A stretch of DNA of 64,000 nt from an uncultured virus (IMG/VR IMGVR_UViG_3300024351_000022) (taxonomy: Duplodnaviria; Heunggongvirae; Uroviricota; Caudoviricetes): IMG/VR virus record IMGVR_UViG_3300024351_000022; one strand, given 5' to 3'. The notes under the pieces were generated by a model. It saw only the letters and a list, made by a program, of their open reading frames with translations, was not told the origin of the DNA and did no database searches. The translations under genes were made by a program, and so were the position numbers. Shown here one piece after another: positions 1 through 64,000 of the stretch. Numbering within the stretch: the first letter of the stretch is position 1; every line of letters starts with the position of its first letter.

Positions 1-505
1 GGACCGACTCCACCCGGCGAGCCACGACGCGAGAGGCAGCGGCCCACCACCGGGCGGGCGAGGACGAGCCCCGAGCCCCCGACAGCAGGCGAGGAGTGAG
101 ACCAGCCCACGCGGCTGCCGTCGCCCCCGCTACAATCGCCGCGATAGCGGCGGACTCATCCGCCTCCAAGGCGGCAGCCTCATCCCTCGCCGCGATAGCG
201 GCGGACTGTTTTTCCGACTCCTCAGCGGAGAGCGCTGGACCGAGGGGGAGCGGAGGGGCGGACCGTGCCGCCCCGTGCCCGCTGTCACGCGTGACGGCAT
301 GCGACCAGGAGACCACCGCGCCAGCGGTGAGCATGGTCCCCCGCCGCGCAGCGGCGCACGATTCGACGAGACAGGGAGCGGCGACGACCCCGCGCCGCAT
401 GCCGCCCGCTACAATCGCCCGAGCCCGCGCCCCGAGGTGGATTGACTCAGTACATTTTACGGCCTCCCATGAGGCCCCGACGGTGTTTTGTTGCAGTGTA
501 TTCAT
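1..505 (-). CDS. Hypothetical protein, truncated by the window edge
   Basis: ATG at 505, frame open to position 1 (MNTLQQNTVGASWEAVK...); operator-like site at 574-592 upstream. Confidence 0.45.
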   Translation of the reverse strand, partial: MNTLQQNTVGASWEAVKCTESIHLGARARAIVAGGMRRGVVAAPCLVESCAAARRGTMLTAGAVVSWSHAVTRDSGHGAARSAPPLPLGPALSAEESEKQSAAIAARDEAAALEADESAAIAAIVAGATAAAWAGLTPRLLSGARGSSSPARWWAAASRVVARRVESV

Positions 506-830
506 CGCTTAGTGCCGGTAGCCTACCGGCAAGAGCGGGTTAGCATCGATCGTGCCGCCTTGCAAGCTCTTTTTGTCCTGCCAAGCCGGACAATCACGCG
601 GCCCTCTATTCCGGGGCGGCCTGCCATGGCGGCGGCGGCGGCGGGGAGAGCCGACCAGGACCGCGCCAGCCTATCCGCTGGCGCGGCCGTGCCGAACGTT
701 CGGGCGGCGGCGGCGGGGGGTTTAGCGGGCTGGCCCGGTTCAAACTACAGGCGGCGGCGGCGGGGAGGGGTTTTTGACCGGCGGCCGGAGATTCGCAATC
801 ACCGGGACAGGAGGCGCAGATACACTCTCG

Positions 831-1325
831 TTACGCGAGTTTGGCAAGCGCCTGGAGGAGCGCCGCGATGGCGGCCTTCTTGGGGATCGTGCTGCCGCTG
901 ATCGCCTCGAATTCGGCGATGCTGGCGCGGAGCGACTCCTTGGCGGCCGTGGCGGCCGATTCCGTGGCATTGAACGCCTTGCGCGATTCGTCGTAGGCTG
1001 CCGCGAGAGAGGCGGGATTGATGCCCAGGGCGCGGGCTATCCGCTGGTTGATCTCCGACGTGTAGGATGATCGCTCCGGGCATCCCTCGGGCGTCCTGAG
1101 CCAGTTGAACAGTCGGGTGTGACCGAGAGGCGCGGAGGCGGTTGATGCAGCCTTGGCCAGGGCACGGATGCTCATCTCCTTCTCCATCATCCTGGAGGTG
1201 ATGAGGAGCTGCCACGGTGAGTGCGGCGGGACGGCGCGAGAGGGCTTTCCGCAGGGGGGCGCGGGTTTGCTACCGAGGGTGGATCTGACCACTGCGGGTG
1301 GTGCTCCGGGCTTGCGTGCTGGCAT
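831..1325 (-). CDS. XRE-like helix-turn-helix regulator
   Basis: MSIRALAKAAS...LGHTRLFNWL...RIARALGI pattern; TTGACG/TAGATA promoter-like sequence just upstream of the ATG. Confidence 0.65.
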   Translation of the reverse strand: MPARKPGAPPAVVRSTLGSKPAPPCGKPSRAVPPHSPWQLLITSRMMEKEMSIRALAKAASTASAPLGHTRLFNWLRTPEGCPERSSYTSEINQRIARALGINPASLAAAYDESRKAFNATESAATAAKESLRASIAEFEAISGSTIPKKAAIAALLQALAKLA

Positions 1326-1399
1326 GTAGCGGTATCTACCAGCAGGATGAGCGGCGTCAAGGATGTTCTGGCGGGCGGGACAAACGCCGGGGCGCGGGT

Positions 1400-1755
1400 T
1401 TGCGATGGTTCTTGCGACGGTCGGCCGGGATCGAGGAAATCATCGCAGGCCATCGAGCCTTACGGGCACGGGGGTTGGCGCGTGAGTCGTGCGATATTTG
1501 CGACGTTTGCGATGTTTTTTGGGCACCACTCTATGGGGAGGCTTGGGCGCAGGTGTCGCCCTCTGTGTTAATGCAGTCGGATTGCGTTTTTAGCCGTCGG
1601 GGAATTGGAGCGTGTAGGGGTATCCCGAAAACGTCGCAAACGTCGCAAACGTCGCAAGCTGTTATCTAAAATTCGTGTAAGTTTCTAAAAATAAATAGTA
1701 TCTGAAAAGCCTCATTCTTGCGACAGTCCTTGCGACGCATATTTTGCTATCGCAA
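1400..1755. other. Candidate replication origin (iterons plus AT-rich tract)
   Basis: Many TGCGA(C/T) repeats in both orientations, (ACGTCGCAA)x3 at 1631-1657, AT-rich 1660-1717; directly downstream of the primase-helicase. Confidence 0.6.
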
Positions 1756-1791
1756 AAATGCCCTCCCGGCAGGGTTGCCGAAAGGGCATTT
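1756..1791. terminator. Hairpin terminator after the primase-helicase gene
   Basis: AAATGCCCT...AGGGCATTT inverted repeat with A/T flanks. Confidence 0.55.
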
Positions 1792-1819
1792 CTTCAATCG
1801 AGTGGGAGGGTGGCGGGTG

Positions 1820-4800
1820 TCAGAAGGGGATCTGCTGGGTGGTCGCATGGATGCCCTCGGCGGTCTCGCCGTCTTGGGCGACGACCATGTCGTGCGGTGC
1901 CAGCTCGGCTTCGTAGATCGGGATGAAGATGGATCGGAGGTCTTCATCCATGCTCTTCCAATCGAGGACCCAGAGGCCGCGATGGCTGCCGTCCTTTGGG
2001 ATGCGGAAGCGGTGCTCGCGCTCTTTCTTTGATGGCTTGATCCAGTAGGTCTGGCTCTTGAGTTCACCCTGGATGTTGGATTGGGCGATGGGTGATCCGG
2101 AGCCTTCGCGGCGGCGGCGGTCCACCTGATAGTCGGAGAACAGCTCGGACGGGCGGATGACGACGACCAGGCGGCCGGTGTTAGTCATGAGGCCATCGGG
2201 GATGGGGGTGATCTTGAATCCGTCTTTGTGGGATCCGTCCATCTGGACGCGGAGGACGCGGATGTATTTCTCGGTGCCGGGGATGGATTTCCGGCTGATC
2301 ATGGTGACGCATTCCGAGAAGAAGCGGTTCCGGAAAACGTCCTTTTCAATCTCTGTGTTCGATTCCTCTCCGTGATTGATGAACCACTCGTTCATGGCGC
2401 GGAATTCGACAAAGTCGGGGTGATCTGTGGCGAGGGAGAGGGGTGAGTGCCCGTGCAGGATTTCGTAGGCGGCAGCAATAGCCCCGACAAACAGGCCGAT
2501 GTTTTCGCGGGCGCGTGAGGTGCTGATGCGGTCGATGACCTTGGGGTTCGACTTGAAGGCTCGCATGAACTCCAAGGCGATCCGGGAGAACTTCTTCCGC
2601 TCGCGAATGATGAGGCGGCCGATGCGGTGGTAGTCATCGGAGTCGCGCATCATGCGGTCGAAGCGCTGGTTCCGTTCGATTTCGCGGGCTTGGTCTCGCG
2701 CCGCCCGCTGGCTTTCCGTCTCGTTCTCCGGGATCTGTTGACCGTAGTGAGGGGCGGCGATGATCCGGATGTAGCGGGAGCGTAGGGCGGAATCGACGGC
2801 GCTGTCCTCGCCGGTGGTGATGGCTGGCGTCATGGGCGTCATGGCCCGGGTGAGCTTGCCGCCTTGTGGTGTGCCTTTGTGCTGGGTGAGTTCGTTGTAG
2901 GCGGAGATGAAAAGGTCGAGCATGCGGCTGTCGATCTTGTCATTTCGCCATTCGTCAATGTGGAGGGGGAGTCCGCAGAATCGAGTGAAGGCTCGTTCGA
3001 TCCCGACCTTAGTGGAGCCGAGGGAGATGGGGTCGTAGGAATGGAAACCAAGCAGGCGCATCCCGAATCCTGTGGTCTTGGTCTTACCGGAGCCCTTCTC
3101 GCCTTGGATCGAGATGGAGGGCTTGCCGAAGGCCGGCTTGGCCTCGGGGTGGGTGAGGTATTGGAGGATGCCTGCCACGAGGGCATAACCAGCGTAGCCG
3201 CCGAAGCTGGCCTTGAAGTCGCTGATGGCTGCCTTCCATATCGGCTGGGCATCCCGCTTTTCCTGTTCCCAATCGATATCGTTGAATGCTGCGCGGGGGT
3301 CTTTGGCTCCGGGGAACAGGGATGGTGGGGTGTGGGAGAAGTTGGCCATCACGTCAGAATTGCGGAATCCGCGGCCTTGATGCCACACGATCCCGTCCTT
3401 TTTCGGGAAGAGGAAGGTGCCGGGTTCCTCGCCTTTGCCGTCGGCGATGGCGCAATCGAGGAACAGGTAGAGCTTGTGGTCCTTGTTCCAGCCGTAGGTG
3501 TCGATCTCCGTGATCTCTCGCTGGTGGTTTTCGATGTCGATGTGGCGGACCCACTTGTCGCATTCATCTTGGTTTCCGGACCAGTGATAGCCGCCCATGG
3601 AAATGAAAAATTTCCGAAGCTCCTGCGAGCTGCTCATCCGGTCGGCTGGCATCTGGTAGGCGCGGGAGCGGCGGCCGTTGGCGTCGATGAAAGTGATAAG
3701 GCGATCCAGGCGCGGTTCGCCCTTGTCGTCGTAAGCGAGGATCTTGTATTTGGAAATCGCGGTGAAGTCGGTGAACGACTTGGGGAGTTTGTAGAGGATG
3801 GTGTAGGCGGCTTGCTTGGCGGCGCGATAGCGGCGGAGTTCGTTCTCATCCGCGTTCGGGTCTCCCTCAAGGGCGGCGATGTTTTCGTTGATGTCATCGA
3901 GGGCGGCGATGGCTCGCTTCTCCATGTCCTCGGATGGTGGCTTGATGATGTAGTAGCCGCCAAAGCATTTGCGGAGTTCTTGAGCGATCTTCTTGACCTT
4001 GAGGCGGTGCGCGTATTTCGCGTGGCACCAGTTTTCGATCTCACTCGCGATGGACAGCTCGGTCTTGCCGCCGACGAAAATGTCAGGCTCGTAGCGGAGA
4101 CGGTGGAGTGCCTGTTGGATGACATCTTCCTTGGGGTCAGGCTGGAATGTGCCCGCCTCAAATTGCAGTTGGCGCGGCGACGGCCGCATGGTGGCGTCCT
4201 TGCCGTGCCGTCTTTCAAGGAACTGGAGGAATTCATCCTTGGCGGCATCGATGCCATCGTTGATGCCGCGTTCGCGGACGTGGTATGCCAGCCGTGAGTC
4301 CCAATCTGCTTTGTTGTTTTCCCTCCAATGGTCGGGGAGGTTTCCCCATAGGGATGTGAAACCGGAGTCCTCCAGGCATTCGGCGGTGAAGCGGGCGAAT
4401 GTTTCGGTCTCGAACCGTTCGTGGAAGGGCTTGTGGCTCTTGTCCTCGTTATCGAAGACTACGAGGGTCATGCGGACATCCGCGTTGCGGAGGCATTCCA
4501 CGGTATCGGTGATGGCTTGGCGATGGCTCCGGTTTTGCAGGAAATAGTGGATGCCTTGGAAGTAGAGTCCGGGGACGCCGCAAATCGCGAGGGCCATGCC
4601 CTTGAACTCGCCCTCGCCGATGACGGCGTGGTGCTTCCATGTCTCCGCCCGTGGCATGCCCAGGAGGTGCTTGCCGTAGGGGATGCGGAGGTTGTTGTGG
4701 AGTTTCTCGTAGTGGTCGGCCACCTCCTCTTGTTCCCGCCAGCGGGAGTTGGAGAGGGATTTCTTGTGAGGGCGCAGCAATTCGATGCGCCCGTCTTCCG

Positions 4801-5509
4801 TGATGTAGGGGATGATGATGGTGGGCTGGGTGACCCAGCGCTTGTCGTCATCGTCAAAGAACCGTCCGCAGAGTGAGTCTGCGATGCGGAGGTCATTGGT
4901 CTTGCGGTCCCGGACTGCGATCCCGGAGCGAAGCAGCACGTTCGGCGGGAATTTATCCAAGATGGGAGTGAGGAGTTCCCGGTTGGCAGGGATGGCGCTC
5001 TTCAGGCCGAATGCCTCTTGCCAAGAGTCGGGCATGCCTCGTTTCTCCCTCGTCTCGGCTCGGTGCTCGTCGGTGAGGGTGAGAAGTGACCATGCTTCCT
5101 CGTAGGGATTTCGGCCGATGTCCGGTAGCTGGATGAATTTCGGCGTGTTGAATTCGTCCTCATGGTCTGCCTGTGTTTCATCGATCTCCGTCCAGAGGTG
5201 GCTCAGTCCGGAGGCGTCAAGCAGCTTGCGAATCGCCTCAGTCTCGGTGAGTTCATCATGGAGTGCGATGAAGGCGACTTCATCCAGCCAGCCAGCGGCC
5301 CGGCATTTGAGGTTCTGGCAGGAGCATCTCCATGCTGCGTCCTCATCTTGGGAGAAGAGCAGTGACTTGGGGGATTCGCAAAATGGGCAGTCCGCTCGCT
5401 GGTCTTCGCCGATGGTGTGCCCCCGCACTTGGAAGAGAGTTGGCAGCACGCCAGCTCGGGTATGGGTGGCCTGGCGGATGGCTTGGCGGAAATACTCGCG
5501 GGCTTTCAT
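1820..5509 (-). CDS. Primase-helicase (Zn finger, TOPRIM-like domain, P-loop ATPase)
   Basis: CPFC...CSC Zn finger; EGEFK and VVFDNED TOPRIM motifs; Walker A GEKGSGKT, Walker B LHIDE; start MKAREYF overlaps the upstream stop (ATGA). Confidence 0.88.
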   Translation of the reverse strand: MKAREYFRQAIRQATHTRAGVLPTLFQVRGHTIGEDQRADCPFCESPKSLLFSQDEDAAWRCSCQNLKCRAAGWLDEVAFIALHDELTETEAIRKLLDASGLSHLWTEIDETQADHEDEFNTPKFIQLPDIGRNPYEEAWSLLTLTDEHRAETREKRGMPDSWQEAFGLKSAIPANRELLTPILDKFPPNVLLRSGIAVRDRKTNDLRIADSLCGRFFDDDDKRWVTQPTIIIPYITEDGRIELLRPHKKSLSNSRWREQEEVADHYEKLHNNLRIPYGKHLLGMPRAETWKHHAVIGEGEFKGMALAICGVPGLYFQGIHYFLQNRSHRQAITDTVECLRNADVRMTLVVFDNEDKSHKPFHERFETETFARFTAECLEDSGFTSLWGNLPDHWRENNKADWDSRLAYHVRERGINDGIDAAKDEFLQFLERRHGKDATMRPSPRQLQFEAGTFQPDPKEDVIQQALHRLRYEPDIFVGGKTELSIASEIENWCHAKYAHRLKVKKIAQELRKCFGGYYIIKPPSEDMEKRAIAALDDINENIAALEGDPNADENELRRYRAAKQAAYTILYKLPKSFTDFTAISKYKILAYDDKGEPRLDRLITFIDANGRRSRAYQMPADRMSSSQELRKFFISMGGYHWSGNQDECDKWVRHIDIENHQREITEIDTYGWNKDHKLYLFLDCAIADGKGEEPGTFLFPKKDGIVWHQGRGFRNSDVMANFSHTPPSLFPGAKDPRAAFNDIDWEQEKRDAQPIWKAAISDFKASFGGYAGYALVAGILQYLTHPEAKPAFGKPSISIQGEKGSGKTKTTGFGMRLLGFHSYDPISLGSTKVGIERAFTRFCGLPLHIDEWRNDKIDSRMLDLFISAYNELTQHKGTPQGGKLTRAMTPMTPAITTGEDSAVDSALRSRYIRIIAAPHYGQQIPENETESQRAARDQAREIERNQRFDRMMRDSDDYHRIGRLIIRERKKFSRIALEFMRAFKSNPKVIDRISTSRARENIGLFVGAIAAAYEILHGHSPLSLATDHPDFVEFRAMNEWFINHGEESNTEIEKDVFRNRFFSECVTMISRKSIPGTEKYIRVLRVQMDGSHKDGFKITPIPDGLMTNTGRLVVVIRPSELFSDYQVDRRRREGSGSPIAQSNIQGELKSQTYWIKPSKKEREHRFRIPKDGSHRGLWVLDWKSMDEDLRSIFIPIYEAELAPHDMVVAQDGETAEGIHATTQQIPF

Positions 5510-5877
5510 GCTCTGCCCTCCCCTCCGTTCTTTTCTCTCATGAAGCGGTCGTAGGGGTGTTCGATGCCTGCGCGGCTCAGTAGGGTGCGGACGGCCTGGC
5601 GGTTGTCGCACCCGTGAAGGATGGAGATGAGGCCGATGGTGTCGCCGCCGGAGTTGGCTGGGCAGGAAGACTTGAAGCAGCGAAACGAGTCCTCGCTGAT
5701 GATCATCTTCTGCCGCCCCCCGCAGCATGGGCAGATCCTCGCATAGCGTTTGCCTGCTCCTGCGCCGGTGATCTCGGTGCCTTGTTCTTGCAAGATGGCG
5801 GGGACGGTGCAGCGGGCGGAGGACTTGGCGAGGGTGATGGCGTCGCGCAGCTCGTCCCGGTAGTCGTTCTGGCTCAT
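5506..5877 (-). CDS. CHC2-type primase zinc-finger protein
   Basis: CPCC...FRCFKSSC...GGDTIGLISILHG...QAVRTL. Confidence 0.8.
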   Translation of the reverse strand: MSQNDYRDELRDAITLAKSSARCTVPAILQEQGTEITGAGAGKRYARICPCCGGRQKMIISEDSFRCFKSSCPANSGGDTIGLISILHGCDNRQAVRTLLSRAGIEHPYDRFMREKNGGEGRA

Positions 5878-6080
5878 GCGTCGCCTCCTTTGTTTGGTGC
5901 CCTCATTGAGGATTCCACCACGGGAATGATGGTGGCGGGAAATGCCTTGCGTGTGCCGTCAATGGTGACGGGTTTGATGCGGCCTTCTTTGGTGAGGCGG
6001 GCAAGGCAGCGCCGCACTCCTGGCCGTGAGCGCTGGAGGCGTCGTGCGATCTCCCCCGCCGAGAGGAGTTCTGTTTTCAT
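5874..6080 (-). CDS. Small HTH DNA-binding protein
   Basis: LLSAGEIARRLQRSRPGVRRCL; ATGA coupling to the next gene. Confidence 0.7.
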   Translation of the reverse strand: MKTELLSAGEIARRLQRSRPGVRRCLARLTKEGRIKPVTIDGTRKAFPATIIPVVESSMRAPNKGGDA

Positions 6081-6232
6081 GGTGATTCGATTGCTTGGGA
6101 GGAGTTAAGTATCCAACGCGGAACTTGCAAGAATGTTCTGCCAAAAAGAACACTTTGACCAGGGGGGTGTCATGGTCTATCAAATCGCCGTGCTGAAACT
6201 CGTCACAAGAGTGGATGGTTGCTCCTTTGTTT

Positions 6233-6248
6233 TGTTCCACGTGGAACA
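6233..6248. promoter_or_regulatory. parS: Canonical chromosomal-type parS palindrome
   Basis: TGTTCCACGTGGAACA perfect 16-bp palindrome (18 bp with flanks). Confidence 0.6.
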
Positions 6249-6255
6249 ACAAGAA

Positions 6256-6801
6256 ATGGAGTGGGGCTATCGGTGGAGGATGGTCGGCGACTTTCCGCCC
6301 GCCTATCTGGCGTGGCGGTCACCAGTGAAAACAAGCGAATGGATTAAGGTGGTTCAGTGCGATGCTGAGGGGTGCCGGGTGGAAGTTGAGTGGCACGATG
6401 GCGATGGCGATTGGAAGATTCCGGAGCATGTGCAGTTTCAAAGGGGGCAAGCGGAATTCAAGGTGGAAGCCAAGGCGAACGTTCGGCACAAGGGTTTCCG
6501 ACATTCCGCTTTTGCGGTGGTCAGGGATTCCGGTGTGGCGAGGTTTGATTTCCGCGCTGTGCTGGACATGGTGGCGGGTGAGGTGCAAATCGTGAAGGGG
6601 GTCGCGGATGCGCCGTGCGTTGCCAACCTGCTGATTGAGCCGGGTGAGTTCCGTTGCGAACAGGAGGGGGTCGTGATCACAAACGTCAGTGCCTGTGTCG
6701 GCGCGTGGAAAGCAGATGCGCGAGCGCCAATGCTGCGGAAGGTAGAAAGCCGTGGCTTTGTCTATGCTAAGGGGAATGCGAAGGAGGTGAACGATGGCTG
6801 A
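6256..6801 (+). CDS. Hypothetical protein (start uncertain)
   Basis: ORF downstream of TTGACC-N17-TATCAA (6155-6183), overlapping the next gene. Confidence 0.55.
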   Translation: MEWGYRWRMVGDFPPAYLAWRSPVKTSEWIKVVQCDAEGCRVEVEWHDGDGDWKIPEHVQFQRGQAEFKVEAKANVRHKGFRHSAFAVVRDSGVARFDFRAVLDMVAGEVQIVKGVADAPCVANLLIEPGEFRCEQEGVVITNVSACVGAWKADARAPMLRKVESRGFVYAKGNAKEVNDG

Positions 6802-9800
6802 TATCGGAGGAGGAGCGATCAAATCGCAAAAAGCCACCAAGGCTTGGGGGGTAAATCCTGCCAGCGCCGAGGTGGAAGTGGTGATCGATGATCCGGGCTC
6901 CTTTGCGCTTGAGGAGGGCGACTACGTCGCGTTGCAATTTGGCGGCGTCTCAACGTTCTTTGGAATCATCTCGCGGATTGAGAGCTACGTCTCCGAGGGG
7001 TCGGGCATCATGGTCAAATTCACCCTTCTGGATAATCGGATACGGTTGCAATGGGGGGAAGTGTTCGGGGCGTGGAACATCGAGGACCAGCGAGGGAATG
7101 CCTCGGCTGGTCGGGCCACCGCCGGGGTGGCAAATATCGGATCGGACTCGGGATCTCCCCCGGTGAGTGAAAACGTGAATTTCGGTGAGACGCCGGGGCT
7201 TGGTGCTTCTTCTAATCCTGGATTGGCGGTGCCTGCGAATCCTCAATTGGGGAGGAGGAAATACCTGCACCAACCGCCGGAGATGACGGCATCCGGGATC
7301 TGGATTGAGACGGATGAGCCGTTGTCGGCGCGGCAAATTCTGAACTCAGCGTTTGCCGGGGCGTGGTCATCGTATTCATTCGCGAGGTCCTATCATTCAT
7401 CCATGGATTCGATTTACCCGCTGGGTATCGACGCCACCGATGGCATGAAGCTCCAGTCTCTGGTTGCGCAAATCAACGAGGCGTGCGGTCTGGAGGTTCG
7501 GCTGGAAGGTTCAAGGACGCTGGTATGGGGACGGAAGGGCGATGGATTGCTGCCGGTGATACCATCCGACCATGCTGGGACGAGGAGAGTGGGCAGGGCT
7601 CTTTCCGCCAATGACACGGCCGTAATGGTCATCGGGGATGCGAACGTGGTGCAGGTGCTCAATCTTGAGTTGGAGCCGGATTGGAATCGTGAGTTCGAGG
7701 CGTTCATCGACGAGGCTGCATGGGTCCGCGAAGTGGCGCGTGCATTTGAGTTGGAGACGGACACAAAAGCCAAGCGTGCTGAGCTGATGGCCAGGGCCAG
7801 GGAAGTGACGGTTCTCCAGTATGCGACTAAAGTGGAGGATGCTGCATTCATGGATTACGGGATGCTCGGGGCGTCAAGCCGCTTGCATGTGCCGGTGTGG
7901 ACTTACGTGCAGGAGTTGGTTTTCAGGTCCTACCGCATCCCTCGTGATTACGCCTTTGGGGGTGTGCCGTTATCATCCCTGCGTGTCGCTCCGAAAATCC
8001 TTTGCGGCACTGAGATATCGGGGACGGGGTTGAGCGCGAACCAGCGATATCGTCGGACATTTGAGGCGTTCTATCCGGATGCGCGGATGGAGGTGGTGGT
8101 GCGCGGTCAACCCTTGGATCTGGTGGATGGGCGATCCATCCAACTGTTTTCGGCGAGAAGGATCACCAATCTGCGTGATCAATGGGTGCCCTATCAGGAT
8201 TTTGAGTTTGACGATGCCACTATGGCCGTTCGCTTTCGCTCGCCGATTTTCCTGGATGGAGATCCGGCGCAGGACAAGGCGCTGTATTCTTTGGTGAATA
8301 AAGGGAAGGGTGGAGGGGTGGATGTGACGGCGGCGGTGCCGGAGAATTCGAGTTATCTGGATGTGGTGGTGCCAAACCCGGCGTATCAAATTGAACCTGC
8401 TGGGGTGAAAGTGTCGCTGGCGTGGGAGTTGGGCAAATACAGGAAGGTTCGAGGTTCCGGCAATCGGAGAGGGAAGCTGAAGGTTCCGGGTTTGAGCATG
8501 CACCTGCTGGATGTTTCGCAGGATTCCGGATATTCATCTTCGGCGGTGGCGACGGTCACGGGGAATCCGGCATTCCTCCCAGCTTCGGGAGGAGTGGAGA
8601 TGAAAGAGATCAAACTGGAGTCCGGGCTTACGGCAGGGGACACGGCGGATGCGGCATCCGATGGGGTGATTCAACTCCAGCCGGTGGAGGACGATGGCAG
8701 CTTCGAGCGGTTCGGCCAGGGAGGCATGGGTCTTTCAAATACGATTGACCGGGTCACGATTGAGATCGGCGATCAAGGATTGAAGGAGACGGTTGAGTTC
8801 ACAAAGGCGCGGCCTTCGGCGTCATTCATGGCGGAGCGCTTGGTGGCTCGCATTCAGAGGGCGGGTGAGTTGTTTCCGGGGCAAGCGGCATTGAAACGGC
8901 AGATTGATTCCTATCGGCTGGAGGCGAAGTTGCAGGCCGGGATGACTTCGACCAGGTCGCCTACGCACAAGAAAATGGGCGATGTTAATTCGGTGCCGAT
9001 TGGAGCGGAGATTCAGAGCACGGTGCAGCATGTCGATGAGCTTTCTGCCGCTCCGGAAGGTGGGTGGAAGGCGGGGCACGTGGTTTGGCTGGATGATCAA
9101 GGCAGGCCGTCCACGGCTGGCACGGTGTTTGGTGGGGTGCTCGTCTCGGAGCCGTCTGAGGCGGGGTCTGGGGAGGAGAAGGTGGTGCTGAATTGCGCCA
9201 CGGCGGGAACGGTGCCCGTGATCTGTGAGGCGGGGACGGTGGATCAGGTTTGGTGCGACAAGGGGAGTAGCTTCGGCAGGCAGGATGGAACCTATTTCCT
9301 TGGCGAGCTGCGGCACGCCGATGCGGTGCCGGATGTGCCGGAGGCGGTGGGGCCGGTTGTCCGGGCAATGGTCGCGCTTGGGTTTGGCGGGGGAGTGGCG
9401 GAGGAGCTGTGTGGTTTCCAGCAAATCCGCACGGGCGCGTCAGCGGGGGAGGGATCGGAGTCCTCTGGCGGTGACTGGCAGATCGTTGGCGGCACGGTCG
9501 TCGCCGGTCCTCGTGCATGGGGTGTGGATCCGCATGAGATCCTCACCACCGTAGATGGAAGGTTCCGCTATTTTCTGCGCGTCAGAGTCACGATCAACTC
9601 GAACGCTGGTGTGGCATGGCCTGGCATCGAGTCTTCCGAGGAACCGGAGTGGGAACGGGTGACGGCGTCTGCGGGCTACCCTGAATCCTTCCTGCCGACC
9701 AACGTGGAAAAAACAGGCGATGTCATCATTCCCTTGATGCTTCTGGAGATCGAGGATGGGGTTCCTCGTATCATCCAGCGGGAGGGAGTGTGTTCGCCCA

Positions 9801-9898
9801 TCGTTCTGGATCACTGCTTGGGCAAACTGATTTTCTTCGGCACGCCTCGCCTGATTGGCTCGTCTGTGATTATCGATGATGAATCCACGTCTGCGTAA
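6794..9898 (+). CDS. Putative tail/baseplate hub-like virion protein
   Basis: 1034 aa; N-terminal GDYVALQFGGVSTFFGIISRI...VKFTLLDNR is typical of tail hub proteins. Confidence 0.6.
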   Translation: MADIGGGAIKSQKATKAWGVNPASAEVEVVIDDPGSFALEEGDYVALQFGGVSTFFGIISRIESYVSEGSGIMVKFTLLDNRIRLQWGEVFGAWNIEDQRGNASAGRATAGVANIGSDSGSPPVSENVNFGETPGLGASSNPGLAVPANPQLGRRKYLHQPPEMTASGIWIETDEPLSARQILNSAFAGAWSSYSFARSYHSSMDSIYPLGIDATDGMKLQSLVAQINEACGLEVRLEGSRTLVWGRKGDGLLPVIPSDHAGTRRVGRALSANDTAVMVIGDANVVQVLNLELEPDWNREFEAFIDEAAWVREVARAFELETDTKAKRAELMARAREVTVLQYATKVEDAAFMDYGMLGASSRLHVPVWTYVQELVFRSYRIPRDYAFGGVPLSSLRVAPKILCGTEISGTGLSANQRYRRTFEAFYPDARMEVVVRGQPLDLVDGRSIQLFSARRITNLRDQWVPYQDFEFDDATMAVRFRSPIFLDGDPAQDKALYSLVNKGKGGGVDVTAAVPENSSYLDVVVPNPAYQIEPAGVKVSLAWELGKYRKVRGSGNRRGKLKVPGLSMHLLDVSQDSGYSSSAVATVTGNPAFLPASGGVEMKEIKLESGLTAGDTADAASDGVIQLQPVEDDGSFERFGQGGMGLSNTIDRVTIEIGDQGLKETVEFTKARPSASFMAERLVARIQRAGELFPGQAALKRQIDSYRLEAKLQAGMTSTRSPTHKKMGDVNSVPIGAEIQSTVQHVDELSAAPEGGWKAGHVVWLDDQGRPSTAGTVFGGVLVSEPSEAGSGEEKVVLNCATAGTVPVICEAGTVDQVWCDKGSSFGRQDGTYFLGELRHADAVPDVPEAVGPVVRAMVALGFGGGVAEELCGFQQIRTGASAGEGSESSGGDWQIVGGTVVAGPRAWGVDPHEILTTVDGRFRYFLRVRVTINSNAGVAWPGIESSEEPEWERVTASAGYPESFLPTNVEKTGDVIIPLMLLEIEDGVPRIIQREGVCSPIVLDHCLGKLIFFGTPRLIGSSVIIDDESTSA

Positions 9899-9904
9899 GA
9901 TGTC

Positions 9905-11461
9905 ATGAGTAAGTCAAAGTTCGGGCCGCCGGTGGAGGATCTTGATGCTTGGTTGCAGGCATTGGAAAACTGCGGGTGTTGTCCGCCGCCGCGTTGCTGT
10001 CCTCCCCGTTTGGAGTGCCGGGGGGTCACGGCATCGGCCGTCGTTGGGGCATGGCATCCGATGGATTGGGAGCCGCCATCGGATTCGGGTGAGATGCCGG
10101 AGTTTCCTGTTCTCTATCTCAGCAGGAAAAAAAGGACCAGGTCGAAGGTGGAGGGGAATTCCACGACGACATACAATTACAAGGTCAGGAACAAGGGGAC
10201 CGGAATGATTGTTCGTGAGACGGAGAGGTCCACGACCATCACGGTGAGCAGGGAGATCGGGGTCTTCGATGAAGTGGATGCCAATGTCTCGTCGGAGAAC
10301 TTCATTCATTTGATCGAGCGGCGTAATGGTCCGTGGGACTGCTGGGAGGAAATTCCGGAATGCACGGTGGAGGGAGTGGTGACTCATCGTTACGAGAGAG
10401 ACGAAATTTTCTCGGAGTCGGAGGAAACATCCGGGGAGATTGATTCGGATACTGACGTGGAAGAAACGGAGAAGCGTTGGTCGCGCACGGTCAGTCATGT
10501 GGAAGGAGTGAATAGCGAAGACTCGGACGGGTGCCTGGAGATCGATACAAGAAACACGGTTCCGGAGAATCTTTCGTGGTTGGAGAGCGTGGCGGTGTTG
10601 TGCCTCGGGGATTCGGATGACTACTCGGAGGAGGAAACCGTGACGGCGACCTACAAGCTGTTTCGCTCAACCCTTATCGAGACGGGTTCTGCTACGGAAG
10701 ACACGGGTTGGATTGATCGGCCCGCTGGCGGTGAGCAACGCACGGTGGATACATGCAGTGGCTATCGATCCAGTATCTTTGAGAACGAGACATTCCTCTC
10801 TGACCCGGTGACAAAGGTTGAGGCGGCCACTGCCGCGAGGGAGAAGCTGGTGGATTGGATGCAGCGGATCGAGCAGCTTTGTGGCAGTGATTCCTTTTCC
10901 GATGTGGAGGAGGAATGCTCCGCGTTGTTGCCTGTTTGCAGTGCGGAATGCGTGGCCAAGATGATGTTGGATTGGCCGACCGAGGGGGATACCACGGGTG
11001 CGGCGGTGTACACGGCGGACATCGCGGCGTTTCAATACAGGTGGAAGCTGGATCAGTGCTGCCGGAATCAGAAGATCCGCATGGAGTGGGATGAGGTCTT
11101 CTATCCCAGGGAGTTCTTGGAGTGGCTGGAGGTTGCCCGCATGGAATCTGAGCCGTCTGATCCTCCGGTGCTGCCCACCATCACCAAGAAGGCGTGGGTA
11201 TGGGAAGGGGAGCCGCCGGGCTGTGATGAATTTGCGAGCGGATTCGATGATGAGGAAAGGTATGCGAATGAGACCATGTGGTCGCCGTGGGGTCTGCCGG
11301 TGCTGGTGCCGCCGGGGCAGCAAGGCATCGTGGCATTGAGGAACCTGCTTGTGGACTGCAATCCGGATAGCCCGTGGGGGTCGAAGCCGGAACTCATGAT
11401 TGGGGTGTTGCCGAGGTATGATGAATCGGATCTTGATGAGAACGAAGACACGGAGATATGA
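9905..11461 (+). CDS. Acidic, Cys-rich hypothetical (virion-associated?) protein
   Basis: 518-aa ORF, CGCCPPPRCCPPRLEC N-terminus, follows the tail gene. Confidence 0.6.
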   Translation: MSKSKFGPPVEDLDAWLQALENCGCCPPPRCCPPRLECRGVTASAVVGAWHPMDWEPPSDSGEMPEFPVLYLSRKKRTRSKVEGNSTTTYNYKVRNKGTGMIVRETERSTTITVSREIGVFDEVDANVSSENFIHLIERRNGPWDCWEEIPECTVEGVVTHRYERDEIFSESEETSGEIDSDTDVEETEKRWSRTVSHVEGVNSEDSDGCLEIDTRNTVPENLSWLESVAVLCLGDSDDYSEEETVTATYKLFRSTLIETGSATEDTGWIDRPAGGEQRTVDTCSGYRSSIFENETFLSDPVTKVEAATAAREKLVDWMQRIEQLCGSDSFSDVEEECSALLPVCSAECVAKMMLDWPTEGDTTGAAVYTADIAAFQYRWKLDQCCRNQKIRMEWDEVFYPREFLEWLEVARMESEPSDPPVLPTITKKAWVWEGEPPGCDEFASGFDDEERYANETMWSPWGLPVLVPPGQQGIVALRNLLVDCNPDSPWGSKPELMIGVLPRYDESDLDENEDTEI

Positions 11462-13074
11462 ATGACCCGTTTGACGTTGAACGATGGGGTGGAGCGAAGT
11501 TTGCCAGGCCGGAGACGATCTGGACGGAGGGTTTTGGATCGCTTTCACTGGAGATGCCTGCGGTGTCCATGTCGATCTCCGCGAGGTTGCTGCCTGCGGA
11601 TAGGGCGGTCGATTATTACATGGGGGTGGAGGTGCCATCGCGTGGATGTGTGGCCTGCGGGTGGGGGGATAGGAAAGTGGGATCGTCGCGCATCCCGGTG
11701 GGTCCATTCATGGCGCAGCAGGCGGTGGGGCCTGTGATCCGGCCCGTGGTCTTCACTATGCGGTGGGGCAGTGAATGGTGGCTGGATGAATGTGCTCCGA
11801 CGCTGGATGCGTGGTGTGAGCGGCACTCATTGGATCTCAGGGTGGTCGGGGAGTGGGATGCGGCGTATCCTTCGCCCAAGTTTGCCTTTGTGGACATGCT
11901 GCGCGAGTTTATCGCCAGCGGGGAAGAGTGGATGATGTATGTGGATGCTGATGTGGTGGTGCATCCGCTGGCTCCATTGCCTCCGGATCTGGGGGTGGGC
12001 TTGCACGCATGCACGGATAAGCTCCAAAGGCGCAAGGGGCGTGGGCTTTGGGCGGAGTGGTGCCAGGAAAGGTTTGGGGAAGCGCCGGGGGATGAATACT
12101 CATACAGAAATGCCGGGATCTGGCTATGTCATCGCGATGCGGCCGCCGCCTTCCTCGGCATCATTCGCGAGCCCTATCACGAGGGCATCATGGAACAGCA
12201 CCATTGGAACTGGTGGCTCAGCCAGGCGCAAGCTGGTGGTGTCTTCCATGTGGGCGAGATGCCGGTGGAGTGGAATCGTGTGCCGGACGCCGTGGGGCCG
12301 GGATGGATGGTGCATATCTACGGCAAGAACAAGGAGCGTGCCATCACCCGGTTCCGTGAGCGGGGATACATCCCGGATGCGGTGAAGAAAGTAGGGAAGA
12401 TGCCAGCGGTCCCGGACTTCGGGGAAAAGGCCATCGTGTGGCCGTGGATTTCCACCAAGGCGGATTGGGATGAGCTATGGTTTTCCCTGCGCTCGGTGCA
12501 GAAGCATTGGCGGGAAGAAGGCTGGAAGCTGGTGCTCTTGGGAGATAGGCGGCCATCGTGGTGGCCGGGCGAGTTTGTAAAATGTGGCGAGTATGAGCAT
12601 GCGCTTTGGGTTGGCTTGCACTGCGCCAGCCGGGTGCTGTGGATGAATGATGACATCTTCATGTTGGCGGATCAGGGGCCGGATGACTTTTCCGTGGTGC
12701 CTGCGGTATCGAGGATGGAGAGCAAGCTCGGCAGGACTCTCGTGGCGGGGAATGTCTGGCGGCGTGGCCTGGGGCAGGTGCTGATGAGGCTGCATCACCA
12801 TGGGCGGCCGGCGGTGAACTATTCCACCCACACCCCCTACCTCTATGAGAGGGAGCGGGTGGATGAGATTTTCCGGCGCTTTGGGATCTTCTGGAAGATT
12901 CCCTTCGAGACGGCCTATCACGGGTGGTATCAGACCCCATGGGAGGAAATGCACAAGCGCAAGGCGAAGTCTCCGCATGACATGGGCCGGAAGCTGTGGA
13001 TCAACCCGGCATTCGCCCAGGTCACGCAGGCGTTTCGGGATGAGATGGCGTCCCGCTTCGGTCAGCCCTTGTAG
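11458..13074 (+). CDS. Glycosyltransferase (GT-A, DxD) fused to a Stealth-like domain
   Basis: YVDADVVV, YRNAGIWL, EQHHWN; then ELWFSLRSVQKH, WMNDDIF, STHTPY. Confidence 0.7.
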   Translation: MNDPFDVERWGGAKFARPETIWTEGFGSLSLEMPAVSMSISARLLPADRAVDYYMGVEVPSRGCVACGWGDRKVGSSRIPVGPFMAQQAVGPVIRPVVFTMRWGSEWWLDECAPTLDAWCERHSLDLRVVGEWDAAYPSPKFAFVDMLREFIASGEEWMMYVDADVVVHPLAPLPPDLGVGLHACTDKLQRRKGRGLWAEWCQERFGEAPGDEYSYRNAGIWLCHRDAAAAFLGIIREPYHEGIMEQHHWNWWLSQAQAGGVFHVGEMPVEWNRVPDAVGPGWMVHIYGKNKERAITRFRERGYIPDAVKKVGKMPAVPDFGEKAIVWPWISTKADWDELWFSLRSVQKHWREEGWKLVLLGDRRPSWWPGEFVKCGEYEHALWVGLHCASRVLWMNDDIFMLADQGPDDFSVVPAVSRMESKLGRTLVAGNVWRRGLGQVLMRLHHHGRPAVNYSTHTPYLYERERVDEIFRRFGIFWKIPFETAYHGWYQTPWEEMHKRKAKSPHDMGRKLWINPAFAQVTQAFRDEMASRFGQPL

Positions 13075-13550
13075 AGCGGTTTCTTGGGGTGCTCTTGCTC
13101 GGAGGGTTTCAGTGCTTCGACCCACGCTTTGGCCATCGTCCGGGCGTGGACGCTGCTCGCGAAGAGCCGGGCAAAGCTGATGAACAGGTCGCGGTCGGGC
13201 GGGCTTAGAGCCTCCATGGACTCAAGCACGGCCGGGAGTGCTGGATTGCCTGCCATGTAGCGGAATTCATCGTCGCGGATCTTGGCGATGTCCTTCGAGA
13301 GTTCCGTCGGTGTTGTCTCCCATGTCACATGGCAGAGCGCCCATAGGGCCAATAGGTGGGCGAGTTCCTTCTCGTCGCGGCAAAGCGGGCCGTAAGATTT
13401 TTCAATCGTTGGCCACTCCACCAGGGACTTGCTCTCCGCTTTGTAGATGGTGCTGCGGGAGACGCCTCTCTCCTCGGCCAGGGCGGAGATGCCGATGTTG
13501 TGCCTTTTTCGGAGCTTGCGGAGGTAGTCGGTGAGTGGGTGGTTCGTCAT
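13062..13550 (-). CDS. XRE-family repressor (CI-like)
   Basis: LRKLRKRHNIGISALAEERGVSRSTIYKAE; divergent from the early operon. Confidence 0.8.
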   Translation of the reverse strand: MTNHPLTDYLRKLRKRHNIGISALAEERGVSRSTIYKAESKSLVEWPTIEKSYGPLCRDEKELAHLLALWALCHVTWETTPTELSKDIAKIRDDEFRYMAGNPALPAVLESMEALSPPDRDLFISFARLFASSVHARTMAKAWVEALKPSEQEHPKKPLYKG

Positions 13551-13689
13551 CGTGAGTCTCTGCTTCCCTGACGGATCGCTGGGCGGAATTATTCACGGAT
13601 CGTGGAAAAAACGCAACGGCTTTCCCTGTATTACACGATACGCGGAAATCCGATGTTGACGATTCGCGGATTCCGCGCAACATGGACGC
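13551..13689. promoter_or_regulatory. Divergent immunity/control region
   Basis: TTGACG at 13656; related palindromes CGCGGAAATCCG (13641-13652) and CGCGGATTCCGCG (13665-13677). Confidence 0.6.
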
Positions 13690-13923
13690 ATGGCAAGCGA
13701 AACGCGCACGAGCCTTTACAGGCTACTGAGGGAAACGGCCCGCGCCTACCTCGACGCAAGGGAGGGAGAGGACAGCAGGGAAGAAACGGTGAAGATTCGT
13801 CATGAGGTGGATTGTCTGCTTGCTCTTGGGCAGGCGGATGAGTTCTGCCCGGTGACGGCGTTCAATGAACATTCTGCCAAGACCAGCAAGTCTGGGCGGA
13901 TCATGGTGGGAGGTGGAGCATGA
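13690..13923 (+). CDS. Small early hypothetical protein
   Basis: First gene of the rightward operon, ATGA-coupled. Confidence 0.6.
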   Translation: MASETRTSLYRLLRETARAYLDAREGEDSREETVKIRHEVDCLLALGQADEFCPVTAFNEHSAKTSKSGRIMVGGGA

Positions 13924-14186
13924 TCCGGGTCTCGAAAAACGTGGCCAAGGACGCGGCAGGCAAAGCAAGAAAGAGGGTGGCAGGGAAGAAGGCCAAGCCT
14001 GCCCCTGCCGATCCGCTTGCCGGGCGGGAGGTGCTCGTGCCTGTGATGGTGCGCGTGCTGGTCCCGGCGGAGATTGTCGATGACATCGATGCCGCCCAGG
14101 CGGCCGTGGAGTGGCTCATGGAATCCGGGATCAAGGTGGATGGTGCGCCCGTCGCGTTTGATCTCATTACCCCCCAGGTGCGATGA
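13920..14186 (+). CDS. Hypothetical protein
   Basis: ATGA overlaps on both sides. Confidence 0.6.
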   Translation: MIRVSKNVAKDAAGKARKRVAGKKAKPAPADPLAGREVLVPVMVRVLVPAEIVDDIDAAQAAVEWLMESGIKVDGAPVAFDLITPQVR

Positions 14187-14956
14187 ATGAGGTATCCTGC
14201 TACGCGGTGCCGCTTACCCTCGGCCATAGGGCGTGCGATATGGTCATGGTCTCCATGGCGGCGACCTTGGGAATCCCTGCCGCATCGGCCATGGGTTTCC
14301 TCCATCGTCTCTGGCATGCTGTCGCCATGGACCCGCAAGGGCATCGGGCGGTCCCTGCCGAACGTTCGGCTTGGCCATCGTCTCGCGATGCGTGGGTGCT
14401 TGAGGCCGGTGCTGGTTGGCTGGGGGATCGCGGGGAGCTATTCACCCTCTGGGTGGACTCCGGGGTTATTGAGCTGCATCCCGATGCTGGGGAGGATGCG
14501 CAAATGCGGGTGGTGTTGGTCGGCTGGGCGGATGCCAACCGTCAAGGGCCGGGTGCCAAGAAGCTCGCTGCGCTTGGGGGTATCGCCAAGGCGCGCAACA
14601 GCGCGAGGAAAGTGGCCGAGGGCGATGCGGCGGAGCTGCTGGAGTGGTATCGCCGGAACCGTGTGGGGCTGCACGCGGAAGCGGGTATCGAGAGAGTCAA
14701 GGAGGCGGTGATCTTCGTGCGTCAGATTGAGCGGCTCATGCGGTGGGTGCCAGCCACCGAGAGGGCGTTCATGGAGGGGGCTGTGGAGAAATCCCTCAAG
14801 GCGTTGGACGCTCTTGGGCAAGACAAGGATATGTTCCTGAGCTGGCTGGTGGCAAATCGGGGCCGGGATATCATCCCTGGCCGCGTGGATCTCCTGCTCG
14901 GCGAGGTAGGGAAACTCCACGCTCACGCAAAATCTTGGATGGAGGCCATGCAATGA
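14183..14956 (+). CDS. Hypothetical protein resembling phage replication-initiator N-termini
   Basis: MGFLHRLWH...AGWLGDRGELFTLWVDSG...VGWADAN pattern; coupled. Confidence 0.55.
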   Translation: MNEVSCYAVPLTLGHRACDMVMVSMAATLGIPAASAMGFLHRLWHAVAMDPQGHRAVPAERSAWPSSRDAWVLEAGAGWLGDRGELFTLWVDSGVIELHPDAGEDAQMRVVLVGWADANRQGPGAKKLAALGGIAKARNSARKVAEGDAAELLEWYRRNRVGLHAEAGIERVKEAVIFVRQIERLMRWVPATERAFMEGAVEKSLKALDALGQDKDMFLSWLVANRGRDIIPGRVDLLLGEVGKLHAHAKSWMEAMQ

Positions 14957-16026
14957 TGAAGGCTCTAACGGTAAAACAGCCATGGGCTTCCCTTATTATC
15001 TATGGGGGGAAGGATATCGAGAATCGGTCATGGGCTACGGAATATCGTGGCCGGGTTTTCATTACGGCCAGCAAGGGGTGGAACAGCGGTGAGCAAGAGG
15101 CGGCCAAGGGGTTGATTGAGGACAGGAAAATTCCTCAGAAACTTTCGGAAACCTACACAAGGATTAACTGCGGCGGGGTGATTGGAACCGTGGAGATCGT
15201 GGATTGTGTCAAGCAGAGTGACAGTCCGTGGTTTGTGGGTCCTTTCGGTTGGGTGCTGAGGAATCCGCGCCCGCTGGTTTTCAGGCCGATGAGTGGTGCC
15301 TTGGGGTTATGGGATATGGAATACCCGGAGTCTGCGGTGGGAACCTCCCGGGTGCTGTTCCTGGACGTGGACGGCGTTTTGAATGGTGGCGTCGGCCGTG
15401 GGTTGGATGAGGTCATGCTTGCTCGACTGGGTTCGATCATCCGTCATGCGGATCCGGCCGTGGTCATCTCCTCCTCGTGGAGGATTGAGGCGGAGCTGCT
15501 GCGGCGGATCACTCTTGCGGTGGAGAGGCTTGGCGGGCGCGTCGTCGGTCATACCCCGTTGCCGGAGGAGGTGGGGCAGGGGAGTTGCAGGATCATCGCT
15601 GGAAGGGAGCGCTGGGTGGAGATTCAGGATTGGCTGGATGCCCATCCTGTGGCGGATGGGGAAACTCGCAGGGTGGTGATATTGGATGACGAGGCCGAGA
15701 TGGGTCCCTTGGGTGAATATCACGTGAGGACGGAATACGAAAGTGGCTTGCAGCGGCAGCATGTGGAGCGGGCTTTGCGCTTGCTGCTTGATCCGCCGAG
15801 GAAAACGGGTCCTACGGTATTGGAGTTGGGCAAGTGGTATGTCCTGCGCTCGGCCAGGGGGATCAGGTGGAAAGTCCGGCTGGTGACGATCAGCCCCTGC
15901 GGCAAATACTGTCGGGTGAGTTACTCTGGCAGCGCTGCGGGAGGTCGCCAATGTCTCGCGTCAGAGCTTGAGGACTGGGAGGAAAAGGCCGAGGCGGGCG
16001 GCCGTCTATGGAAGGAGGAGGCGTGA
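14953..16026 (+). CDS. ASCH domain fused to a Swiss-army-knife-type HAD phosphatase
   Basis: KALTVKQPWASLIIYGGKDIENRSW (ASCH); FLDVDGVLN, VVISSSWR, VILDDE (HAD). Confidence 0.82.
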   Translation: MMKALTVKQPWASLIIYGGKDIENRSWATEYRGRVFITASKGWNSGEQEAAKGLIEDRKIPQKLSETYTRINCGGVIGTVEIVDCVKQSDSPWFVGPFGWVLRNPRPLVFRPMSGALGLWDMEYPESAVGTSRVLFLDVDGVLNGGVGRGLDEVMLARLGSIIRHADPAVVISSSWRIEAELLRRITLAVERLGGRVVGHTPLPEEVGQGSCRIIAGRERWVEIQDWLDAHPVADGETRRVVILDDEAEMGPLGEYHVRTEYESGLQRQHVERALRLLLDPPRKTGPTVLELGKWYVLRSARGIRWKVRLVTISPCGKYCRVSYSGSAAGGRQCLASELEDWEEKAEAGGRLWKEEA

Positions 16027-16493
16027 GTAAGTCAAAGAGCGAAGAAGCCATGGCTAAGCGGGCATCTACCGTAAGGAATTGCGGTAATTGCAGATGGGCA
16101 AGTTGGGAGATGACAGAGAAGGGGAATCCTCGTAAGTCTATCGCGGGCAAATGCACGTATCCAATCCCTGACCTGCCGCCCATGCCATACGCTGTGATTG
16201 TCGAGACACCGCGAAAAAGGTTAGTGTGGGCAAACAAGGGAGCCGATTGTCCAACGTTCAGCGAAAAAGCCAAGTCAAGCCCATCGGATGAGATGGCATG
16301 TTCTGCGTCTTCTCTTTTGAGTGAAGCGAAGGAACGCCTATGCGACGCATCCGTCTGCAACCGAATGGGTAAGCCCGCACATTCCGCGGGATACGTGCGA
16401 TTGGCCATGGAGATACTGGCAAAAGCGGAAAAGTCGCTGCTGGGCCTTCCGGGGAACGCCAAAGCGCAGCCACCGACGAGAAAGGAAATCTAA
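16023..16493 (+). CDS. Hypothetical Cys-containing protein; its C-terminus runs into the first attC-like site
   Basis: GTGA-coupled start; CGNC motif; stop overlaps the Lar start (TAATG). Confidence 0.6.
   Translation: MSKSKSEEAMAKRASTVRNCGNCRWASWEMTEKGNPRKSIAGKCTYPIPDLPPMPYAVIVETPRKRLVWANKGADCPTFSEKAKSSPSDEMACSASSLLSEAKERLCDASVCNRMGKPAHSAGYVRLAMEILAKAEKSLLGLPGNAKAQPPTRKEI
16281..16306 (-). repeat. attC-like half-site remnant (R''-L'' arm only)
   Basis: CCATCGGATGAGAT-GGCAT-GTTCTGC resembles the right arms of the complete sites; partner arm not found. Confidence 0.4.
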
Positions 16494-16620
16494 TGGAACC
16501 CCCCTGCAAAACAGAAGACGACTGCCCCACGCCCACATGGTGCCGTGGTAAAGACCGCTGCCCCAAGCGGTATATCAAAGATAAAGCCAATGGGCGGTTG
16601 GCTGGCGCGGATTGTTCGCT
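16451..16620 (-). repeat. attC-like recombination site 1
   Basis: GGGGAAC-N6-GCGCAGCCACCG ... CGGT(T)GGCTG(G)CGC-N5-GTTCGCT; two unpaired bases. Confidence 0.8.
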
Positions 16621-16792
16621 CTTGCCGTGCCCGTTTTGTGGCTCTGAAGACGTGGGGTATTACGCCTATGCAAATGTCATCCGCTGTCATAACTGTGGGA
16701 CGGAAGGCCCGATTGACTCCGAACGCGATCAGGGCCGCGAGGTTGCCGCCGAAGTTTGGAATCGTAGAGCGAACGACCAAGGTATGCCATGA
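16493..16792 (+). CDS. Lar-family restriction alleviation protein
   Basis: LLPCPFCGS...VIRCHNCG...AAEVWNRRA. Confidence 0.8.
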   Translation: MEPPCKTEDDCPTPTWCRGKDRCPKRYIKDKANGRLAGADCSLLPCPFCGSEDVGYYAYANVIRCHNCGTEGPIDSERDQGREVAAEVWNRRANDQGMP

Positions 16793-16865
16793 ATGCCGCG
16801 CCCTCCAGCCCCGCCTCGCCAATGACTCCCACGCGGCAGTCATTGGCATCACCGCCTAGTTCGCC
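16768..16865 (-). repeat. attC-like recombination site 2
   Basis: AGCGAAC-N6-GGTATGCCATGA ... TCAT(T)GGCAT(C)ACC-N5-GTTCGCC. Confidence 0.85.
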
Positions 16866-17355
16866 CCGTTCGCTGAGTGGGCACCAGTCGGCCTGCATGA
16901 AGTCGGAAGTGTGGCTCACGCCACCGGAGATCCTGCAAGCACTCGGCACGTTCGATCTCGACCCATGCGCCCCCGCCGTGAGGCCGTGGGAGATGGCCCG
17001 TGACCATATCAGCTTACCCACCGATGGACTGGCAGCGGAGTGGCGGGGCCGCGTGTGGCTCAATCCGCCATTCGGCACCAAAGCAGCGGCATGGCTCCGC
17101 AAGATGAAGGCGCACGGGAACGGCATCGCGCTAATCCCGGCACGAACTGAAACAGCGATGTTCTATGAAAGCGTGTGGGGCGGTAGCGATGCTGTGTGCT
17201 TCCTCAAAGGCCGCCCTCATTTCCACCGCGTGGACGGCACGCGGGCACCATTCAACAGCGGGGCACCGATCTGCCTCGTAGCCTACGGACTCGACAACGT
17301 GGAGGCACTGGAACGCGCCTCGCTCGGAGTCGTGGTGCGTTGGGCGAACGCATAA
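16789..17355 (+). CDS. Phage Dam-type DNA N6-adenine methyltransferase
   Basis: WLTPPEIL, FDLDPCA, VWLNPPF, LIPARTET, FLKGR; alternative start at 16897. Confidence 0.85.
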   Translation: MNAAPSSPASPMTPTRQSLASPPSSPRSLSGHQSACMKSEVWLTPPEILQALGTFDLDPCAPAVRPWEMARDHISLPTDGLAAEWRGRVWLNPPFGTKAAAWLRKMKAHGNGIALIPARTETAMFYESVWGGSDAVCFLKGRPHFHRVDGTRAPFNSGAPICLVAYGLDNVEALERASLGVVVRWANA

Positions 17356-17430
17356 GCTGATGGACGCCGCCCTCACAGCCCGAATCCAAGATGGAACGTC
17401 CCCGGCGTTCCATCCAGCGCCTTGTTCGCC
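17343..17430 (-). repeat. attC-like recombination site 3
   Basis: GGCGAAC-N6-GCTGATGGACGCCG ... CGGCGT(T)CCATC(C)AGC-N5-GTTCGCC. Confidence 0.85.
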
Positions 17431-18001
17431 TGCGTTGTTGGACGTGTTTTGCGGCGTCGGAGGATGGACGAAAACGTTCATGGCTCGCGGCTGGAACTGT
17501 GTCGGCGTGGACCTCGCGGACTTCTCCGCCAGCTATCCCGGCCAGTTCGTGCAAGCGGATGCGCTGTCCCTGGATCACCAATGGATCAACCAGTTCGACG
17601 CCGTGCTGATGTCCCCGCCGTGCGAGGAATACGCCCGCGCCTGGCTGCCGTGGCTGCGTGGCGACAAGACCCCGGCCAAGTGGGCAATCGATCTGCTGGA
17701 ATGGTCCGTGGCACTCTGCGACCGACCGGGCCGCATGGTGGAATGCTCGAACTTCTCCGCCCGCCACGTCAAGGGCGCGGCCCGCGTGGGAAGCTACTCT
17801 CTCTGGGGTGACGTGCCCCTGCTCATGCGGCAAGTGCCGCGTGGGAAAATGGCGAAGTCCGGAATGCGCCCCGAACTACGCGCCGAGATCCCTGACGAAC
17901 TGGCCCGCAGCGTGGCGGAGTGGTTCGAGGCCGGTCTCGGATTCCGTCTGGCGAACGCAAACAGTGCTGCCACCGGCAGCGAAAGGAACGATCATGAGTG
18001 A
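17360..18001 (+). CDS. Short DNA cytosine-C5 methyltransferase-like protein
   Basis: LDVFCGVGGW (motif I), MSPPCEEY (motif IV); ATG lies inside the attC arm. Confidence 0.75.
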   Translation: MDAALTARIQDGTSPAFHPAPCSPALLDVFCGVGGWTKTFMARGWNCVGVDLADFSASYPGQFVQADALSLDHQWINQFDAVLMSPPCEEYARAWLPWLRGDKTPAKWAIDLLEWSVALCDRPGRMVECSNFSARHVKGAARVGSYSLWGDVPLLMRQVPRGKMAKSGMRPELRAEIPDELARSVAEWFEAGLGFRLANANSAATGSERNDHE

Positions 18002-18049
18002 GAAACTGGAAATCGAAACGCCGGTTGCCGCAGCCACGCCTTGTTCGGC
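17950..18049 (-). repeat. attC-like recombination site 4 (slightly degenerate)
   Basis: GGCGAAC-N7-GTGCTGCCACCGGC ... GCCGGTTGCCGCAGCCAC-N5-GTTCGGC. Confidence 0.75.
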
Positions 18050-18287
18050 TTGCTCGGGAATTCCAGTGAGCGGGACAACTGAAGCACAAGCCCGACAAAT
18101 CAAGGGCAACTCCTATCGCGTGTATCACGGTGGCGAGGGCAGCTCGTTCACAGATCACAACGATCTGGTGATGGCCCGTGCCTCTGCGTGTGGCCACCCG
18201 AATGCCGTCATCCACAACCTGCGTCCATTCAGTCAGCCGAACGCAATAGGTGAGGCACGGCGAGACAAGACGCCGCCTCAACAATAG
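17994..18287 (+). CDS. Small hypothetical cassette protein
   Basis: Start inside attC site 4 after GAAAGGA; stop inside site 5. Confidence 0.55.
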   Translation: MSEKLEIETPVAAATPCSACSGIPVSGTTEAQARQIKGNSYRVYHGGEGSSFTDHNDLVMARASACGHPNAVIHNLRPFSQPNAIGEARRDKTPPQQ

Positions 18288-18322
18288 ACTTTCCCGCCGT
18301 TGCCTCGACCGTCTTGTTAGCC
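18236..18322 (-). repeat. attC-like recombination site 5
   Basis: Minus strand reads GGCTAAC-AAGAC-GGTCGAGG...CCTCACC-TATTGC-GTTCGGC; textbook attC layout. Confidence 0.88.
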
Positions 18323-18353
18323 GTTCGGGGGACGCGGAAACCACAACAAACAT

Positions 18354-18671
18354 ATGGAAACCACAGAAGAAGCAGTAGGCAGAACCACGGAACTCCCGTT
18401 CGGCAATGCAATCGAAGCCCTCAAAGCAGGGCGCCGCGTGTCCCGCAAGGGATGGAATGGAAAAGGCATGTATCTCTGGCTGCTCCCCGCTGCCATGGTG
18501 AAAGCCGAATGGTGCCGCGAACCTCACTTGAAAGAGGTAGCGGAAGCCAATGGAGGTGAAATCGAAGCCCTTGGATCGATCCGCATGATGACCGCAGACA
18601 AGAAAGTCCTAACGGGCTGGCTCGCCTCGCAGACTGACATGCTGGCCGAAGACTGGGAAATCCTCGACTGA
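18354..18671 (+). CDS. DUF2829 / Thoeris anti-defence Tad2-like protein
   Basis: FGNAIEALKAGRRVSRKGWNGKGMYL...GWLASQTDMLAEDW. Confidence 0.88.
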   Translation: METTEEAVGRTTELPFGNAIEALKAGRRVSRKGWNGKGMYLWLLPAAMVKAEWCREPHLKEVAEANGGEIEALGSIRMMTADKKVLTGWLASQTDMLAEDWEILD

Positions 18672-18708
18672 CCAAACATGCCGGACATGGGGCGAGTGCT
18701 CTGTGTCC

Positions 18709-18807
18709 GGCGAACGCACAAGGTCTGCCATGAATGCCGCGCCCTCCAGCTCCGTCCTCGCCAATGACTCCCACGCGGCACTCATTGGCAGCACCGCCTT
18801 GTTCGGG
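18709..18807 (-). repeat. attC-like recombination site 6 (near copy of site 2)
   Basis: GGCGAAC-N6-GGTCTGCCATGA ... TCAT(T)GGCAG(C)ACC-N5-GTTCGGG. Confidence 0.85.
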
Positions 18808-19563
18808 CTTGCGCCGTTTCACCTTGTCGCGTTGAGCGGTGGCAAAGACTCTACTGCGCTCGCTCTTGAGTTGCGCGAACGCCATCCTGAAATCCCGTTC
18901 CGCTACTACATCACGCCGACAGGATGGGAACTGCCGGAAATGTTCGACTGGTGGCAAGAGCTTGGCGAAAGACTCGGATCGAAGATCATCCCTGTGATGC
19001 ACACAAGCCTTGGAGAGTGCATCAGAAACAACAAGATGCTCCCGAACTTCCGCGCTCGGTTTTGCACGCGGCAAATCAAGATCGAGCCAGCCAGAAAAAT
19101 GATGGCCGCGCTCGCTGCTCAAGGCGAAGTGAATCATTACGTCGGCCTGCGGGCGGACGAAGAAACCCGCCTTGGCGGGATCTTCGATGACATCGGAATT
19201 GTGAATCGTCACCCGTTCCGCGAATGGGGCTGGGGAGTAAATGACGTGTGGCAATGTCTCCAACGTCACGGACTGGCGGAACGCATCCCTGAGCGGACAG
19301 ACTGCGACGTGTGCTATCACCAGCAAATCGGCGAATGGTGGAAGCTCTGGACGAACCACCCTGACCGCTGGATGCGTGGCGAGAATCTGGAAATCGAAGT
19401 GGGCGGCACGTTCCGCACGCCAGGACGGGACACCTGGCCGACATCAATGCGCGAACTGCGCCAAGCCTTTGAGTCCGGCAGGATACCGAAAAGCGAGCGG
19501 CAGCCGGAACTATTCTCTCGCGGAACCATGACGGGGGGCGCGTGTCGCGTGTGCTCGTTATGA
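18730..19563 (+). CDS. PAPS reductase-family (PP-loop) protein
   Basis: LSGGKDSTAL, RFCTRQIKIEP, GLRADEETR, CDVCY. Confidence 0.85.
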   Translation: MNAAPSSSVLANDSHAALIGSTALFGLAPFHLVALSGGKDSTALALELRERHPEIPFRYYITPTGWELPEMFDWWQELGERLGSKIIPVMHTSLGECIRNNKMLPNFRARFCTRQIKIEPARKMMAALAAQGEVNHYVGLRADEETRLGGIFDDIGIVNRHPFREWGWGVNDVWQCLQRHGLAERIPERTDCDVCYHQQIGEWWKLWTNHPDRWMRGENLEIEVGGTFRTPGRDTWPTSMRELRQAFESGRIPKSERQPELFSRGTMTGGACRVCSL

Positions 19564-19567
19564 ATTG

Positions 19568-19592
19568 CCCGAACAGTGTGCTTATGCACGGC
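19568..19592 (-). repeat. Terminal core site / attC half-site closing the array
   Basis: CCCGAAC exactly complements GTTCGGG at 18801; followed by an L-box-like CTTATGCACGGC with no partner arm. Confidence 0.6.
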
Positions 19593-19611
19593 AGCGCAAA
19601 CCAAAATCCAG

Positions 19612-19950
19612 ATGGGACTGAAACGTAAAGGATTACAGGCACGCGCCGTCAAGCGGAAGGCGCTGTCGCGCAACCAGGTTGCGGCCAAAGAGAGGCTTCG
19701 CAAAGAGCGATCAGGGGGCGAGGAAGCGCTTGCTGATCGCCTCATGGCCGAGGCGGAAGATTGGGCGCGGCGGAATCCACTGCCGAAACTTCCGCCTGCG
19801 GCCAAAATCAGGATCGAGATTCCGGGGCTGCCTACCAAAGTCATCCGTGCTCGTAGGTGGCACACGGGAGAAGTGCTTGCGGGGAATCGGATCACGACCG
19901 CCAAGCAACTCGGAAGGCGCATTGGGATGCTTCTGGATCAGTTTCTTTGA
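19612..19950 (+). CDS. Basic hypothetical protein upstream of terminase
   Basis: ORF MGLKRKGLQAR... Confidence 0.5.
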   Translation: MGLKRKGLQARAVKRKALSRNQVAAKERLRKERSGGEEALADRLMAEAEDWARRNPLPKLPPAAKIRIEIPGLPTKVIRARRWHTGEVLAGNRITTAKQLGRRIGMLLDQFL

Positions 19951-19996
19951 GTCAAGCCGCTTGCGCAGTGGGGAGCGTTTCGATAGGTAGAACAAT

Positions 19997-21775
19997 ATGA
20001 GCATCACTTTGCGCCAATCAGAGTTGGAGGAGGCTATTCGTGACCCGGCCTTTGGTTTGTGGATGTTGACCGGCGTGGAACTGGATACGTTCCAGTCCGC
20101 CGCGCTGAAGACGATGTGGTTCACCAAGGAGGTGATCGATTCCAGTGCCATCAACACGGGTAAAACGTTCCGGCTCATTGGGTGGTGTATCCTGCGGGCG
20201 GTCCTGCTGCCGAATCCGCCGTCATTCCGATATCCCGGCCGCCTCATCGGGGCGTTTTACCAGGAGAAGGGATCGGTGGCGGAAATTTTCGTGAAGGAGA
20301 TGGATGCCATGATCTCCTTGCCGGGCGCTGGTTTGCTGCGGCGCGAGCTGAAGCGCCAGGTGCGCGGCCGGCTCGGCTACCACGAGGATGAGAACACGAT
20401 CAATTACCATTTCAGGAATGGCTCCTGCATCAGTGCTCCGGCGCTGAATGTGATGAGGAAATCAAAGACGATGGCGGGCCGCAGATACAGTGATGGCTAC
20501 GTGGAGGAATACACGCAAATCGACTCGGACTCGGATGCGCTGGATGAGCAGGTGCTGGACCGTGTGAACCGCGTGGATTTCAATCCGAAACACCCGGTAT
20601 GGTCGCCGCACATCATCCTTTCGGCCCACGCGGAGTGTCCGGACTCGCACCCGTCCTATGCGCGGATCAAGCAATACAGGGAGCTGATCCGCAATGGATC
20701 GCAAGACCACGCATTGATCACCTCCAGCTCGGAGGACTGGAGCGATAGGAATCCCCTTTTCAAGGTGAAGCGCGAGAAGGCGCTGGCGGACAGGCATCGA
20801 GACTCGCTGAAGCAGGGCAAGGCGAAGGTGGCGCAGAAGCACAAGGGTTTGTGGCTGGCTGGTGGGGCGGATTGGTATGACAACGATTTCCGCGACCACT
20901 GCCTGTGCATGGACATCCTACCCGAAAGCAAGGCCATGCCGGGGGCGCTCTATGCGCTGGGCTGGGACACGGCATCCAGCGGCGGGGAGAAGGCGGACTG
21001 GAATGCCGGTGTCACCTGCCGGGCGATTCCGGTGACGGTCAGGCAGCTCGGGCAGCCGGGGGTGATGCCCTTCGAGAATGGAACCTACTATCATATCTCC
21101 TTCACGCATGCCATCGGTGCGCTGGACAAGCGCTCTGCGGAATGCTCCGGGATCATCCATACGCTGCATCGGTGGTTTGGTTACAGCCGAATCGTCATGG
21201 ACGGCGGTGGCGGCGGGCAGATGGTCAAGAAGGATTTGTGGAGATCCGAGCAGATCATCGAGGGAGTGATGGAGCAGGGCGTGGTTGGCCTGTGCGAGTG
21301 GGGCATGGAGCACGTGTATCCCTCGTGCTTGCCCATCATCCAGGAGTTCAAGCCGACCGCTCCGCGTTTGCTGCACACGTGGGACCCGGGCTTCACGCGG
21401 GGCATGGATGGTTTGGTGGATAACATGCACCGGAAAATGCGGGATGCTTTCGAGACCAGGACCGTGGCCTGGCCAGCCACGGCCGAGATGCGCGGCGCGG
21501 CGGGGATGCGCGGCATGGGGAGAAAGGAGAGGGAGGCGCAGGAGTGGCTGGATCGGGCGTGGGGGCAGTTTGGCTCCGTGCGCATCCGTGCAGAGAAGGA
21601 TGGCCGGGCAAAGCTTACGAGTAATGGGTTCCATTCCTTCGAGGCGAAGGGTAAGCGAAAGAAGGACCTCGCTTACGCGGCGCTCTATGCGTTCATCGGC
21701 ATCATCTCACTGATCACGGACCCTGAGGTGGGGGGGGGTGAGTCGGCGGATGACGAGGATATGTATTCGAGCTGA
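19997..21775 (+). CDS. terL: Terminase large subunit
   Basis: Walker A INTGKT, GYVEE Walker B-like, RNase H-like LGWDTA, IVMDGGGGG, KDLAYA; precedes the portal. Confidence 0.8.
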   Translation: MSITLRQSELEEAIRDPAFGLWMLTGVELDTFQSAALKTMWFTKEVIDSSAINTGKTFRLIGWCILRAVLLPNPPSFRYPGRLIGAFYQEKGSVAEIFVKEMDAMISLPGAGLLRRELKRQVRGRLGYHEDENTINYHFRNGSCISAPALNVMRKSKTMAGRRYSDGYVEEYTQIDSDSDALDEQVLDRVNRVDFNPKHPVWSPHIILSAHAECPDSHPSYARIKQYRELIRNGSQDHALITSSSEDWSDRNPLFKVKREKALADRHRDSLKQGKAKVAQKHKGLWLAGGADWYDNDFRDHCLCMDILPESKAMPGALYALGWDTASSGGEKADWNAGVTCRAIPVTVRQLGQPGVMPFENGTYYHISFTHAIGALDKRSAECSGIIHTLHRWFGYSRIVMDGGGGGQMVKKDLWRSEQIIEGVMEQGVVGLCEWGMEHVYPSCLPIIQEFKPTAPRLLHTWDPGFTRGMDGLVDNMHRKMRDAFETRTVAWPATAEMRGAAGMRGMGRKEREAQEWLDRAWGQFGSVRIRAEKDGRAKLTSNGFHSFEAKGKRKKDLAYAALYAFIGIISLITDPEVGGGESADDEDMYSS

Positions 21776-21860
21776 GCCGAACGTTCGGCTTGGTTTCGGG
21801 TGTTCTGCCCGGCGGAACAAACCTTGACCTTTGGGCGGAGTTCGTGCATGGGGATGGCCG

Positions 21861-23408
21861 ATGACCATTCATGCCGGTGGAGATGGGGAGGATCGCAAGC
21901 GCCAGATCGGCATGGCCGTGATGGCGATGAACGAGGCGCTGGCATCCCGTTACGCTCAGGAGGAGGCGGAGTTTATCGCGGGAGAGGCTGCGATCATGGC
22001 GTCATCCCCCATGGATCTTTCCTGTGGGGACTTGTGTGGCGTGGCGCTCACCGGCGGGACGGGGAGATCCATGATGGAAATCCAGAAGTTCCGCAGGAAT
22101 TTCTATGGGGAGACCCCGCGAAATCTGTTTCGTTTTGCCCGCTTGCAGGCGGAGCGGAACTGGTTTGTGCGGCCGGTGGTGGAGGACACGCTTGCGATTT
22201 TCAATCACGGTTTCGACGTGCAGGGGGCGGAGGCCAAGAAGTGGCTCAGGGACACGCGGACGAATCTGCCGAAGCTGCCGCTGGCGAGGATTGCCCGCGA
22301 GGCGATGTATGAATACCTCGTGAATACCAACGTGGTGGCCATGTGGCGGCGGGCATCGAGGGAGGGAGCGGTGCCCTACGTGATGATTCTGGATACCAGC
22401 ACCGTGGAGTATGAGATGGTCGCCGGGGCGCGAATGATCAAGGTGGACTACTCGACATCCCGGCGGAGGAAACTCCCGGAGAACATGAAGACAGTCCTGG
22501 GGGAAAGGGCATTCAAGGCCATCGTGGGAGGGAAGAGGCTGGAGATTTCGGAAGGGGATCAGGAGTGGGACTTCGAGGTGCTGACCGGCGGGGTGGAGTC
22601 CTCATTTGCGGTTCCTGCGGTGACCGTGATCCAAGACGATCTTGAGTTTGTGGAGGCGGTCAAGGTCGGTGACTGGAACGGGGCTTATCGCCGCCGCATC
22701 ACCTTGCTGCACGCCACCAAGGGCTACGGGGTGCAGAGCGGGACAAACGCGGGCAGCGTGCGGACCCATGCCAAGCGGGGGCAGTTGCAGTCCATCAATG
22801 AGTGGATGAAGAAGCTCAACGGGCACCACAACATGGCGACGAACTTCGACCAGGATTTCAAGAACATCACCTTCCCGGCCGAGTTCTTCAAGGATGACAT
22901 CGTAGCGCCATCGCTTGCTCGCCTGCTGTTGTTCGGCGGCATTCCGGCGGTGGCTCTGCTGAAAAGCGAATCGCAGATCAATGGGGTATCCCCCTATCTC
23001 ATGCTGATTCTGCGTGCCAGGGCGTTCGAGTTCCGCCGCCGCTTCCAGTGGTTCCTTCACAGGATCTTCAATGCGGAGTCATTCATCGGGCGCATGGGCG
23101 ATGCTCCGCCGCTGGTCCCGGAGTGGTCCGACCGTCTTCTTTACACGATCAAGGAGATGCAGGAGCGGACCCAAACCTTGCGAACCTCGGGTGCGAGTCG
23201 CAGGACCTTGCGGGAGGAAGCCGGTCTGAATCACGCGGAGGAATCGCGGCGCAACCGTGATGAGATCCAAGATCCGGATGCCGTGGTCCCCGTCTTCGAG
23301 GACAATCAGGGACTTTCTCAAGCCCGCTACCCGGGCATCTATCCGGTGGCGGCAGGTCAAAGCTCAGGGTCTCAGGGAGATCCAGGCCGACCATCCGCCC
23401 AAGCCTGA
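21861..23408 (+). CDS. Portal protein (putative)
   Basis: About 515 aa directly after the terminase, helical. Confidence 0.65.
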   Translation: MTIHAGGDGEDRKRQIGMAVMAMNEALASRYAQEEAEFIAGEAAIMASSPMDLSCGDLCGVALTGGTGRSMMEIQKFRRNFYGETPRNLFRFARLQAERNWFVRPVVEDTLAIFNHGFDVQGAEAKKWLRDTRTNLPKLPLARIAREAMYEYLVNTNVVAMWRRASREGAVPYVMILDTSTVEYEMVAGARMIKVDYSTSRRRKLPENMKTVLGERAFKAIVGGKRLEISEGDQEWDFEVLTGGVESSFAVPAVTVIQDDLEFVEAVKVGDWNGAYRRRITLLHATKGYGVQSGTNAGSVRTHAKRGQLQSINEWMKKLNGHHNMATNFDQDFKNITFPAEFFKDDIVAPSLARLLLFGGIPAVALLKSESQINGVSPYLMLILRARAFEFRRRFQWFLHRIFNAESFIGRMGDAPPLVPEWSDRLLYTIKEMQERTQTLRTSGASRRTLREEAGLNHAEESRRNRDEIQDPDAVVPVFEDNQGLSQARYPGIYPVAAGQSSGSQGDPGRPSAQA

Positions 23409-23433
23409 AAAAACATCAACGACCACTAACACC

Positions 23434-24396
23434 ATGCCGAACCAGAAATTTCCCGTCCTCGCGGTTGACCTGCGGACCATTGCTGCAAACGACCCTCTTT
23501 GGAAGGGTCTGCAACCGGACAGCAACAAGGCGTATGTGGGCTTCCGCATTTGCAAAAGCCTGCCCTATGTCTCCGGGCCTGAAATGCACGGCCGATATTT
23601 CGGCATGCACCCGCAGGTCTTGGCGGACTCCTACCTTTCCCTGCTCCACCAGCAAACCAATCTCCGCCACCTGCTCAAAGCCTACGGCGCGAATGAAGAC
23701 CGCATCGTGGGCACGGTGGTCGGCGTCGCTTTCCCCGAAAAGCGCGGCAGCAAATGGGAGATCCCTGGCAGCGAGGCGGATGCGCCGATGATCGACGTGG
23801 TGGCCGTGCTGCACAAAAAAGCGGCGGGCGTCGCGAAGTTGCTGGGAGACCACCAATCCAACAGGCTTCCGCAATCGGTTTCCATCGAGGCGGTTTCCAA
23901 GACGGTGCTGATCTACAACCCGGGGGATGGCAGCTTTGTGACCATTCAGGAAGCGGTGGGGAAATACGGCGACAAGGTCGTCTATCGGGATGAAGAGAAA
24001 GGCTGGCAGGCTGGCAAGGATGCGGACGGGCATCAACTGGTGTTTCTCCAAGGAGGCTTGGATGGGAAGGTGGATTTCGAGGGCGTGGGCTACACGCCGA
24101 ACCCGGCCGAGAAGGCGGCGCACATCACCGAGATTCGTGCCGAGCTGGAAGATGGCTGGCGTGTGGCAGCCATGGCATCCATGGAGTGGGAGCCGGGCAT
24201 GGAAGTGCAGTGGCACCCCATCCTTTCCTCGGATGCCGGTGGCGGAGAGATCATCGAAGTCATCACCGAGGGTGAGCATTGGGTCTCCGGGGAGAAGGTG
24301 GCGGCAGATGCCGTCCATCCAGTGCTGCGGGTCAAGGTTCGCGGCAAGAAGCTGGAGGTGCTCAGGACGGCGGCGTTCGTTCAGAAAAAATCCTGA
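23434..24396 (+). CDS. Putative prohead protease / head maturation protein
   Basis: Position; NLRH...RIVGTV...QSVSIE resembles HK97-type protease motifs. Confidence 0.55.
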   Translation: MPNQKFPVLAVDLRTIAANDPLWKGLQPDSNKAYVGFRICKSLPYVSGPEMHGRYFGMHPQVLADSYLSLLHQQTNLRHLLKAYGANEDRIVGTVVGVAFPEKRGSKWEIPGSEADAPMIDVVAVLHKKAAGVAKLLGDHQSNRLPQSVSIEAVSKTVLIYNPGDGSFVTIQEAVGKYGDKVVYRDEEKGWQAGKDADGHQLVFLQGGLDGKVDFEGVGYTPNPAEKAAHITEIRAELEDGWRVAAMASMEWEPGMEVQWHPILSSDAGGGEIIEVITEGEHWVSGEKVAADAVHPVLRVKVRGKKLEVLRTAAFVQKKS

Positions 24397-24500
24397 GATT
24401 GTCTCAAAAATGATTGACGCCTGAAAACAACCTCTTCAATACCCCAAATTGTTCCGCTTGGAAGAACAAACACGAATCCGAAACAAAGCCTCATTTTACC

Positions 24501-25238
24501 ATGAATCCTCTCAAGCTCCTTCTCGAAGAACTGGCCCGCACCCATCAGGAACTCACGACTCGCGCCAACAAGGCGATTGCGGGCCTGGGCGACATCGAAA
24601 AGTATCAGGTCGCCGGGAATGTGACATCCGCTCTCCGTGAGCTTGAGTGGCTGGGCAACCGCCTGGAGGATCTGGGCAATGTCTGGGCCGAGCGGGTCGG
24701 CGAGGTGGAAGGCTACGTCAGTGCTTATGACGGCTCCACCATCGCCGCCGCCATCACCGCCGGGACGGTGATCAAGAAGGAGGACCACGACACTCTCATC
24801 ACCGCCGCCGAGGAGAAGGGCAAGACCGAGGCTGAGACGGCCTTCCGCGCCGAACAGCAGCGAGTGGCTGCCGCCCAAGCCCGCCGCACGGCGCTGGCCG
24901 AGGAGATCGGTGTCACGGCCGCCAATGCCCTCGCGCTCGAAGACCTCACGGCGGCCGATGTCGAAGATCGTGTCACCGCATTCAAGGGCCGGGTGACGGC
25001 GCTCAAAGACGCGAAGATGGACCCGGAGAAATTCTCTGCGGCTTACGTGGATCTTCTCGCCTCCTGCCCTCTGACCGAGGACGGGCAAAAGCAATTCGAC
25101 AAGCGGCTTGACGCCTTCCGCCCCCTCCTGACCGCCACGCCTGCGGCTCCTGCCAAGCCGGGTGACGAGCACCAGGAGAAGCCTCCCGGTGAAGTCCGCG
25201 CCGAGGGCGAAGGCGGCAAGAAGACCATGCGCTTCTGA
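24501..25238 (+). CDS. Putative scaffold protein
   Basis: Ala/Glu-rich coiled coil before the capsid genes. Confidence 0.6.
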   Translation: MNPLKLLLEELARTHQELTTRANKAIAGLGDIEKYQVAGNVTSALRELEWLGNRLEDLGNVWAERVGEVEGYVSAYDGSTIAAAITAGTVIKKEDHDTLITAAEEKGKTEAETAFRAEQQRVAAAQARRTALAEEIGVTAANALALEDLTAADVEDRVTAFKGRVTALKDAKMDPEKFSAAYVDLLASCPLTEDGQKQFDKRLDAFRPLLTATPAAPAKPGDEHQEKPPGEVRAEGEGGKKTMRF

Positions 25239-25280
25239 TAACGAGCAAACAACAAATCACACCCATCCTTCCTACCGATC

Positions 25281-25799
25281 ATGAATACCAAGCGCCTCGC
25301 GGAAATCCGCACTCCTGCCCCCGGTCCGGGGATCAATGGTCTCGTCCAAGCCGCCCTTGCCTACGGCATCATGGTGGCCTACGAGTCGGACTCCACCCCG
25401 GAGAACCAGCGCAAGCTGGTCTTGGCCAACGGTCAACCCGGGTTCTTCCTCGACACCCGCACGCTCTCCCGGGCGGATTGGGATGCCTACATCCTCGGCA
25501 AGGACATGCAGTTCACCAACGAGCTGCGCACGCCCATCCCGGTGGGGGAAAATGCCACCGCTCGCGATTGGGTGGCGGTGGAAGTGGAGGGGACGGACTA
25601 CGTCGATACCACCAACCTCACTGGTTCCACGGACGCCAAGACTCCGCTGAAGCTGGTCAATGGCAAGTGGACGCCATGCACGGCCAATGGCGACATCATC
25701 TCCGGGATCTTGGAGCGGAAGCTCTCGCCCGTGGTGGCGGCGAACACCACCCGGTTCTTCATCCGCAACTTCCAAGGGGTCTTCGCTGAAACCGCCTGA
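25281..25799 (+). CDS. Putative head decoration protein
   Basis: 172-aa beta-rich ORF immediately before the capsid gene. Confidence 0.55.
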   Translation: MNTKRLAEIRTPAPGPGINGLVQAALAYGIMVAYESDSTPENQRKLVLANGQPGFFLDTRTLSRADWDAYILGKDMQFTNELRTPIPVGENATARDWVAVEVEGTDYVDTTNLTGSTDAKTPLKLVNGKWTPCTANGDIISGILERKLSPVVAANTTRFFIRNFQGVFAETA

Positions 25800-25847
25800 T
25801 CACCAGCTCACGCACCACCCTAACTGAATCACCTGCCATCATCTCCC

Positions 25848-27164
25848 ATGAAAAACAACGCCTCTACTCTCCTCATCCCGGACAAGCCGCTCGCCGGAAA
25901 GGCTGCCGCTGCTGCTGCCGACCACGTGAACGCGCTCCGCACTTTGGCGGCGGCGAAGCTGAACCCGCCCAAGGATCGTGGCGTGGAAAAATCCCGCCGC
26001 ATGAAGATCGCGGAAGCGGAGACGCTCTTCACGAATCTGGCGCTGCGGGCCAGCATCATCAACCCGAACGGTCGGGGGCAGGAACTCAAGGAGTATTTCG
26101 AGGGCTGCATCGAGGACTTGCACTCCGAGGATGCGCTTCGCACCCGCGCCGAGGTGCTGGAGGCTGCCCGTGGCGGTGACCAGGAGGCCATCGCCCAGCG
26201 GCAGGAAGCCGTCATGACCAGTGTGCGCCATCTCATGCTGGCGGACATGGGCTGGGGCAACTTCTTCGAGATGGTGGATCTCGGTGAGGCGGATTGGCCG
26301 GTCTATGAGGTCAGTGTCCCGCAGGAGATCAGCGTTGAGGCCATCGGTCAGGACGGGAATCCTCACCAGGTTCAGGCGATCCTCGACAAGAACCAGTATC
26401 CCATCCCGCTGCGGATGATCTTCACCGAGTGGTTTGAGTATGATCTCCGCGACCTGTATCGCGGTTCGGGAGTGCGCGACATTTCGCTCCAGCAGGTGGA
26501 TCTTGCTCGTGACTTCAACTACGCGATTGATGCCTTGCTCGCCAGCTACGTGCTGGTGGGTGGGGCCAACAGCCGCCTGACCGCCACCTTCGACACCACG
26601 AATGCTGACAAGAAGCTGCGCGACTATGTGGCACACAGCCGCGTGAACACCGCCAACTTCCCTGTCGGCAACCTCGTGACGCTGGGCACCAACTCGACCA
26701 CGACCAACTTCCGCAAGGAGGTGCTGGACGCCGCCCTCGAGTACTGCGAGCGCTGGGGTGCTGACGTGGATGGCAGCGGCCCGCTGAACGTGGTGGAGAT
26801 CCGCGTGTGCTCCAAGGACGTGGGTGCCTGGCGCGGTCAGGTCACGCTCACCTCGGAGATGAATTCGCTCACCTCGCAAATCTTCGATACCGGCGTGGTG
26901 ATGAACTACGCTGGCAAACGCTTCATCCTCGTGGGGGACAACACCATCAACCCGAACGATGGCGTTGCCTACTTCCGCTTGAACAAGCCCATCGGGATGC
27001 AGTTCGAGAAGCCATCGTTTGCCGAGGTCATCATTGACGAGTCGGCCGAGCGTCGCCGCGAGCAAGGCAAGGGCCGCATGTGCCAAGGTTCGGCCTTCGG
27101 CTGGGCGCTGCCGCTGCCGCTCCGCAAGAACGTTCTGGGTGTCCGCTATCGCACGCCGAGCTGA
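25848..27164 (+). CDS. Major capsid protein (putative)
   Basis: 438 aa, strongly biased codons, position in the head module. Confidence 0.7.
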   Translation: MKNNASTLLIPDKPLAGKAAAAAADHVNALRTLAAAKLNPPKDRGVEKSRRMKIAEAETLFTNLALRASIINPNGRGQELKEYFEGCIEDLHSEDALRTRAEVLEAARGGDQEAIAQRQEAVMTSVRHLMLADMGWGNFFEMVDLGEADWPVYEVSVPQEISVEAIGQDGNPHQVQAILDKNQYPIPLRMIFTEWFEYDLRDLYRGSGVRDISLQQVDLARDFNYAIDALLASYVLVGGANSRLTATFDTTNADKKLRDYVAHSRVNTANFPVGNLVTLGTNSTTTNFRKEVLDAALEYCERWGADVDGSGPLNVVEIRVCSKDVGAWRGQVTLTSEMNSLTSQIFDTGVVMNYAGKRFILVGDNTINPNDGVAYFRLNKPIGMQFEKPSFAEVIIDESAERRREQGKGRMCQGSAFGWALPLPLRKNVLGVRYRTPS

Positions 27165-27334
27165 TCACCCTTCACCCTTTACCCACACTCCCTACTGATG
27201 CACCGATGACCCGATGATCCGTCCGTCCCTGTTTCTGGGTTTTGCAGGGGCGGGCGGGTCAAAGGTGGGGAGAGAATCGCAAGCGCAAAAAGGAAACCCG
27301 GAATCCCATTTTCCATTTCACCTACCTCACTACC

Positions 27335-28180
27335 ATGAAGCTCAATCTCGGACCATTCACCCAGGCGCAGCAGGCACTCGTCATGAAGCCTGAACTCGGG
27401 CTGGAAACGCAAATCTACTTCGCTCCGGAGGAAGGCGTGCTGCTTGGCAGCTTCCTGGCCAGCGGTGCTACTGCCGGGGGCTACACCAGTGCTGGCGGCC
27501 CGCAGATCCCCACGGGTGGGCGGGATGTCATCGCCGTGATTTCCTCGCCGAATGGAGCGGTGGGCGTGGGTGCCATGAGCCTGACGATGTCCGTGGTTCT
27601 CGCGGATGATGCCGTGGATACGGCCGTGGCGGACTTCACCGTCCCGTCTTACGCTCAATATCAGGGCAATGTCTGGGGCTTCGGTGTCGCCCGGGATCTT
27701 ATCCCTGCCACCCCCGCGAATGCGGCCAAAAAGGTCAAGAGCATCACCGCCTTCAGTGCGTGCGCCAATCTCGCGAGCGGCATCCGCATTGATCTCTACG
27801 CGGTGCCGGATGCGGCATCCTACTTCCCCATCGGGAACACCACATCCAAGGAGCTGCCGAGCGATGCTCCGGTGCAAGTGGCCATCCCGGAAGGTTATGA
27901 TCCTGCGGCCTTCACCAAGGTGGGCCGTGGTGAAATCCCGAACCTCTCGATTGGTTTCCGCTACAAAGGTCTGCACGACCAACTCACGCGCTTCAATGGC
28001 GTCCCCGGCACGCTCCGTGCGGATGTGGTCAAGGAGGGTGTGGTCACCACGGAACGCCACTTGTTCATGGGCTTCCGGCCGATGATCAGCGTGGCTCGCG
28101 GCGACGGCAATGAAGAGGTCACCGCCACGGCGGCCGGGGTCTATCGCACCCAGGCATGCGGCTACGGTCTCGGTGCCTGA
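27335..28180 (+). CDS. Putative major tail/structural protein
   Basis: 281 aa, beta-rich, biased codons, after the capsid gene. Confidence 0.55.
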   Translation: MKLNLGPFTQAQQALVMKPELGLETQIYFAPEEGVLLGSFLASGATAGGYTSAGGPQIPTGGRDVIAVISSPNGAVGVGAMSLTMSVVLADDAVDTAVADFTVPSYAQYQGNVWGFGVARDLIPATPANAAKKVKSITAFSACANLASGIRIDLYAVPDAASYFPIGNTTSKELPSDAPVQVAIPEGYDPAAFTKVGRGEIPNLSIGFRYKGLHDQLTRFNGVPGTLRADVVKEGVVTTERHLFMGFRPMISVARGDGNEEVTATAAGVYRTQACGYGLGA

Positions 28181-28215
28181 TCCGACTTCGTCTTACCCCT
28201 GACATCTGATTTCCC

Positions 28216-28455
28216 ATGAAGAATGAATCTGCTGATGCTCCCGCCGCTCCTGCGGCCAAGGCTGCCAAGGGTGGTGAGTGGTTGCCGGTGACCGACCAGC
28301 AACCCAAGTTTCACCAACCGTGCGAGGTGAAGCGCCCCGGCGAGACCGAGCGGCCTCGCGTGGTTCGCAAGCCCGAGGGCTGGTATGCGGTGGGGGAGGA
28401 TGGCTCGCCCGGCGCGATCATCGCCTTCGAGCCTACCGAGTATCGCGTTTGTTGA
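28216..28455 (+). CDS. Small hypothetical protein
   Basis: ORF before the terminator. Confidence 0.55.
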   Translation: MKNESADAPAAPAAKAAKGGEWLPVTDQQPKFHQPCEVKRPGETERPRVVRKPEGWYAVGEDGSPGAIIAFEPTEYRVC

Positions 28456-28482
28456 TCTCCCTGGTTGTATGGAATCATGGCC

Positions 28483-28516
28483 AAAGGCGCGGGGGTGTTT
28501 GCCTCCGCGCCTTTTT
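28483..28516. terminator. Rho-independent (possibly bidirectional) terminator
   Basis: AAAGGCGCGGGGG...CCTCCGCGCCTTTTT between convergent genes. Confidence 0.75.
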
Positions 28517-28591
28517 CGTGCCCGGGTGGAGCGGCATGAAAAACCCCAAGCCGAACGTTCGGCTTGGGGTGGGTGATGGATCGGGGCGGGA

Positions 28592-31063
28592 TCACACGTC
28601 CATGCTGGAGGGGAAGATCCCATCCATGGCGGAGACGTTCGTGAACGTCCAGCCGTAGCGGCCGGAGAAGGTGCGGGTGGTGATGGTGCTGCCGGAGAAG
28701 GGGAGGTGTTCGATGTCGGCGCTCTCATCCGGCGGTTCCGTTTCGTGGCGGGTGAGGCTGGTGCCGATGGAGGTGGCCAGCGTGCGTTTCCCCTGCACCC
28801 ATGAGCGGGCGGTCGCGGCTTGCCGGGCCTTGCATCGCGCCTGGATGGTGAGTCGGCCGGGAGTCCAGCCGGTATCCACTTGGGCGATGGGGCGGGCAAA
28901 GGGGATGGTGTGGACGATGGGGCGGTTGATCGCGCCGATGCGCTGAATGCTCACGCTGGCCTCGATGATGTCATTGGCGGGTGATCCGGAGATGGCGGTG
29001 ATGATGGTGTAGGAGAAGTCATAGGCCATCCATTGGGTGACCAGGTTTCCGAGCTTCTCCCCGGCGATTTGATAGGGGCTGCCGGTGGTGCGGCGTGAGA
29101 TGGTGCCAGGGGAGAGCGATGCCAGGAGCGCCGCCACGGCGGTCTGGGCGGCACTGAGGTCCGCGCCGCGTGCGGTGCCGGAGATGGTGCGCTCCTCGGT
29201 CATGCTTCCCTCGTCCACGGAAATGCTGTCCCGGTATTCGATGCTCGCCGGGCCGGTGGTCGCAATCTTCCATGCGTAGGAAAACCGCAGGGTGCCGCTG
29301 TCCGTGAACATGGGAGAGAGCGTCAGATCCAGCTCGTCCGGTGTCCAATCTCCCCCGGTGCCGGGAAGGGGATCGAAGCCGACTTCGCTGCTCTGCCACT
29401 CGTGTTGATTGCTGGCCGTGTGGTGAAAGTAGGACCAGTCTCCCGTGCCTTCGAGGTCGCGGAAAAGGTAGTTGCTGCCATCCGTGGTGGGCATGCTGCC
29501 GGAGAACCAGTGGCCATCGTGACTCCAGCGGGAGTTTCCGGCGCTGTCACGCCCGGCGAATTTCAGGGAGGTGTTTGCCGTGGGGATGCTTGCGCCGGTG
29601 ATGCTGAGGGTGAGTGCCTCGGCAGCGCCCCAGGATTCTTTCTCCTCATCCGTGGTCAGGATCACGCCGCCGGGGATGAGGCTGCGGGCGATGTTGCGGA
29701 CGAGTGTGATGTTCGGGCCGGCGAGGACTCCGGAGAGTTGGCGGGTGTGATCGGAGAATGCGCCCCGGCTCGTGGTCCATTCCACGCTGCCATGGATCTG
29801 CGTGGTGGCGAGGACCGGGTAGTCATAGGAGAAAGACAGTGAGACGATCAGGCGGGTGCCGTTTCCGGAGACCTCGGTGAGGTAGTCCGTGGTCTCCTGC
29901 ATGCGGGTGGGGCTGCCGGTGGCGAGGTCGGCTCCGATGCTCCGCGCCTTGGCGATGAGTGAGGCTTCATCCCGCCCGCGAATCTCGCCGGTGACGGAGA
30001 GCTTGCGGCCGTCCTCGCCTTGGCTGGTGGCCAGGCGGGCACGGAAGTAGGTGGGGGTGGAGGAGAGTTCCCGATACTCGAAGGAAAAGTTCAGCGTCCC
30101 TGTCCATTCCTCAGCGGAGGTATCGCCGCCCACGGTGCGATCCATGTCTGACTTCAGCGAGGCAAGCCGCTTGCCTGTGCCGGATTTTGCCAAAATCAGG
30201 GCGGTGAGGCGGGTGAGGGCCACGGCTTCATCGTCCGCCGTGATGGTGCCGGAGTAGCTGTGGGTGATCTCACCGCTGCCTTCGTCCTCGGAGGTGGTGG
30301 ATTTCATGGTCACGATGGCGTCGTTGCCCCCCGGCAAGTCGTGGTGGAAGCACTGCACTTCCACCTCCAGCTTGGTGCGGTGGGGATCGATGACTGGCGT
30401 GAGGTTCTGGATCCTCACCACGCGAGTCACGCCGCCGGTGACGAGAGTGGCGTAGCGGGCGTTCATGGTCTTGATGGCTTCCGCCTGCGTGCGGAGGTAG
30501 GTCCAGCGGGAGGATTCGTTGTCCGTTTGATTGGCGGTGGCATAGAGGCCACGGAAGGAGAGAGTGGTGGTGGTGATGGTGCGGGCGCTGGAAAGCAGGC
30601 TCACGCGGTCGGTGGCCAGGCTTTCCTGGAAGCCATCGAGCGCATGGAGGATGATGGGGCTGCCGCCCACGGGGGTAATGGTGGCGGAGATGAGGCTTTC
30701 CACGGTGGCATCCGGCAGCGGTTCGTGCGCCATGAATTGCAGCGTGAGCGTGTTCGAGGTGCCGGTGAGGGGTGATGCGAGGCCATCGCCTGCGGGCATG
30801 GCCAGCCAGGAGAGGTAGTGGCCGCCGGGGGACTCGGCGCGGAGAATGCCCTCCCGCGTGTTCATGACTCCCTGCAAGAATTCCATGCGGGCGGCGATGG
30901 TGGCTGGATCATGCGATGCCAGCGCCAGACTCACGGTGAGGGTGACCGCCTGCCGCGTGGCCACGCCGGGCGGCGCTGGGTCTGGGCTGCGGGAAATGTT
31001 CAGGGTGGGCGTGCCGTAGAGCGAGAGATCCACCCCGTCGAAAGTAATCGTTCCGTTCTTCAC
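28592..31063 (-). CDS. Large Thr/Ser-rich virion (tail) protein with internal repeated modules; start uncertain (31063 or 31099)
   Basis: Repeated (S/T)GT-x-x-(A/G)...A...A..L and F-S-Y/F motifs. Confidence 0.6.
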   Translation of the reverse strand: MKNGTITFDGVDLSLYGTPTLNISRSPDPAPPGVATRQAVTLTVSLALASHDPATIAARMEFLQGVMNTREGILRAESPGGHYLSWLAMPAGDGLASPLTGTSNTLTLQFMAHEPLPDATVESLISATITPVGGSPIILHALDGFQESLATDRVSLLSSARTITTTTLSFRGLYATANQTDNESSRWTYLRTQAEAIKTMNARYATLVTGGVTRVVRIQNLTPVIDPHRTKLEVEVQCFHHDLPGGNDAIVTMKSTTSEDEGSGEITHSYSGTITADDEAVALTRLTALILAKSGTGKRLASLKSDMDRTVGGDTSAEEWTGTLNFSFEYRELSSTPTYFRARLATSQGEDGRKLSVTGEIRGRDEASLIAKARSIGADLATGSPTRMQETTDYLTEVSGNGTRLIVSLSFSYDYPVLATTQIHGSVEWTTSRGAFSDHTRQLSGVLAGPNITLVRNIARSLIPGGVILTTDEEKESWGAAEALTLSITGASIPTANTSLKFAGRDSAGNSRWSHDGHWFSGSMPTTDGSNYLFRDLEGTGDWSYFHHTASNQHEWQSSEVGFDPLPGTGGDWTPDELDLTLSPMFTDSGTLRFSYAWKIATTGPASIEYRDSISVDEGSMTEERTISGTARGADLSAAQTAVAALLASLSPGTISRRTTGSPYQIAGEKLGNLVTQWMAYDFSYTIITAISGSPANDIIEASVSIQRIGAINRPIVHTIPFARPIAQVDTGWTPGRLTIQARCKARQAATARSWVQGKRTLATSIGTSLTRHETEPPDESADIEHLPFSGSTITTRTFSGRYGWTFTNVSAMDGIFPSSMDV

Positions 31064-31128
31064 GCTCTCGATTGTTCCGCGAAGCAGAACGATTGACAAG
31101 GCGGAACAAATCCTTCAGGGATCTGGTC

Positions 31129-32334
31129 ATGGTTCCCGCTGGAGCAGTCACTTATCCCGGCTACACGCCCACCCCGATCACTGGCGCTCCTGTGGCGCTC
31201 ACGGCGAACCGGGCCTTCGCCGCCACGGACGTGGGCCGGATCATCAGTCTGGCTGGGTATGCACTGAATCTCACGGCCGGATCTGTCACCGCTCAAGGCG
31301 GGTTCTTTGTTCGTGGTCCAGGCAGTATCACCGGGGCCTTGGGAAGTATCACGGTGGCGGCGGATCGCTCATTGCATATCCTGTTCTCTCCTGCGCTGGG
31401 GTTCGATCTGGTCGGTGACGACCGCGTGAAGAACAACTATTCCGCCACCGCTGCGCCCGGGGTGGGGAATGATAACACCCAGGGCTATGGCCCGGGCAGC
31501 GTGTGGATTGATACCGTGGCCAAGGAGGCGTATCACTGCGTCGATGCCGCCACGGGAGCGGCGTTGTGGGTGGTGGGAACTTTGTCGGTGGCTGAGGTGG
31601 CGGCGATGTTGGAGGATAAACTCGATGCGACGACTGCTGCTGTGGCGTTGATGTTGGAAGCAGATCCGGCGCTCATGCGGCAGGCGCTGGGCAATGTGGC
31701 ACTGTTGTCCGATTGTGAATTCTCCGGCGAGGTGATCGTCAGTGATGCCATCACGATACTGGATGGCACCCACATGGGTGCCATCCTTCGGAACCTCAGC
31801 GGGTCGGCAAAGACTTTATTCTTGGGTTCGCCTACAGGGGCAATGGCAGGCAAGACATTTGCTGTGGCCGGGCCGTGGAATTTTTCTGTAAACCAGCCGC
31901 AGGGGCCGGTGGGCACCGTGACATCCGTTCCAGGAGGAACTCATATCATCCGGGCGATTGGCCTTGGTTGGGTGATTCAAACAGCGACTGCCAATCAGTT
32001 CATTCCGGCGTCCCAGAATGGGGATCTCACAGTAGAGGTGGCGTTTACTGAATATGGGGAATACACGCTGACGAATGCCGACAAGGGTAAGATGTTGATC
32101 TTTGACGAGGCCGCCAATCTTTACGCCACGGTCGCTGACCTGTCGGCGGTTTTCAATGTGGGCATCCTGGCGCGTGGCGGAGCGGTGACGCTGGTGGTGA
32201 CGGGGGATCTGAATGGCGTGACCACGGGAACCGGAGTCATTCCGCAGGGGTATGAACCCACCAGTATTTTCAAGGCTGTCAGTGAGTTGGTTGCCACCGG
32301 ATCTATCGGAGCCATCACCGAGTTCACCCCATGA
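31129..32334 (+). CDS. Putative tail fibre protein
   Basis: APGVGNDNTQGYGPGSVWID...YHCVDAATGAALW motif seen in phage fibres. Confidence 0.6.
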   Translation: MVPAGAVTYPGYTPTPITGAPVALTANRAFAATDVGRIISLAGYALNLTAGSVTAQGGFFVRGPGSITGALGSITVAADRSLHILFSPALGFDLVGDDRVKNNYSATAAPGVGNDNTQGYGPGSVWIDTVAKEAYHCVDAATGAALWVVGTLSVAEVAAMLEDKLDATTAAVALMLEADPALMRQALGNVALLSDCEFSGEVIVSDAITILDGTHMGAILRNLSGSAKTLFLGSPTGAMAGKTFAVAGPWNFSVNQPQGPVGTVTSVPGGTHIIRAIGLGWVIQTATANQFIPASQNGDLTVEVAFTEYGEYTLTNADKGKMLIFDEAANLYATVADLSAVFNVGILARGGAVTLVVTGDLNGVTTGTGVIPQGYEPTSIFKAVSELVATGSIGAITEFTP

Positions 32335-32510
32335 AGAGACCGATCATCAATCCGATCATGAATAACATTCTAAGGCCTACTTTGGTGGGAGTGTGGGCTG
32401 GTGGGCCTACGCGGATTCCCTACGTCCTCATCATTAACATCGGGGGCGTGCCACACGCCCTCACCCTGACCATCGGCGGCGTCCAAACCGCTCTAACCAT
32501 CCGACCCTAA
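32331..32510 (+). CDS. Small hypothetical protein (59 aa)
   Basis: MKRPIINPIMNNILRP...; ATGA-coupled, fills the gap. Confidence 0.5.
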   Translation: MKRPIINPIMNNILRPTLVGVWAGGPTRIPYVLIINIGGVPHALTLTIGGVQTALTIRP

Positions 32511-32519
32511 CACGCAGCT

Positions 32520-34526
32520 ATGTCCGAATTCACATCACTCCCCATCCCCGCCGTGCCCGTATCAAGTGTCGCCGCCGCCTTGCGGACTGACATCGAGCTG
32601 CTTAGTCCCGCCGTTGTCGGGCACGAAGAAGCTATTGTGCATTTCTACGACCAGTTGATCGACGCGCAGACCGCCGGCTATCCGGGCGACGGGAAATACA
32701 TCGTCGTCGGTGGTGCAGGCGATTCCATGACATCGGGATCGTCGGCATTTAGCCCGTTTGTCACGCGGGAGTTTCTCCGCCGTTTCGGGCAAGGTGCAGT
32801 GGCTTCTGCATTTTTGGGTGGGTCGGTTACGGTCGGCACCGGGCAATTCTCGATGACGACGACGCTCGCGGGCAGTGCGGTGGCAACGAGCGAGAGTTTC
32901 ATTTACCTTCCGAATGGGGATTATTGGACAATCCCAGCGGGTGGATCTGTAACCGAGACCCCGAACTCGGCAAACATCCACGCAGGGTTTCGGCGGGTTC
33001 GCTGTTGGTATGGCATCCGATCTGGAGGTGGATCGCTCACATTCACGGTGACCCAAAACGGTGCCGGTCTCACACCCAAAGTCGTAAACACCGGAGTCGG
33101 CACGCCGAATACCATCGGGTATGTCGATTTTGATTTTGCGGACGGCCTCGTCGTAAACGGGAAGCCCATTCTACAAGTCGCGGCATCGGGAGGAACGTGC
33201 CACTACCTCGGCAGTTACATGTATCTACAATCCGGCTTTGTTCCCGTGTCTCTTGGGCGAGGCTCCAGTTCCTATGCCCAGGCGCTGACTGGTCCCGCGG
33301 CGAACCTTGCGACGTTCTGCTCGGCCATGGACGTGCGGTTGATTTTCCACGCGGTGAAAGAAGAGGATCTGACCTACAATAACCTGCGTACAATGATGGA
33401 CCGCTGGGCAACTCAGCATCCGCGTTGCTCGCACATTTGGGTCGGCGCAACGCCATCCCCGAGCGCTGGCGGCGTCAACGACGTGAACAGCAATGCGGCG
33501 ATGCAGGCCAAGTGTCTCGAACATAAAATGGCATATGTTGATGGGCAAAGACTACTGCGTTCGGTCGCTTACATGGGCACTATTGGTCCTGCCTCCGATG
33601 GCTGGAATGAGTCACCAACGGCCCCACACTTGTCCCTTCCTGCTCGTCGTTTCATCGCTACCTGGGTCATCGACAAATTGCTCCTGGGTCTGCAAGTGGC
33701 CGGCGGCCGTCAGTCGAACGTGAGCGAGGAGACGCTTCGAATGGACATGCTGCGTGACACTCGGGTTCGAGTTGGCATTTGGGCGCAAACGTCCTCGACC
33801 TACGGTGGGTCAAACTTCACACACGTCACTCCCGACTTCGGTCGGATGACATTCCGCATGACTGCGTCACCAGCTCCGGTGGCGAACTCTGGGCGGGGTG
33901 GCAAAGTGGCCCATCTTGCGCCAAACATGGCGCAACGAATGATGATCGGCTACCGCATAACCGACGGAAACCTGATTGACGGGGTTTTCGCCTCTATCGT
34001 TTTTTCTGGTGGCGGACCACAAGAGGTGGGTGGACTCGTAAACAGTTCGTTTGGGGGGTTCCGGATTATTCACGGCGTTGATACTATCTCGGGTCAGCCG
34101 GTGCCATTTATCCAGTTCGCGGTTAAGGGCTCAGGCACGTCTGAAACGCTGTCTCCGAAAATCTATCACTCGTCTGCGACGGGGGTGGCTCCGTTTGCTG
34201 GTGGTGACTGGAATGCTGGCGAGAACATTTATTGGATCGAGTATTTCGGCGGCGGAACCTCGCCCACCAAACGATTCCGCGCCTGGCACGAACCGTGTGC
34301 CGCAGGATCGTCGTCCACCCGAGTTGCGGCCCGCCGCATGATCGCAGACTGGAGTGGAAACATCACAGTCGGCGGAACAGTAGATCCGTCTGTTTATTTC
34401 GGACTCTACACGTTGGGGTCTCCAGGAACCCCCGGAGGAGTCCGCGATGTGGCTTTGTCGAATCTCTGGGTGGACCACTCGCCACCGTTCGCGGCCGACC
34501 TGACGCAGTCGGATATGCAGTATTGA
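32520..34526 (+). CDS. SGNH/GDSL esterase-domain tail spike / receptor-binding protein
   Basis: GDSMT nucleophile motif and a later PHLS; codon usage differs from neighbours. Confidence 0.65.
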   Translation: MSEFTSLPIPAVPVSSVAAALRTDIELLSPAVVGHEEAIVHFYDQLIDAQTAGYPGDGKYIVVGGAGDSMTSGSSAFSPFVTREFLRRFGQGAVASAFLGGSVTVGTGQFSMTTTLAGSAVATSESFIYLPNGDYWTIPAGGSVTETPNSANIHAGFRRVRCWYGIRSGGGSLTFTVTQNGAGLTPKVVNTGVGTPNTIGYVDFDFADGLVVNGKPILQVAASGGTCHYLGSYMYLQSGFVPVSLGRGSSSYAQALTGPAANLATFCSAMDVRLIFHAVKEEDLTYNNLRTMMDRWATQHPRCSHIWVGATPSPSAGGVNDVNSNAAMQAKCLEHKMAYVDGQRLLRSVAYMGTIGPASDGWNESPTAPHLSLPARRFIATWVIDKLLLGLQVAGGRQSNVSEETLRMDMLRDTRVRVGIWAQTSSTYGGSNFTHVTPDFGRMTFRMTASPAPVANSGRGGKVAHLAPNMAQRMMIGYRITDGNLIDGVFASIVFSGGGPQEVGGLVNSSFGGFRIIHGVDTISGQPVPFIQFAVKGSGTSETLSPKIYHSSATGVAPFAGGDWNAGENIYWIEYFGGGTSPTKRFRAWHEPCAAGSSSTRVAARRMIADWSGNITVGGTVDPSVYFGLYTLGSPGTPGGVRDVALSNLWVDHSPPFAADLTQSDMQY

Positions 34527-34539
34527 AAGTAGAGGGATA

Positions 34540-35226
34540 GTGAAAATGAAACCAATCTGCCTACTTCTCGCCATACTCCTCGCCTCATGCGCCGGGAAGC
34601 TCACGCCTTCTCCCAACCCGGAGCAGGTGATCACCTCCGCGCCTGCCCGTGCTGAGGTAGCGCCTGCTGCGCGGGATGTTCGGGAGTCCGTCACCGCATC
34701 CGGTCAGGCCGCCACCCAGGTGGAGCGCCGGGCGGCCGACCTCCAGCGGCAAGTGGCCGATACGAAGGGAAAGATCGCCAGGGCAGACAGCGAGATCCGC
34801 CGATTGGTAGCCCAGGGCCAGGCGAACCAAGCGGAGTTGGTCGAACTCGGCACCCAGGTGGAGGAATTGCTTGCCGTCAACGATACCCTTGAAGCGGATT
34901 TCTCCGGAATGCAGGGAGAGATGATGAAATGGCGGGCGGCGCACGACATCGCAGTGGTCCGGGCCAATGAACTCTTTGAGTCCACTTTGAGGAAAGACGA
35001 GGAGGTCGCCGATCTGCGCCGGGAGCGCGATGACCTCCGCGCCCAGGTGGCCAGGCTGGAGGCGGCGAACAAGGCAAACGCGCTCGCCGCCCAAAAAGGA
35101 CAGGTGGATGGGGCGGGGGCGAAAGGAGAGGCGAAGAGCTGGAAAACTTTAGGCTACGCCATTCTAACAGGAGTCTTCCTGTTGGCGCTGGTGGTGGTGC
35201 TGATCAAGGTAGGACTGAAACGATAA
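34540..35226 (+). CDS. Lipoprotein with coiled coil and C-terminal TM (unimolecular spanin candidate)
   Basis: LLAILLAS-C lipobox, heptad region, GYAILTGVFLLALVVVLIK. Confidence 0.65.
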   Translation: MKMKPICLLLAILLASCAGKLTPSPNPEQVITSAPARAEVAPAARDVRESVTASGQAATQVERRAADLQRQVADTKGKIARADSEIRRLVAQGQANQAELVELGTQVEELLAVNDTLEADFSGMQGEMMKWRAAHDIAVVRANELFESTLRKDEEVADLRRERDDLRAQVARLEAANKANALAAQKGQVDGAGAKGEAKSWKTLGYAILTGVFLLALVVVLIKVGLKR

Positions 35227-35251
35227 CTGGAACATCAACGAATCAAGATTT

Positions 35252-35575
35252 ATGGATACGATCACGATTGGCAGCGATGGCTCTGGCTCGGTGGCGCTCA
35301 CCGGGCTGGAGGCGGGCAAGGTCTATGGCATCCGCGTGCGGCGCGGCACGGCGAGGATGGGTCACGTCCGCTTCGTGGAGCGCTGGACGGCGCTCTCCGG
35401 GGATGCTGGCACTGCGCTGAATGATGAGGAGGGCCGCACTTACGTGTTCGACCTGGAGCGAACGGAAGCCGGGGGCTTCACTTACTTCATGGTGGAGGAT
35501 GGCACTATCACCGTGACGGTCAGCGGCGGCACCGCCGGGCAAACCATCCACGTCGGCTTCGCCGCCCAAGGCTGA
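35252..35575 (+). CDS. Hypothetical protein
   Basis: 107-aa ORF in the lysis region. Confidence 0.55.
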   Translation: MDTITIGSDGSGSVALTGLEAGKVYGIRVRRGTARMGHVRFVERWTALSGDAGTALNDEEGRTYVFDLERTEAGGFTYFMVEDGTITVTVSGGTAGQTIHVGFAAQG

Positions 35576-35611
35576 ACATTCTCCCCTGAAACATCGAACA
35601 CACCCTGAATT

Positions 35612-36004
35612 ATGCCTCGCGAACCATGGTATGTGAAACTCCGGCTCCCGTTTTTGTGGAGCATCAAGAATGAACTCCTGCTGACCTTTGTGGTGGGGAT
35701 CATCTTTGCCGTGCTGGCGGTGCCAGCGATCCGAGCGGTAGATCCTACGTCCGCCGTGGCGGATCTGGGGATCGTGCATCTGGTCCTGCTTGCCCCGCTG
35801 GTGGTGGTTTCTGGAGTGGTGGTCTTCTGGGTCATCGTGAACCTGGGGCTGACCTTTCTGGATCGTTGGTTCGACTCAAAGGGTGGGCAGGGAATCCGCG
35901 AGGACTTTGTGGCGACGACTCCGGCGGTGCGCTTGTTCTTCTTCCTCGGGGTCTTTGCCGTCATCATGCTCAGCTATTCATTGGCATTGCTGGCATTCAT
36001 CTGA
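35612..36004 (+). CDS. Holin-like membrane protein (3 TM)
   Basis: Three hydrophobic segments, just before the endolysin. Confidence 0.6.
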   Translation: MPREPWYVKLRLPFLWSIKNELLLTFVVGIIFAVLAVPAIRAVDPTSAVADLGIVHLVLLAPLVVVSGVVVFWVIVNLGLTFLDRWFDSKGGQGIREDFVATTPAVRLFFFLGVFAVIMLSYSLALLAFI

Positions 36005-36035
36005 GGGGACGCGGAACCATCCATCTTGAGGAACC

Positions 36036-36614
36036 ATGAAATCGATCATCATTCCCCTCTTGGCCGTGCTGGCGATGGCAGCGCCTCCTGCGGTGCTGAC
36101 GAAGCCCGCCAAGCCTGAGCCTCCGCCGGTGCTTTCTCCCCGCAAGAAGGTCCTGCGGGTGGCGGCGGCCGAGGTGGGGGTGCAGGAGAAGACGGGCCGC
36201 AACGATGGGGAGGTGGACAAGTATCTGGCGGCGGTGGGGCTGGGCGGGAGTCGTGCGCCCTATTGTGCGGCCTTCAATTTCTGGGTGGGCCGTGAGGCGC
36301 TGGGGAAAAGTAATCCGTATCCCAAGAGTGCGTGGTCGCCGGATCATGTGGTCCGTGGGCTCCGCGTGACGGCGGACTCGCTGGTGAAGGGTGGGGAGGC
36401 ATTCGGGATCTGGTTCGCCTCCAAGGGGAGGATCGCCCACACCGGGCTGCTGGAGCGGAGGGATGGGGATTGGCTGATCACAATAGAGGCAAACACTTCA
36501 CCCACGGCGGCCGTGGGGAGTGCTGCGGATAGGGACGGGCAGGGGGTCTATCGGAAACGGAGGCACTGGAGGACGGTGCATTCCACGCGGGACTGGCTGG
36601 CGGGGCTGGAGTAA
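36036..36614 (+). CDS. CHAP-like endolysin with N-terminal signal peptide
   Basis: EVGVQEKTGRNDG, PYCAAF, HTGL, TIEANT. Confidence 0.8.
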   Translation: MKSIIIPLLAVLAMAAPPAVLTKPAKPEPPPVLSPRKKVLRVAAAEVGVQEKTGRNDGEVDKYLAAVGLGGSRAPYCAAFNFWVGREALGKSNPYPKSAWSPDHVVRGLRVTADSLVKGGEAFGIWFASKGRIAHTGLLERRDGDWLITIEANTSPTAAVGSAADRDGQGVYRKRRHWRTVHSTRDWLAGLE

Positions 36615-36762
36615 GAGGAAGAGGGATGGAGACTTTTGCCATGTGGAAAGAGTGCAGGCTTGCGAGCTGGATGCCTGACACGAGGGAACACGTGGCAATA
36701 CCAGGGCCGCCCGGTGGTGGATGACCGGGCGGCCCGCATTTTCACACACAAGCATGGGGGAT

Positions 36763-37416
36763 ATGAGAATGATCACGGAAATCAAAGATGGGATCGAGTG
36801 GTTCGCGGCAGTGGTGGGGGCGGTGATGGTGATCGCCTCCTTCTTCGCGGAGGGCAGGAAGACTCTGCGGGCGGCGGGCCGTGGAGTGTGGTGGTTTCTG
36901 GGGGTGATCACCGTGCCGGTGCGAGCGCCGTGGATGGTGCCCAAGATGCTATCCATGGTGGAAAGCATGCGGGCGGAGCTGGATTTCAACGGGGGCGGAA
37001 GTGTGAAGGACGTGGTGACCATGGATCATGGGGTGAGGATGCACGATTTCCGACTGCAACCGCGACCTGGATTCATCTGCGATGAGAAGGGTGCCTTCAG
37101 TGAGGTGACGGATGCGATGATCCGACTGGTGAAGGAAACGGATAGGTCACGCCTGCTGGGGCAGAACTGGAGGAACTACATCTACAACGAGGATATCGCC
37201 AAGGTGGTGGATGCGCTGCTGGGGCAGGCTGCGTCTGGAGCGGATTTCCGCTGGCGCTGCCGGTGGACGGATGGGGAGGAGGCGCGAGGGATGTGGGAGA
37301 TGATCCTGACGGCCGTGCTGCGCAAGGCGGATGGGCGGGTGCGCTATGTGGGAACCTTGCGGCCGGTGGATGAGATCGCCAAGGGGATAGCCCAGCGGAA
37401 TGGGTGGCATGCGTAA
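36763..37416 (+). CDS. Membrane protein with C-terminal PAS domain
   Basis: N-terminal TM segments; FICDEKG...LLGQNWRNYIYNED...YVGTL PAS pattern. Confidence 0.7.
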   Translation: MRMITEIKDGIEWFAAVVGAVMVIASFFAEGRKTLRAAGRGVWWFLGVITVPVRAPWMVPKMLSMVESMRAELDFNGGGSVKDVVTMDHGVRMHDFRLQPRPGFICDEKGAFSEVTDAMIRLVKETDRSRLLGQNWRNYIYNEDIAKVVDALLGQAASGADFRWRCRWTDGEEARGMWEMILTAVLRKADGRVRYVGTLRPVDEIAKGIAQRNGWHA

Positions 37417-37518
37417 AGTGGCTTGACACGGCCCGGGGCCGAGCGTAAGGGAAGGGCCTGAACTTGCACGCCCGCCGGGTTAGCCGCCGGTTTTCATGGG
37501 TTGCTATTCATTGCTTGG

Positions 37519-37567
37519 CCGCCGCCGCCTGATCGGGTCTGTTGCCCACCCAGGCGGCGGCGGTTTT
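37519..37567 (+). terminator. Strong hairpin terminator
   Basis: CCGCCGCCGCCTG / CAGGCGGCGGCGG 13-bp stem followed by TTTT. Confidence 0.7.
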
Positions 37568-37603
37568 GTTTGGCGGTGATCCGGAGCCGAACGTTCGGCA
37601 AGG

Positions 37604-40600
37604 TCAGAACGAGGCGGAGCCTGCGCCGGTGGTATCCGGGGAGGTGGATGGGGCAAAGACCTTGGCGAGGCGCTTCTCCATGGCGGCCATCTCGCGCTTG
37701 ATGTAGCTGCGGGTGAGGCTTTCCACTTCCTTGGTGACTTCCACGGAGACGGTGATGGCATCGATATTCACGTTCACCTGCGGCTGCATGGTGGCGAGGT
37801 CCGGAGGTGTCTCCAAGGGGGTCTGAGGCAGGGCGAAGGCACCGCCGGGACTGGTGAGTTCGGTGATCTTGTTTGCGAAGTTCTCCAACTCGGCGCGGAA
37901 GGACGGTAGGGACTTGGTGATCTGATCGAGTTCGCCGGTGAGTTCCTCGCGTTTGGTGGCGAGGTCGCGGTTGAGTTCGGCGATGGATTCATTAAGCGAG
38001 TCCGGAGGGGTGGAGTTGAGAGACTCCAGGGTGCGCGAGAGATCGGGCAGGATGCTGCGAAGGCGGTTCAATTCGGCATCGATCTCGCCGGGCCGTGAAT
38101 CTGGCTTGTTGCGGCCGGAGCCTTGGTCTTGCTGGAGGAAGGGGAATTGGCCGGGGAGGTAGTTTGCGGCTGTCTGTCTGGTCTCCGGGGAGAGGTAGAA
38201 GAATTCATCCTGCGAGATGGGTCCGGTATCGCGAAGGGTTCTGGCCAGGGCGGCGGCGCGAAGTTGATCTTCCCGATCTGCCATGAGAAGGCGCTTGGCC
38301 GCCTCGTCGGTCTGGTTTCTCTGCTCCTCGGTGATTTCGCGTTCGAGTCCTGCGCGTTCCTGAAGGAGCGATGCCTCGCGATCCATGAGGGAGTAGGCAA
38401 GCTCCTCGGCTTTCTGGCGGCGCTCGGCGTATTCGGCGATGCGTTCGGTTTCCTGAGCGCGGTCGCCGCTGCTCGGGCTGTTTTCGATCTCCTGCATGCG
38501 GGAGAGATGGCGCTGGAGTTCGCTGAATTGCTGGTCGGTCTGGTTGGCGTTCGGATCGAGGGAGCGGATGCCATCCAGCCTCACGCGCATGCCGGCCATG
38601 CGGCGGGCGCGTTCATCGGAGTCCCCTTGGCGGATGGCTTCGAGGTCCTTGGCGGATTGGAGGGGGAGGTTGGCGAGGTCCGTGTGGAGGGTGTTGCTAC
38701 GGCCTGTCATGCTGGCGATGATAGCCCGCATGCTTTTCTCGTATTCCAAGAGCTGGCCAAGTGCGCCTTGGCTTTCCGTGCCAAGGGGGATGTGAGGGCC
38801 AGTGGTGGCGATGCTGTTCCCTTCTCCGGCGATGCCACGGAAGGTGGCGATGTTCCGATCTGTATCGGTGAGTCCGATGCCGAGGCGGGCGGTGAAGTTC
38901 CGGGCGATTTCCGCGCCTGCGGAGATGGCTTCCTGAATGTGCAGGGTGCGCTCCAGGATGGCGAGTTTCTTCTCGGCCGCGTCCACGGCTTTCTGTTCGG
39001 CGAGGATCTCGGTATCGATGCGGGAGAGGATCTCATCGCGCTTGGCGATTTCGTCATCGAGGTCGGTTGCGCCGGAGTCGCGCTTTTTCTGGAGGTCGGC
39101 GAGGCGGGAGCTTTCATCGAAGCGGAGGGAGTTCAGGGCATCGAGCGTGGAGCGTGCGTTGGTCTGGCCGACCATGATCTGGCGGGAGATGGGAGCGACT
39201 TCGCCGCCGAGGATCTTTTCGCGGAGCTGGTTGAGGGTCTCCATTTCCCCGCGCAGGCTGGCAAACCATTGCTCCAGAGGGGCGAACGATTTGACTGCTT
39301 GGCTGGCAAGTTCATTGGCGTCTTGCTTGGCGGACTGGAGGGAATCGCTGAGGGCCTTGGTTTCCTTCTGGGCGTCTTCGAGCTTGTCGGTGAGTTCATC
39401 CCATTTCGCGGTGCCGGGTTCGGCATCGGAAAAGCTGGCGGCAATCTCGGACTCCAGGGATTGGGCTTCGCCGAGGAGACCTTCGAGGCGCGAGACCTCG
39501 GCGGTGCGTGCGCGCTCAAATGCTTCAAGGATGGATGCCTCGTGCTGCTTGGCATTCGCGGTGAAGGCGTCCAGCCCGGCGAGTGCGGTGGACTTGTCTC
39601 CGGATTGGATGGCGGAGCGGGTGCCGGTGTAGTTCTGGGCGAAGGTCATGCCGCCGCCGGGAAGTGAGCGCTGGGACTTTGCCAAGGCTTCAAAGTCCTT
39701 GCCGATGGCGATGGGGTCGCCGCCGCGTTCGATCTCTGCGCGGACGCGGGCGAGGCTTTCCAGAAGGCGAGGGACGGCCGCTGCCCGTTCGCGGAGGGCG
39801 GAGAGAGTATCGATGGCGTTGGTGGTTTGCTGCTTGTCGATAGCGGCGGCGATGGAGTCGAGGTCGGCAGAGTCGAAGGAGCGGATGCCATCGAAGGTGC
39901 TGCCTCCTCGGAAGTAGTGCCTACCAAGGATTTTTTGGATCATGCCGACGTTCTTGCCGTCAACCATGACATCCTTCCCGGCAAAGCCAGTTTCGCCGGA
40001 GTCGATCATGCGCTTGATCTCCATGGCAATCTTTTGCGCCTGACCGAGTTCGGTGGGGGTGTAATCCCGGCGGGCGGTGCGGAAGAAACCTTCGTGACCG
40101 CCGGTGAGGAAGGCAAGGTCCTCGCGGAGATTTCGATCCTGCACGGGGTTCGCGCCGATGTTCTGGCGGTTCTTGTTGAGTGCCCCGGTGATTTCATCGA
40201 TCTGCCGGGTGAGTTGGCTGAGCTGCTGGGACATGCTATCGATGACGCCGGTATCGCCGATGGCGGACCAGAGGGCGGTCCACTCGGCGGCGAGGGATTG
40301 GAGCTGGCCGGCGAGGGAGTCGGCGATCAGTTGGTTTTCCCGGAAAGCGGAGTTGGTATCCAGGGCGGCTTCGATGGTGAGCGCTTGGGCCTGATTGAAA
40401 TTGCCAAGGATCTCGGCGAATTTCGAGGCTTGGCGTGATCCGGCCGTGATGTCGAGGAGCCGCTTCTGTTCGTAGGAGTTGAGCGTGGGATAGAGGGCGG
40501 CGAGGTCTTGGAGGATCTCAAGGTAGGATTTCATGTCCCCGGTGGGGCGGGTCATGTCGAAGTTGAACGACTCCTTGAGCTGCTTGATCGTCTCGGGACG

Positions 40601-42640
40601 CGCTGTGTTGGTGATGACGTAGCGCAGGGCGGTGCCGATTTCCTGACCGGGGCGGCCGGTAGCGCCGACGGCGGCGGCGATGATGCCCTCCAGGTCGCGT
40701 AGCTCCAGCTTCACGCCCCGGGCGACGGCCGCCACGCGGGAGATACCCTCCAGCATGTCCTTGTTGGTGACGTTGTAGCGGTTGGAGATGGCATTCAGCC
40801 GGTTCAGGACCACGGGGAGGTCATCCACGGTGAGCTTGTAGCTGGCGTAGATGGCAGAGAGTTTCTCGGCGGCGTAGGCGGCATCCACCTCGGCGACGTT
40901 GGCGGCCATGAGGGCGGTCTCGGTGGCCTTGAGGACCTGCACGCGGGTCATGCCAAGACGGCTGAAGCGGATGCTGGCATCCATGGCTTCTTCCGCGCTG
41001 CGGGCGTTGACGGTGGCGAGTTGAAGGGTCTCCTCTTTCAGGAGTTGGGCTTCCTCGGCCGTGCCACGGAAGACGGCGCGGAGGGTGGCGAATTTCCGAT
41101 CCACGTCCACCATGCCTGCCAGCCCGGAATTCAGCGCCCGCAGGGAGCCGAGAACAAGCTGCATGGGGCCATACCACTTGGCAAAGGTGAGGGCGTTCCG
41201 GGCAAGCTGGCTGGAGTGGAAATCGAGAGCATGTCCGCTGGCGCGTGTGGCGGACGTGAAGCGGTTCATCTGGTCCACGCTGGCATTTGCGGCGGAGTTC
41301 GATGCTGCGCGGGCTTTGAGTCCGGTGCGGCCGAATCCTTCGCGATCTGCTGTTGCCTCCAGAGCGGTGAGGCGGGCGGCGCTGCCTTGGTAGAGGGTCT
41401 GGCGACGTTCGGCGGCGGCTCCTGCGATATCGCTCCGCTCGCGTGCGTTCCGCGCTCCTGCCTTGAGCTGCCGCTCTTCCGCCTGGGAGAGCTTCACGGC
41501 CTTCCGTGTGGCTGCCACCTCGTCCTGAATCATCCGCTCAAGCTCAAGCTGGCGGGCAGAGCGTGAGGCGGCGGCGTTCTTCTTTCGCTCCGCCTCGGCG
41601 GCGGCGTCAGCCTTCCGCTGTTGATCGATGCCGAGCTTGGCAGCGTCTTTGTCATGCTGATCCAGAGCGCCGGAAGCTCCGATGGTGCGGCGGAATGCGC
41701 GGTCGGCGAGGTTCTGGTTCCCCTGGCGCTGGGAGTGTTCGTCCAGCTTGCGGAAGAAATCCAAGTTCCTTTCGAGAATAGCGCGACGTTCGCCAAGGAC
41801 GCGGTTCAATTCCGCCTCGCGGGCGGTCTGGTCCTTGATGGCTTTGGCGCGAGTGAGTTCCACGTCGTTCGCGTCCAGCCGGGAATCGATGCCGCGTGAC
41901 CAGCGTTTCTCCCTGCGTTCAAAGGTGCGCCCGCGTTCGTCGCGGCGAGTGCGGTCGGCGAGGGTCTCCTCGCGGCCTTCCAAGCGTGCCATGGTGGCTC
42001 GCAGGCGGTCCAAGCGTGCTTCGGCGCGGTCGAAGATGGGGGAGCCGCTGAGACCGCCCTTGGCGGCTTGGGCAAGGATTCCGTTTTGGCCGCCGATGGC
42101 GTCGATCTGCCGGGCGATGACGGCCCGCTGACCGGCGGTGTCGTTGCGTGCTCCGGCGCGTTGGTATTCCGCGCTGAGTCTGGAGACATCCTTCAGGGCT
42201 TCTTGGAAGCGGCGGACATTCGAGATGTCCCGCTCTGAAACCATGAGTTCCTTGCCGCTGCCGTTTGTGGTGCGGCTGCGGGTGATGCCGGGGGCGATCT
42301 GGTCGGAGGTCGTGGTGAAGGTTCCGGCGGGGGTTCGCTTGATGACGGTGGAGAGATTCCCGGAGCCAGCGGCCGAGGTGAGAAGGGAGCTGCGGGCGGC
42401 GCTGCCGGTGGGGCCGAGAATGATGGGCGTCTGCTTGGAGAGCGCTTTCTGGATCTCACCCTGCAAGACCTTGGCTTGGGCAAGGGCACCTTGCATGTCG
42501 ATCTTCACCGGGATGATGATCGGCTTCCGCTCAAGAATTCTGCGGAAATTGTCAATGCGGCGCTGATCCTTGCGCAATTCAGCGGCGAGGTTCCCGATGT
42601 AGCGGGACCGCATTTCGACATCGATTCTGGCGTCTTCCAT
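37604..42640 (-). CDS. Tail tape measure protein
   Basis: 1678 aa, helical; TP901-like core (DRKFATLRAV, TALMAANVA, GQEIGTALR); downstream of the chaperones. Confidence 0.9.
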   Translation of the reverse strand: MEDARIDVEMRSRYIGNLAAELRKDQRRIDNFRRILERKPIIIPVKIDMQGALAQAKVLQGEIQKALSKQTPIILGPTGSAARSSLLTSAAGSGNLSTVIKRTPAGTFTTTSDQIAPGITRSRTTNGSGKELMVSERDISNVRRFQEALKDVSRLSAEYQRAGARNDTAGQRAVIARQIDAIGGQNGILAQAAKGGLSGSPIFDRAEARLDRLRATMARLEGREETLADRTRRDERGRTFERREKRWSRGIDSRLDANDVELTRAKAIKDQTAREAELNRVLGERRAILERNLDFFRKLDEHSQRQGNQNLADRAFRRTIGASGALDQHDKDAAKLGIDQQRKADAAAEAERKKNAAASRSARQLELERMIQDEVAATRKAVKLSQAEERQLKAGARNARERSDIAGAAAERRQTLYQGSAARLTALEATADREGFGRTGLKARAASNSAANASVDQMNRFTSATRASGHALDFHSSQLARNALTFAKWYGPMQLVLGSLRALNSGLAGMVDVDRKFATLRAVFRGTAEEAQLLKEETLQLATVNARSAEEAMDASIRFSRLGMTRVQVLKATETALMAANVAEVDAAYAAEKLSAIYASYKLTVDDLPVVLNRLNAISNRYNVTNKDMLEGISRVAAVARGVKLELRDLEGIIAAAVGATGRPGQEIGTALRYVITNTARPETIKQLKESFNFDMTRPTGDMKSYLEILQDLAALYPTLNSYEQKRLLDITAGSRQASKFAEILGNFNQAQALTIEAALDTNSAFRENQLIADSLAGQLQSLAAEWTALWSAIGDTGVIDSMSQQLSQLTRQIDEITGALNKNRQNIGANPVQDRNLREDLAFLTGGHEGFFRTARRDYTPTELGQAQKIAMEIKRMIDSGETGFAGKDVMVDGKNVGMIQKILGRHYFRGGSTFDGIRSFDSADLDSIAAAIDKQQTTNAIDTLSALRERAAAVPRLLESLARVRAEIERGGDPIAIGKDFEALAKSQRSLPGGGMTFAQNYTGTRSAIQSGDKSTALAGLDAFTANAKQHEASILEAFERARTAEVSRLEGLLGEAQSLESEIAASFSDAEPGTAKWDELTDKLEDAQKETKALSDSLQSAKQDANELASQAVKSFAPLEQWFASLRGEMETLNQLREKILGGEVAPISRQIMVGQTNARSTLDALNSLRFDESSRLADLQKKRDSGATDLDDEIAKRDEILSRIDTEILAEQKAVDAAEKKLAILERTLHIQEAISAGAEIARNFTARLGIGLTDTDRNIATFRGIAGEGNSIATTGPHIPLGTESQGALGQLLEYEKSMRAIIASMTGRSNTLHTDLANLPLQSAKDLEAIRQGDSDERARRMAGMRVRLDGIRSLDPNANQTDQQFSELQRHLSRMQEIENSPSSGDRAQETERIAEYAERRQKAEELAYSLMDREASLLQERAGLEREITEEQRNQTDEAAKRLLMADREDQLRAAALARTLRDTGPISQDEFFYLSPETRQTAANYLPGQFPFLQQDQGSGRNKPDSRPGEIDAELNRLRSILPDLSRTLESLNSTPPDSLNESIAELNRDLATKREELTGELDQITKSLPSFRAELENFANKITELTSPGGAFALPQTPLETPPDLATMQPQVNVNIDAITVSVEVTKEVESLTRSYIKREMAAMEKRLAKVFAPSTSPDTTGAGSASF

Positions 42641-42697
42641 GGCGCGAATGTTCCACGAGGCGGAACAAAAATGGAAGTCCGGAAAGATGGATCTGGA

Positions 42698-43027
42698 TCA
42701 GGGCATGAAACGGCCGAGGAATCCGCTGCGTTTCTGCTGGTCCTGCCGCTTGTTTTTGCGCTCGGAGACTTTCTTGATGATGTGGTGACCCAGGCTTTCG
42801 CGGATGTTTTTCTCGCGCCAGAAGGTGCGATACTCCGCTTGCTCGCGGTCGGTCATGCGCCGCCAATCCCATGGCAGGATTCCGAACTCAGTGCGAATGC
42901 ACCACTCCTCATACCAGGAATCAATCCCCGGCGATGCGTCACGAATCTCCTGTTCCTCGCCCTCTAGTGGCCGATCACGGTGGGTCTTCAGCTCGGGGAA
43001 GAGCTTGAAGCGGCCTTGGAGAAAAAA
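42698..43027 (-). CDS. gpT-like extension of the tail assembly chaperone via -1 frameshift
   Basis: Slippery T TTT TTC at 43027-43021; -1 frame open (...EFGILPWDWRRMTDREQAEY...) to TGA at 42700-42698. Confidence 0.7.
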   Translation of the reverse strand, partial: FFLQGRFKLFPELKTHRDRPLEGEEQEIRDASPGIDSWYEEWCIRTEFGILPWDWRRMTDREQAEYRTFWREKNIRESLGHHIIKKVSERKNKRQDQQKRSGFLGRFMP

Positions 43028-43536
43028 TCAGCGTGGTCTCCGCCGGTGTAGCCGAGCGACCAGATGCTTTGGGCGATGAAGCTGATGATCTTCGCGTCGA
43101 TGGCTGCGCGAAGGTTTTCGGCCTTGGTGGAGGTGTTCGTGCCCTCGGTGCTCTCCGCGAGCGCTTGGCATCCGAGGATGCAGATGTGGGCGAACTGTTC
43201 CTCGACGGCGAGGCGGCGCTTCTTCTGGTAGGCGGGGTCATCCTCGTCCCAACCGATGGGAGTGCGGGCCTTGATGCGGCCGGATTCATCCATCTCGTCC
43301 TTGAAGATTTGTGGCGCGATCACGGAGTCCATGATGCGATCCACCTGGTCCCGCTCCCTGGCGGTCAACGCTCGTATTTCGATGGAGGTGGTCTCCGCGC
43401 CTTCGCGGATGGCAAAGCGGGGGCGACCATCGGGGCCGGGATGCTCTTGGTTGATGTCATCGGGCTTGGCGATGGCGATGGTCCGGCGATAGCTGGTAAG
43501 ATTGGCGAGGCGGGCAAAGAGGTCGGTGGTGGACAT
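42988..43536 (-). CDS. Tail assembly chaperone (gpG-like)
   Basis: IEIRALTARERD motif; upstream of the tape measure; slippery site near the end. Confidence 0.7.
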   Translation of the reverse strand: MSTTDLFARLANLTSYRRTIAIAKPDDINQEHPGPDGRPRFAIREGAETTSIEIRALTARERDQVDRIMDSVIAPQIFKDEMDESGRIKARTPIGWDEDDPAYQKKRRLAVEEQFAHICILGCQALAESTEGTNTSTKAENLRAAIDAKIISFIAQSIWSLGYTGGDHADFFSKAASSSSPS

Positions 43537-43588
43537 GCGTTTGTTTTGCAAGGTTGAACAATCGAAGGCAAGCCGATAGTCTCGCGGC

Positions 43589-44188
43589 ATGTCGCAGATA
43601 TTGAATCCGATCACCCATGTTCAAGCGCTCGCCGTGGATCCAAACATGGAGCCGGAGAAGCGAGTGAAGGCGCTCTTCCACGTGTGGCTCGCCCGCTACT
43701 TCAAGGGGGTGCCCTTCAATACGCTGGGAGCGGGTGGAGCGGTGGAGCAGAAGACTTTCCCGACATGCGATCTGCGCTGGCAGGAGGCGGACGCCACGGA
43801 TGCGCCTGATCCGGGCGGTGAACGGCGGCCGCAGGTGCGCCCGATCATCCATGGTCTGCTGGTGAGCGACCAGAACAGGGCATACGGGGAAGATGCGCTT
43901 TTCCAAGGGAATGAGGTCCAGCGAACCTTGCAGTTCACGGTGAAGGTGCCAGCCAACGTCACGGGGACGCCAGAGATGGCGGGGAGAGACCCGGTGGAAC
44001 TCGTGGCGAGTGTGGCGGACAATCTGGCATGGCTCCTGAGATCCACGGAAAAGGCGGCGCTGGCGGCCGTGGGAGTCGAGGGAGTGCAACTCCGCTCCGG
44101 GCCTGTGGCGATATCAGCCGGGCGCTGGATGGCGCGTCTGCTCGTGGTGAGCTGCACCACAAGGGTCAGGGTGCCTCGCGGGGCGTGA
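43589..44188 (+). CDS. Putative tail terminator/completion protein
   Basis: 199 aa within the neck/tail cluster. Confidence 0.45.
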   Translation: MSQILNPITHVQALAVDPNMEPEKRVKALFHVWLARYFKGVPFNTLGAGGAVEQKTFPTCDLRWQEADATDAPDPGGERRPQVRPIIHGLLVSDQNRAYGEDALFQGNEVQRTLQFTVKVPANVTGTPEMAGRDPVELVASVADNLAWLLRSTEKAALAAVGVEGVQLRSGPVAISAGRWMARLLVVSCTTRVRVPRGA

Positions 44189-44818
44189 TCAAAAAATCAC
44201 GGAGACCCAGGCGGACATCTCCCGCTCCACGATGGGAACGAAATTCGCCTTCCAAGCGGCGGCGATGGCGAGCATGAATTCGTCTGGTTTCAGGGCGTCT
44301 TCGCGACGGACCCAGCGCTGGATGTGGCAACGGAGGCGACTCCAGGCGTCATTCGGCTCCAGTCCGTAGTAGGCTTTCATGATGATGGTGGCGCGTGCCT
44401 TTCTGCCCTTCTCGGTCTGGAGTGATGCTTCGTCTTCGATTGTGATGGCCTTGCCGCCGGGCTTGCCGTCGATGCCATCCTGAATCCACTGCATGACATC
44501 ATCGAAGGTGATGGCCTGCACCGGGCTTCGCTGGTCTTTCCCTGGCAGGCTGCCGTCATCCCGCTTTGGGCGGATGGAGAAGACCATGCCATCCTGCGAA
44601 CGGAGAAGGGCGGCGGTGACGCTGTCCGCTACTTCATCGACACGCTTCGACCATTGCACGGGATCGGAATCCGGTGGGCGGAGGGTGAGCATGGTTTCCC
44701 TGGCGATGCGGCGGGCGGTGAGGAGGTAGTCGGTGGCCTTGAGGGCAAAAAACTCCTTTGGGCTGCGGAGCCGCTCCTCAAACTTCTGGGTCCGCTGGAT
44801 GAACTGGTCGAGGTTCAT
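44189..44818 (-). CDS. Putative neck/tail completion protein
   Basis: Coupled to the head-closure-like gene. Confidence 0.5.
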   Translation of the reverse strand: MNLDQFIQRTQKFEERLRSPKEFFALKATDYLLTARRIARETMLTLRPPDSDPVQWSKRVDEVADSVTAALLRSQDGMVFSIRPKRDDGSLPGKDQRSPVQAITFDDVMQWIQDGIDGKPGGKAITIEDEASLQTEKGRKARATIIMKAYYGLEPNDAWSRLRCHIQRWVRREDALKPDEFMLAIAAAWKANFVPIVEREMSAWVSVIF

Positions 44819-45264
44819 TGTTGTGGCCGCAAGAGAATGGTGCGGATGATGGCGCTGCCGCCCATGCGCACATCCCAGGAACTGGCGAGGTCTCCCCCTG
44901 CGTCCTTCTGCACATAGGTCACGCCGCCAATGATGAAGCGAGGGTCGCGCATGAGGGAGAGGTCCTCGGCGGCATCGATGTCCAGAATGACATCACCCAC
45001 CGCGACCTCAGTATTTCGCTGTGTGGCTACGGTGGCCGGAGTCACGTAATGGATCAGGGCGCGGATGGTCCGGGTCTTCGTCACGCCGGGGCTGGCGTCG
45101 TCAAGCGCAGCGTCGCCGAGGATGGAGGCAAGTTGAGCGTCTTCCGGCGGGGCGGCGGCGTCGAGTTCGCGCCATTGGATGGTGACATCCCCGGCGTTAA
45201 GGTGCTGCATGCGCAAGAGCCTGCGGAACTCTTGTACGAGTTGGTTTTTCACGTGGGACATCAT
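44815..45264 (-). CDS. Putative head closure protein
   Basis: AVGDVILD...RFIIGGVTY beta-barrel pattern. Confidence 0.55.
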   Translation of the reverse strand: MMSHVKNQLVQEFRRLLRMQHLNAGDVTIQWRELDAAAPPEDAQLASILGDAALDDASPGVTKTRTIRALIHYVTPATVATQRNTEVAVGDVILDIDAAEDLSLMRDPRFIIGGVTYVQKDAGGDLASSWDVRMGGSAIIRTILLRPQQ

Positions 45265-45269
45265 GAGCG

Positions 45270-46559
45270 TCAGGAGGTGACCATGAAATCATCCATGCTT
45301 TCCGAGTCCATGCGCGATGATGGGACGGGGACAAAGGACGGAATGATGGCGGTGGGTGGGGATGGAGGTGCGTCGCCGCGAGGTGCGGGGCCAAGTGCTG
45401 ATGCCGGGGTGTCAGGATCTTGGGTGGCGGCGGTGTCGGTGGTTGTGTCTGCGCCGTCATCATCCTCGTCTCCAAAAATTTCGTCGCCGACTCGTTTCAC
45501 GATCCTGGCCAGCGCCCGACATGCCTTGCGCTGCACGGGAGTCGGCTCGTAGTCCGGTGACCAAAGATTCTCCGGGCGGAGCGCTTCTCTCATCCGCGTG
45601 ACGATGTCCGGGCGGTATTGCGGCGGACGCATTTCCGCTGGTGTGAGAAGCCAAGTGGCTTCATCGGCGGTGAAGATCCCATCGATAAGCGTGCGCTCGC
45701 CGCTGCCGTGCCATTGCTGCATGCCGCGAGCAAAGGCGGCGTAGGTATCGAGCGCGATGGAGCGCTGGGTATCCATCTCGGCTTCGTCGGCTCCGATGTC
45801 GGTGATGAGCTTCTTGTGGCGCTCAGCGAGGACGGATTGCGCGGTCTCCAGTTTGACGAATTCCTCGGGTTTGACCTGGCCTTGCAGCAGCTCTTCATAT
45901 TTCCGGAGGTTCAGCTCGGCCTGGACGATTTGCCTGGCGGTCTCGCGGGTCTTCTTGTCCTCGAACCATCGCTTGAGTTCAGCAATGCGGCGGGCGGCGT
46001 AAAGCCGCTTGTCAGGATCATTGAGCTTGGGCATGCCTGCCTCAGCGAGGATCTGATCGACCTGCTCGGCGGGCACCTCTACCATGGTGCGGAAGGTGAT
46101 GGCTTGCGCCGGAGCCGAACGTTCGGCTTGTGCGGCATCATCGCCGGATGATGGTGGTGAGGATGGTCGGGGGGAGACGAGGCGTTGCTCCACCGGGATC
46201 TCCGCCCGGCGGCGTTTCCAGAATTCTCCCGCGTGCTTGATCTGTTCCTTCACTTCCTTTTCCGCGAGGCCAAGCTCGTTGCCGATCTCGGCCGTGGTCC
46301 ACGGGCGTAGAGTGCGCGGATCGAATCCGGGGCCAAAGAGGGGGCCGATGCAAAAGCGCAAACGCAAAACGACCCAAGCGGTGGTGGGAGCCATCTGCCC
46401 GTGCCACATGGGCAACTCGGTGCGGCGGAGGTCGAAATGCTCCAGGAGTCCGCGATAATCTCCGATCTCCCATTCGGCGGTAGATCCTTCCGGGTAGTAG
46501 TTCACGCTTTGAGGATTGGCGGAATCCGGCGTGAGGGACGGCTGGGTGGTGATGCTCAT
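45270..46559 (-). CDS. Hypothetical protein with sigma-region-4-like HTH
   Basis: VLRLRF...WTTAEIGNELGLAEKEVKEQIKHA. Confidence 0.55.
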   Translation of the reverse strand: MSITTQPSLTPDSANPQSVNYYPEGSTAEWEIGDYRGLLEHFDLRRTELPMWHGQMAPTTAWVVLRLRFCIGPLFGPGFDPRTLRPWTTAEIGNELGLAEKEVKEQIKHAGEFWKRRRAEIPVEQRLVSPRPSSPPSSGDDAAQAERSAPAQAITFRTMVEVPAEQVDQILAEAGMPKLNDPDKRLYAARRIAELKRWFEDKKTRETARQIVQAELNLRKYEELLQGQVKPEEFVKLETAQSVLAERHKKLITDIGADEAEMDTQRSIALDTYAAFARGMQQWHGSGERTLIDGIFTADEATWLLTPAEMRPPQYRPDIVTRMREALRPENLWSPDYEPTPVQRKACRALARIVKRVGDEIFGDEDDDGADTTTDTAATQDPDTPASALGPAPRGDAPPSPPTAIIPSFVPVPSSRMDSESMDDFMVTS

Positions 46560-46706
46560 GCGGGCGGAGGAGAGGGCTTGTTTTTGCGAAGCCTTGGGAG
46601 GTTTCTGGCATCAATCGCGGCATTCAAAGCGCGGCGGATCTCCTCCTGATTGATCGGACGGATCTGCGACTTCTTGCCGGATTTCGTCTGTTGGAGTCGG
46701 CCCATG

Positions 46707-47714
46707 TTACTCGGGGAAAGTGAACGCCCCACGAGGGAGGAGAGAGAGCCGGCCGAGGCGGAAGTCAGGCTCGTGTGTGGCGGGTGGAGGATCGGAAGAA
46801 ACAGAAGGAACGCATACCAGCCCGTGGCCAACGGTGGCGTAGATATTCCGAAGGTAGCGGAAGACGGCGACAGGTTCATCCAGCACCCGGGACTGAGGGC
46901 TCATGGCCAAGGGTTCGGTAGTGCCATTGGTCTGCAAAGAGTGGCCGTCTGACGGGGTGATGGTGCCGCCGCTGACCGTGAAGGCAATGGTGGGAATCCA
47001 CTCGATCCGATTCTGGGGGTTGATGCGTGGAACGGTGAGCGAAAACCAAGGCTGCTGGGCGGAGAGTTCACCCATGCCGATGTAGGGCAGGCCAAAGATC
47101 CCGATGTTGTTTTCCACCTCGGAAGACCATGTTGATGTTTCGGGGTCGTAGGTGAGGCAATGGATACGGTGCGGGCCGCATGTCCACTCGACTTCGCCGA
47201 GAACCGTGGGGGTCATTTCGGGCGGTGGGCCGCTGCCTGTTTGCTCCTGAAACCATCCTGCGGTGAGATTCAGCGTGCGGGAGGAGACGAGGCCATCATC
47301 CCTGGCGCTGGCAGAAGATTCGGAGGAATCGGCCGTGGGCGATGCGTAGAAAAACTGCATCTTCCGCCAGGACGAGCGGGATCGCTCATCGATGTGCAGG
47401 ACGGTGACGATGAGAAATCCACCATGGATCATGCGGGAGCGGAACCGGGAGATGTCATCCTCCGTGACGCCGTCAAGGAAGGTCAGGGAGAGGGAGAAAT
47501 CGCTTTCCGCAGTCGTGCCTGGGGCGGAGGCGAGGTGGCCAGCGGAAGGGGAGGGAGAAAATTCCTGGCCGATGCGGATGCTTGCCAAGCCGGTGATCAT
47601 GGCAGGCTGGTCGTGACGGCCGGAGCCGGGGCCGTGCATGGGCATGCCGTCCTGCCACGCGGCATAGATACCAACGCGGGCTTCGAGAATTGACCAAGGG
47701 TGAAGGTATCTCAT
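46707..47714 (-). CDS. Hypothetical (virion?) protein
   Basis: 335-aa ORF in a minus-strand operon. Confidence 0.55.
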   Translation of the reverse strand: MRYLHPWSILEARVGIYAAWQDGMPMHGPGSGRHDQPAMITGLASIRIGQEFSPSPSAGHLASAPGTTAESDFSLSLTFLDGVTEDDISRFRSRMIHGGFLIVTVLHIDERSRSSWRKMQFFYASPTADSSESSASARDDGLVSSRTLNLTAGWFQEQTGSGPPPEMTPTVLGEVEWTCGPHRIHCLTYDPETSTWSSEVENNIGIFGLPYIGMGELSAQQPWFSLTVPRINPQNRIEWIPTIAFTVSGGTITPSDGHSLQTNGTTEPLAMSPQSRVLDEPVAVFRYLRNIYATVGHGLVCVPSVSSDPPPATHEPDFRLGRLSLLPRGAFTFPE

Positions 47715-47735
47715 GGGGAGGAGGGGTGGAGAGGA

Positions 47736-48239
47736 TCAATCGCAAACCAGGTCGCAATCCGGGGTCGGCAGGCTGGTGATGCACTCCGCAAGGACGGACC
47801 TGACGTAGGTGGTGAAATCTTCGCTCGTGGCGAACAGTCCGGGGGTGGCGTTTGCGGTGGTGGTGGAGCAGACATTTCCGCGAGACTCGATCTCTTCGAG
47901 GAGGTATTCGATAAAGTGCAGGCGGTCGCGGATCGCGGTGGGCTGAGACGAGACGGACATGGCGCGGGTCTTGATTGCCATCGCTTTTGTCCCGCCGACC
48001 ATGATGTGAGCGGCCTTGGTGACCAGGTATGCCTCGGTGTCCTGGTGGATCGGGGCGTCCACGAGTTGGTTCGGGTTTGAGCCATTGATCGTCAGGCAGG
48101 GGACAAACCCCTTAACGGCCGTGCGCAGCAGGGCATTGAGTTTTTCGTCCGGGATATCCCACCCGGCGACAGAAGAGCCTTCATCGCCGAGTATTGTCCG
48201 CAATGACTCGTGAAAATCTGAGAGATTCTTCGCTGGCAT
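47736..48239 (-). CDS. Putative head-tail connector/adaptor
   Basis: LRTILGD...DEKLNALL pattern typical of adaptors. Confidence 0.55.
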   Translation of the reverse strand: MPAKNLSDFHESLRTILGDEGSSVAGWDIPDEKLNALLRTAVKGFVPCLTINGSNPNQLVDAPIHQDTEAYLVTKAAHIMVGGTKAMAIKTRAMSVSSQPTAIRDRLHFIEYLLEEIESRGNVCSTTTANATPGLFATSEDFTTYVRSVLAECITSLPTPDCDLVCD

Positions 48240-48316
48240 GCCCCTTGAAATACCAGCCGCCGCCCGGTTCGGCAAGGCGAGTGTTCTGCCGGGAAGGACA
48301 AACCCGCCGGTGTCTG

Positions 48317-48610
48317 TTGTTACCCGTTTTTGTTACCACGGATCAAAAGGCATTGAGGGAAAAGGCGTTGGCGTGTGTGGACAGAAGATTTGTAATCATC
48401 AGGTCGCCGGTTCGAGTCCGGCAACCGGCTCCAGGGGGAAGGTGGGGTGGTGGGTTGGATGTGGCTTGTTATCAGTGGTTTGTGTGGGTGGTGACTAAGG
48501 GTTTTGCCGGGTCTTCATTTTGTGGAATCTACGGGGCGACAACAAAAGCGGGTAAAATCGGGGTAAAATCGGGGAGATTGCTGGCGGTTTGTTACCCGGT
48601 TTTGTTACCC
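48317..48610. other. attP: attP with integrase arm-type repeats
   Basis: Paired TTGTTACC(C) direct repeats at 48317-48337 and 48589-48610 flank the tRNA-derived core; inverted GGGTAAAATC copies at 48550-48570. Confidence 0.75.
48387..48433 (+). other. att core: 3' half of tRNA-Thr(TGT), not a complete tRNA
   Basis: GATTTGTAATC anticodon loop, GCCGG-TTCGAGT-CCGGC T arm, ends CTCCA; no D arm or acceptor 5' strand. Confidence 0.85.
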
Positions 48611-48617
48611 GTGCGGC

Positions 48618-49766
48618 ATGCCGCGCCGTCCTGAGTTTGGTGTTCCGGGTTTGTTCCGCAAACGAGGGTGGTTCTATTTCCGCCCCACGGGGAAGGCGGC
48701 GGCGGATGAGAAGCGGCCAGAATCAAGAAGCCCGGCCGTCGCATTGAGGACTCAGGATCTGGCAACGGCGGTGATGTTGGCCGAGGATCTTCGCGGCACA
48801 GAGATGGTGCATCGGGCGGCCGTAAAGGGAACGATACGGGAGGCGGTGGAGGATTTCATGCGAACCAAAGCCCGCCTGGAGGTGACGACGCGAAGGCACA
48901 TGCGCGGCGTTCTTGATGGGTTCGCGGATATCGTGGGCAATGTGCAGGTGGAAAGGATATCGCAAGCGGTGATCCGCCGATGGGTGGAGCATCTGTTAGA
49001 AAATGGCGGGCGGCGTGGCGCGAGTCGGCGAGATGGGAAGGGAGGTAAGGGGCTGGCCAAAGGATCGGTGACAAGCTACTTGCTGGCGCTGCGGGTTTTC
49101 ATCCGATGGGCAATGAGGCAAGGGATGTTGAGAGAGGATCCGCTGGTGGAATTCCTCCGGGATATGAGGGTGACGGAAACGAGGGAGGAGAGGTTTCTGA
49201 GCACAGAGGAGAGGGATAGGCTGCTCGCGGTGCCGATGAGTCTGGATCTGCGGTGGATGATGGTCTTGGGTTTCTACCAAGGGTTCCGACAGGCTGAAAT
49301 GCTGGCGATGAAATCAAGCTGGGTGTGGGTGAGTGACGATGGGCAGAGAGGCACGGTGACGGTGCAGGCGACGAGGGTGGTCACCCAGGCGGGCAAGGAG
49401 CTGGCATGGCAACCCAAGAACAAAAAGAAGCGGACGATCCCGCTGCATGCGGAGACTTTGAGGATGATCCGTGAGCATGGGCTGAGGGAGCCGTTCGTGG
49501 TGGCACCGCACAAAGAGCGGTGGCCGGATGAGGGCAAAAAGTCTTACCGATACGATCCCAAGAAAAGCCTGCGGGCGGCGGCGCGTGCGGCCGGAGTGGG
49601 GCATGTCACCTACCACATGATGCGCAGGTCATTTGCGACTCACCTCGCCGCCAAGGGAGTCGGCATGAAGCAGATTGCCGAGTTCATCGGGGATTCTTTG
49701 CGGGTGACGGAGAAGCATTACATCTCCTACGCGCAGAATGAGGGGAATCCGCTTGATGGATTGTAG
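48618..49766 (+). CDS. int: Tyrosine integrase
   Basis: GFRQAE, PKNKKKR, YHMMRRSFATHL, TEKHY; adjacent to attP. Confidence 0.92.
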   Translation: MPRRPEFGVPGLFRKRGWFYFRPTGKAAADEKRPESRSPAVALRTQDLATAVMLAEDLRGTEMVHRAAVKGTIREAVEDFMRTKARLEVTTRRHMRGVLDGFADIVGNVQVERISQAVIRRWVEHLLENGGRRGASRRDGKGGKGLAKGSVTSYLLALRVFIRWAMRQGMLREDPLVEFLRDMRVTETREERFLSTEERDRLLAVPMSLDLRWMMVLGFYQGFRQAEMLAMKSSWVWVSDDGQRGTVTVQATRVVTQAGKELAWQPKNKKKRTIPLHAETLRMIREHGLREPFVVAPHKERWPDEGKKSYRYDPKKSLRAAARAAGVGHVTYHMMRRSFATHLAAKGVGMKQIAEFIGDSLRVTEKHYISYAQNEGNPLDGL

Positions 49767-49904
49767 AAGAATCCCCGCCATCCAGCTCGAAACGAGATCG
49801 AGATTCGCCGCGATGCAAGCGCGGATGGATGGCGGGGAAGTGGGATTAGAATTGGGTCTTGAGGATCGTGGTCGTCGTCCATGAATTGCGGGCGTCGCGA
49901 TCAT

Positions 49905-51071
49905 TCATGGCGAAGACGCGCCATTGATGAGCCAATCGTTCATGCCTTGAAGCTCCACAAAGTCCGGGTGATCAGAGGGCAGTGAGATAAGTGAGTGCCC
50001 GTGCAGGATTTCGTAGGCGGCGGCAATGGAGCCAACAAACAGGCCGATGTTTTCGCGGGCGCGTGAGGTGCTGATGCGGTCGATGACCTTGGGGTTCGAC
50101 TTGAAGGATCGCATGAACTCCAGGGCGATCCGGGAGAACTTCTTCCGCTCGCGAATAATGAGTCGGCCGATGCGGTGGTAATGATGCGATTCTTGCATCA
50201 TGCGTTGGAACCGCTTGTGTCTTTCAACGTCGAGCGCTCTCTCGTGTTCCTCGCCTTGGTTCTCTGGGTGGAATGCGGTGGCCTGCTGGTTGTGGCGTGG
50301 GGAGGCCACAATATGAATGTAACGAGACTTGAGGGCTGAATCAGAGATGTGGCATTCGCCAGTGATGATGGCGGGCGTCATGGGGGTCGTGGCCCGTGTC
50401 AGCATTTCGGCTCCGGGTATGCCCTTGTGTTGTGGGAGTTCGTTGTAGGCGGAGATGAAAAGATCGAGCATGCGGCTGTCGATCTTGTCATTTCGCCATT
50501 CGTCAATGTGGAGGGGGAGTCCGCAGAATCGCGTGAAGGCCCGTTCGATTCCGACCTTGGTGGAGCCGAGGGAGATGGGGTCGTAGGAATGGAATCCAAG
50601 CAGGCGCATGCCGAATCTTGTGGTCATGGTCTTGCCTGAGCCCTTCTCGCCTTGGATCGAGATGGAAGGTTTGCCGAAGGCTGGCGTGGCCTCGGGGTGG
50701 GTGAGGTATTGGAGGATGCCTGCCACCAGGGCGTAACCGGCGTAGCCGCCGAAGCTGGCCTTGAAATCACTGATGGCTGCTTTCCATATCGGCTGGGCAT
50801 CCCGCTTTTCCTGTTCCCAATCGATATCGTTGAACGCTGCGCGTGGGTCTTTGGCTCCGGGGAAGAGGGATGGTGCGCTGTGGGAGAAGTTAGCCATCGC
50901 GTCAGAATTGCGGAATCCGCGTCCTTGATGCCACAAGATCCCGTCCTTTTCCGGGAAGAGAAAGGTGCCGGGTTCCTCGCCCTTGCTGTCGGCGATGGCG
51001 CAATCAAGGAACAGGTAGAGGTCGTGATCCTTGTTCCAGCCGTAGGTATTGATTTCTGTGATTTTGTTCAT
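49905..51071 (-). CDS. Stand-alone copy of the helicase/ATPase domain of the primase-helicase
   Basis: Near-identical to about 2380-3515 in DNA and protein; Walker A/B intact; own start and stop. Confidence 0.85.
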   Translation of the reverse strand: MNKITEINTYGWNKDHDLYLFLDCAIADSKGEEPGTFLFPEKDGILWHQGRGFRNSDAMANFSHSAPSLFPGAKDPRAAFNDIDWEQEKRDAQPIWKAAISDFKASFGGYAGYALVAGILQYLTHPEATPAFGKPSISIQGEKGSGKTMTTRFGMRLLGFHSYDPISLGSTKVGIERAFTRFCGLPLHIDEWRNDKIDSRMLDLFISAYNELPQHKGIPGAEMLTRATTPMTPAIITGECHISDSALKSRYIHIVASPRHNQQATAFHPENQGEEHERALDVERHKRFQRMMQESHHYHRIGRLIIRERKKFSRIALEFMRSFKSNPKVIDRISTSRARENIGLFVGSIAAAYEILHGHSLISLPSDHPDFVELQGMNDWLINGASSP

Positions 51072-51192
51072 GACTGTTCGGGGTAGGAGGGGCCGGATGC
51101 CCGTGTCGCGATCACGGGCTTGCGATTGTGCTCCGGCGGCACCGAGCCACTATGGGCGATTGCTTGCTATGGAGTCAGCCTTGCTGAACCGA

Positions 51193-51411
51193 TTAAAGGT
51201 AGTCGAGGATCTGCTGGATGGTCTCCAGCTTTTCGGCGTCTTCGTCTGGAATCTCAATGGAGTATTCCTCTTCGATGGCCATGATGATTTCGACGCAGTC
51301 AAGGGAGTCGGCACCGAGATCGTTGATGAGGTTTGACTGCGGGGTGATGTCTCCGGGGGAGATGCCGAGGTGTTCGCAAATGATTTCGCGGAGGGTATCG
51401 AGATGGTTCAT
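51193..51411 (-). CDS. acpP: Acyl carrier protein
   Basis: [35 protein letters not shown]. Confidence 0.92.
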
Positions 51412-51680
51412 GATGTTGGTGGAGTGGTTCCTTGTTTGAGGTTGCGTTTGCTTTTTGGATTCAGGGAGAGGGATTCGATGAAGGTTCCTGCCGCTTCTGC
51501 GGCGGCGAGGGCGGCGTCCAGGGTGGCGACGCGCCATGTCTCCCGGCCGTTGGGCGTGCGGGAGAGGGGCCGCATGATCGCCTGATGGTGCTGCCGAAGG
51601 CCAAGGAAGATCCTTTCGCCGCCCACGTAAGGGATGGCTTCAGGTGTGCTGAGGACGGCCTTGGTGGCAAAGGCGGGCAT
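51408..51680 (-). CDS. Hypothetical protein
   Basis: ATGA-coupled to the ACP gene. Confidence 0.55.
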
Positions 51681-51706
51681 GGCGATGGTCTGATGGGTGG
51701 ATGAGG

Positions 51707-52006
51707 CTAAGCGCCCAAGGATTGAGCAATGCCCATGCCTCCGGGGGTGAGGCGGTGAATGAGCTTCCTGGCAGAGCCATCCCGCCCGGCGTGTGACTCA
51801 ATGAATCCACGTGAGCGGAGGATGCGAAGTCTTCGATTGACGGTGTCTTGCGAGAGCTTCCTCCCTTCTTGGGAGCTGGCGTTGACCAGGTCTTGAGCCG
51901 AACGTTCGCCATAGCGCAACAGCCCGAGAATGAGCCCGCATTCGACATCGAGTTTGTTTTTGGCCAGTGTGGATAGGGCGGACATGGATGTATCAGGTTG
52001 ATTCAC
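51707..52006 (-). CDS. Winged-HTH regulator (HxlR/ArsR-like)
   Basis: ILGLLRYGERS...LSQDTVNRRLRILRSRGFI...HRLTPGG. Confidence 0.7.
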   Translation of the reverse strand: MNQPDTSMSALSTLAKNKLDVECGLILGLLRYGERSAQDLVNASSQEGRKLSQDTVNRRLRILRSRGFIESHAGRDGSARKLIHRLTPGGMGIAQSLGA

Positions 52007-52163
52007 GAGGGGATGAAGATGGTTGCCGGGTTCGTGGTTGTTCGGAATCTACCCCGGCGCTTGACGACGTTCTGGTAACAGCTAAACCAGCCGAGAAGGG
52101 CGCTCTGAGAACGCGCCCTACGGACACTCACGACTTGTCCGCGAAGGTCGCAAAAGGTGGAGG

Positions 52164-52484
52164 TTACAGGACGGGCAGAGTGATGAGGACGAGGCAGGCG
52201 GTCTCCGTCTTCTTTTCCGTGGGAGGGATGGGCGCGATGGCGGCGACTCTCCATGCAGGGTTGGTGATCGAGGTGAGGGCGTCCTCCACCTTCGCGGGGG
52301 TGCCGCTGAGGATCTGGAGTTGATCGACCCTGTCATGGCCGGTTTCATCCAGGTGCATCGACACGACGGCCTTGGTTCCGGCGGCGGAGAGGGTGGTGGG
52401 TTTCCAGTTTGGGTTCGAGCGGATAAGCTCGTTGGCGGACTTGGCGACGGCGGCAGGGGTTCCGTGAAGGATCTTGATTTTCAT
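52164..52484 (-). CDS. Hypothetical protein with an internal duplication
   Basis: IKILHGTPAAV / LQILSGTPAKV repeats. Confidence 0.55.
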   Translation of the reverse strand: MKIKILHGTPAAVAKSANELIRSNPNWKPTTLSAAGTKAVVSMHLDETGHDRVDQLQILSGTPAKVEDALTSITNPAWRVAAIAPIPPTEKKTETACLVLITLPVL

Positions 52485-52563
52485 GGTATGTGTCTCGAAT
52501 TGAGGTGCAGGGAGATTGATGCGGAATAGCGTTTGTTCTGCAAGGATGAACTTAGGGGACGAG

Positions 52564-53007
52564 TTAGCTTTGATTGAGATCGGGATTTGCGAGGCGGAGG
52601 AGGACATCGGCGTGGCAGCGGTCGCCCAAGGGGCAGAAGCAAGCGAGGTTCTTTCCTCTGAGCGCCAAGAGTTCATCGGCGAGGGTGAGTCCGTCCGGGC
52701 CGGTGATGGTGTTGTTGGCGAGCAGCTCGCCGAGATACCATTGATACCAATCGACGGCATCGATGTTGTTCCGGATGTAGGTCCAGGGGCGGGTATCGAC
52801 CTTTGGCCGCGAGTCCGTGCCCAGCCAAGAGGTGGGGCCTCCCGGAGTGCGAAGGTAATACCAGCCGATGCGGAATGGGTTCCCCCAGCGGGACGGGCGG
52901 CAGACGCGGACGGTATTCGGGGGAGTCCTCCACCCCTTGATCCGGCGGAGCTGGATGCGCTCAGGTTTGGAACCACTGAGAATAGGAGCTTCTTCCGTGG
53001 TTTTCAT
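52564..53007 (-). CDS. DUF4326 family protein
   Basis: RPSRWGNPF...LRGKNLACFC...CHADVL. Confidence 0.85.
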   Translation of the reverse strand: MKTTEEAPILSGSKPERIQLRRIKGWRTPPNTVRVCRPSRWGNPFRIGWYYLRTPGGPTSWLGTDSRPKVDTRPWTYIRNNIDAVDWYQWYLGELLANNTITGPDGLTLADELLALRGKNLACFCPLGDRCHADVLLRLANPDLNQS

Positions 53008-53560
53008 GGGGTGGGGCTGCGGGGAATTCATATTCGGCGAGGATGGATTCGATGTTTTCATTGAAGCGGAGCGCGGCTTCCGCGTGGGCGATGTGCTGGA
53101 TGTGTTCGGATTCTTTTGCGCGAAGGGACCCGGAGACAGGGCAGTGGGTAGCGCCGTCAAGCCGCTTGATGCGTTGCATGGATTCCCGGATGCGTTCGAG
53201 GCGTGAGCGCAGCTTGGTAAGTGCAGAGCGATGTTCCTGGCTGTTGGCGAAGAGAGTCTTCCGTATGCTGGCGGGGATATCCGGAGCGCCCTTGATGACG
53301 AGAGAGGTGACGATATCGGCAAAGGTTTTGCGGGCATCTTCCATGGAGGAGGATGGGAAATCCGAGGAGCCGGTAGCATCGAAGTAAGCGCGGCGGTCGG
53401 GATCGATGAGGAGTTCGTAGGCGGCCTGGATGGCGATGAAGCGTTCCTGATTGCCGCCATTGGCATCGGGGTGGTGCTTCTTGGCCATTTGGCGGTGCGC
53501 CTTGCGGATTTCCTGCTCGGTGGCGGTGGCGGGGACGCCGAGGGTATGGTAGGGGTTCAT
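52961..53560 (-). CDS. J-domain (DnaJ-like) protein
   Basis: NPYHTLGV...KKHHPD...FIAIQAAYELLIDPDRRAYFD. Confidence 0.9.
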   Translation of the reverse strand: MNPYHTLGVPATATEQEIRKAHRQMAKKHHPDANGGNQERFIAIQAAYELLIDPDRRAYFDATGSSDFPSSSMEDARKTFADIVTSLVIKGAPDIPASIRKTLFANSQEHRSALTKLRSRLERIRESMQRIKRLDGATHCPVSGSLRAKESEHIQHIAHAEAALRFNENIESILAEYEFPAAPPHENHGRSSYSQWFQT

Positions 53561-55253
53561 GCGACGGATGCGGCTGGTGGGTAGATGAGGCGGGAGACGT
53601 TCGATTTCTGAGACAGGGCGGCGAGGGCCAAGGCGCGAGCGGTGCGGCGTGGGACGGCGTTGCCAATCTGTTTGACCTGCTCTGTCTGGGTGCCGGTGAA
53701 TTTGTGGTGGGGGTGGAAACCTTGGGCGGCGGCGAGTTCGTGGGGCTTGAGCATGCGGAAGAGGATGCCCATGAGGGCGATGCCGGCCGAGGTGTGAACG
53801 ATGAGGCAGTGGATGGTGCCGTGCTCAGGGTGATCGACACGGGAGAGCGGGTAAGTGTGCTCGCCGATCTGGATGATGGCATGCACGGTGATGGTGTCCG
53901 ACGTGGTGGTGATGGGTGTGGCGATGCCCAGGCATCCTTGGCGGTGACGGTGGGGGCGGGGTCGTGGATGGAGGCATCATTCGCAGTGCCGTAGAATTTC
54001 ACCATGAAGGGATCGATGAGGCTGATGGCACCGGCGGCGGCGACGGTGGGGGCTGGCCCGCCTGTTTGACGAGGCGTGCTGCCGGACTGCTGGCCGAGCA
54101 TGAAGGGGGTGACGATGGCGATGTCTCCGCCCTTCCCGCAGACGGTGGGTAGTGGGGAGTGGATGAGGCGGACGCGGCCGGAATCGTTTTGAGTCTCGCC
54201 GTGGGCGACGTGGATGAGGAATGGTTCGGCGAGGCCGTGGTGACAGCCTCCGGCGGTGACGGTGCCGAGGGGGTGGTCCGTGGGCTTCGCGGAGTGATCG
54301 AGCTGGCTGGGGGAAGTGCCGCGAAGTTCTACGATGAATGGCGTAGCAAGCGCCATGGCTCCGCCGCGTGCAGTGGTGATGGTGCGGAGAGGGGAGGAGA
54401 TGTCATCGAGCTTGCCCCCGTGTTCCATGGAGATGATGACGGGCGTGGCTCCCTGGCGGTGGATGCCGGTGAAGATCCGGCGCATGGTTTTGGGCTTGAG
54501 GGGTTTCTCCCGGTCAAAGATCGAGGTGCCGGGGATAGACCAATCGATGACGTGGTCCTTGGCGGAGCGCCATTTCATGAGGTTGCTGCCGGGGGAGGGG
54601 TGTTCCGCGTGCGTGGGCGCAGGCCAGACGATGCGGCGGCCGGTATCCATGCGGTGGGCTTGGATGAACAGGCGTTGGCGTGTGGTGGGATCACCGTAAT
54701 CTGCCGCGCAGAGGACGCGATATTCCACGATGTAGCCGATGGCTTCCATCATGCGGATCCACGATTGGAAAATCTCGCCCTTGCGTGCGGGATCTGGGCG
54801 CATAACCCACTGCATTTTCCCGGTCTTGGGGTGGCGTTTCCTGACGCGCTTGAGTGGTCCCCATGTGCGGAACTCGGGGACGTTCTCAATGAGGATGATT
54901 TCCGGGCGCAGGGCTTCCGCCCAGCGGGTGACGCAGAAGGCAGTGGATCTGGACTGGTCATTGATGGGCATGCCGCCCCTGGCGGTGGAGTGGTGGGTGC
55001 ATTCCGGGCTGGCCCAAAGGAGCTTGAGGGTATCGCGATCAAACAGTTCGCGTGGGTTCAGTGCATCCAGCGAGGCGCAACGATGGCGTGCGGTGGGATG
55101 ATTGATGCCGTGAGTGGCGATGGCGGTATCCCAATGGTTGATGGCGGTGAGGTGGAGATTGAGGCCGAGGATTTCGGCGGCATCGCAGAGGCCGGAGGAG
55201 GTTCCTCCCGCTCCGCAAAAGAGATCGGCGGCGTGGATGATCTTGTTCTTCAT
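53557..55253 (-). pseudogene. DNA cytosine-C5 methyltransferase split by a 1-nt frameshift near 53933
   Basis: DLFCGAGG, ASPECTHHS, ENVPEF in one frame; C-terminal FRMLKPHELAAAQGF...KQIGNAV in another frame. Confidence 0.75.
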
Positions 55254-55267
55254 GGGGCTGGATGGTT

Positions 55268-55540
55268 CTAACAGTTCTTTAGAGATTTGAGTCGTGCGTG
55301 CATTCGGTCGTATGCGCGGTCTAGCGAGCTTTCCAACTCGGCCATGTAATCCAATAATTCCTCACCCATCATTTTTCGGGTGGCGGTTCCCATGCACGCA
55401 TGAAAAATCGACCACTGCGCATCGCGGCATTTACCGATCATTTCACGCAATTCGTCTCGCGCCAAAGAAGGAGCGGATGGGCAATCTTCACCCGGTTTCT
55501 TCTTTGTCGGGCGTTTTGATTTCGGGGTAGATTTACTCAT
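55268..55540 (-). CDS. Hypothetical protein
   Basis: 90-aa ORF, lower GC. Confidence 0.5.
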   Translation of the reverse strand: MSKSTPKSKRPTKKKPGEDCPSAPSLARDELREMIGKCRDAQWSIFHACMGTATRKMMGEELLDYMAELESSLDRAYDRMHARLKSLKNC

Positions 55541-55580
55541 GATAGGTGTTGGGTGGTGTTAGTGGTGTGGATGCCATCGC

Positions 55581-55796
55581 TTAGACTTTGAATGCGCGGC
55601 GCAGGCTGGCGAAGTAGCCGGTCCTGCCGATGTGGATGGCGTAGGCGTGGCGGGTGGGGCGGAAGCCGTTGTTTCGTGCGATCTTCAAGGCGTGCGTCCT
55701 ATCGCGGGCAAAGACATTGCAGTAAAATGAGCCGGAGGATTTGGCCGTCTTGCGATTGTAGATGGCGTAGTAATCGTGTGCGGCATCGATGGTCAT
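55581..55796 (-). CDS. Hypothetical protein
   Basis: ATGA-coupled to the recombinase. Confidence 0.5.
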   Translation of the reverse strand: MTIDAAHDYYAIYNRKTAKSSGSFYCNVFARDRTHALKIARNNGFRPTRHAYAIHIGRTGYFASLRRAFKV

Positions 55797-56665
55797 GCGG
55801 CGGCGGAGGTGGGTGATGTGGCGAGGGTGGCAATGGCTTCCTCCAGGGTGGGGAGGGTGAGTGATTCGCATTCCTGCGGGGTGAGCAGGTTCTCGTAAGA
55901 GAGGACGGACTTCACGCTGGCGGCTTGCCATTGGCGGCCGTCCCTTGTGGGCACGCCCCAGGCATTGAGCTGACGGGCGAGGCGGCTCCATGCGCCGTAG
56001 GATGGATCTGCCTCGTAGGTCTCCTTGAGCCAGCGGAGGATGACTTGCTGGGCGAGGTTTGGCTTGAGGGCGATCTGAGGTTTGCCATTGCGGCCGATGG
56101 TCTGGGAGAAGCCGTTGGCGGCCCATCCGTAAGCGATGGCATTCGGGGTGATGGCGAGGCGACGGGCGCGGATGGATTCCATGGCGTCGTCCTGGCGCTG
56201 ATTGCGGATCTGGCCTTCATATTCCGCCATCATGACCATCTGCTGGATCATCATGCGGCCGATGGGGGTGGAGTAGTCGATATCCGGATCGATGAAGCGG
56301 AGGAAGACGCCGAGTTTCTCAAGCTCGACCATGGAGATTTGGAAGTCCCGGGTGGAGCGGAAGACGCGATCCACACGGAGGAGAAGGATGGTGCGGAGGC
56401 CGCGAGCCTTCATGTGCCGGAGCATTTCCTTGGTCTCCCGGCGGGCAAGGAAATCGGTGGCGGTGGCAGAGACGCCATCGCCCTCGAAAGTTTGATCGAT
56501 GATGAGGTTGCGGGCATGGCAGAACGATTCGTGGCGCATGCGCTGGGCTTCCAGGCTGTTTGCCTGTTCCTCGGTGGAGCGACGGAGGTAGGAGACGACT
56601 CGGTTGTCTCCGGTGGCGAGCTGGTGTGCCTTGGCTTTGGTGGAGAAGCGGTGGCGGCGTGACAT
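55793..56665 (-). CDS. Serine recombinase (resolvase catalytic domain plus recombinase domain)
   Basis: YLRRSTEEQANSLEAQ, DGVSA, RVDRVFRS, AYGW, LARQLNAWGVPTRDGRQWQAASVKSVL. Confidence 0.88.
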   Translation of the reverse strand: MSRRHRFSTKAKAHQLATGDNRVVSYLRRSTEEQANSLEAQRMRHESFCHARNLIIDQTFEGDGVSATATDFLARRETKEMLRHMKARGLRTILLLRVDRVFRSTRDFQISMVELEKLGVFLRFIDPDIDYSTPIGRMMIQQMVMMAEYEGQIRNQRQDDAMESIRARRLAITPNAIAYGWAANGFSQTIGRNGKPQIALKPNLAQQVILRWLKETYEADPSYGAWSRLARQLNAWGVPTRDGRQWQAASVKSVLSYENLLTPQECESLTLPTLEEAIATLATSPTSAAA

Positions 56666-56683
56666 GGTGGTAGGTGTTTGGGG

Positions 56684-57343
56684 TTATGGGAAATGGCAGC
56701 GTTTGGCCTTCTTTCCGCTGCCGCAGGGGCATGGTTGGTTGCGGCCGGGATTGGTGAATGTGGGAGGGGAGTTCAGCCCGAGGGGTTGGATGAGGTCGCG
56801 GGAAGCAAGCATGCCTTGGTAGTAGTCCGTGAATCGTGGCTCCTCCTTCGCGAGAAGTGATAGGAGGTATTCCACGGAAGGTCTCACCCACTCACGGTAG
56901 ATGGTGGAGTGTTCCGGGATGTTGGTGGTGTAGCCATCCCGGTGGCGCTTGGATCCGCAGATGGGGCAGGCGGTGACATCCGGGGTGACGCCGTAGTGGT
57001 TCATGCGCTCCGGCATGAGTCCGTGGGCGCGGCATCGGTAGATGACATAGCGGGCCGGGTCCGTGGTGGTGTAAGGGTCTGTGTGGCCGGTGATGGTCGG
57101 GAGATCATCCGAGAAGTGGAGGGGGATGAGCTTTTGGTAGCCTGCGAGTGGATCGGAGGGGAAGTCCGGATCGTTGGCGGCATCTTTAATGCGCTGGAGT
57201 ATGGACAAGTAAGACCGACGGCGGAGGTTCTTCATCTCTGCAATCGCCGACACTGTGCCGAGTGCTGCGGAGCTTCCTGGCATGCTTGTAAGGGCGGCGA
57301 GCATAAGGCTGGCGGCAGCGAGGTGACGTTTGTGATAATTCAT
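56684..57343 (-). CDS. SEC-C motif protein
   Basis: C-terminal PGRNQPCPCGSGKKAKRCH. Confidence 0.8.
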   Translation of the reverse strand: MNYHKRHLAAASLMLAALTSMPGSSAALGTVSAIAEMKNLRRRSYLSILQRIKDAANDPDFPSDPLAGYQKLIPLHFSDDLPTITGHTDPYTTTDPARYVIYRCRAHGLMPERMNHYGVTPDVTACPICGSKRHRDGYTTNIPEHSTIYREWVRPSVEYLLSLLAKEEPRFTDYYQGMLASRDLIQPLGLNSPPTFTNPGRNQPCPCGSGKKAKRCHFP

Positions 57344-57507
57344 GGGAGTGAAAGGATGGCCATCATGATGATGGCAAGGAGGAGGAAAGTGATAAGGATC
57401 AAGCCGAACGTTCGGCCCCGGCGAGCAGGTGGCAGGATGTAGGGCGCGGCATGGCGGTAGGCGCTGGCTACCTGTGAGAGGATGATGTCTTCCGGATCAG
57501 TCTTCAT
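57340..57507 (-). CDS. Small membrane protein
   Basis: MKTDPEDIILSQ...FGLILITFLLLAIIMMAIL. Confidence 0.55.
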   Translation of the reverse strand: MKTDPEDIILSQVASAYRHAAPYILPPARRGRTFGLILITFLLLAIIMMAILSLP

Positions 57508-57514
57508 GATTGGG

Positions 57515-57835
57515 CTAAATGGAATGGAACTTAGTATGCCCGACGTGGAGGCCAACGACGTGGTGGCTGTCATCATAGCGGACCCGGAGTTGTGGGCCGA
57601 GCGCCATCGAGTGGCCGACCACTGTGCCGAATGATTCCCGCCGTTGGTTGGCTGATCTCCAGAATATCAGCCTTGTTCCAATTGGGTATTCGCGGCGCAT
57701 TTCCGCCAAAAGGGCGGATTCCACGTCGCGCAAGTGGCGGACAAGCTTGTCGAGTGAAGCGCGCTGTGTTTTGCGGGCGGTTGATTTCATTCTTGGCGGC
57801 TTGTGAGAGAGGATGTCTTCCGGATCAGTCTTCAT
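57515..57835 (-). CDS. Hypothetical protein
   Basis: Starts MKTDPEDILSH, same N-terminus as the downstream gene. Confidence 0.5.
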   Translation of the reverse strand: MKTDPEDILSHKPPRMKSTARKTQRASLDKLVRHLRDVESALLAEMRREYPIGTRLIFWRSANQRRESFGTVVGHSMALGPQLRVRYDDSHHVVGLHVGHTKFHSI

Positions 57836-58187
57836 GAGTGATGGCTTGGCGGTGGATTGACGCGAGGATGTCAAGCTGCTTGCGGCGGAACTCCGGATTG
57901 TGGCGATAGGCGGAGTATGCGTCCTTGGTGTAGCGGCGGGCGGAGGTGGATGTCATGCCGCGCCCGGCGGCCTGGGCAATAAGGTCGGAGGTGAGGCCGA
58001 GATGGAGATCCAGACTGAGGAAGAAATGCAGGCGAGCGGTGGAGGCGAGTCTGGTGCGGGGAGAAATGACGCAGGAGGGGAGGAGGCGGTAGGTGGTGGC
58101 AATGGTTCGTAGCAGGCCCCGGCAGAAGGCGATGATTTCAGCCTGAGATGGATGCGGTGGTGGTGAGCGGTGAAGGGTGGTCTTCAT
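57825..58187 (-). CDS. DnaA C-terminal (domain IV)-like HTH protein
   Basis: IATTYRL...SPRTRLASTAR...LGLTSDLIAQAAGRG pattern. Confidence 0.45.
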   Translation of the reverse strand: MKTTLHRSPPPHPSQAEIIAFCRGLLRTIATTYRLLPSCVISPRTRLASTARLHFFLSLDLHLGLTSDLIAQAAGRGMTSTSARRYTKDAYSAYRHNPEFRRKQLDILASIHRQAITHED

Positions 58188-58473
58188 GGTGAGGGTGGGA
58201 GAGGAGGATCATGGACTGAATCATTTCGCGGCCCTTGCGAGTAAGGACGAGGTGCTGTTTGCGGCGATCACCGGCGACGCTGACGCGGCGTGCCAGGCGA
58301 TGAGAGACGAGGGTGTCTGCAAGGTTGGTGATGCCTGCGGTGGTGAGCTGGAGTAGTGAGGCGAGTTCGGTGGCGGTGAGGCGGTGAGGTGAATGGTGGA
58401 GGATCTCCACGGCGCGAAGGTGGGTGAGGGAATGCAGGCCATGGTCGAGGGCGATCTGAGTGGCAGTGATCAT
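58138..58473 (-). CDS. MarR-family winged HTH
   Basis: LTATELASLLQLTTAGITNLADTL...GDRRKQHLVLTRKG. Confidence 0.8.
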   Translation of the reverse strand: MITATQIALDHGLHSLTHLRAVEILHHSPHRLTATELASLLQLTTAGITNLADTLVSHRLARRVSVAGDRRKQHLVLTRKGREMIQSMILLSHPHHEDHPSPLTTTASISG

Positions 58474-58935
58474 GAGGAGGCGGGAAGGGGTGAGGCGGAT
58501 GCCATGTGGTGGAGGATCATGCGGACGGCGATGTCTTCCGGCGTGATGACGCTGTGATCCGGAGCCATGAGGAATATGGTGACATGGAGGCTTGCGCCTC
58601 GTGGGGTATCCCGGATGAAGGTGCGATGGGGGATGCCGGATGTGACATCTTCCATGTTTCCGATGTCTTCGCTGAGGGCGAGTTCGGTGATGGCGCGATT
58701 TACCTCCGGGCCGGTGGGGCGGAAGAGGATGGGGTCTTCCAGGGGGCTGGTGACACGCACGCCGCCGACAGTGATGATGGCGGTGTTGCCATCGTCGAGC
58801 GGCATGGCGAAGCACCTTGCCGAGTCGTGGCGACTGGTCTCCATGGAGGCCAGGGATGGGGTGATGTAGGCATCGGGGTTCTTCATGACTGGTCGGGGTG
58901 AGGTTATCATCGGGTGATGGCGGCGGGGGCGTTTG

Positions 58936-59253
58936 TCAGGGAGAGCAGGTGATGAGGAGATTGCGGAGGTGGTGGGGATCGTGCTGGTGAGACTCGCGTT
59001 CCCATGAATGGGCAATGGCTTCCGGGGTGGGGGATGCGGGCGGGTGCTCAAGGTGGCGGCGCATTTGCACCACGGAGATTTCGCGGATGGAGCCATCCGG
59101 GACCTGGATGTAAAACAGGTCGGGATGAGGGGAGTCTGAGCCGATGGTGTTCCGCTGGGCGATGATGGCGCAGGGCCGGGAATCCCACGCGAATTCGACG
59201 CGGGTGCCGATGAGAGCCAAGGGGAGGTGATCAGGAGCGACGAGAGGGAGCAT
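58936..59253 (-). CDS. Hypothetical protein
   Basis: 105-aa ORF in the minus-strand early operon. Confidence 0.45.
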   Translation of the reverse strand: MLPLVAPDHLPLALIGTRVEFAWDSRPCAIIAQRNTIGSDSPHPDLFYIQVPDGSIREISVVQMRRHLEHPPASPTPEAIAHSWERESHQHDPHHLRNLLITCSP

Positions 59254-59291
59254 GGTATGTCAGTGAATGAGGTGGAGGATGCGCACGAGAA

Positions 59292-59888
59292 TCATGCTGA
59301 GTGCGGCGAGGATGAGGATGAACAGGGTTCTGGGCATGGGGTGGATGGGTTGCGGTTCAGATGGGTGAGGCTGGAGGCGAGGTCGCGAAGGCTGGCGATG
59401 CAGTCATCCAAGGCGTGGTGAATGCGTTTCGCGGGTTTGGAGTCTCTGCCGAAGGCGAGTTTCCATGTGTCCCGGCCGCAGCTAGTGGACCAGTAGGGGA
59501 TGGGGAATTTGGAATGTCCTGCCAAGTGGAACAGACTTGACAAAAAGGGGCCGTCGAAGTCCTTCCCCCAGATCCAGAGGTGGGTAATGGGGTGGCGGTG
59601 GAGGAAGGCGGACAGGGTGCCGACTGCGGCGGATGGGCTGTAACCATGAGTCCAGTCCATGGGTAGGGTGCCGTTGCTTTTGCGGTGGGCTACGGTTTCC
59701 GGGCAGATGTAGCGACCGAGGAGGATTTGATCGAGGATGCTGAGATCCATGCGGAAGCGGTCGGCGATGACAAAGCCGGTTTCCGGGTCCGGTTTTGTTT
59801 CATCGAAGACGATGGCTCCGATTTCGGTAATGACGCCGTGATAGTTCGGCGGTGTGGCGAGGGTTTCGATATCGATGTATGCGTGCAT
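59292..59888 (-). CDS. DEDDh 3'-5' exonuclease (Rv2179c-like)
   Basis: YIDIETL, EIGAIVF, GKDFD, HHALDDC. Confidence 0.85.
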   Translation of the reverse strand: MHAYIDIETLATPPNYHGVITEIGAIVFDETKPDPETGFVIADRFRMDLSILDQILLGRYICPETVAHRKSNGTLPMDWTHGYSPSAAVGTLSAFLHRHPITHLWIWGKDFDGPFLSSLFHLAGHSKFPIPYWSTSCGRDTWKLAFGRDSKPAKRIHHALDDCIASLRDLASSLTHLNRNPSTPCPEPCSSSSSPHSA

Positions 59889-60077
59889 GGTGGTATCAGC
59901 GAAAGATGAAGCGACGAAGGGCGAAGGTGAGGGAGGCGATGGTGAGGATGGAGGTGGTGGCTCCGGTGATGGCGGCAGAGGTGGTGGACATGCTGCCAAG
60001 GGGGAGCAGTAAGGGGGTGAGGCTGGAGGCGTAGCAAATCACGGCCAGCACGGCGAAGCGAAGGGCGATGGGCATAA

Positions 60078-61646
60078 TCAGGAGAGGTGTTTGCGGAGGT
60101 CGGTGATGGGGGATTCGTTCCGAATGACGCGGAGAACGAGTTCGGTGGTGGTGATGCGGTCTTCCTGTCCGATGCCTTTGGCGTCGAGGTCATCGAGGAG
60201 TTTTTCGATCTTCTCCAGTTGCTTGTCCGGAGCGGAGAATCCGCCGGAGTTTCCGGGGCCGGAGGTGGTGCCATCGCGATTGGTGGAGGTAGCGGATTTA
60301 ATGCGCTCCATGGCACCGGGATCTGGGGCGGATGGGCGGGTGTCATCGACAACGGTGACAGGCGAGGAGTCGGCTTCTGCTTCATCGTCAGAGTCATCCC
60401 CGTAGCTTTCACCGATGGGGAAGAGTTCGGGTCCGTCATCTTCGGCGGCGGGGGAGGAATCCGAGGTTTCCGGCAAGTCTTCATCATCCTCGGACCAAGG
60501 TGCGGTGTCATCGGTATCCAGCTCGGTATCGGGATATTCGGCATCGAGGGCATCCCGGAATGATGCTCGCAGTGAGCTGATCATTTCCGGGAACTTTTGA
60601 TCAAGTGCGTGCGTGGCGTGGTAAAACACCTTCCACCATGCCTGCTTTTCGTTGGCTGGTGTGGGATCGAGAAGGTTGAGAAGGTGGCAGGGTGAGCCCA
60701 AGCCTTCGCCCTTGGCTTGGATGTTGAAACCCGCGCACCATTGTTTCTCGTAGCGGGCGAGCCGGAGTTCCAAGGAGATGAGGTGCCAGCTCTTTGGAAT
60801 GCCGGAGGCCGAAAAGGTGGAGGGATCGTTGAAGATCCCATACTCAGTGGGTTCTTGTTTTTCGCGGCGATGAAGGGTGAAGGCGATGCCCTTGCGGGCG
60901 GGCTTGTCAGCCTTTGGGAGGTGTTTGGGGGTAGCCTTGTCCTTGCCGAGGGATGCGGCGACGGCGATGGCTTCCTCTGCGGCGGCGACTTGGGCCACGG
61001 GGTTGTACTTGTGGCGGCCGATGATTTCGCCGGCGGTGGTGGGGGAAATTTTTTCTTGTTCTACCAAACGCAACAAGCCGGGCGCACCGAAGCGGATGAG
61101 GGTGAGCGCCTGATTCACCGCTTGGCGGGAGGTCTGGGAGCGGCGTGCGAGGTCTGCCTCGGTGAGGGATGGGTCCTCTTTCATGATGTGGGCATAGACG
61201 CGGCCTTTCTCCAGCAGGGAAAACGAGTGCCCGGAATTCTCGGAGAGTTGGCCGAAAAGCCTGTCCACGGGTTTCGTGTGTGGCGGCTCGCTGCGGCAAA
61301 CGAGGAGGAAGGATCTAGCTTTCTCGGCAATGCTTTGATCCTCGTGACTTACTAGGACGGTGCGGATGTAGATCCCAGCACGCCAGCGGCGCTCGCCATA
61401 GACGACGAGGATCTCGCCGGATTCCCCACGGCGGACGGTGATGGGGTGTTGCTGGCCATTGAGAAGGAGGTCGATGGCGAGGTCCTCAATGCCGTGGAAG
61501 GCGCTGCGCTCGTTCCCCCCATCGGGGCGCATGAGGACGGGATCGAGGCGGAAGTTTTCATGACGGCCGGAGCTGAGATGAGCCAGCTTCTGGCCGGTGA
61601 ACCTGGGAGCTGGTGGCAGGTCTTGGATGATGGCGGCGATGGACAT
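60078..61646 (-). CDS. ParB/Spo0J-family protein
   Basis: GQQHPITVR, VVYGERRWRA, QLSEN, HTH LTEADLARRSQTSRQAVNQAL. Confidence 0.85.
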   Translation of the reverse strand: MSIAAIIQDLPPAPRFTGQKLAHLSSGRHENFRLDPVLMRPDGGNERSAFHGIEDLAIDLLLNGQQHPITVRRGESGEILVVYGERRWRAGIYIRTVLVSHEDQSIAEKARSFLLVCRSEPPHTKPVDRLFGQLSENSGHSFSLLEKGRVYAHIMKEDPSLTEADLARRSQTSRQAVNQALTLIRFGAPGLLRLVEQEKISPTTAGEIIGRHKYNPVAQVAAAEEAIAVAASLGKDKATPKHLPKADKPARKGIAFTLHRREKQEPTEYGIFNDPSTFSASGIPKSWHLISLELRLARYEKQWCAGFNIQAKGEGLGSPCHLLNLLDPTPANEKQAWWKVFYHATHALDQKFPEMISSLRASFRDALDAEYPDTELDTDDTAPWSEDDEDLPETSDSSPAAEDDGPELFPIGESYGDDSDDEAEADSSPVTVVDDTRPSAPDPGAMERIKSATSTNRDGTTSGPGNSGGFSAPDKQLEKIEKLLDDLDAKGIGQEDRITTTELVLRVIRNESPITDLRKHLS

Positions 61647-61977
61647 AATTCAGGGGTGTTTGAGACGAGATGGAGAGACGAGGGTGGTGCGGCCGTTTGG
61701 AAGACGGACGGTGATGAACCGGGTGCCAATGGCGGCGACGTGACCGCTGCGGCGGGTGGAGGGACTGCCCCAGGTGGGGGAAATGGGAGCGTTCCAAGTG
61801 ACGGGAGATCCAACAGTCAATCTAGCTAAATCGGTTATGAGCAAGGTTGCATCGGGTGTTGCGCCAAGCAGAACAAACCTGAGAACGTGGCGCAAGTGCA
61901 AAATAAAAGCACAATCGCCAAGAGCGGCGACTGTGCTTGGGGCGGGGCGGCGAGCCGAACGTTCGGCTCGGGCGGAA

Positions 61978-62400
61978 TCAGCGATGCGGAGCAGTGAGGA
62001 AGATGGAAGGGCGGCCGGAATCATCCCGTGCGACGCTGCCGTGAAACGCTGGAGTGGTGCCGTGCGCGGCAGAACGAAGGTGATCCCTGGCGGACTGGCT
62101 GAGATAGACGGGGACGCCATTCTGGGTGCCGACCCAGCCGGTGCCGTGGCGGGTGAGTGCGCCGGGGGAGGCGGTGATGATGCCGGAGCGGCCGAGGTAG
62201 GCGGCAGGGGAGCGGGCGATGATGTCCCCGCGCAGGGCGGGCACGACACGGACGACGGCCGGGCGCTGCCGGGATGGGGTGATGCGGCCGGGGCCGAAAG
62301 GTTTCTTTTCGCCCAAGCCGCCGGGATCATGCAGGGGCATGTCCTCGAAAGGTGAGGCGAGAAGGGGTAGGGTGAGGAGGGTGATGATGAGGAGTTTCAT
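61978..62400 (-). CDS. Secreted hypothetical protein
   Basis: Signal peptide MKLLIITLLTLPLLA. Confidence 0.5.
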   Translation of the reverse strand: MKLLIITLLTLPLLASPFEDMPLHDPGGLGEKKPFGPGRITPSRQRPAVVRVVPALRGDIIARSPAAYLGRSGIITASPGALTRHGTGWVGTQNGVPVYLSQSARDHLRSAAHGTTPAFHGSVARDDSGRPSIFLTAPHR

Positions 62401-62420
62401 GGGGTGGTGGGTGGGGGTCT

Positions 62421-62729
62421 TTACTTGGCGTTAGAGTAGGTCTTTGTGATGACGGACACGGCAGCTTCGATGTCTTTCAAAAGCACGTCCGGAATTTTCG
62501 TGCCAAGCTCGTGATCGCCGTCTTCAAACTGCCATCCGCTCCCGTGGTCAACAAACGCCACCTGGCGTCCCGTTGTTCTTTCCACGATCCAGAGCTTCCA
62601 GTGGTCGCTGCCCGAGGTGGAAAGATCCTCAGTGCCTTCAGGGGCGAAAATCTCACAGGAATACTCGCCGCACTCAGCGCGAAGAGTGGGAGTGTTGGAA
62701 GTTGCAATGGCTTTGAATTGGATCGACAT
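62421..62729 (-). CDS. Hypothetical protein
   Basis: MSIQFKAIATS... ORF. Confidence 0.5.
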   Translation of the reverse strand: MSIQFKAIATSNTPTLRAECGEYSCEIFAPEGTEDLSTSGSDHWKLWIVERTTGRQVAFVDHGSGWQFEDGDHELGTKIPDVLLKDIEAAVSVITKTYSNAK

Positions 62730-63013
62730 GGTCGTGGAGTTATTGGTTATGGTTGAAGTTGAATTCAGATGCCGAGGCATGAGTTGTATTCGCGGGTGTT
62801 AGACTCCCCATTTTTCACGGTCATCGATGTTGATGACGAGCACATGGCCTTCCGCGCCGTTTTTGTGCATGGCGTCAACCAGCTTGCAGGCCGCTTCGTG
62901 AGTCTTCTTCTTGGACCAGATGGAGTATTTTCCGGGGGTGCGGCCGTCACGAATGACAAGCCATTCAAGGGCCGGGCGAGCGTTGCTGTTGCTGATTTTG
63001 TGGGTAGTGGTCT

Positions 63014-63283
63014 TCATGATGATGGGAAGTCTGCCCAAGGGGCGGGGTTGATGACGAGCTTGCGGCCCGTCCATTCGTAGCGTTTGAGGCTGAGATTGTA
63101 GGTGAGAGACTTGGGATTGAGTTTGAGGTAGGCAGTGAAATCCGAGGATGCTTGGGCGTGAGAGATGCCGAAGCAATCGATGAGGTCAGTGCGGCCGATG
63201 GTTCCATTGATCCTTGCCGTGCGCTCCAGCCACGCCAAGCGGGTTCGTGCATACCAGTTCTTGGGGTTGGTGGAGTTTGACAT
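63014..63283 (-). CDS. Stand-alone CapW/WYL-regulator-like winged HTH
   Basis: RLAWLE...GTIGRTDLIDCFGISHAQASSDFTAYLKLNPKSLTYNLSLKRY; TAATG-coupled start. Confidence 0.7.
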   Translation of the reverse strand: MSNSTNPKNWYARTRLAWLERTARINGTIGRTDLIDCFGISHAQASSDFTAYLKLNPKSLTYNLSLKRYEWTGRKLVINPAPWADFPSS

Positions 63284-63669
63284 TAGGAGAGGGCTTTGAG
63301 TCTTTCGCACTCAGCAATGATCGACCTGTTGCACCGGCCGCTCTTGGCGGAAACGATGGTGAATACAGGGCGGGAGTGCTGGCCGTGAGAGCACTCGTAT
63401 CTTCCGCCAACGGAGAACCTGCCCTCGCCGTCATGCTCGCAAAACATTGCGTCAGGGTCGCTTGGCTCTGAATTGGTCAGGTGGGAATAAGCTGCGGATA
63501 CGCTAGAGAATTCTAAGGGGCGGGAGGATGTTTTTCCGGTGCGGTGATCGTATTCTGGATGGTCCATAAGATAGCCATCTTTTGGGGCATGGTGAGTGCC
63601 TGGATAATAGCCAAACTCGGCTTTGATGCGGACGGCGGTGGATGTGGAGGGAGTGGTGATGGTGCTCAT
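63283..63669 (-). CDS. Hypothetical protein
   Basis: 128-aa ORF, first of the minus-strand operon. Confidence 0.55.
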   Translation of the reverse strand: MSTITTPSTSTAVRIKAEFGYYPGTHHAPKDGYLMDHPEYDHRTGKTSSRPLEFSSVSAAYSHLTNSEPSDPDAMFCEHDGEGRFSVGGRYECSHGQHSRPVFTIVSAKSGRCNRSIIAECERLKALS

Positions 63670-64000
63670 GATGATGAGGTGGATGAGGTGGAGCTATCGT
63701 TGTTGTTCCTGAATGATGAGGCGTTGCATGATGGAGTGAGCCGAACGTTCGGCTTGGGCCATCCAGTGGAGGAGGTCATCGCCGGAGACGGGCGGGTGAT
63801 GAATCATGGCTTGACACCACGGAAGTCACAGACTCCACAAAGCCCGTTCGATTCGGTCGCAAGCCTGTGGTGACAGTGCGAGCACCGTCTAGGTGGCGAG
63901 GATCTTTCAATGGTTTCTTGCAGCGCAGGGATGCGTTGGACGATCTGGAGTCCGGCTATGATGGCACCGGGCATTTCATCGCGGCTGATTCCGATTTCCA

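Follow-up and report, generated by a model that had tools for sequence, protein, structure and literature searches.

Positions 16451-19574 of the window (the whole 64-kb stretch of DNA analysed here, from a freshwater, temperate phage-like genome) very likely hold six genuine integron-type cassettes in an array without an integrase of its own (a CALIN), filled mostly with anti-restriction and anti-defence genes. An earlier sequence-only reading had proposed integron-type cassettes moved by site-specific crossover at a conserved triplet. That proposal is borne out by the analysis below, except that the polarity it implied is the opposite of the one we find.

Gene content of the array

The cargo runs from Lar and Dam through a second methyltransferase and a 97-aa protein without a known family to proteins resembling Tad2 and PAPS reductase. 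All six ORFs are encoded by the + strand, the strand with attC bottom-strand geometry, and each cassette starts with the C of an AAC and closes with the AA of the AAC that follows (e.g. 16774-17348). The first cassette, c0 (16457..16773), joins the attC-like element E0 to a Lar-family restriction-alleviation gene (ORF 16493-16792), the product of which matches Pfam PF14354 at 3.9e-10 and TIGR03655 at 43.7 bits (cut-off 39.6). Cassette c1 (16774..17348) combines E1 with a gene for a Dam-family N6-adenine methyltransferase (ORF 16789-17355; PF05869; phrog_111 at 3.7e-35), whose TAA stop codon at 17353-17355 falls within the spacer of E2. The methyltransferase of c2 (E2, 17349..17955; ORF 17360-18001, with its stop codon within E3) was recognized by phrog_363 at 9.6e-12 along with weak Pfam methyltransferase matches, while the 97-aa protein of c3 (E3, 17956..18241; ORF 17994-18287) had no match in Pfam, NCBIfam or PHROG. 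Cassette c4 (E4, 18242..18714; ORF 18354-18671) encodes a protein resembling Tad2, Thoeris anti-defence 2 (PF11195 at 1.1e-22), and c5 (E5, 18715..19573; ORF 18730-19563) carries a PAPS-reductase-family gene (PF01507; phrog_424 at 6.5e-34). The array meets the phage backbone on its right at a terminal half-site, CCCGAA/C (+ strand, 19568..19574, the slash marking the cut).

The array elements have the geometry of attC sites

Published work on attC sites (Nivina et al. 2016, PMC5027507) describes a bottom strand on which the R' AAC is cleaved between A and C, and on which the arm opposite this AAC carries bulges. The base bulged at position 16 is usually a G and that at 23/24 a conserved T, a third bulge being present in some sites at 20; the bulges are separated by 6 bp of stem, and spacers measure 5-6 nt. 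All six window sites have inverse AAC and GTT cores (R' and R''), and on the + strand the AAC core is followed by a 6-nt spacer and a stem; after the bulged T at position 23 come 6 bp of stem, the bulge at position 16, a 5-nt spacer and the GTT core. The likeness to classical sites such as attC aadA7 and VCR, as presented in that work, covers the inverse cores with their bottom-strand A-C cleavage site, R and L boxes with 5-6 unpaired bases between them, the bulges at 16, 23/24 and sometimes 20 with the 6-bp stem between, a variable terminal structure and a cassette-specific R box.

Sites were located with a scanner requiring AAC, a 5-7 nt spacer, a 14-nt stem with two or three bulges on its 3' arm, and a 5-6 nt spacer followed by GTT. 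It returned five sites in the 64-kb window, all on the + strand and within 16451-18807, against a background of 0.2 sites per 64 kb in shuffled windows. As a positive control, locus L034, which lies beside an integron integrase (IntI) of 318.8 bits, yielded three sites in classical polarity. Rfam had no match within the 64-kb window.

E0 (16451..16620, 170 nt) is a probable attC-like site found by the scanner. It runs from GGGGAAC through a 6-nt spacer and the stem to a returning stem with T and G bulges, GGATT and GTTCGCT; its left core marks where the array joins the backbone on the left, the element contains the Lar start codon (16493), and no independent copy of it was found. E1 (16768..16865, 98 nt) has bulges C16 and T23 and contains the ATG at 16789 with an SD-like AAGG ahead of it; its element type is present at viral (2) and metagenome (13) loci, of which L004 and L009 are identical to the window. 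E2 (17343..17430, 88 nt) pairs 14/14 in its stem, with bulges C16 and T23 and the ATG at 17360 inside, and similar copies stand 5' of another methyltransferase gene in L002/L018, L017 and L025. E3 (17950..18049, 100 nt), which holds the ribosome binding site and ATG (17994) of the next gene, was missed by the scanner and recognized by eye: its stem sets GTGCTGCCACCGGC against GCCGG T TG CC GCAG C CAC and leaves two further bases unpaired; the minimum-energy fold favours different local hairpins. E4 (18236..18322, 87 nt; stem 14/14) has bulges G16 and T23, the positions published for attC sites (PMC5027507), and E5 (18709..18807, 99 nt) repeats E1 (91-94% identity, apart from an indel of 1 nt) and has the ATG at 18730 inside.

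This geometry holds over the 46 unique elements collected from all arrays, which share the imperfect hairpin with an L box, the unpaired spacers, the extrahelical bases and the 6-bp stem of attC sites. The far bulge is T in 45/46, at a base the scanner leaves free; at the near bulge C predominates (36 elements), ahead of G (7), A (2) and T (1). A right spacer of 5 nt occurs in 43/46, left spacers are of 6 nt (31 elements), 5 nt (9) or 7 nt (6), and stems score 12-14 of 14, with two bulges in 37 elements, three in 8 and the by-eye fit for E3. Forty-four of the 46 are 87-132 nt long; the outliers, E0 and one L018 site of 166 nt, exceed the published range of 57-141 nt. There are also departures from classical attC sites. 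The near bulge is mostly C here, where G is usual among the sites treated in PMC5027507, and the window core consensus, xxCGAAC/GTTCGxx, is one position off RYYYAAC/GTTRRRY.

Core sites are complementary across genes

The sequence-only reading had named twelve 7-mers as mutually complementary core sites at the cassette ends, and all twelve are where it placed them: GTTCGCT (16614) with AGCGAAC (16768) in c0, GTTCGCC (16859) with GGCGAAC (17343), GTTCGCC (17424) with GGCGAAC (17950), GTTCGGC (18043) with GCCGAAC (18236) in c3, GTTAGCC (18316) with GGCGAAC (18709) in c4, and GTTCGGG (18801) with the terminal CCCGAAC (19568). Five pairs match 7/7 and that of c4 6/7. The match lies across each gene rather than within each hairpin, again as that reading held, with 41/42 complementary positions across genes versus 34/42 within elements. 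When the six right cores were re-paired with the six left cores, 6 of 720 arrangements reached 41, and these are mere swaps among the three identical GGCGAAC cores. Rejoining the cassettes in silico restored R boxes of 7, 7, 7, 7, 6 and 7 of 7, versus 5, 6, 7, 6, 5 and 5 in the array, so that circularization recreates the R box as expected of an attC.

Pooled with independent arrays, 26/31 adjacent element pairs are complementary 7/7 across the gene, whereas shuffles average 3.7 such pairs and none of 20000 attained 26; within single elements, 7/7 was seen in 5/46. The five remaining adjacent pairs include the window Tad2 cassette at 6/7. Two are explained by an intervening boundary found in a targeted search, and two, in L008 and at 4728 in L003, stand as exceptions to the rule. 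The bare motif GTTCGSC is frequent in the window (59 matches versus 27 expected), an excess due largely to an unrelated 14-nt palindrome; the significance lies in the pairing pattern and not in the core motif.

This pattern bears on whether the hairpins could instead be regulatory or translational leaders, or terminators, carried along with their genes when homologous recombination takes place at short conserved boundary sequences. The elements do sit in the 5' region of ORFs and hold start codons, with SD-like motifs in E1 and E3, and the palindrome with the same half-sites is scattered across the window. However, such a reading does not predict cassette-specific complementarity between upstream and downstream cores (26/31 versus 3.7 expected), a break at the single phosphodiester bond AA-C, or a bulged T at a fixed distance from GTT, and we consider it very improbable.

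Cassette polarity is reversed

The sequence-only reading had placed the crossover at G/TT in R'. The triplet is the correct one, but the right-hand GTT is not the site: the gene strand has the geometry of an attC bottom strand, which puts the crossover at the boundary between AA and C of the left core, a cut equivalent to G-TT on the minus strand. Each attC hairpin is therefore part of one cassette with the gene that follows and not with the gene before it. The + strand is at once the gene sense strand and the attC bottom (recombinogenic) strand, and the cassettes are thus mirror images of classical ones.

This is the main departure from known integron cassettes, in which the ORF is on the top strand with the attC at its 3' side. 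Here the attC lies 5' of the ORF, with one same-strand gene per attC. Unlike classical cassettes, window ORFs start within their own attC and often end in the next: the start codon is inside the attC in 5/6 cassettes, the first roughly 20-40 residues being attC-encoded, and the stop codon is frequently inside the attC of the following cassette. As the ORFs are on the bottom strand, the Pc promoter of an attI would be unable to express them, and expression presumably occurs by read-through within a phage + strand transcription unit. Classical polarity is typical of cassettes and not part of their definition.

Cassettes recur with the same boundaries in unrelated contigs

The sequence-only reading had suggested searching for the same cassettes with identical boundaries in other contexts, and this search succeeded for the Dam and PAPS cassettes, which recur in unrelated contigs with breaks at the points given above. 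Homology to the Dam cassette in L002/L018, L003, L005 and L014 runs from 16769-16774 to 17349-17360 (16774-17349 in L014). An E1-type attC stands 5' of Dam in the window, L002, L003, L005 and L014, and the DNA to its left diverges exactly from the AA-C point, with L014 lacking any AAC there. The attC that comes after Dam is a different one in each of four sequences (the window, L018, L003 and L005). The PAPS block (18721-19574) recurs in L017 at 92.5% and ends at 19574, and a contig from an independent run (X18) covers 18529-19574 and is unlike the window beyond; homology to L017 ends, and X18 breaks away, at this terminal half-site. The Dam cassette was seen in five contexts and the PAPS cassette in two, with neighbours that differ upstream and downstream between copies. 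Apart from one weak domain match in L019, nothing in L018/L019, L003, L005 or L017 matched the window ORFs outside the array. The cassettes recur in other backbones. Among the assembled contigs there were neither circular junctions nor excision variants.

These observations can be set against a fossil array, captured once from a host integron (e.g. by illegitimate recombination) and now fixed, in which the cores would be a historical footprint. The absence of IntI from the window and from other array-bearing viral contigs would suit this reading, as would the 6/7 R box of the Tad2 cassette, the loss of both cores around a Dam homologue of 86% identity in L020 and the truncation of the Dam gene in L025. 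We nonetheless judge it unlikely. L003 and L018 share the Dam cassette at 100% identity over 583 nt, while the right-flank gene common to the two phages has only 64% protein identity and is adjoined by different cassettes in each, so that cassette sets differ at one and the same backbone gene. Recurrent cassettes have five different left neighbours, the variant contig breaks at 19574, and stems, bulges and cores are well preserved over the 46 unique elements. The sequence comparisons point instead to mobile cassettes, with the Dam cassette probably exchanged between phages.

An integrase may be borrowed from host integrons

With six attC sites and no IntI in 64 kb, the array corresponds to a CALIN as the class is described by Cury et al. 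2016 (PMC4889954); it is not a complete integron, in which intI and attI adjoin the array. The sole tyrosine recombinase of the window (48618-49766, PF00589 at 1.6e-13) scores 25.6 bits against TIGR02249, for which the cut-off is 265. Viral contigs G001 and G002 have no integron integrase either, and since neither they nor the window encodes IntI, its action on the phage copy is something that we infer.

An enzyme other than IntI might act on these sites, either this tyrosine integrase or one of Xer type, and the window does encode both it and a serine recombinase. Several lines of evidence make this quite improbable. The integrase is 29 kb distant and of an ordinary phage type (phrog_1 at 3.2e-39), there is no PF00589 match in G001 or G002 (both fragments) and no tyrosine recombinase among the scanned ORFs of L003, L018 and L025 (also fragments), and the site geometry is, to the nucleotide, that of IntI substrates. 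An identical cassette moreover occurs at the attI of an IntI-encoding integron, as described next.

IntI itself is found in the relatives of a likely host. G003, a Luteolibacter MAG with three intI loci, has chromosomal integrons with attC sites of the same geometry as those in the window. Positions 642-968 of L025 (G003), a related array, are 100% identical to a cassette in L035 that lies beside attI and an intI gene (IntI at 299.4 bits, cut-off 265), and the identity spans exactly from GCATAAC, the final C of which is the cassette start, to GCCGAAC. The first L036 cassette (G003) encodes, as in the window, a Lar-like protein on the bottom strand, while L034 cassettes, unlike those of the window, have classical polarity. 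The G003 loci further differ in having intI and attI, whereas the window has no recognizable intI and a putative attI: the right flank (+ strand, 19575..19611, AGTGTGCTTATGC...), before the next backbone gene, bears a weak by-eye resemblance to the attI side of the G003 integron junctions.

IntI has been reported in Verrucomicrobia (Cury et al. 2016, PMC4889954). It is above the cut-off in 89/201 genomes of the Luteolibacter MAG's family, and relatives of the window's 592-aa backbone protein occur in 3 of the 201, all three with IntI. Relatives of the phage are thus found in genomes of this family, a statement based on MAG binning and on these 3/201 genomes.

A possible cassette pool shared by phages and hosts

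Phage CALINs with DNA methyltransferase cargo are already known from Qi, Rajabal, Ghaly, Tetu and Gillings 2023 (PMC9892861), where the methyltransferases are proposed to counter host restriction and phage attCs are shown to be recombined by IntI1. The window array resembles these, and a nearby terminator of two inverted GTTRRRY motifs reported there recalls the window's palindrome. Same-direction arrays are presented there as typical of bacteria, and reversed ORFs are possible among its 17 CALINs. Relative to what that paper describes, the window differs in that every ORF reads along the attC bottom strand and is preceded by its attC, which includes the start codon in 5/6 cassettes, and in adding Lar and a Tad2-like protein to the cargo. 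Our analysis also follows the same cassettes across unrelated phage contigs and traces a reverse-polarity cassette of a related array (L025) to the attI of a host integron. The new features are the reverse polarity, attCs that contain the start codon, and the connection with a host integron.

In the reading of the array that we favour, an integron integrase supplied by the host would bind the folded + strand hairpin and cleave between A and C of AAC; cassettes would be excised, presumably as circles, by attC x attC recombination and inserted at the right-hand end of the array or at the attI of host integrons. This mechanism would let phages and host integrons draw on one cassette pool, which in phages consists mainly of genes against host defences, orphan DNA methyltransferases as well as Lar and Tad2-like genes. 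Going further, we tentatively suggest, as a possibility well short of an even chance, that Verrucomicrobiota phages and host chromosomal integrons share a single pool of reverse-polarity cassettes, in which the attC doubles as 5' leader and start codon, that the phages keep an attI-like landing pad just upstream of a conserved backbone gene, and that host IntI is borrowed during infection or lysogeny to swap anti-defence genes (methyltransferases, Lar, Tad2-like). If true, the integron serves both sides in the arms race between phage and host.

Core sites are complementary across genes

The sequence-only reading of the array at 16451-19574 had proposed that the cores at the two ends of each cassette are mutually complementary across the gene, with crossover at G/TT in R'. 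All twelve 7-mers on which it relied are present in the window where it placed them. The core preceding a gene (GTTxxxx) matches the core following it (xxxxAAC) at 7, 7, 7, 7, 6 and 7 of 7 positions, while the two cores within a single hairpin match at just 5, 6, 7, 6, 5 and 5 of 7 in the six window elements. When the window cores were re-paired, only 6 of the 720 arrangements reached the observed across-gene total of 41/42, and these 6 merely permute three identical GGCGAAC cores. The motif GTTCGSC is not special by itself; it occurs 59 times in the window versus 27 expected, an excess due mostly to a 14-nt palindrome that is described below.

The same rule holds in related arrays. In 13 loci, 26 of the 31 non-redundant adjacent pairs match at 7/7 across the gene, compared to a mean of 3.7 after shuffling, with none of 20000 shuffles reaching 26. 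The cores in these pooled loci are diverse, including GTTGGGC/GCCCAAC, GTTCTCC/GGAGAAC and GTTAGAG/CTCTAAC, among others. One of the five imperfect pairs is the 6/7 pair of the window, and in two others a further boundary with the expected core lies in between and accounts for the miss; the remaining two misses are in comparison locus L008 and at 4728 in L003. These results confirm the core observation and support the cassette interpretation with its polarity corrected, the hairpin standing in front of its gene and not behind it. The across-gene logic was nevertheless right, because the complementarity follows in either polarity.

Array elements have the geometry of attC sites

The six elements, E0 (16451-16620), E1 (16768-16865), E2 (17343-17430), E3 (17950-18049), E4 (18236-18322) and E5 (18709-18807), all lie on the + strand and are 87-170 nt long between AAC and the next GTT; E1 and E5 are copies, 91-94% identical. 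On the + strand, the left half consists of a 7-nt core with AAC at its 3' end, an unpaired stretch of 6 nt (occasionally 5 or 7), the stem and a variable middle, and the right half of the returning stem with a bulged T, 6 paired bases, one bulge, 3 paired bases, 5 unpaired bases and a 7-nt core starting with GTT. For example, E4 reads GCCGAAC GCAATA GGTGAGGCACGGCG ... CGCCG T TGCCTC G ACC GTCTT GTTAGCC, with bulges, counted from the 3' end, at G16 and T23.

In the recombinogenic bottom strand of attC, as described by Nivina et al. 2016 (PMC5027507), R' carries an AAC that is cut between its A and its C. The opposite arm has extrahelical bases, usually a G at 16 together with a conserved T at position 23 or 24, and sometimes a third base at position 20; the outermost two of these flank a 6-bp stem. 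Unpaired spacers measure 5-6 nt, and the whole site 57-141 nt. Read on the + strand, the window elements have this geometry of the classical attC bottom strand (PMC5027507).

A scanner built on this geometry found 5 sites in the 64-kb window, every one on the + strand and within the array, compared to 0.2 in shuffled windows. As a positive control, it recovered three sites of classical polarity beside a true integron integrase gene (intI) in L034, a Luteolibacter locus. The far bulge is a T in 45 of 46 unique elements from the window and related loci, although the scanner did not demand a T. Neither E2 nor E3 adopted the attC fold in minimum-energy folding, and the fold is assigned from the geometry scan and by-eye fitting; E3 was fitted by eye and required two additional unpaired bases.

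Each hairpin travels with its downstream gene

A search with a 21-mer from E1 yielded 2 viral and 15 metagenome loci, and no match in genome_contigs; two of these loci (L011 and L016) are chance matches and two (L004 and L009) are identical to the window. The Dam-family methyltransferase gene always lies behind the same E1-type element (in the window, L002, L003, L005 and L014), and the sequence to the left of this cassette differs in each case, starting exactly at AA/C, where the slash marks the junction. In L014 the left junction reads ...TACAT/CGACC and holds no AAC. On the 3' side of Dam there are four different elements, one apiece in the window, L018, L003 and L005.

The expectation that cassettes recur elsewhere with the same limits was also borne out. 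BLAST blocks for the Dam cassette span 16774-17349 (L014) and 16769-17350 (L003), and the PAPS-reductase cassette recurs in L017 (18721-19574). A contig from an independent sediment run spans 18529-19574 and is thereafter unlike the window. Judged from this sequence evidence, each hairpin belongs to its downstream gene, and the linkage and block ends together define the unit as C + attC + gene + xxxGAA, with crossover at AA/C on the + strand and cassette limits at 16457, 16773, 17348, 17955, 18241, 18714 and 19573.

Four sequencing runs were compared as contigs, a comparison in which rare circles or excisions would not appear and uncovered stretches carry no meaning. A joint of 17614 to 20769, on one contig with 21 letters on its short side, and short loose ends at 17325, 17412, 18023 and 18293-18326 were rejected as matches from other organisms or copies.

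Some E1-type cassettes have left junctions without a GAAC core (TACAT/C, CCATA/C, CATAA/C and CCTAA/C, in L014 at about 105-118, L017, L007 and L010), which suggests either insertion at secondary sites or decayed neighbours.

Genes mostly start, and often stop, within attC sites

All six array genes are on the + strand: a Lar-family restriction alleviation gene (16493-16792), the Dam-family methyltransferase (16789-17355), a second methyltransferase (17360-18001), a 97-aa protein without a family match (17994-18287), a Tad2-like protein (18354-18671; PF11195, 1.1e-22) and a PAPS-reductase family protein (18730-19563). E1-type elements carry a conserved ATG 21 nt from the start of the left core, and its frame is open into six different downstream genes. 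Between E1 and E5, a 1-nt indel changes the reading frame along the right arm (...PMTPTRQSLASPP vs ...ANDSHAALIGSTALFG), so that the Dam and PAPS-reductase genes both stay in frame. The placement of start codons in attC is based on these two observations. A general test for in-element starts (28/33 on the sense strand vs 20/33 for the opposite-strand control) does not discriminate, because open frames are too abundant in this GC-rich DNA. Stop codons often fall within the next cassette, as with the Dam TAA at 17353-17355 in the E2 spacer and the TGA at 17999-18001 inside E3. A promoter and terminator scan of 13500-22500 gave no sites above chance, and the array genes are probably read through from upstream.

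The upstream backbone gene (16008-16493) has its last 12 codons and stop inside E0, past the junction at 16457, indicating that insertion of the array altered the C-terminus of its protein.

Cassettes circulate among phage backbones

The window is phage-like, with a tape-measure domain, an ordinary phage integrase (48618-49766) and PHROG matches. Its ORFs outside the array have no match in the array-bearing loci L018/L019, L003, L005 and L017, except for a weak domain match in L019. At least two of the window cassettes circulate among phage backbones that are unrelated. Between L003 and L018, which are relatives (64% protein identity for the right-flank gene), the 583-nt Dam cassette is 100% identical; the cassettes beside the shared flank gene differ, L018 having a C5-type methyltransferase there and L003 an N6_N4 methyltransferase. 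DNA methyltransferases are the dominant cargo in arrays elsewhere. Among GenBank phages, we found only distant Dam homologues and no array.

A Dam homologue with 86% identity in L020 (9900-10480) has lost both cores, and its homology to the window ends no more than a few bases from the cassette limits. Tail to tail with it lies a tyrosine recombinase gene (10477-11553, - strand; PF00589 at 1.7e-13).

A cassette from a related array lies at the attI site of a host integron

The window encodes no integron integrase (IntI): the best TIGR02249 score is 25.6 bits, against a cut-off of 265. A search with the Dam protein led to L025, a contig of an uncultured Luteolibacter sp. that has the same kind of array and a truncated Dam gene. 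The corresponding genome, G003, encodes IntI proteins that exceed the cut-off at 318.8 and 299.4 bits, and a third scoring 237.7 bits. One of its loci, L034, is an integron of the classical kind, whose ORFs lie on the top strand. Another, L035, has next to its attI and intI a cassette that matches L025 642-968 at 100% identity; the match extends from GCATAAC, whose final C is the cassette start, to GCCGAAC, beyond which L035 continues with about 50 nt of attI and then the start of intI. Like the window genes, the ORF of this shared cassette lies on the bottom strand, and it starts inside attC. At a third locus, L036, the first cassette has a bottom-strand ORF as well, for a Lar-like protein.

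Two of the three G003 intI loci (L035 and L036) thus have an attI-adjacent cassette whose ORF is on the attC bottom strand and directed toward intI, an orientation in which a Pc promoter at attI could not express it.

Relatives of the 592-aa backbone protein of the window occur in 3 of 201 genomes of the G003 family (G177, with 75% identity, G194 and G003), and all three encode IntI above the cut-off. Overall, such IntI proteins are present in 89 of the 201 genomes of the G003 family and in none of 14 control genomes. The window sites, together with this host link, point to IntI. The search for relatives of the 592-aa protein among viral contigs returned none. The proposal that this protein and a 607-aa ORF of L001 are large terminases was unsupported by family searches, and the two are mutually unlike.

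Immediately to the right of the last cassette, the window (19574-19611) carries CAGTGTGCTTATGC, and the attI of L035 (reverse complement from about 684) carries CAGGGTGTTATAGCC. The same position holds CAAAGCATTATC and CAACGCATTATC in two related phages, L018 (about 2860-2880) and L003 (about 7586-7606), respectively. Based on its by-eye likeness to the L035 junction, this flank may be an attI-like landing pad, and we retain it as a lead. In the L025 array, the intervals 1091-1490 and 1585-2070 seem to contain genes on the opposite strand, and an attC-like site of about 66 nt, with the position-16 bulge alone, lies ahead of the truncated Dam gene.

A repeated palindrome and other features of the window

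There are 11 copies of the palindrome aAGCCGAACGTTCGGCTTgg in the window, most of them between the selected ORFs, at 693, 6476, 14359, 21778, 28552, 37588, 46116, 51899, 57405, 61956 and 63742. It resembles both cassette cores fused with no hairpin in between. A reading of the palindrome GCCGAACGTTCGGC as an empty insertion site was set aside: neither array junction carries it, and its 10-nt core, CGAACGTTCG, is missing from the array-bearing L001, L003, L018 and L019. G003, G004 and G194 lack the 14-nt form, which occurs once in G177, on the contig with a relative of the window backbone protein. The palindrome may be a terminator, operator, partition site or landing site.

Rfam and tRNA scans of the window found nothing. 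The window also encodes two DUF927-domain proteins (1820-5728 and 49905-51071, both on the - strand), an acyl-carrier-like protein (51193-51537), a C5 methyltransferase (53157-55253), a serine recombinase (55793-56665) and a ParB_N-like protein (60078-61646). Its right third may represent a second mobile element, or a lysogeny and replication module.

Implications for phages and their hosts

Integrons are gene-capture devices of bacteria. Clusters of attC sites lacking an integron integrase (CALINs) were defined by Cury et al. 2016, who also noted integrons in Verrucomicrobia, and recent papers show that anti-phage defence systems are kept in integron cassettes. Qi et al. 2023 (PMC9892861) described 17 phage CALINs and five methyltransferase cassettes, along with recombination of phage attCs by IntI1, so phage attC clusters with anti-restriction cargo were already known. 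In the literature, covered mostly through titles and abstracts, we found no report of reverse-polarity cassettes with an attC-supplied start codon (gene on the attC bottom strand, attC 5' of the gene), or of a phage cassette traced to a host attI.

Because such genes start in their own attC and often stop in the next one, gene callers will misplace their N- and C-termini, and integron finders that assume an ORF upstream of attC will pair cassettes with the wrong genes. The array presents the reverse side of defence-storing integrons: a phage-like genome keeps anti-restriction and anti-defence genes as integron cassettes, and the attI of a true host integron is occupied by a reverse-polarity cassette of this type that is also present in a related array. 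Small uncharacterised cassettes, such as that encoding the 97-aa protein, are good candidates for new anti-defence functions.
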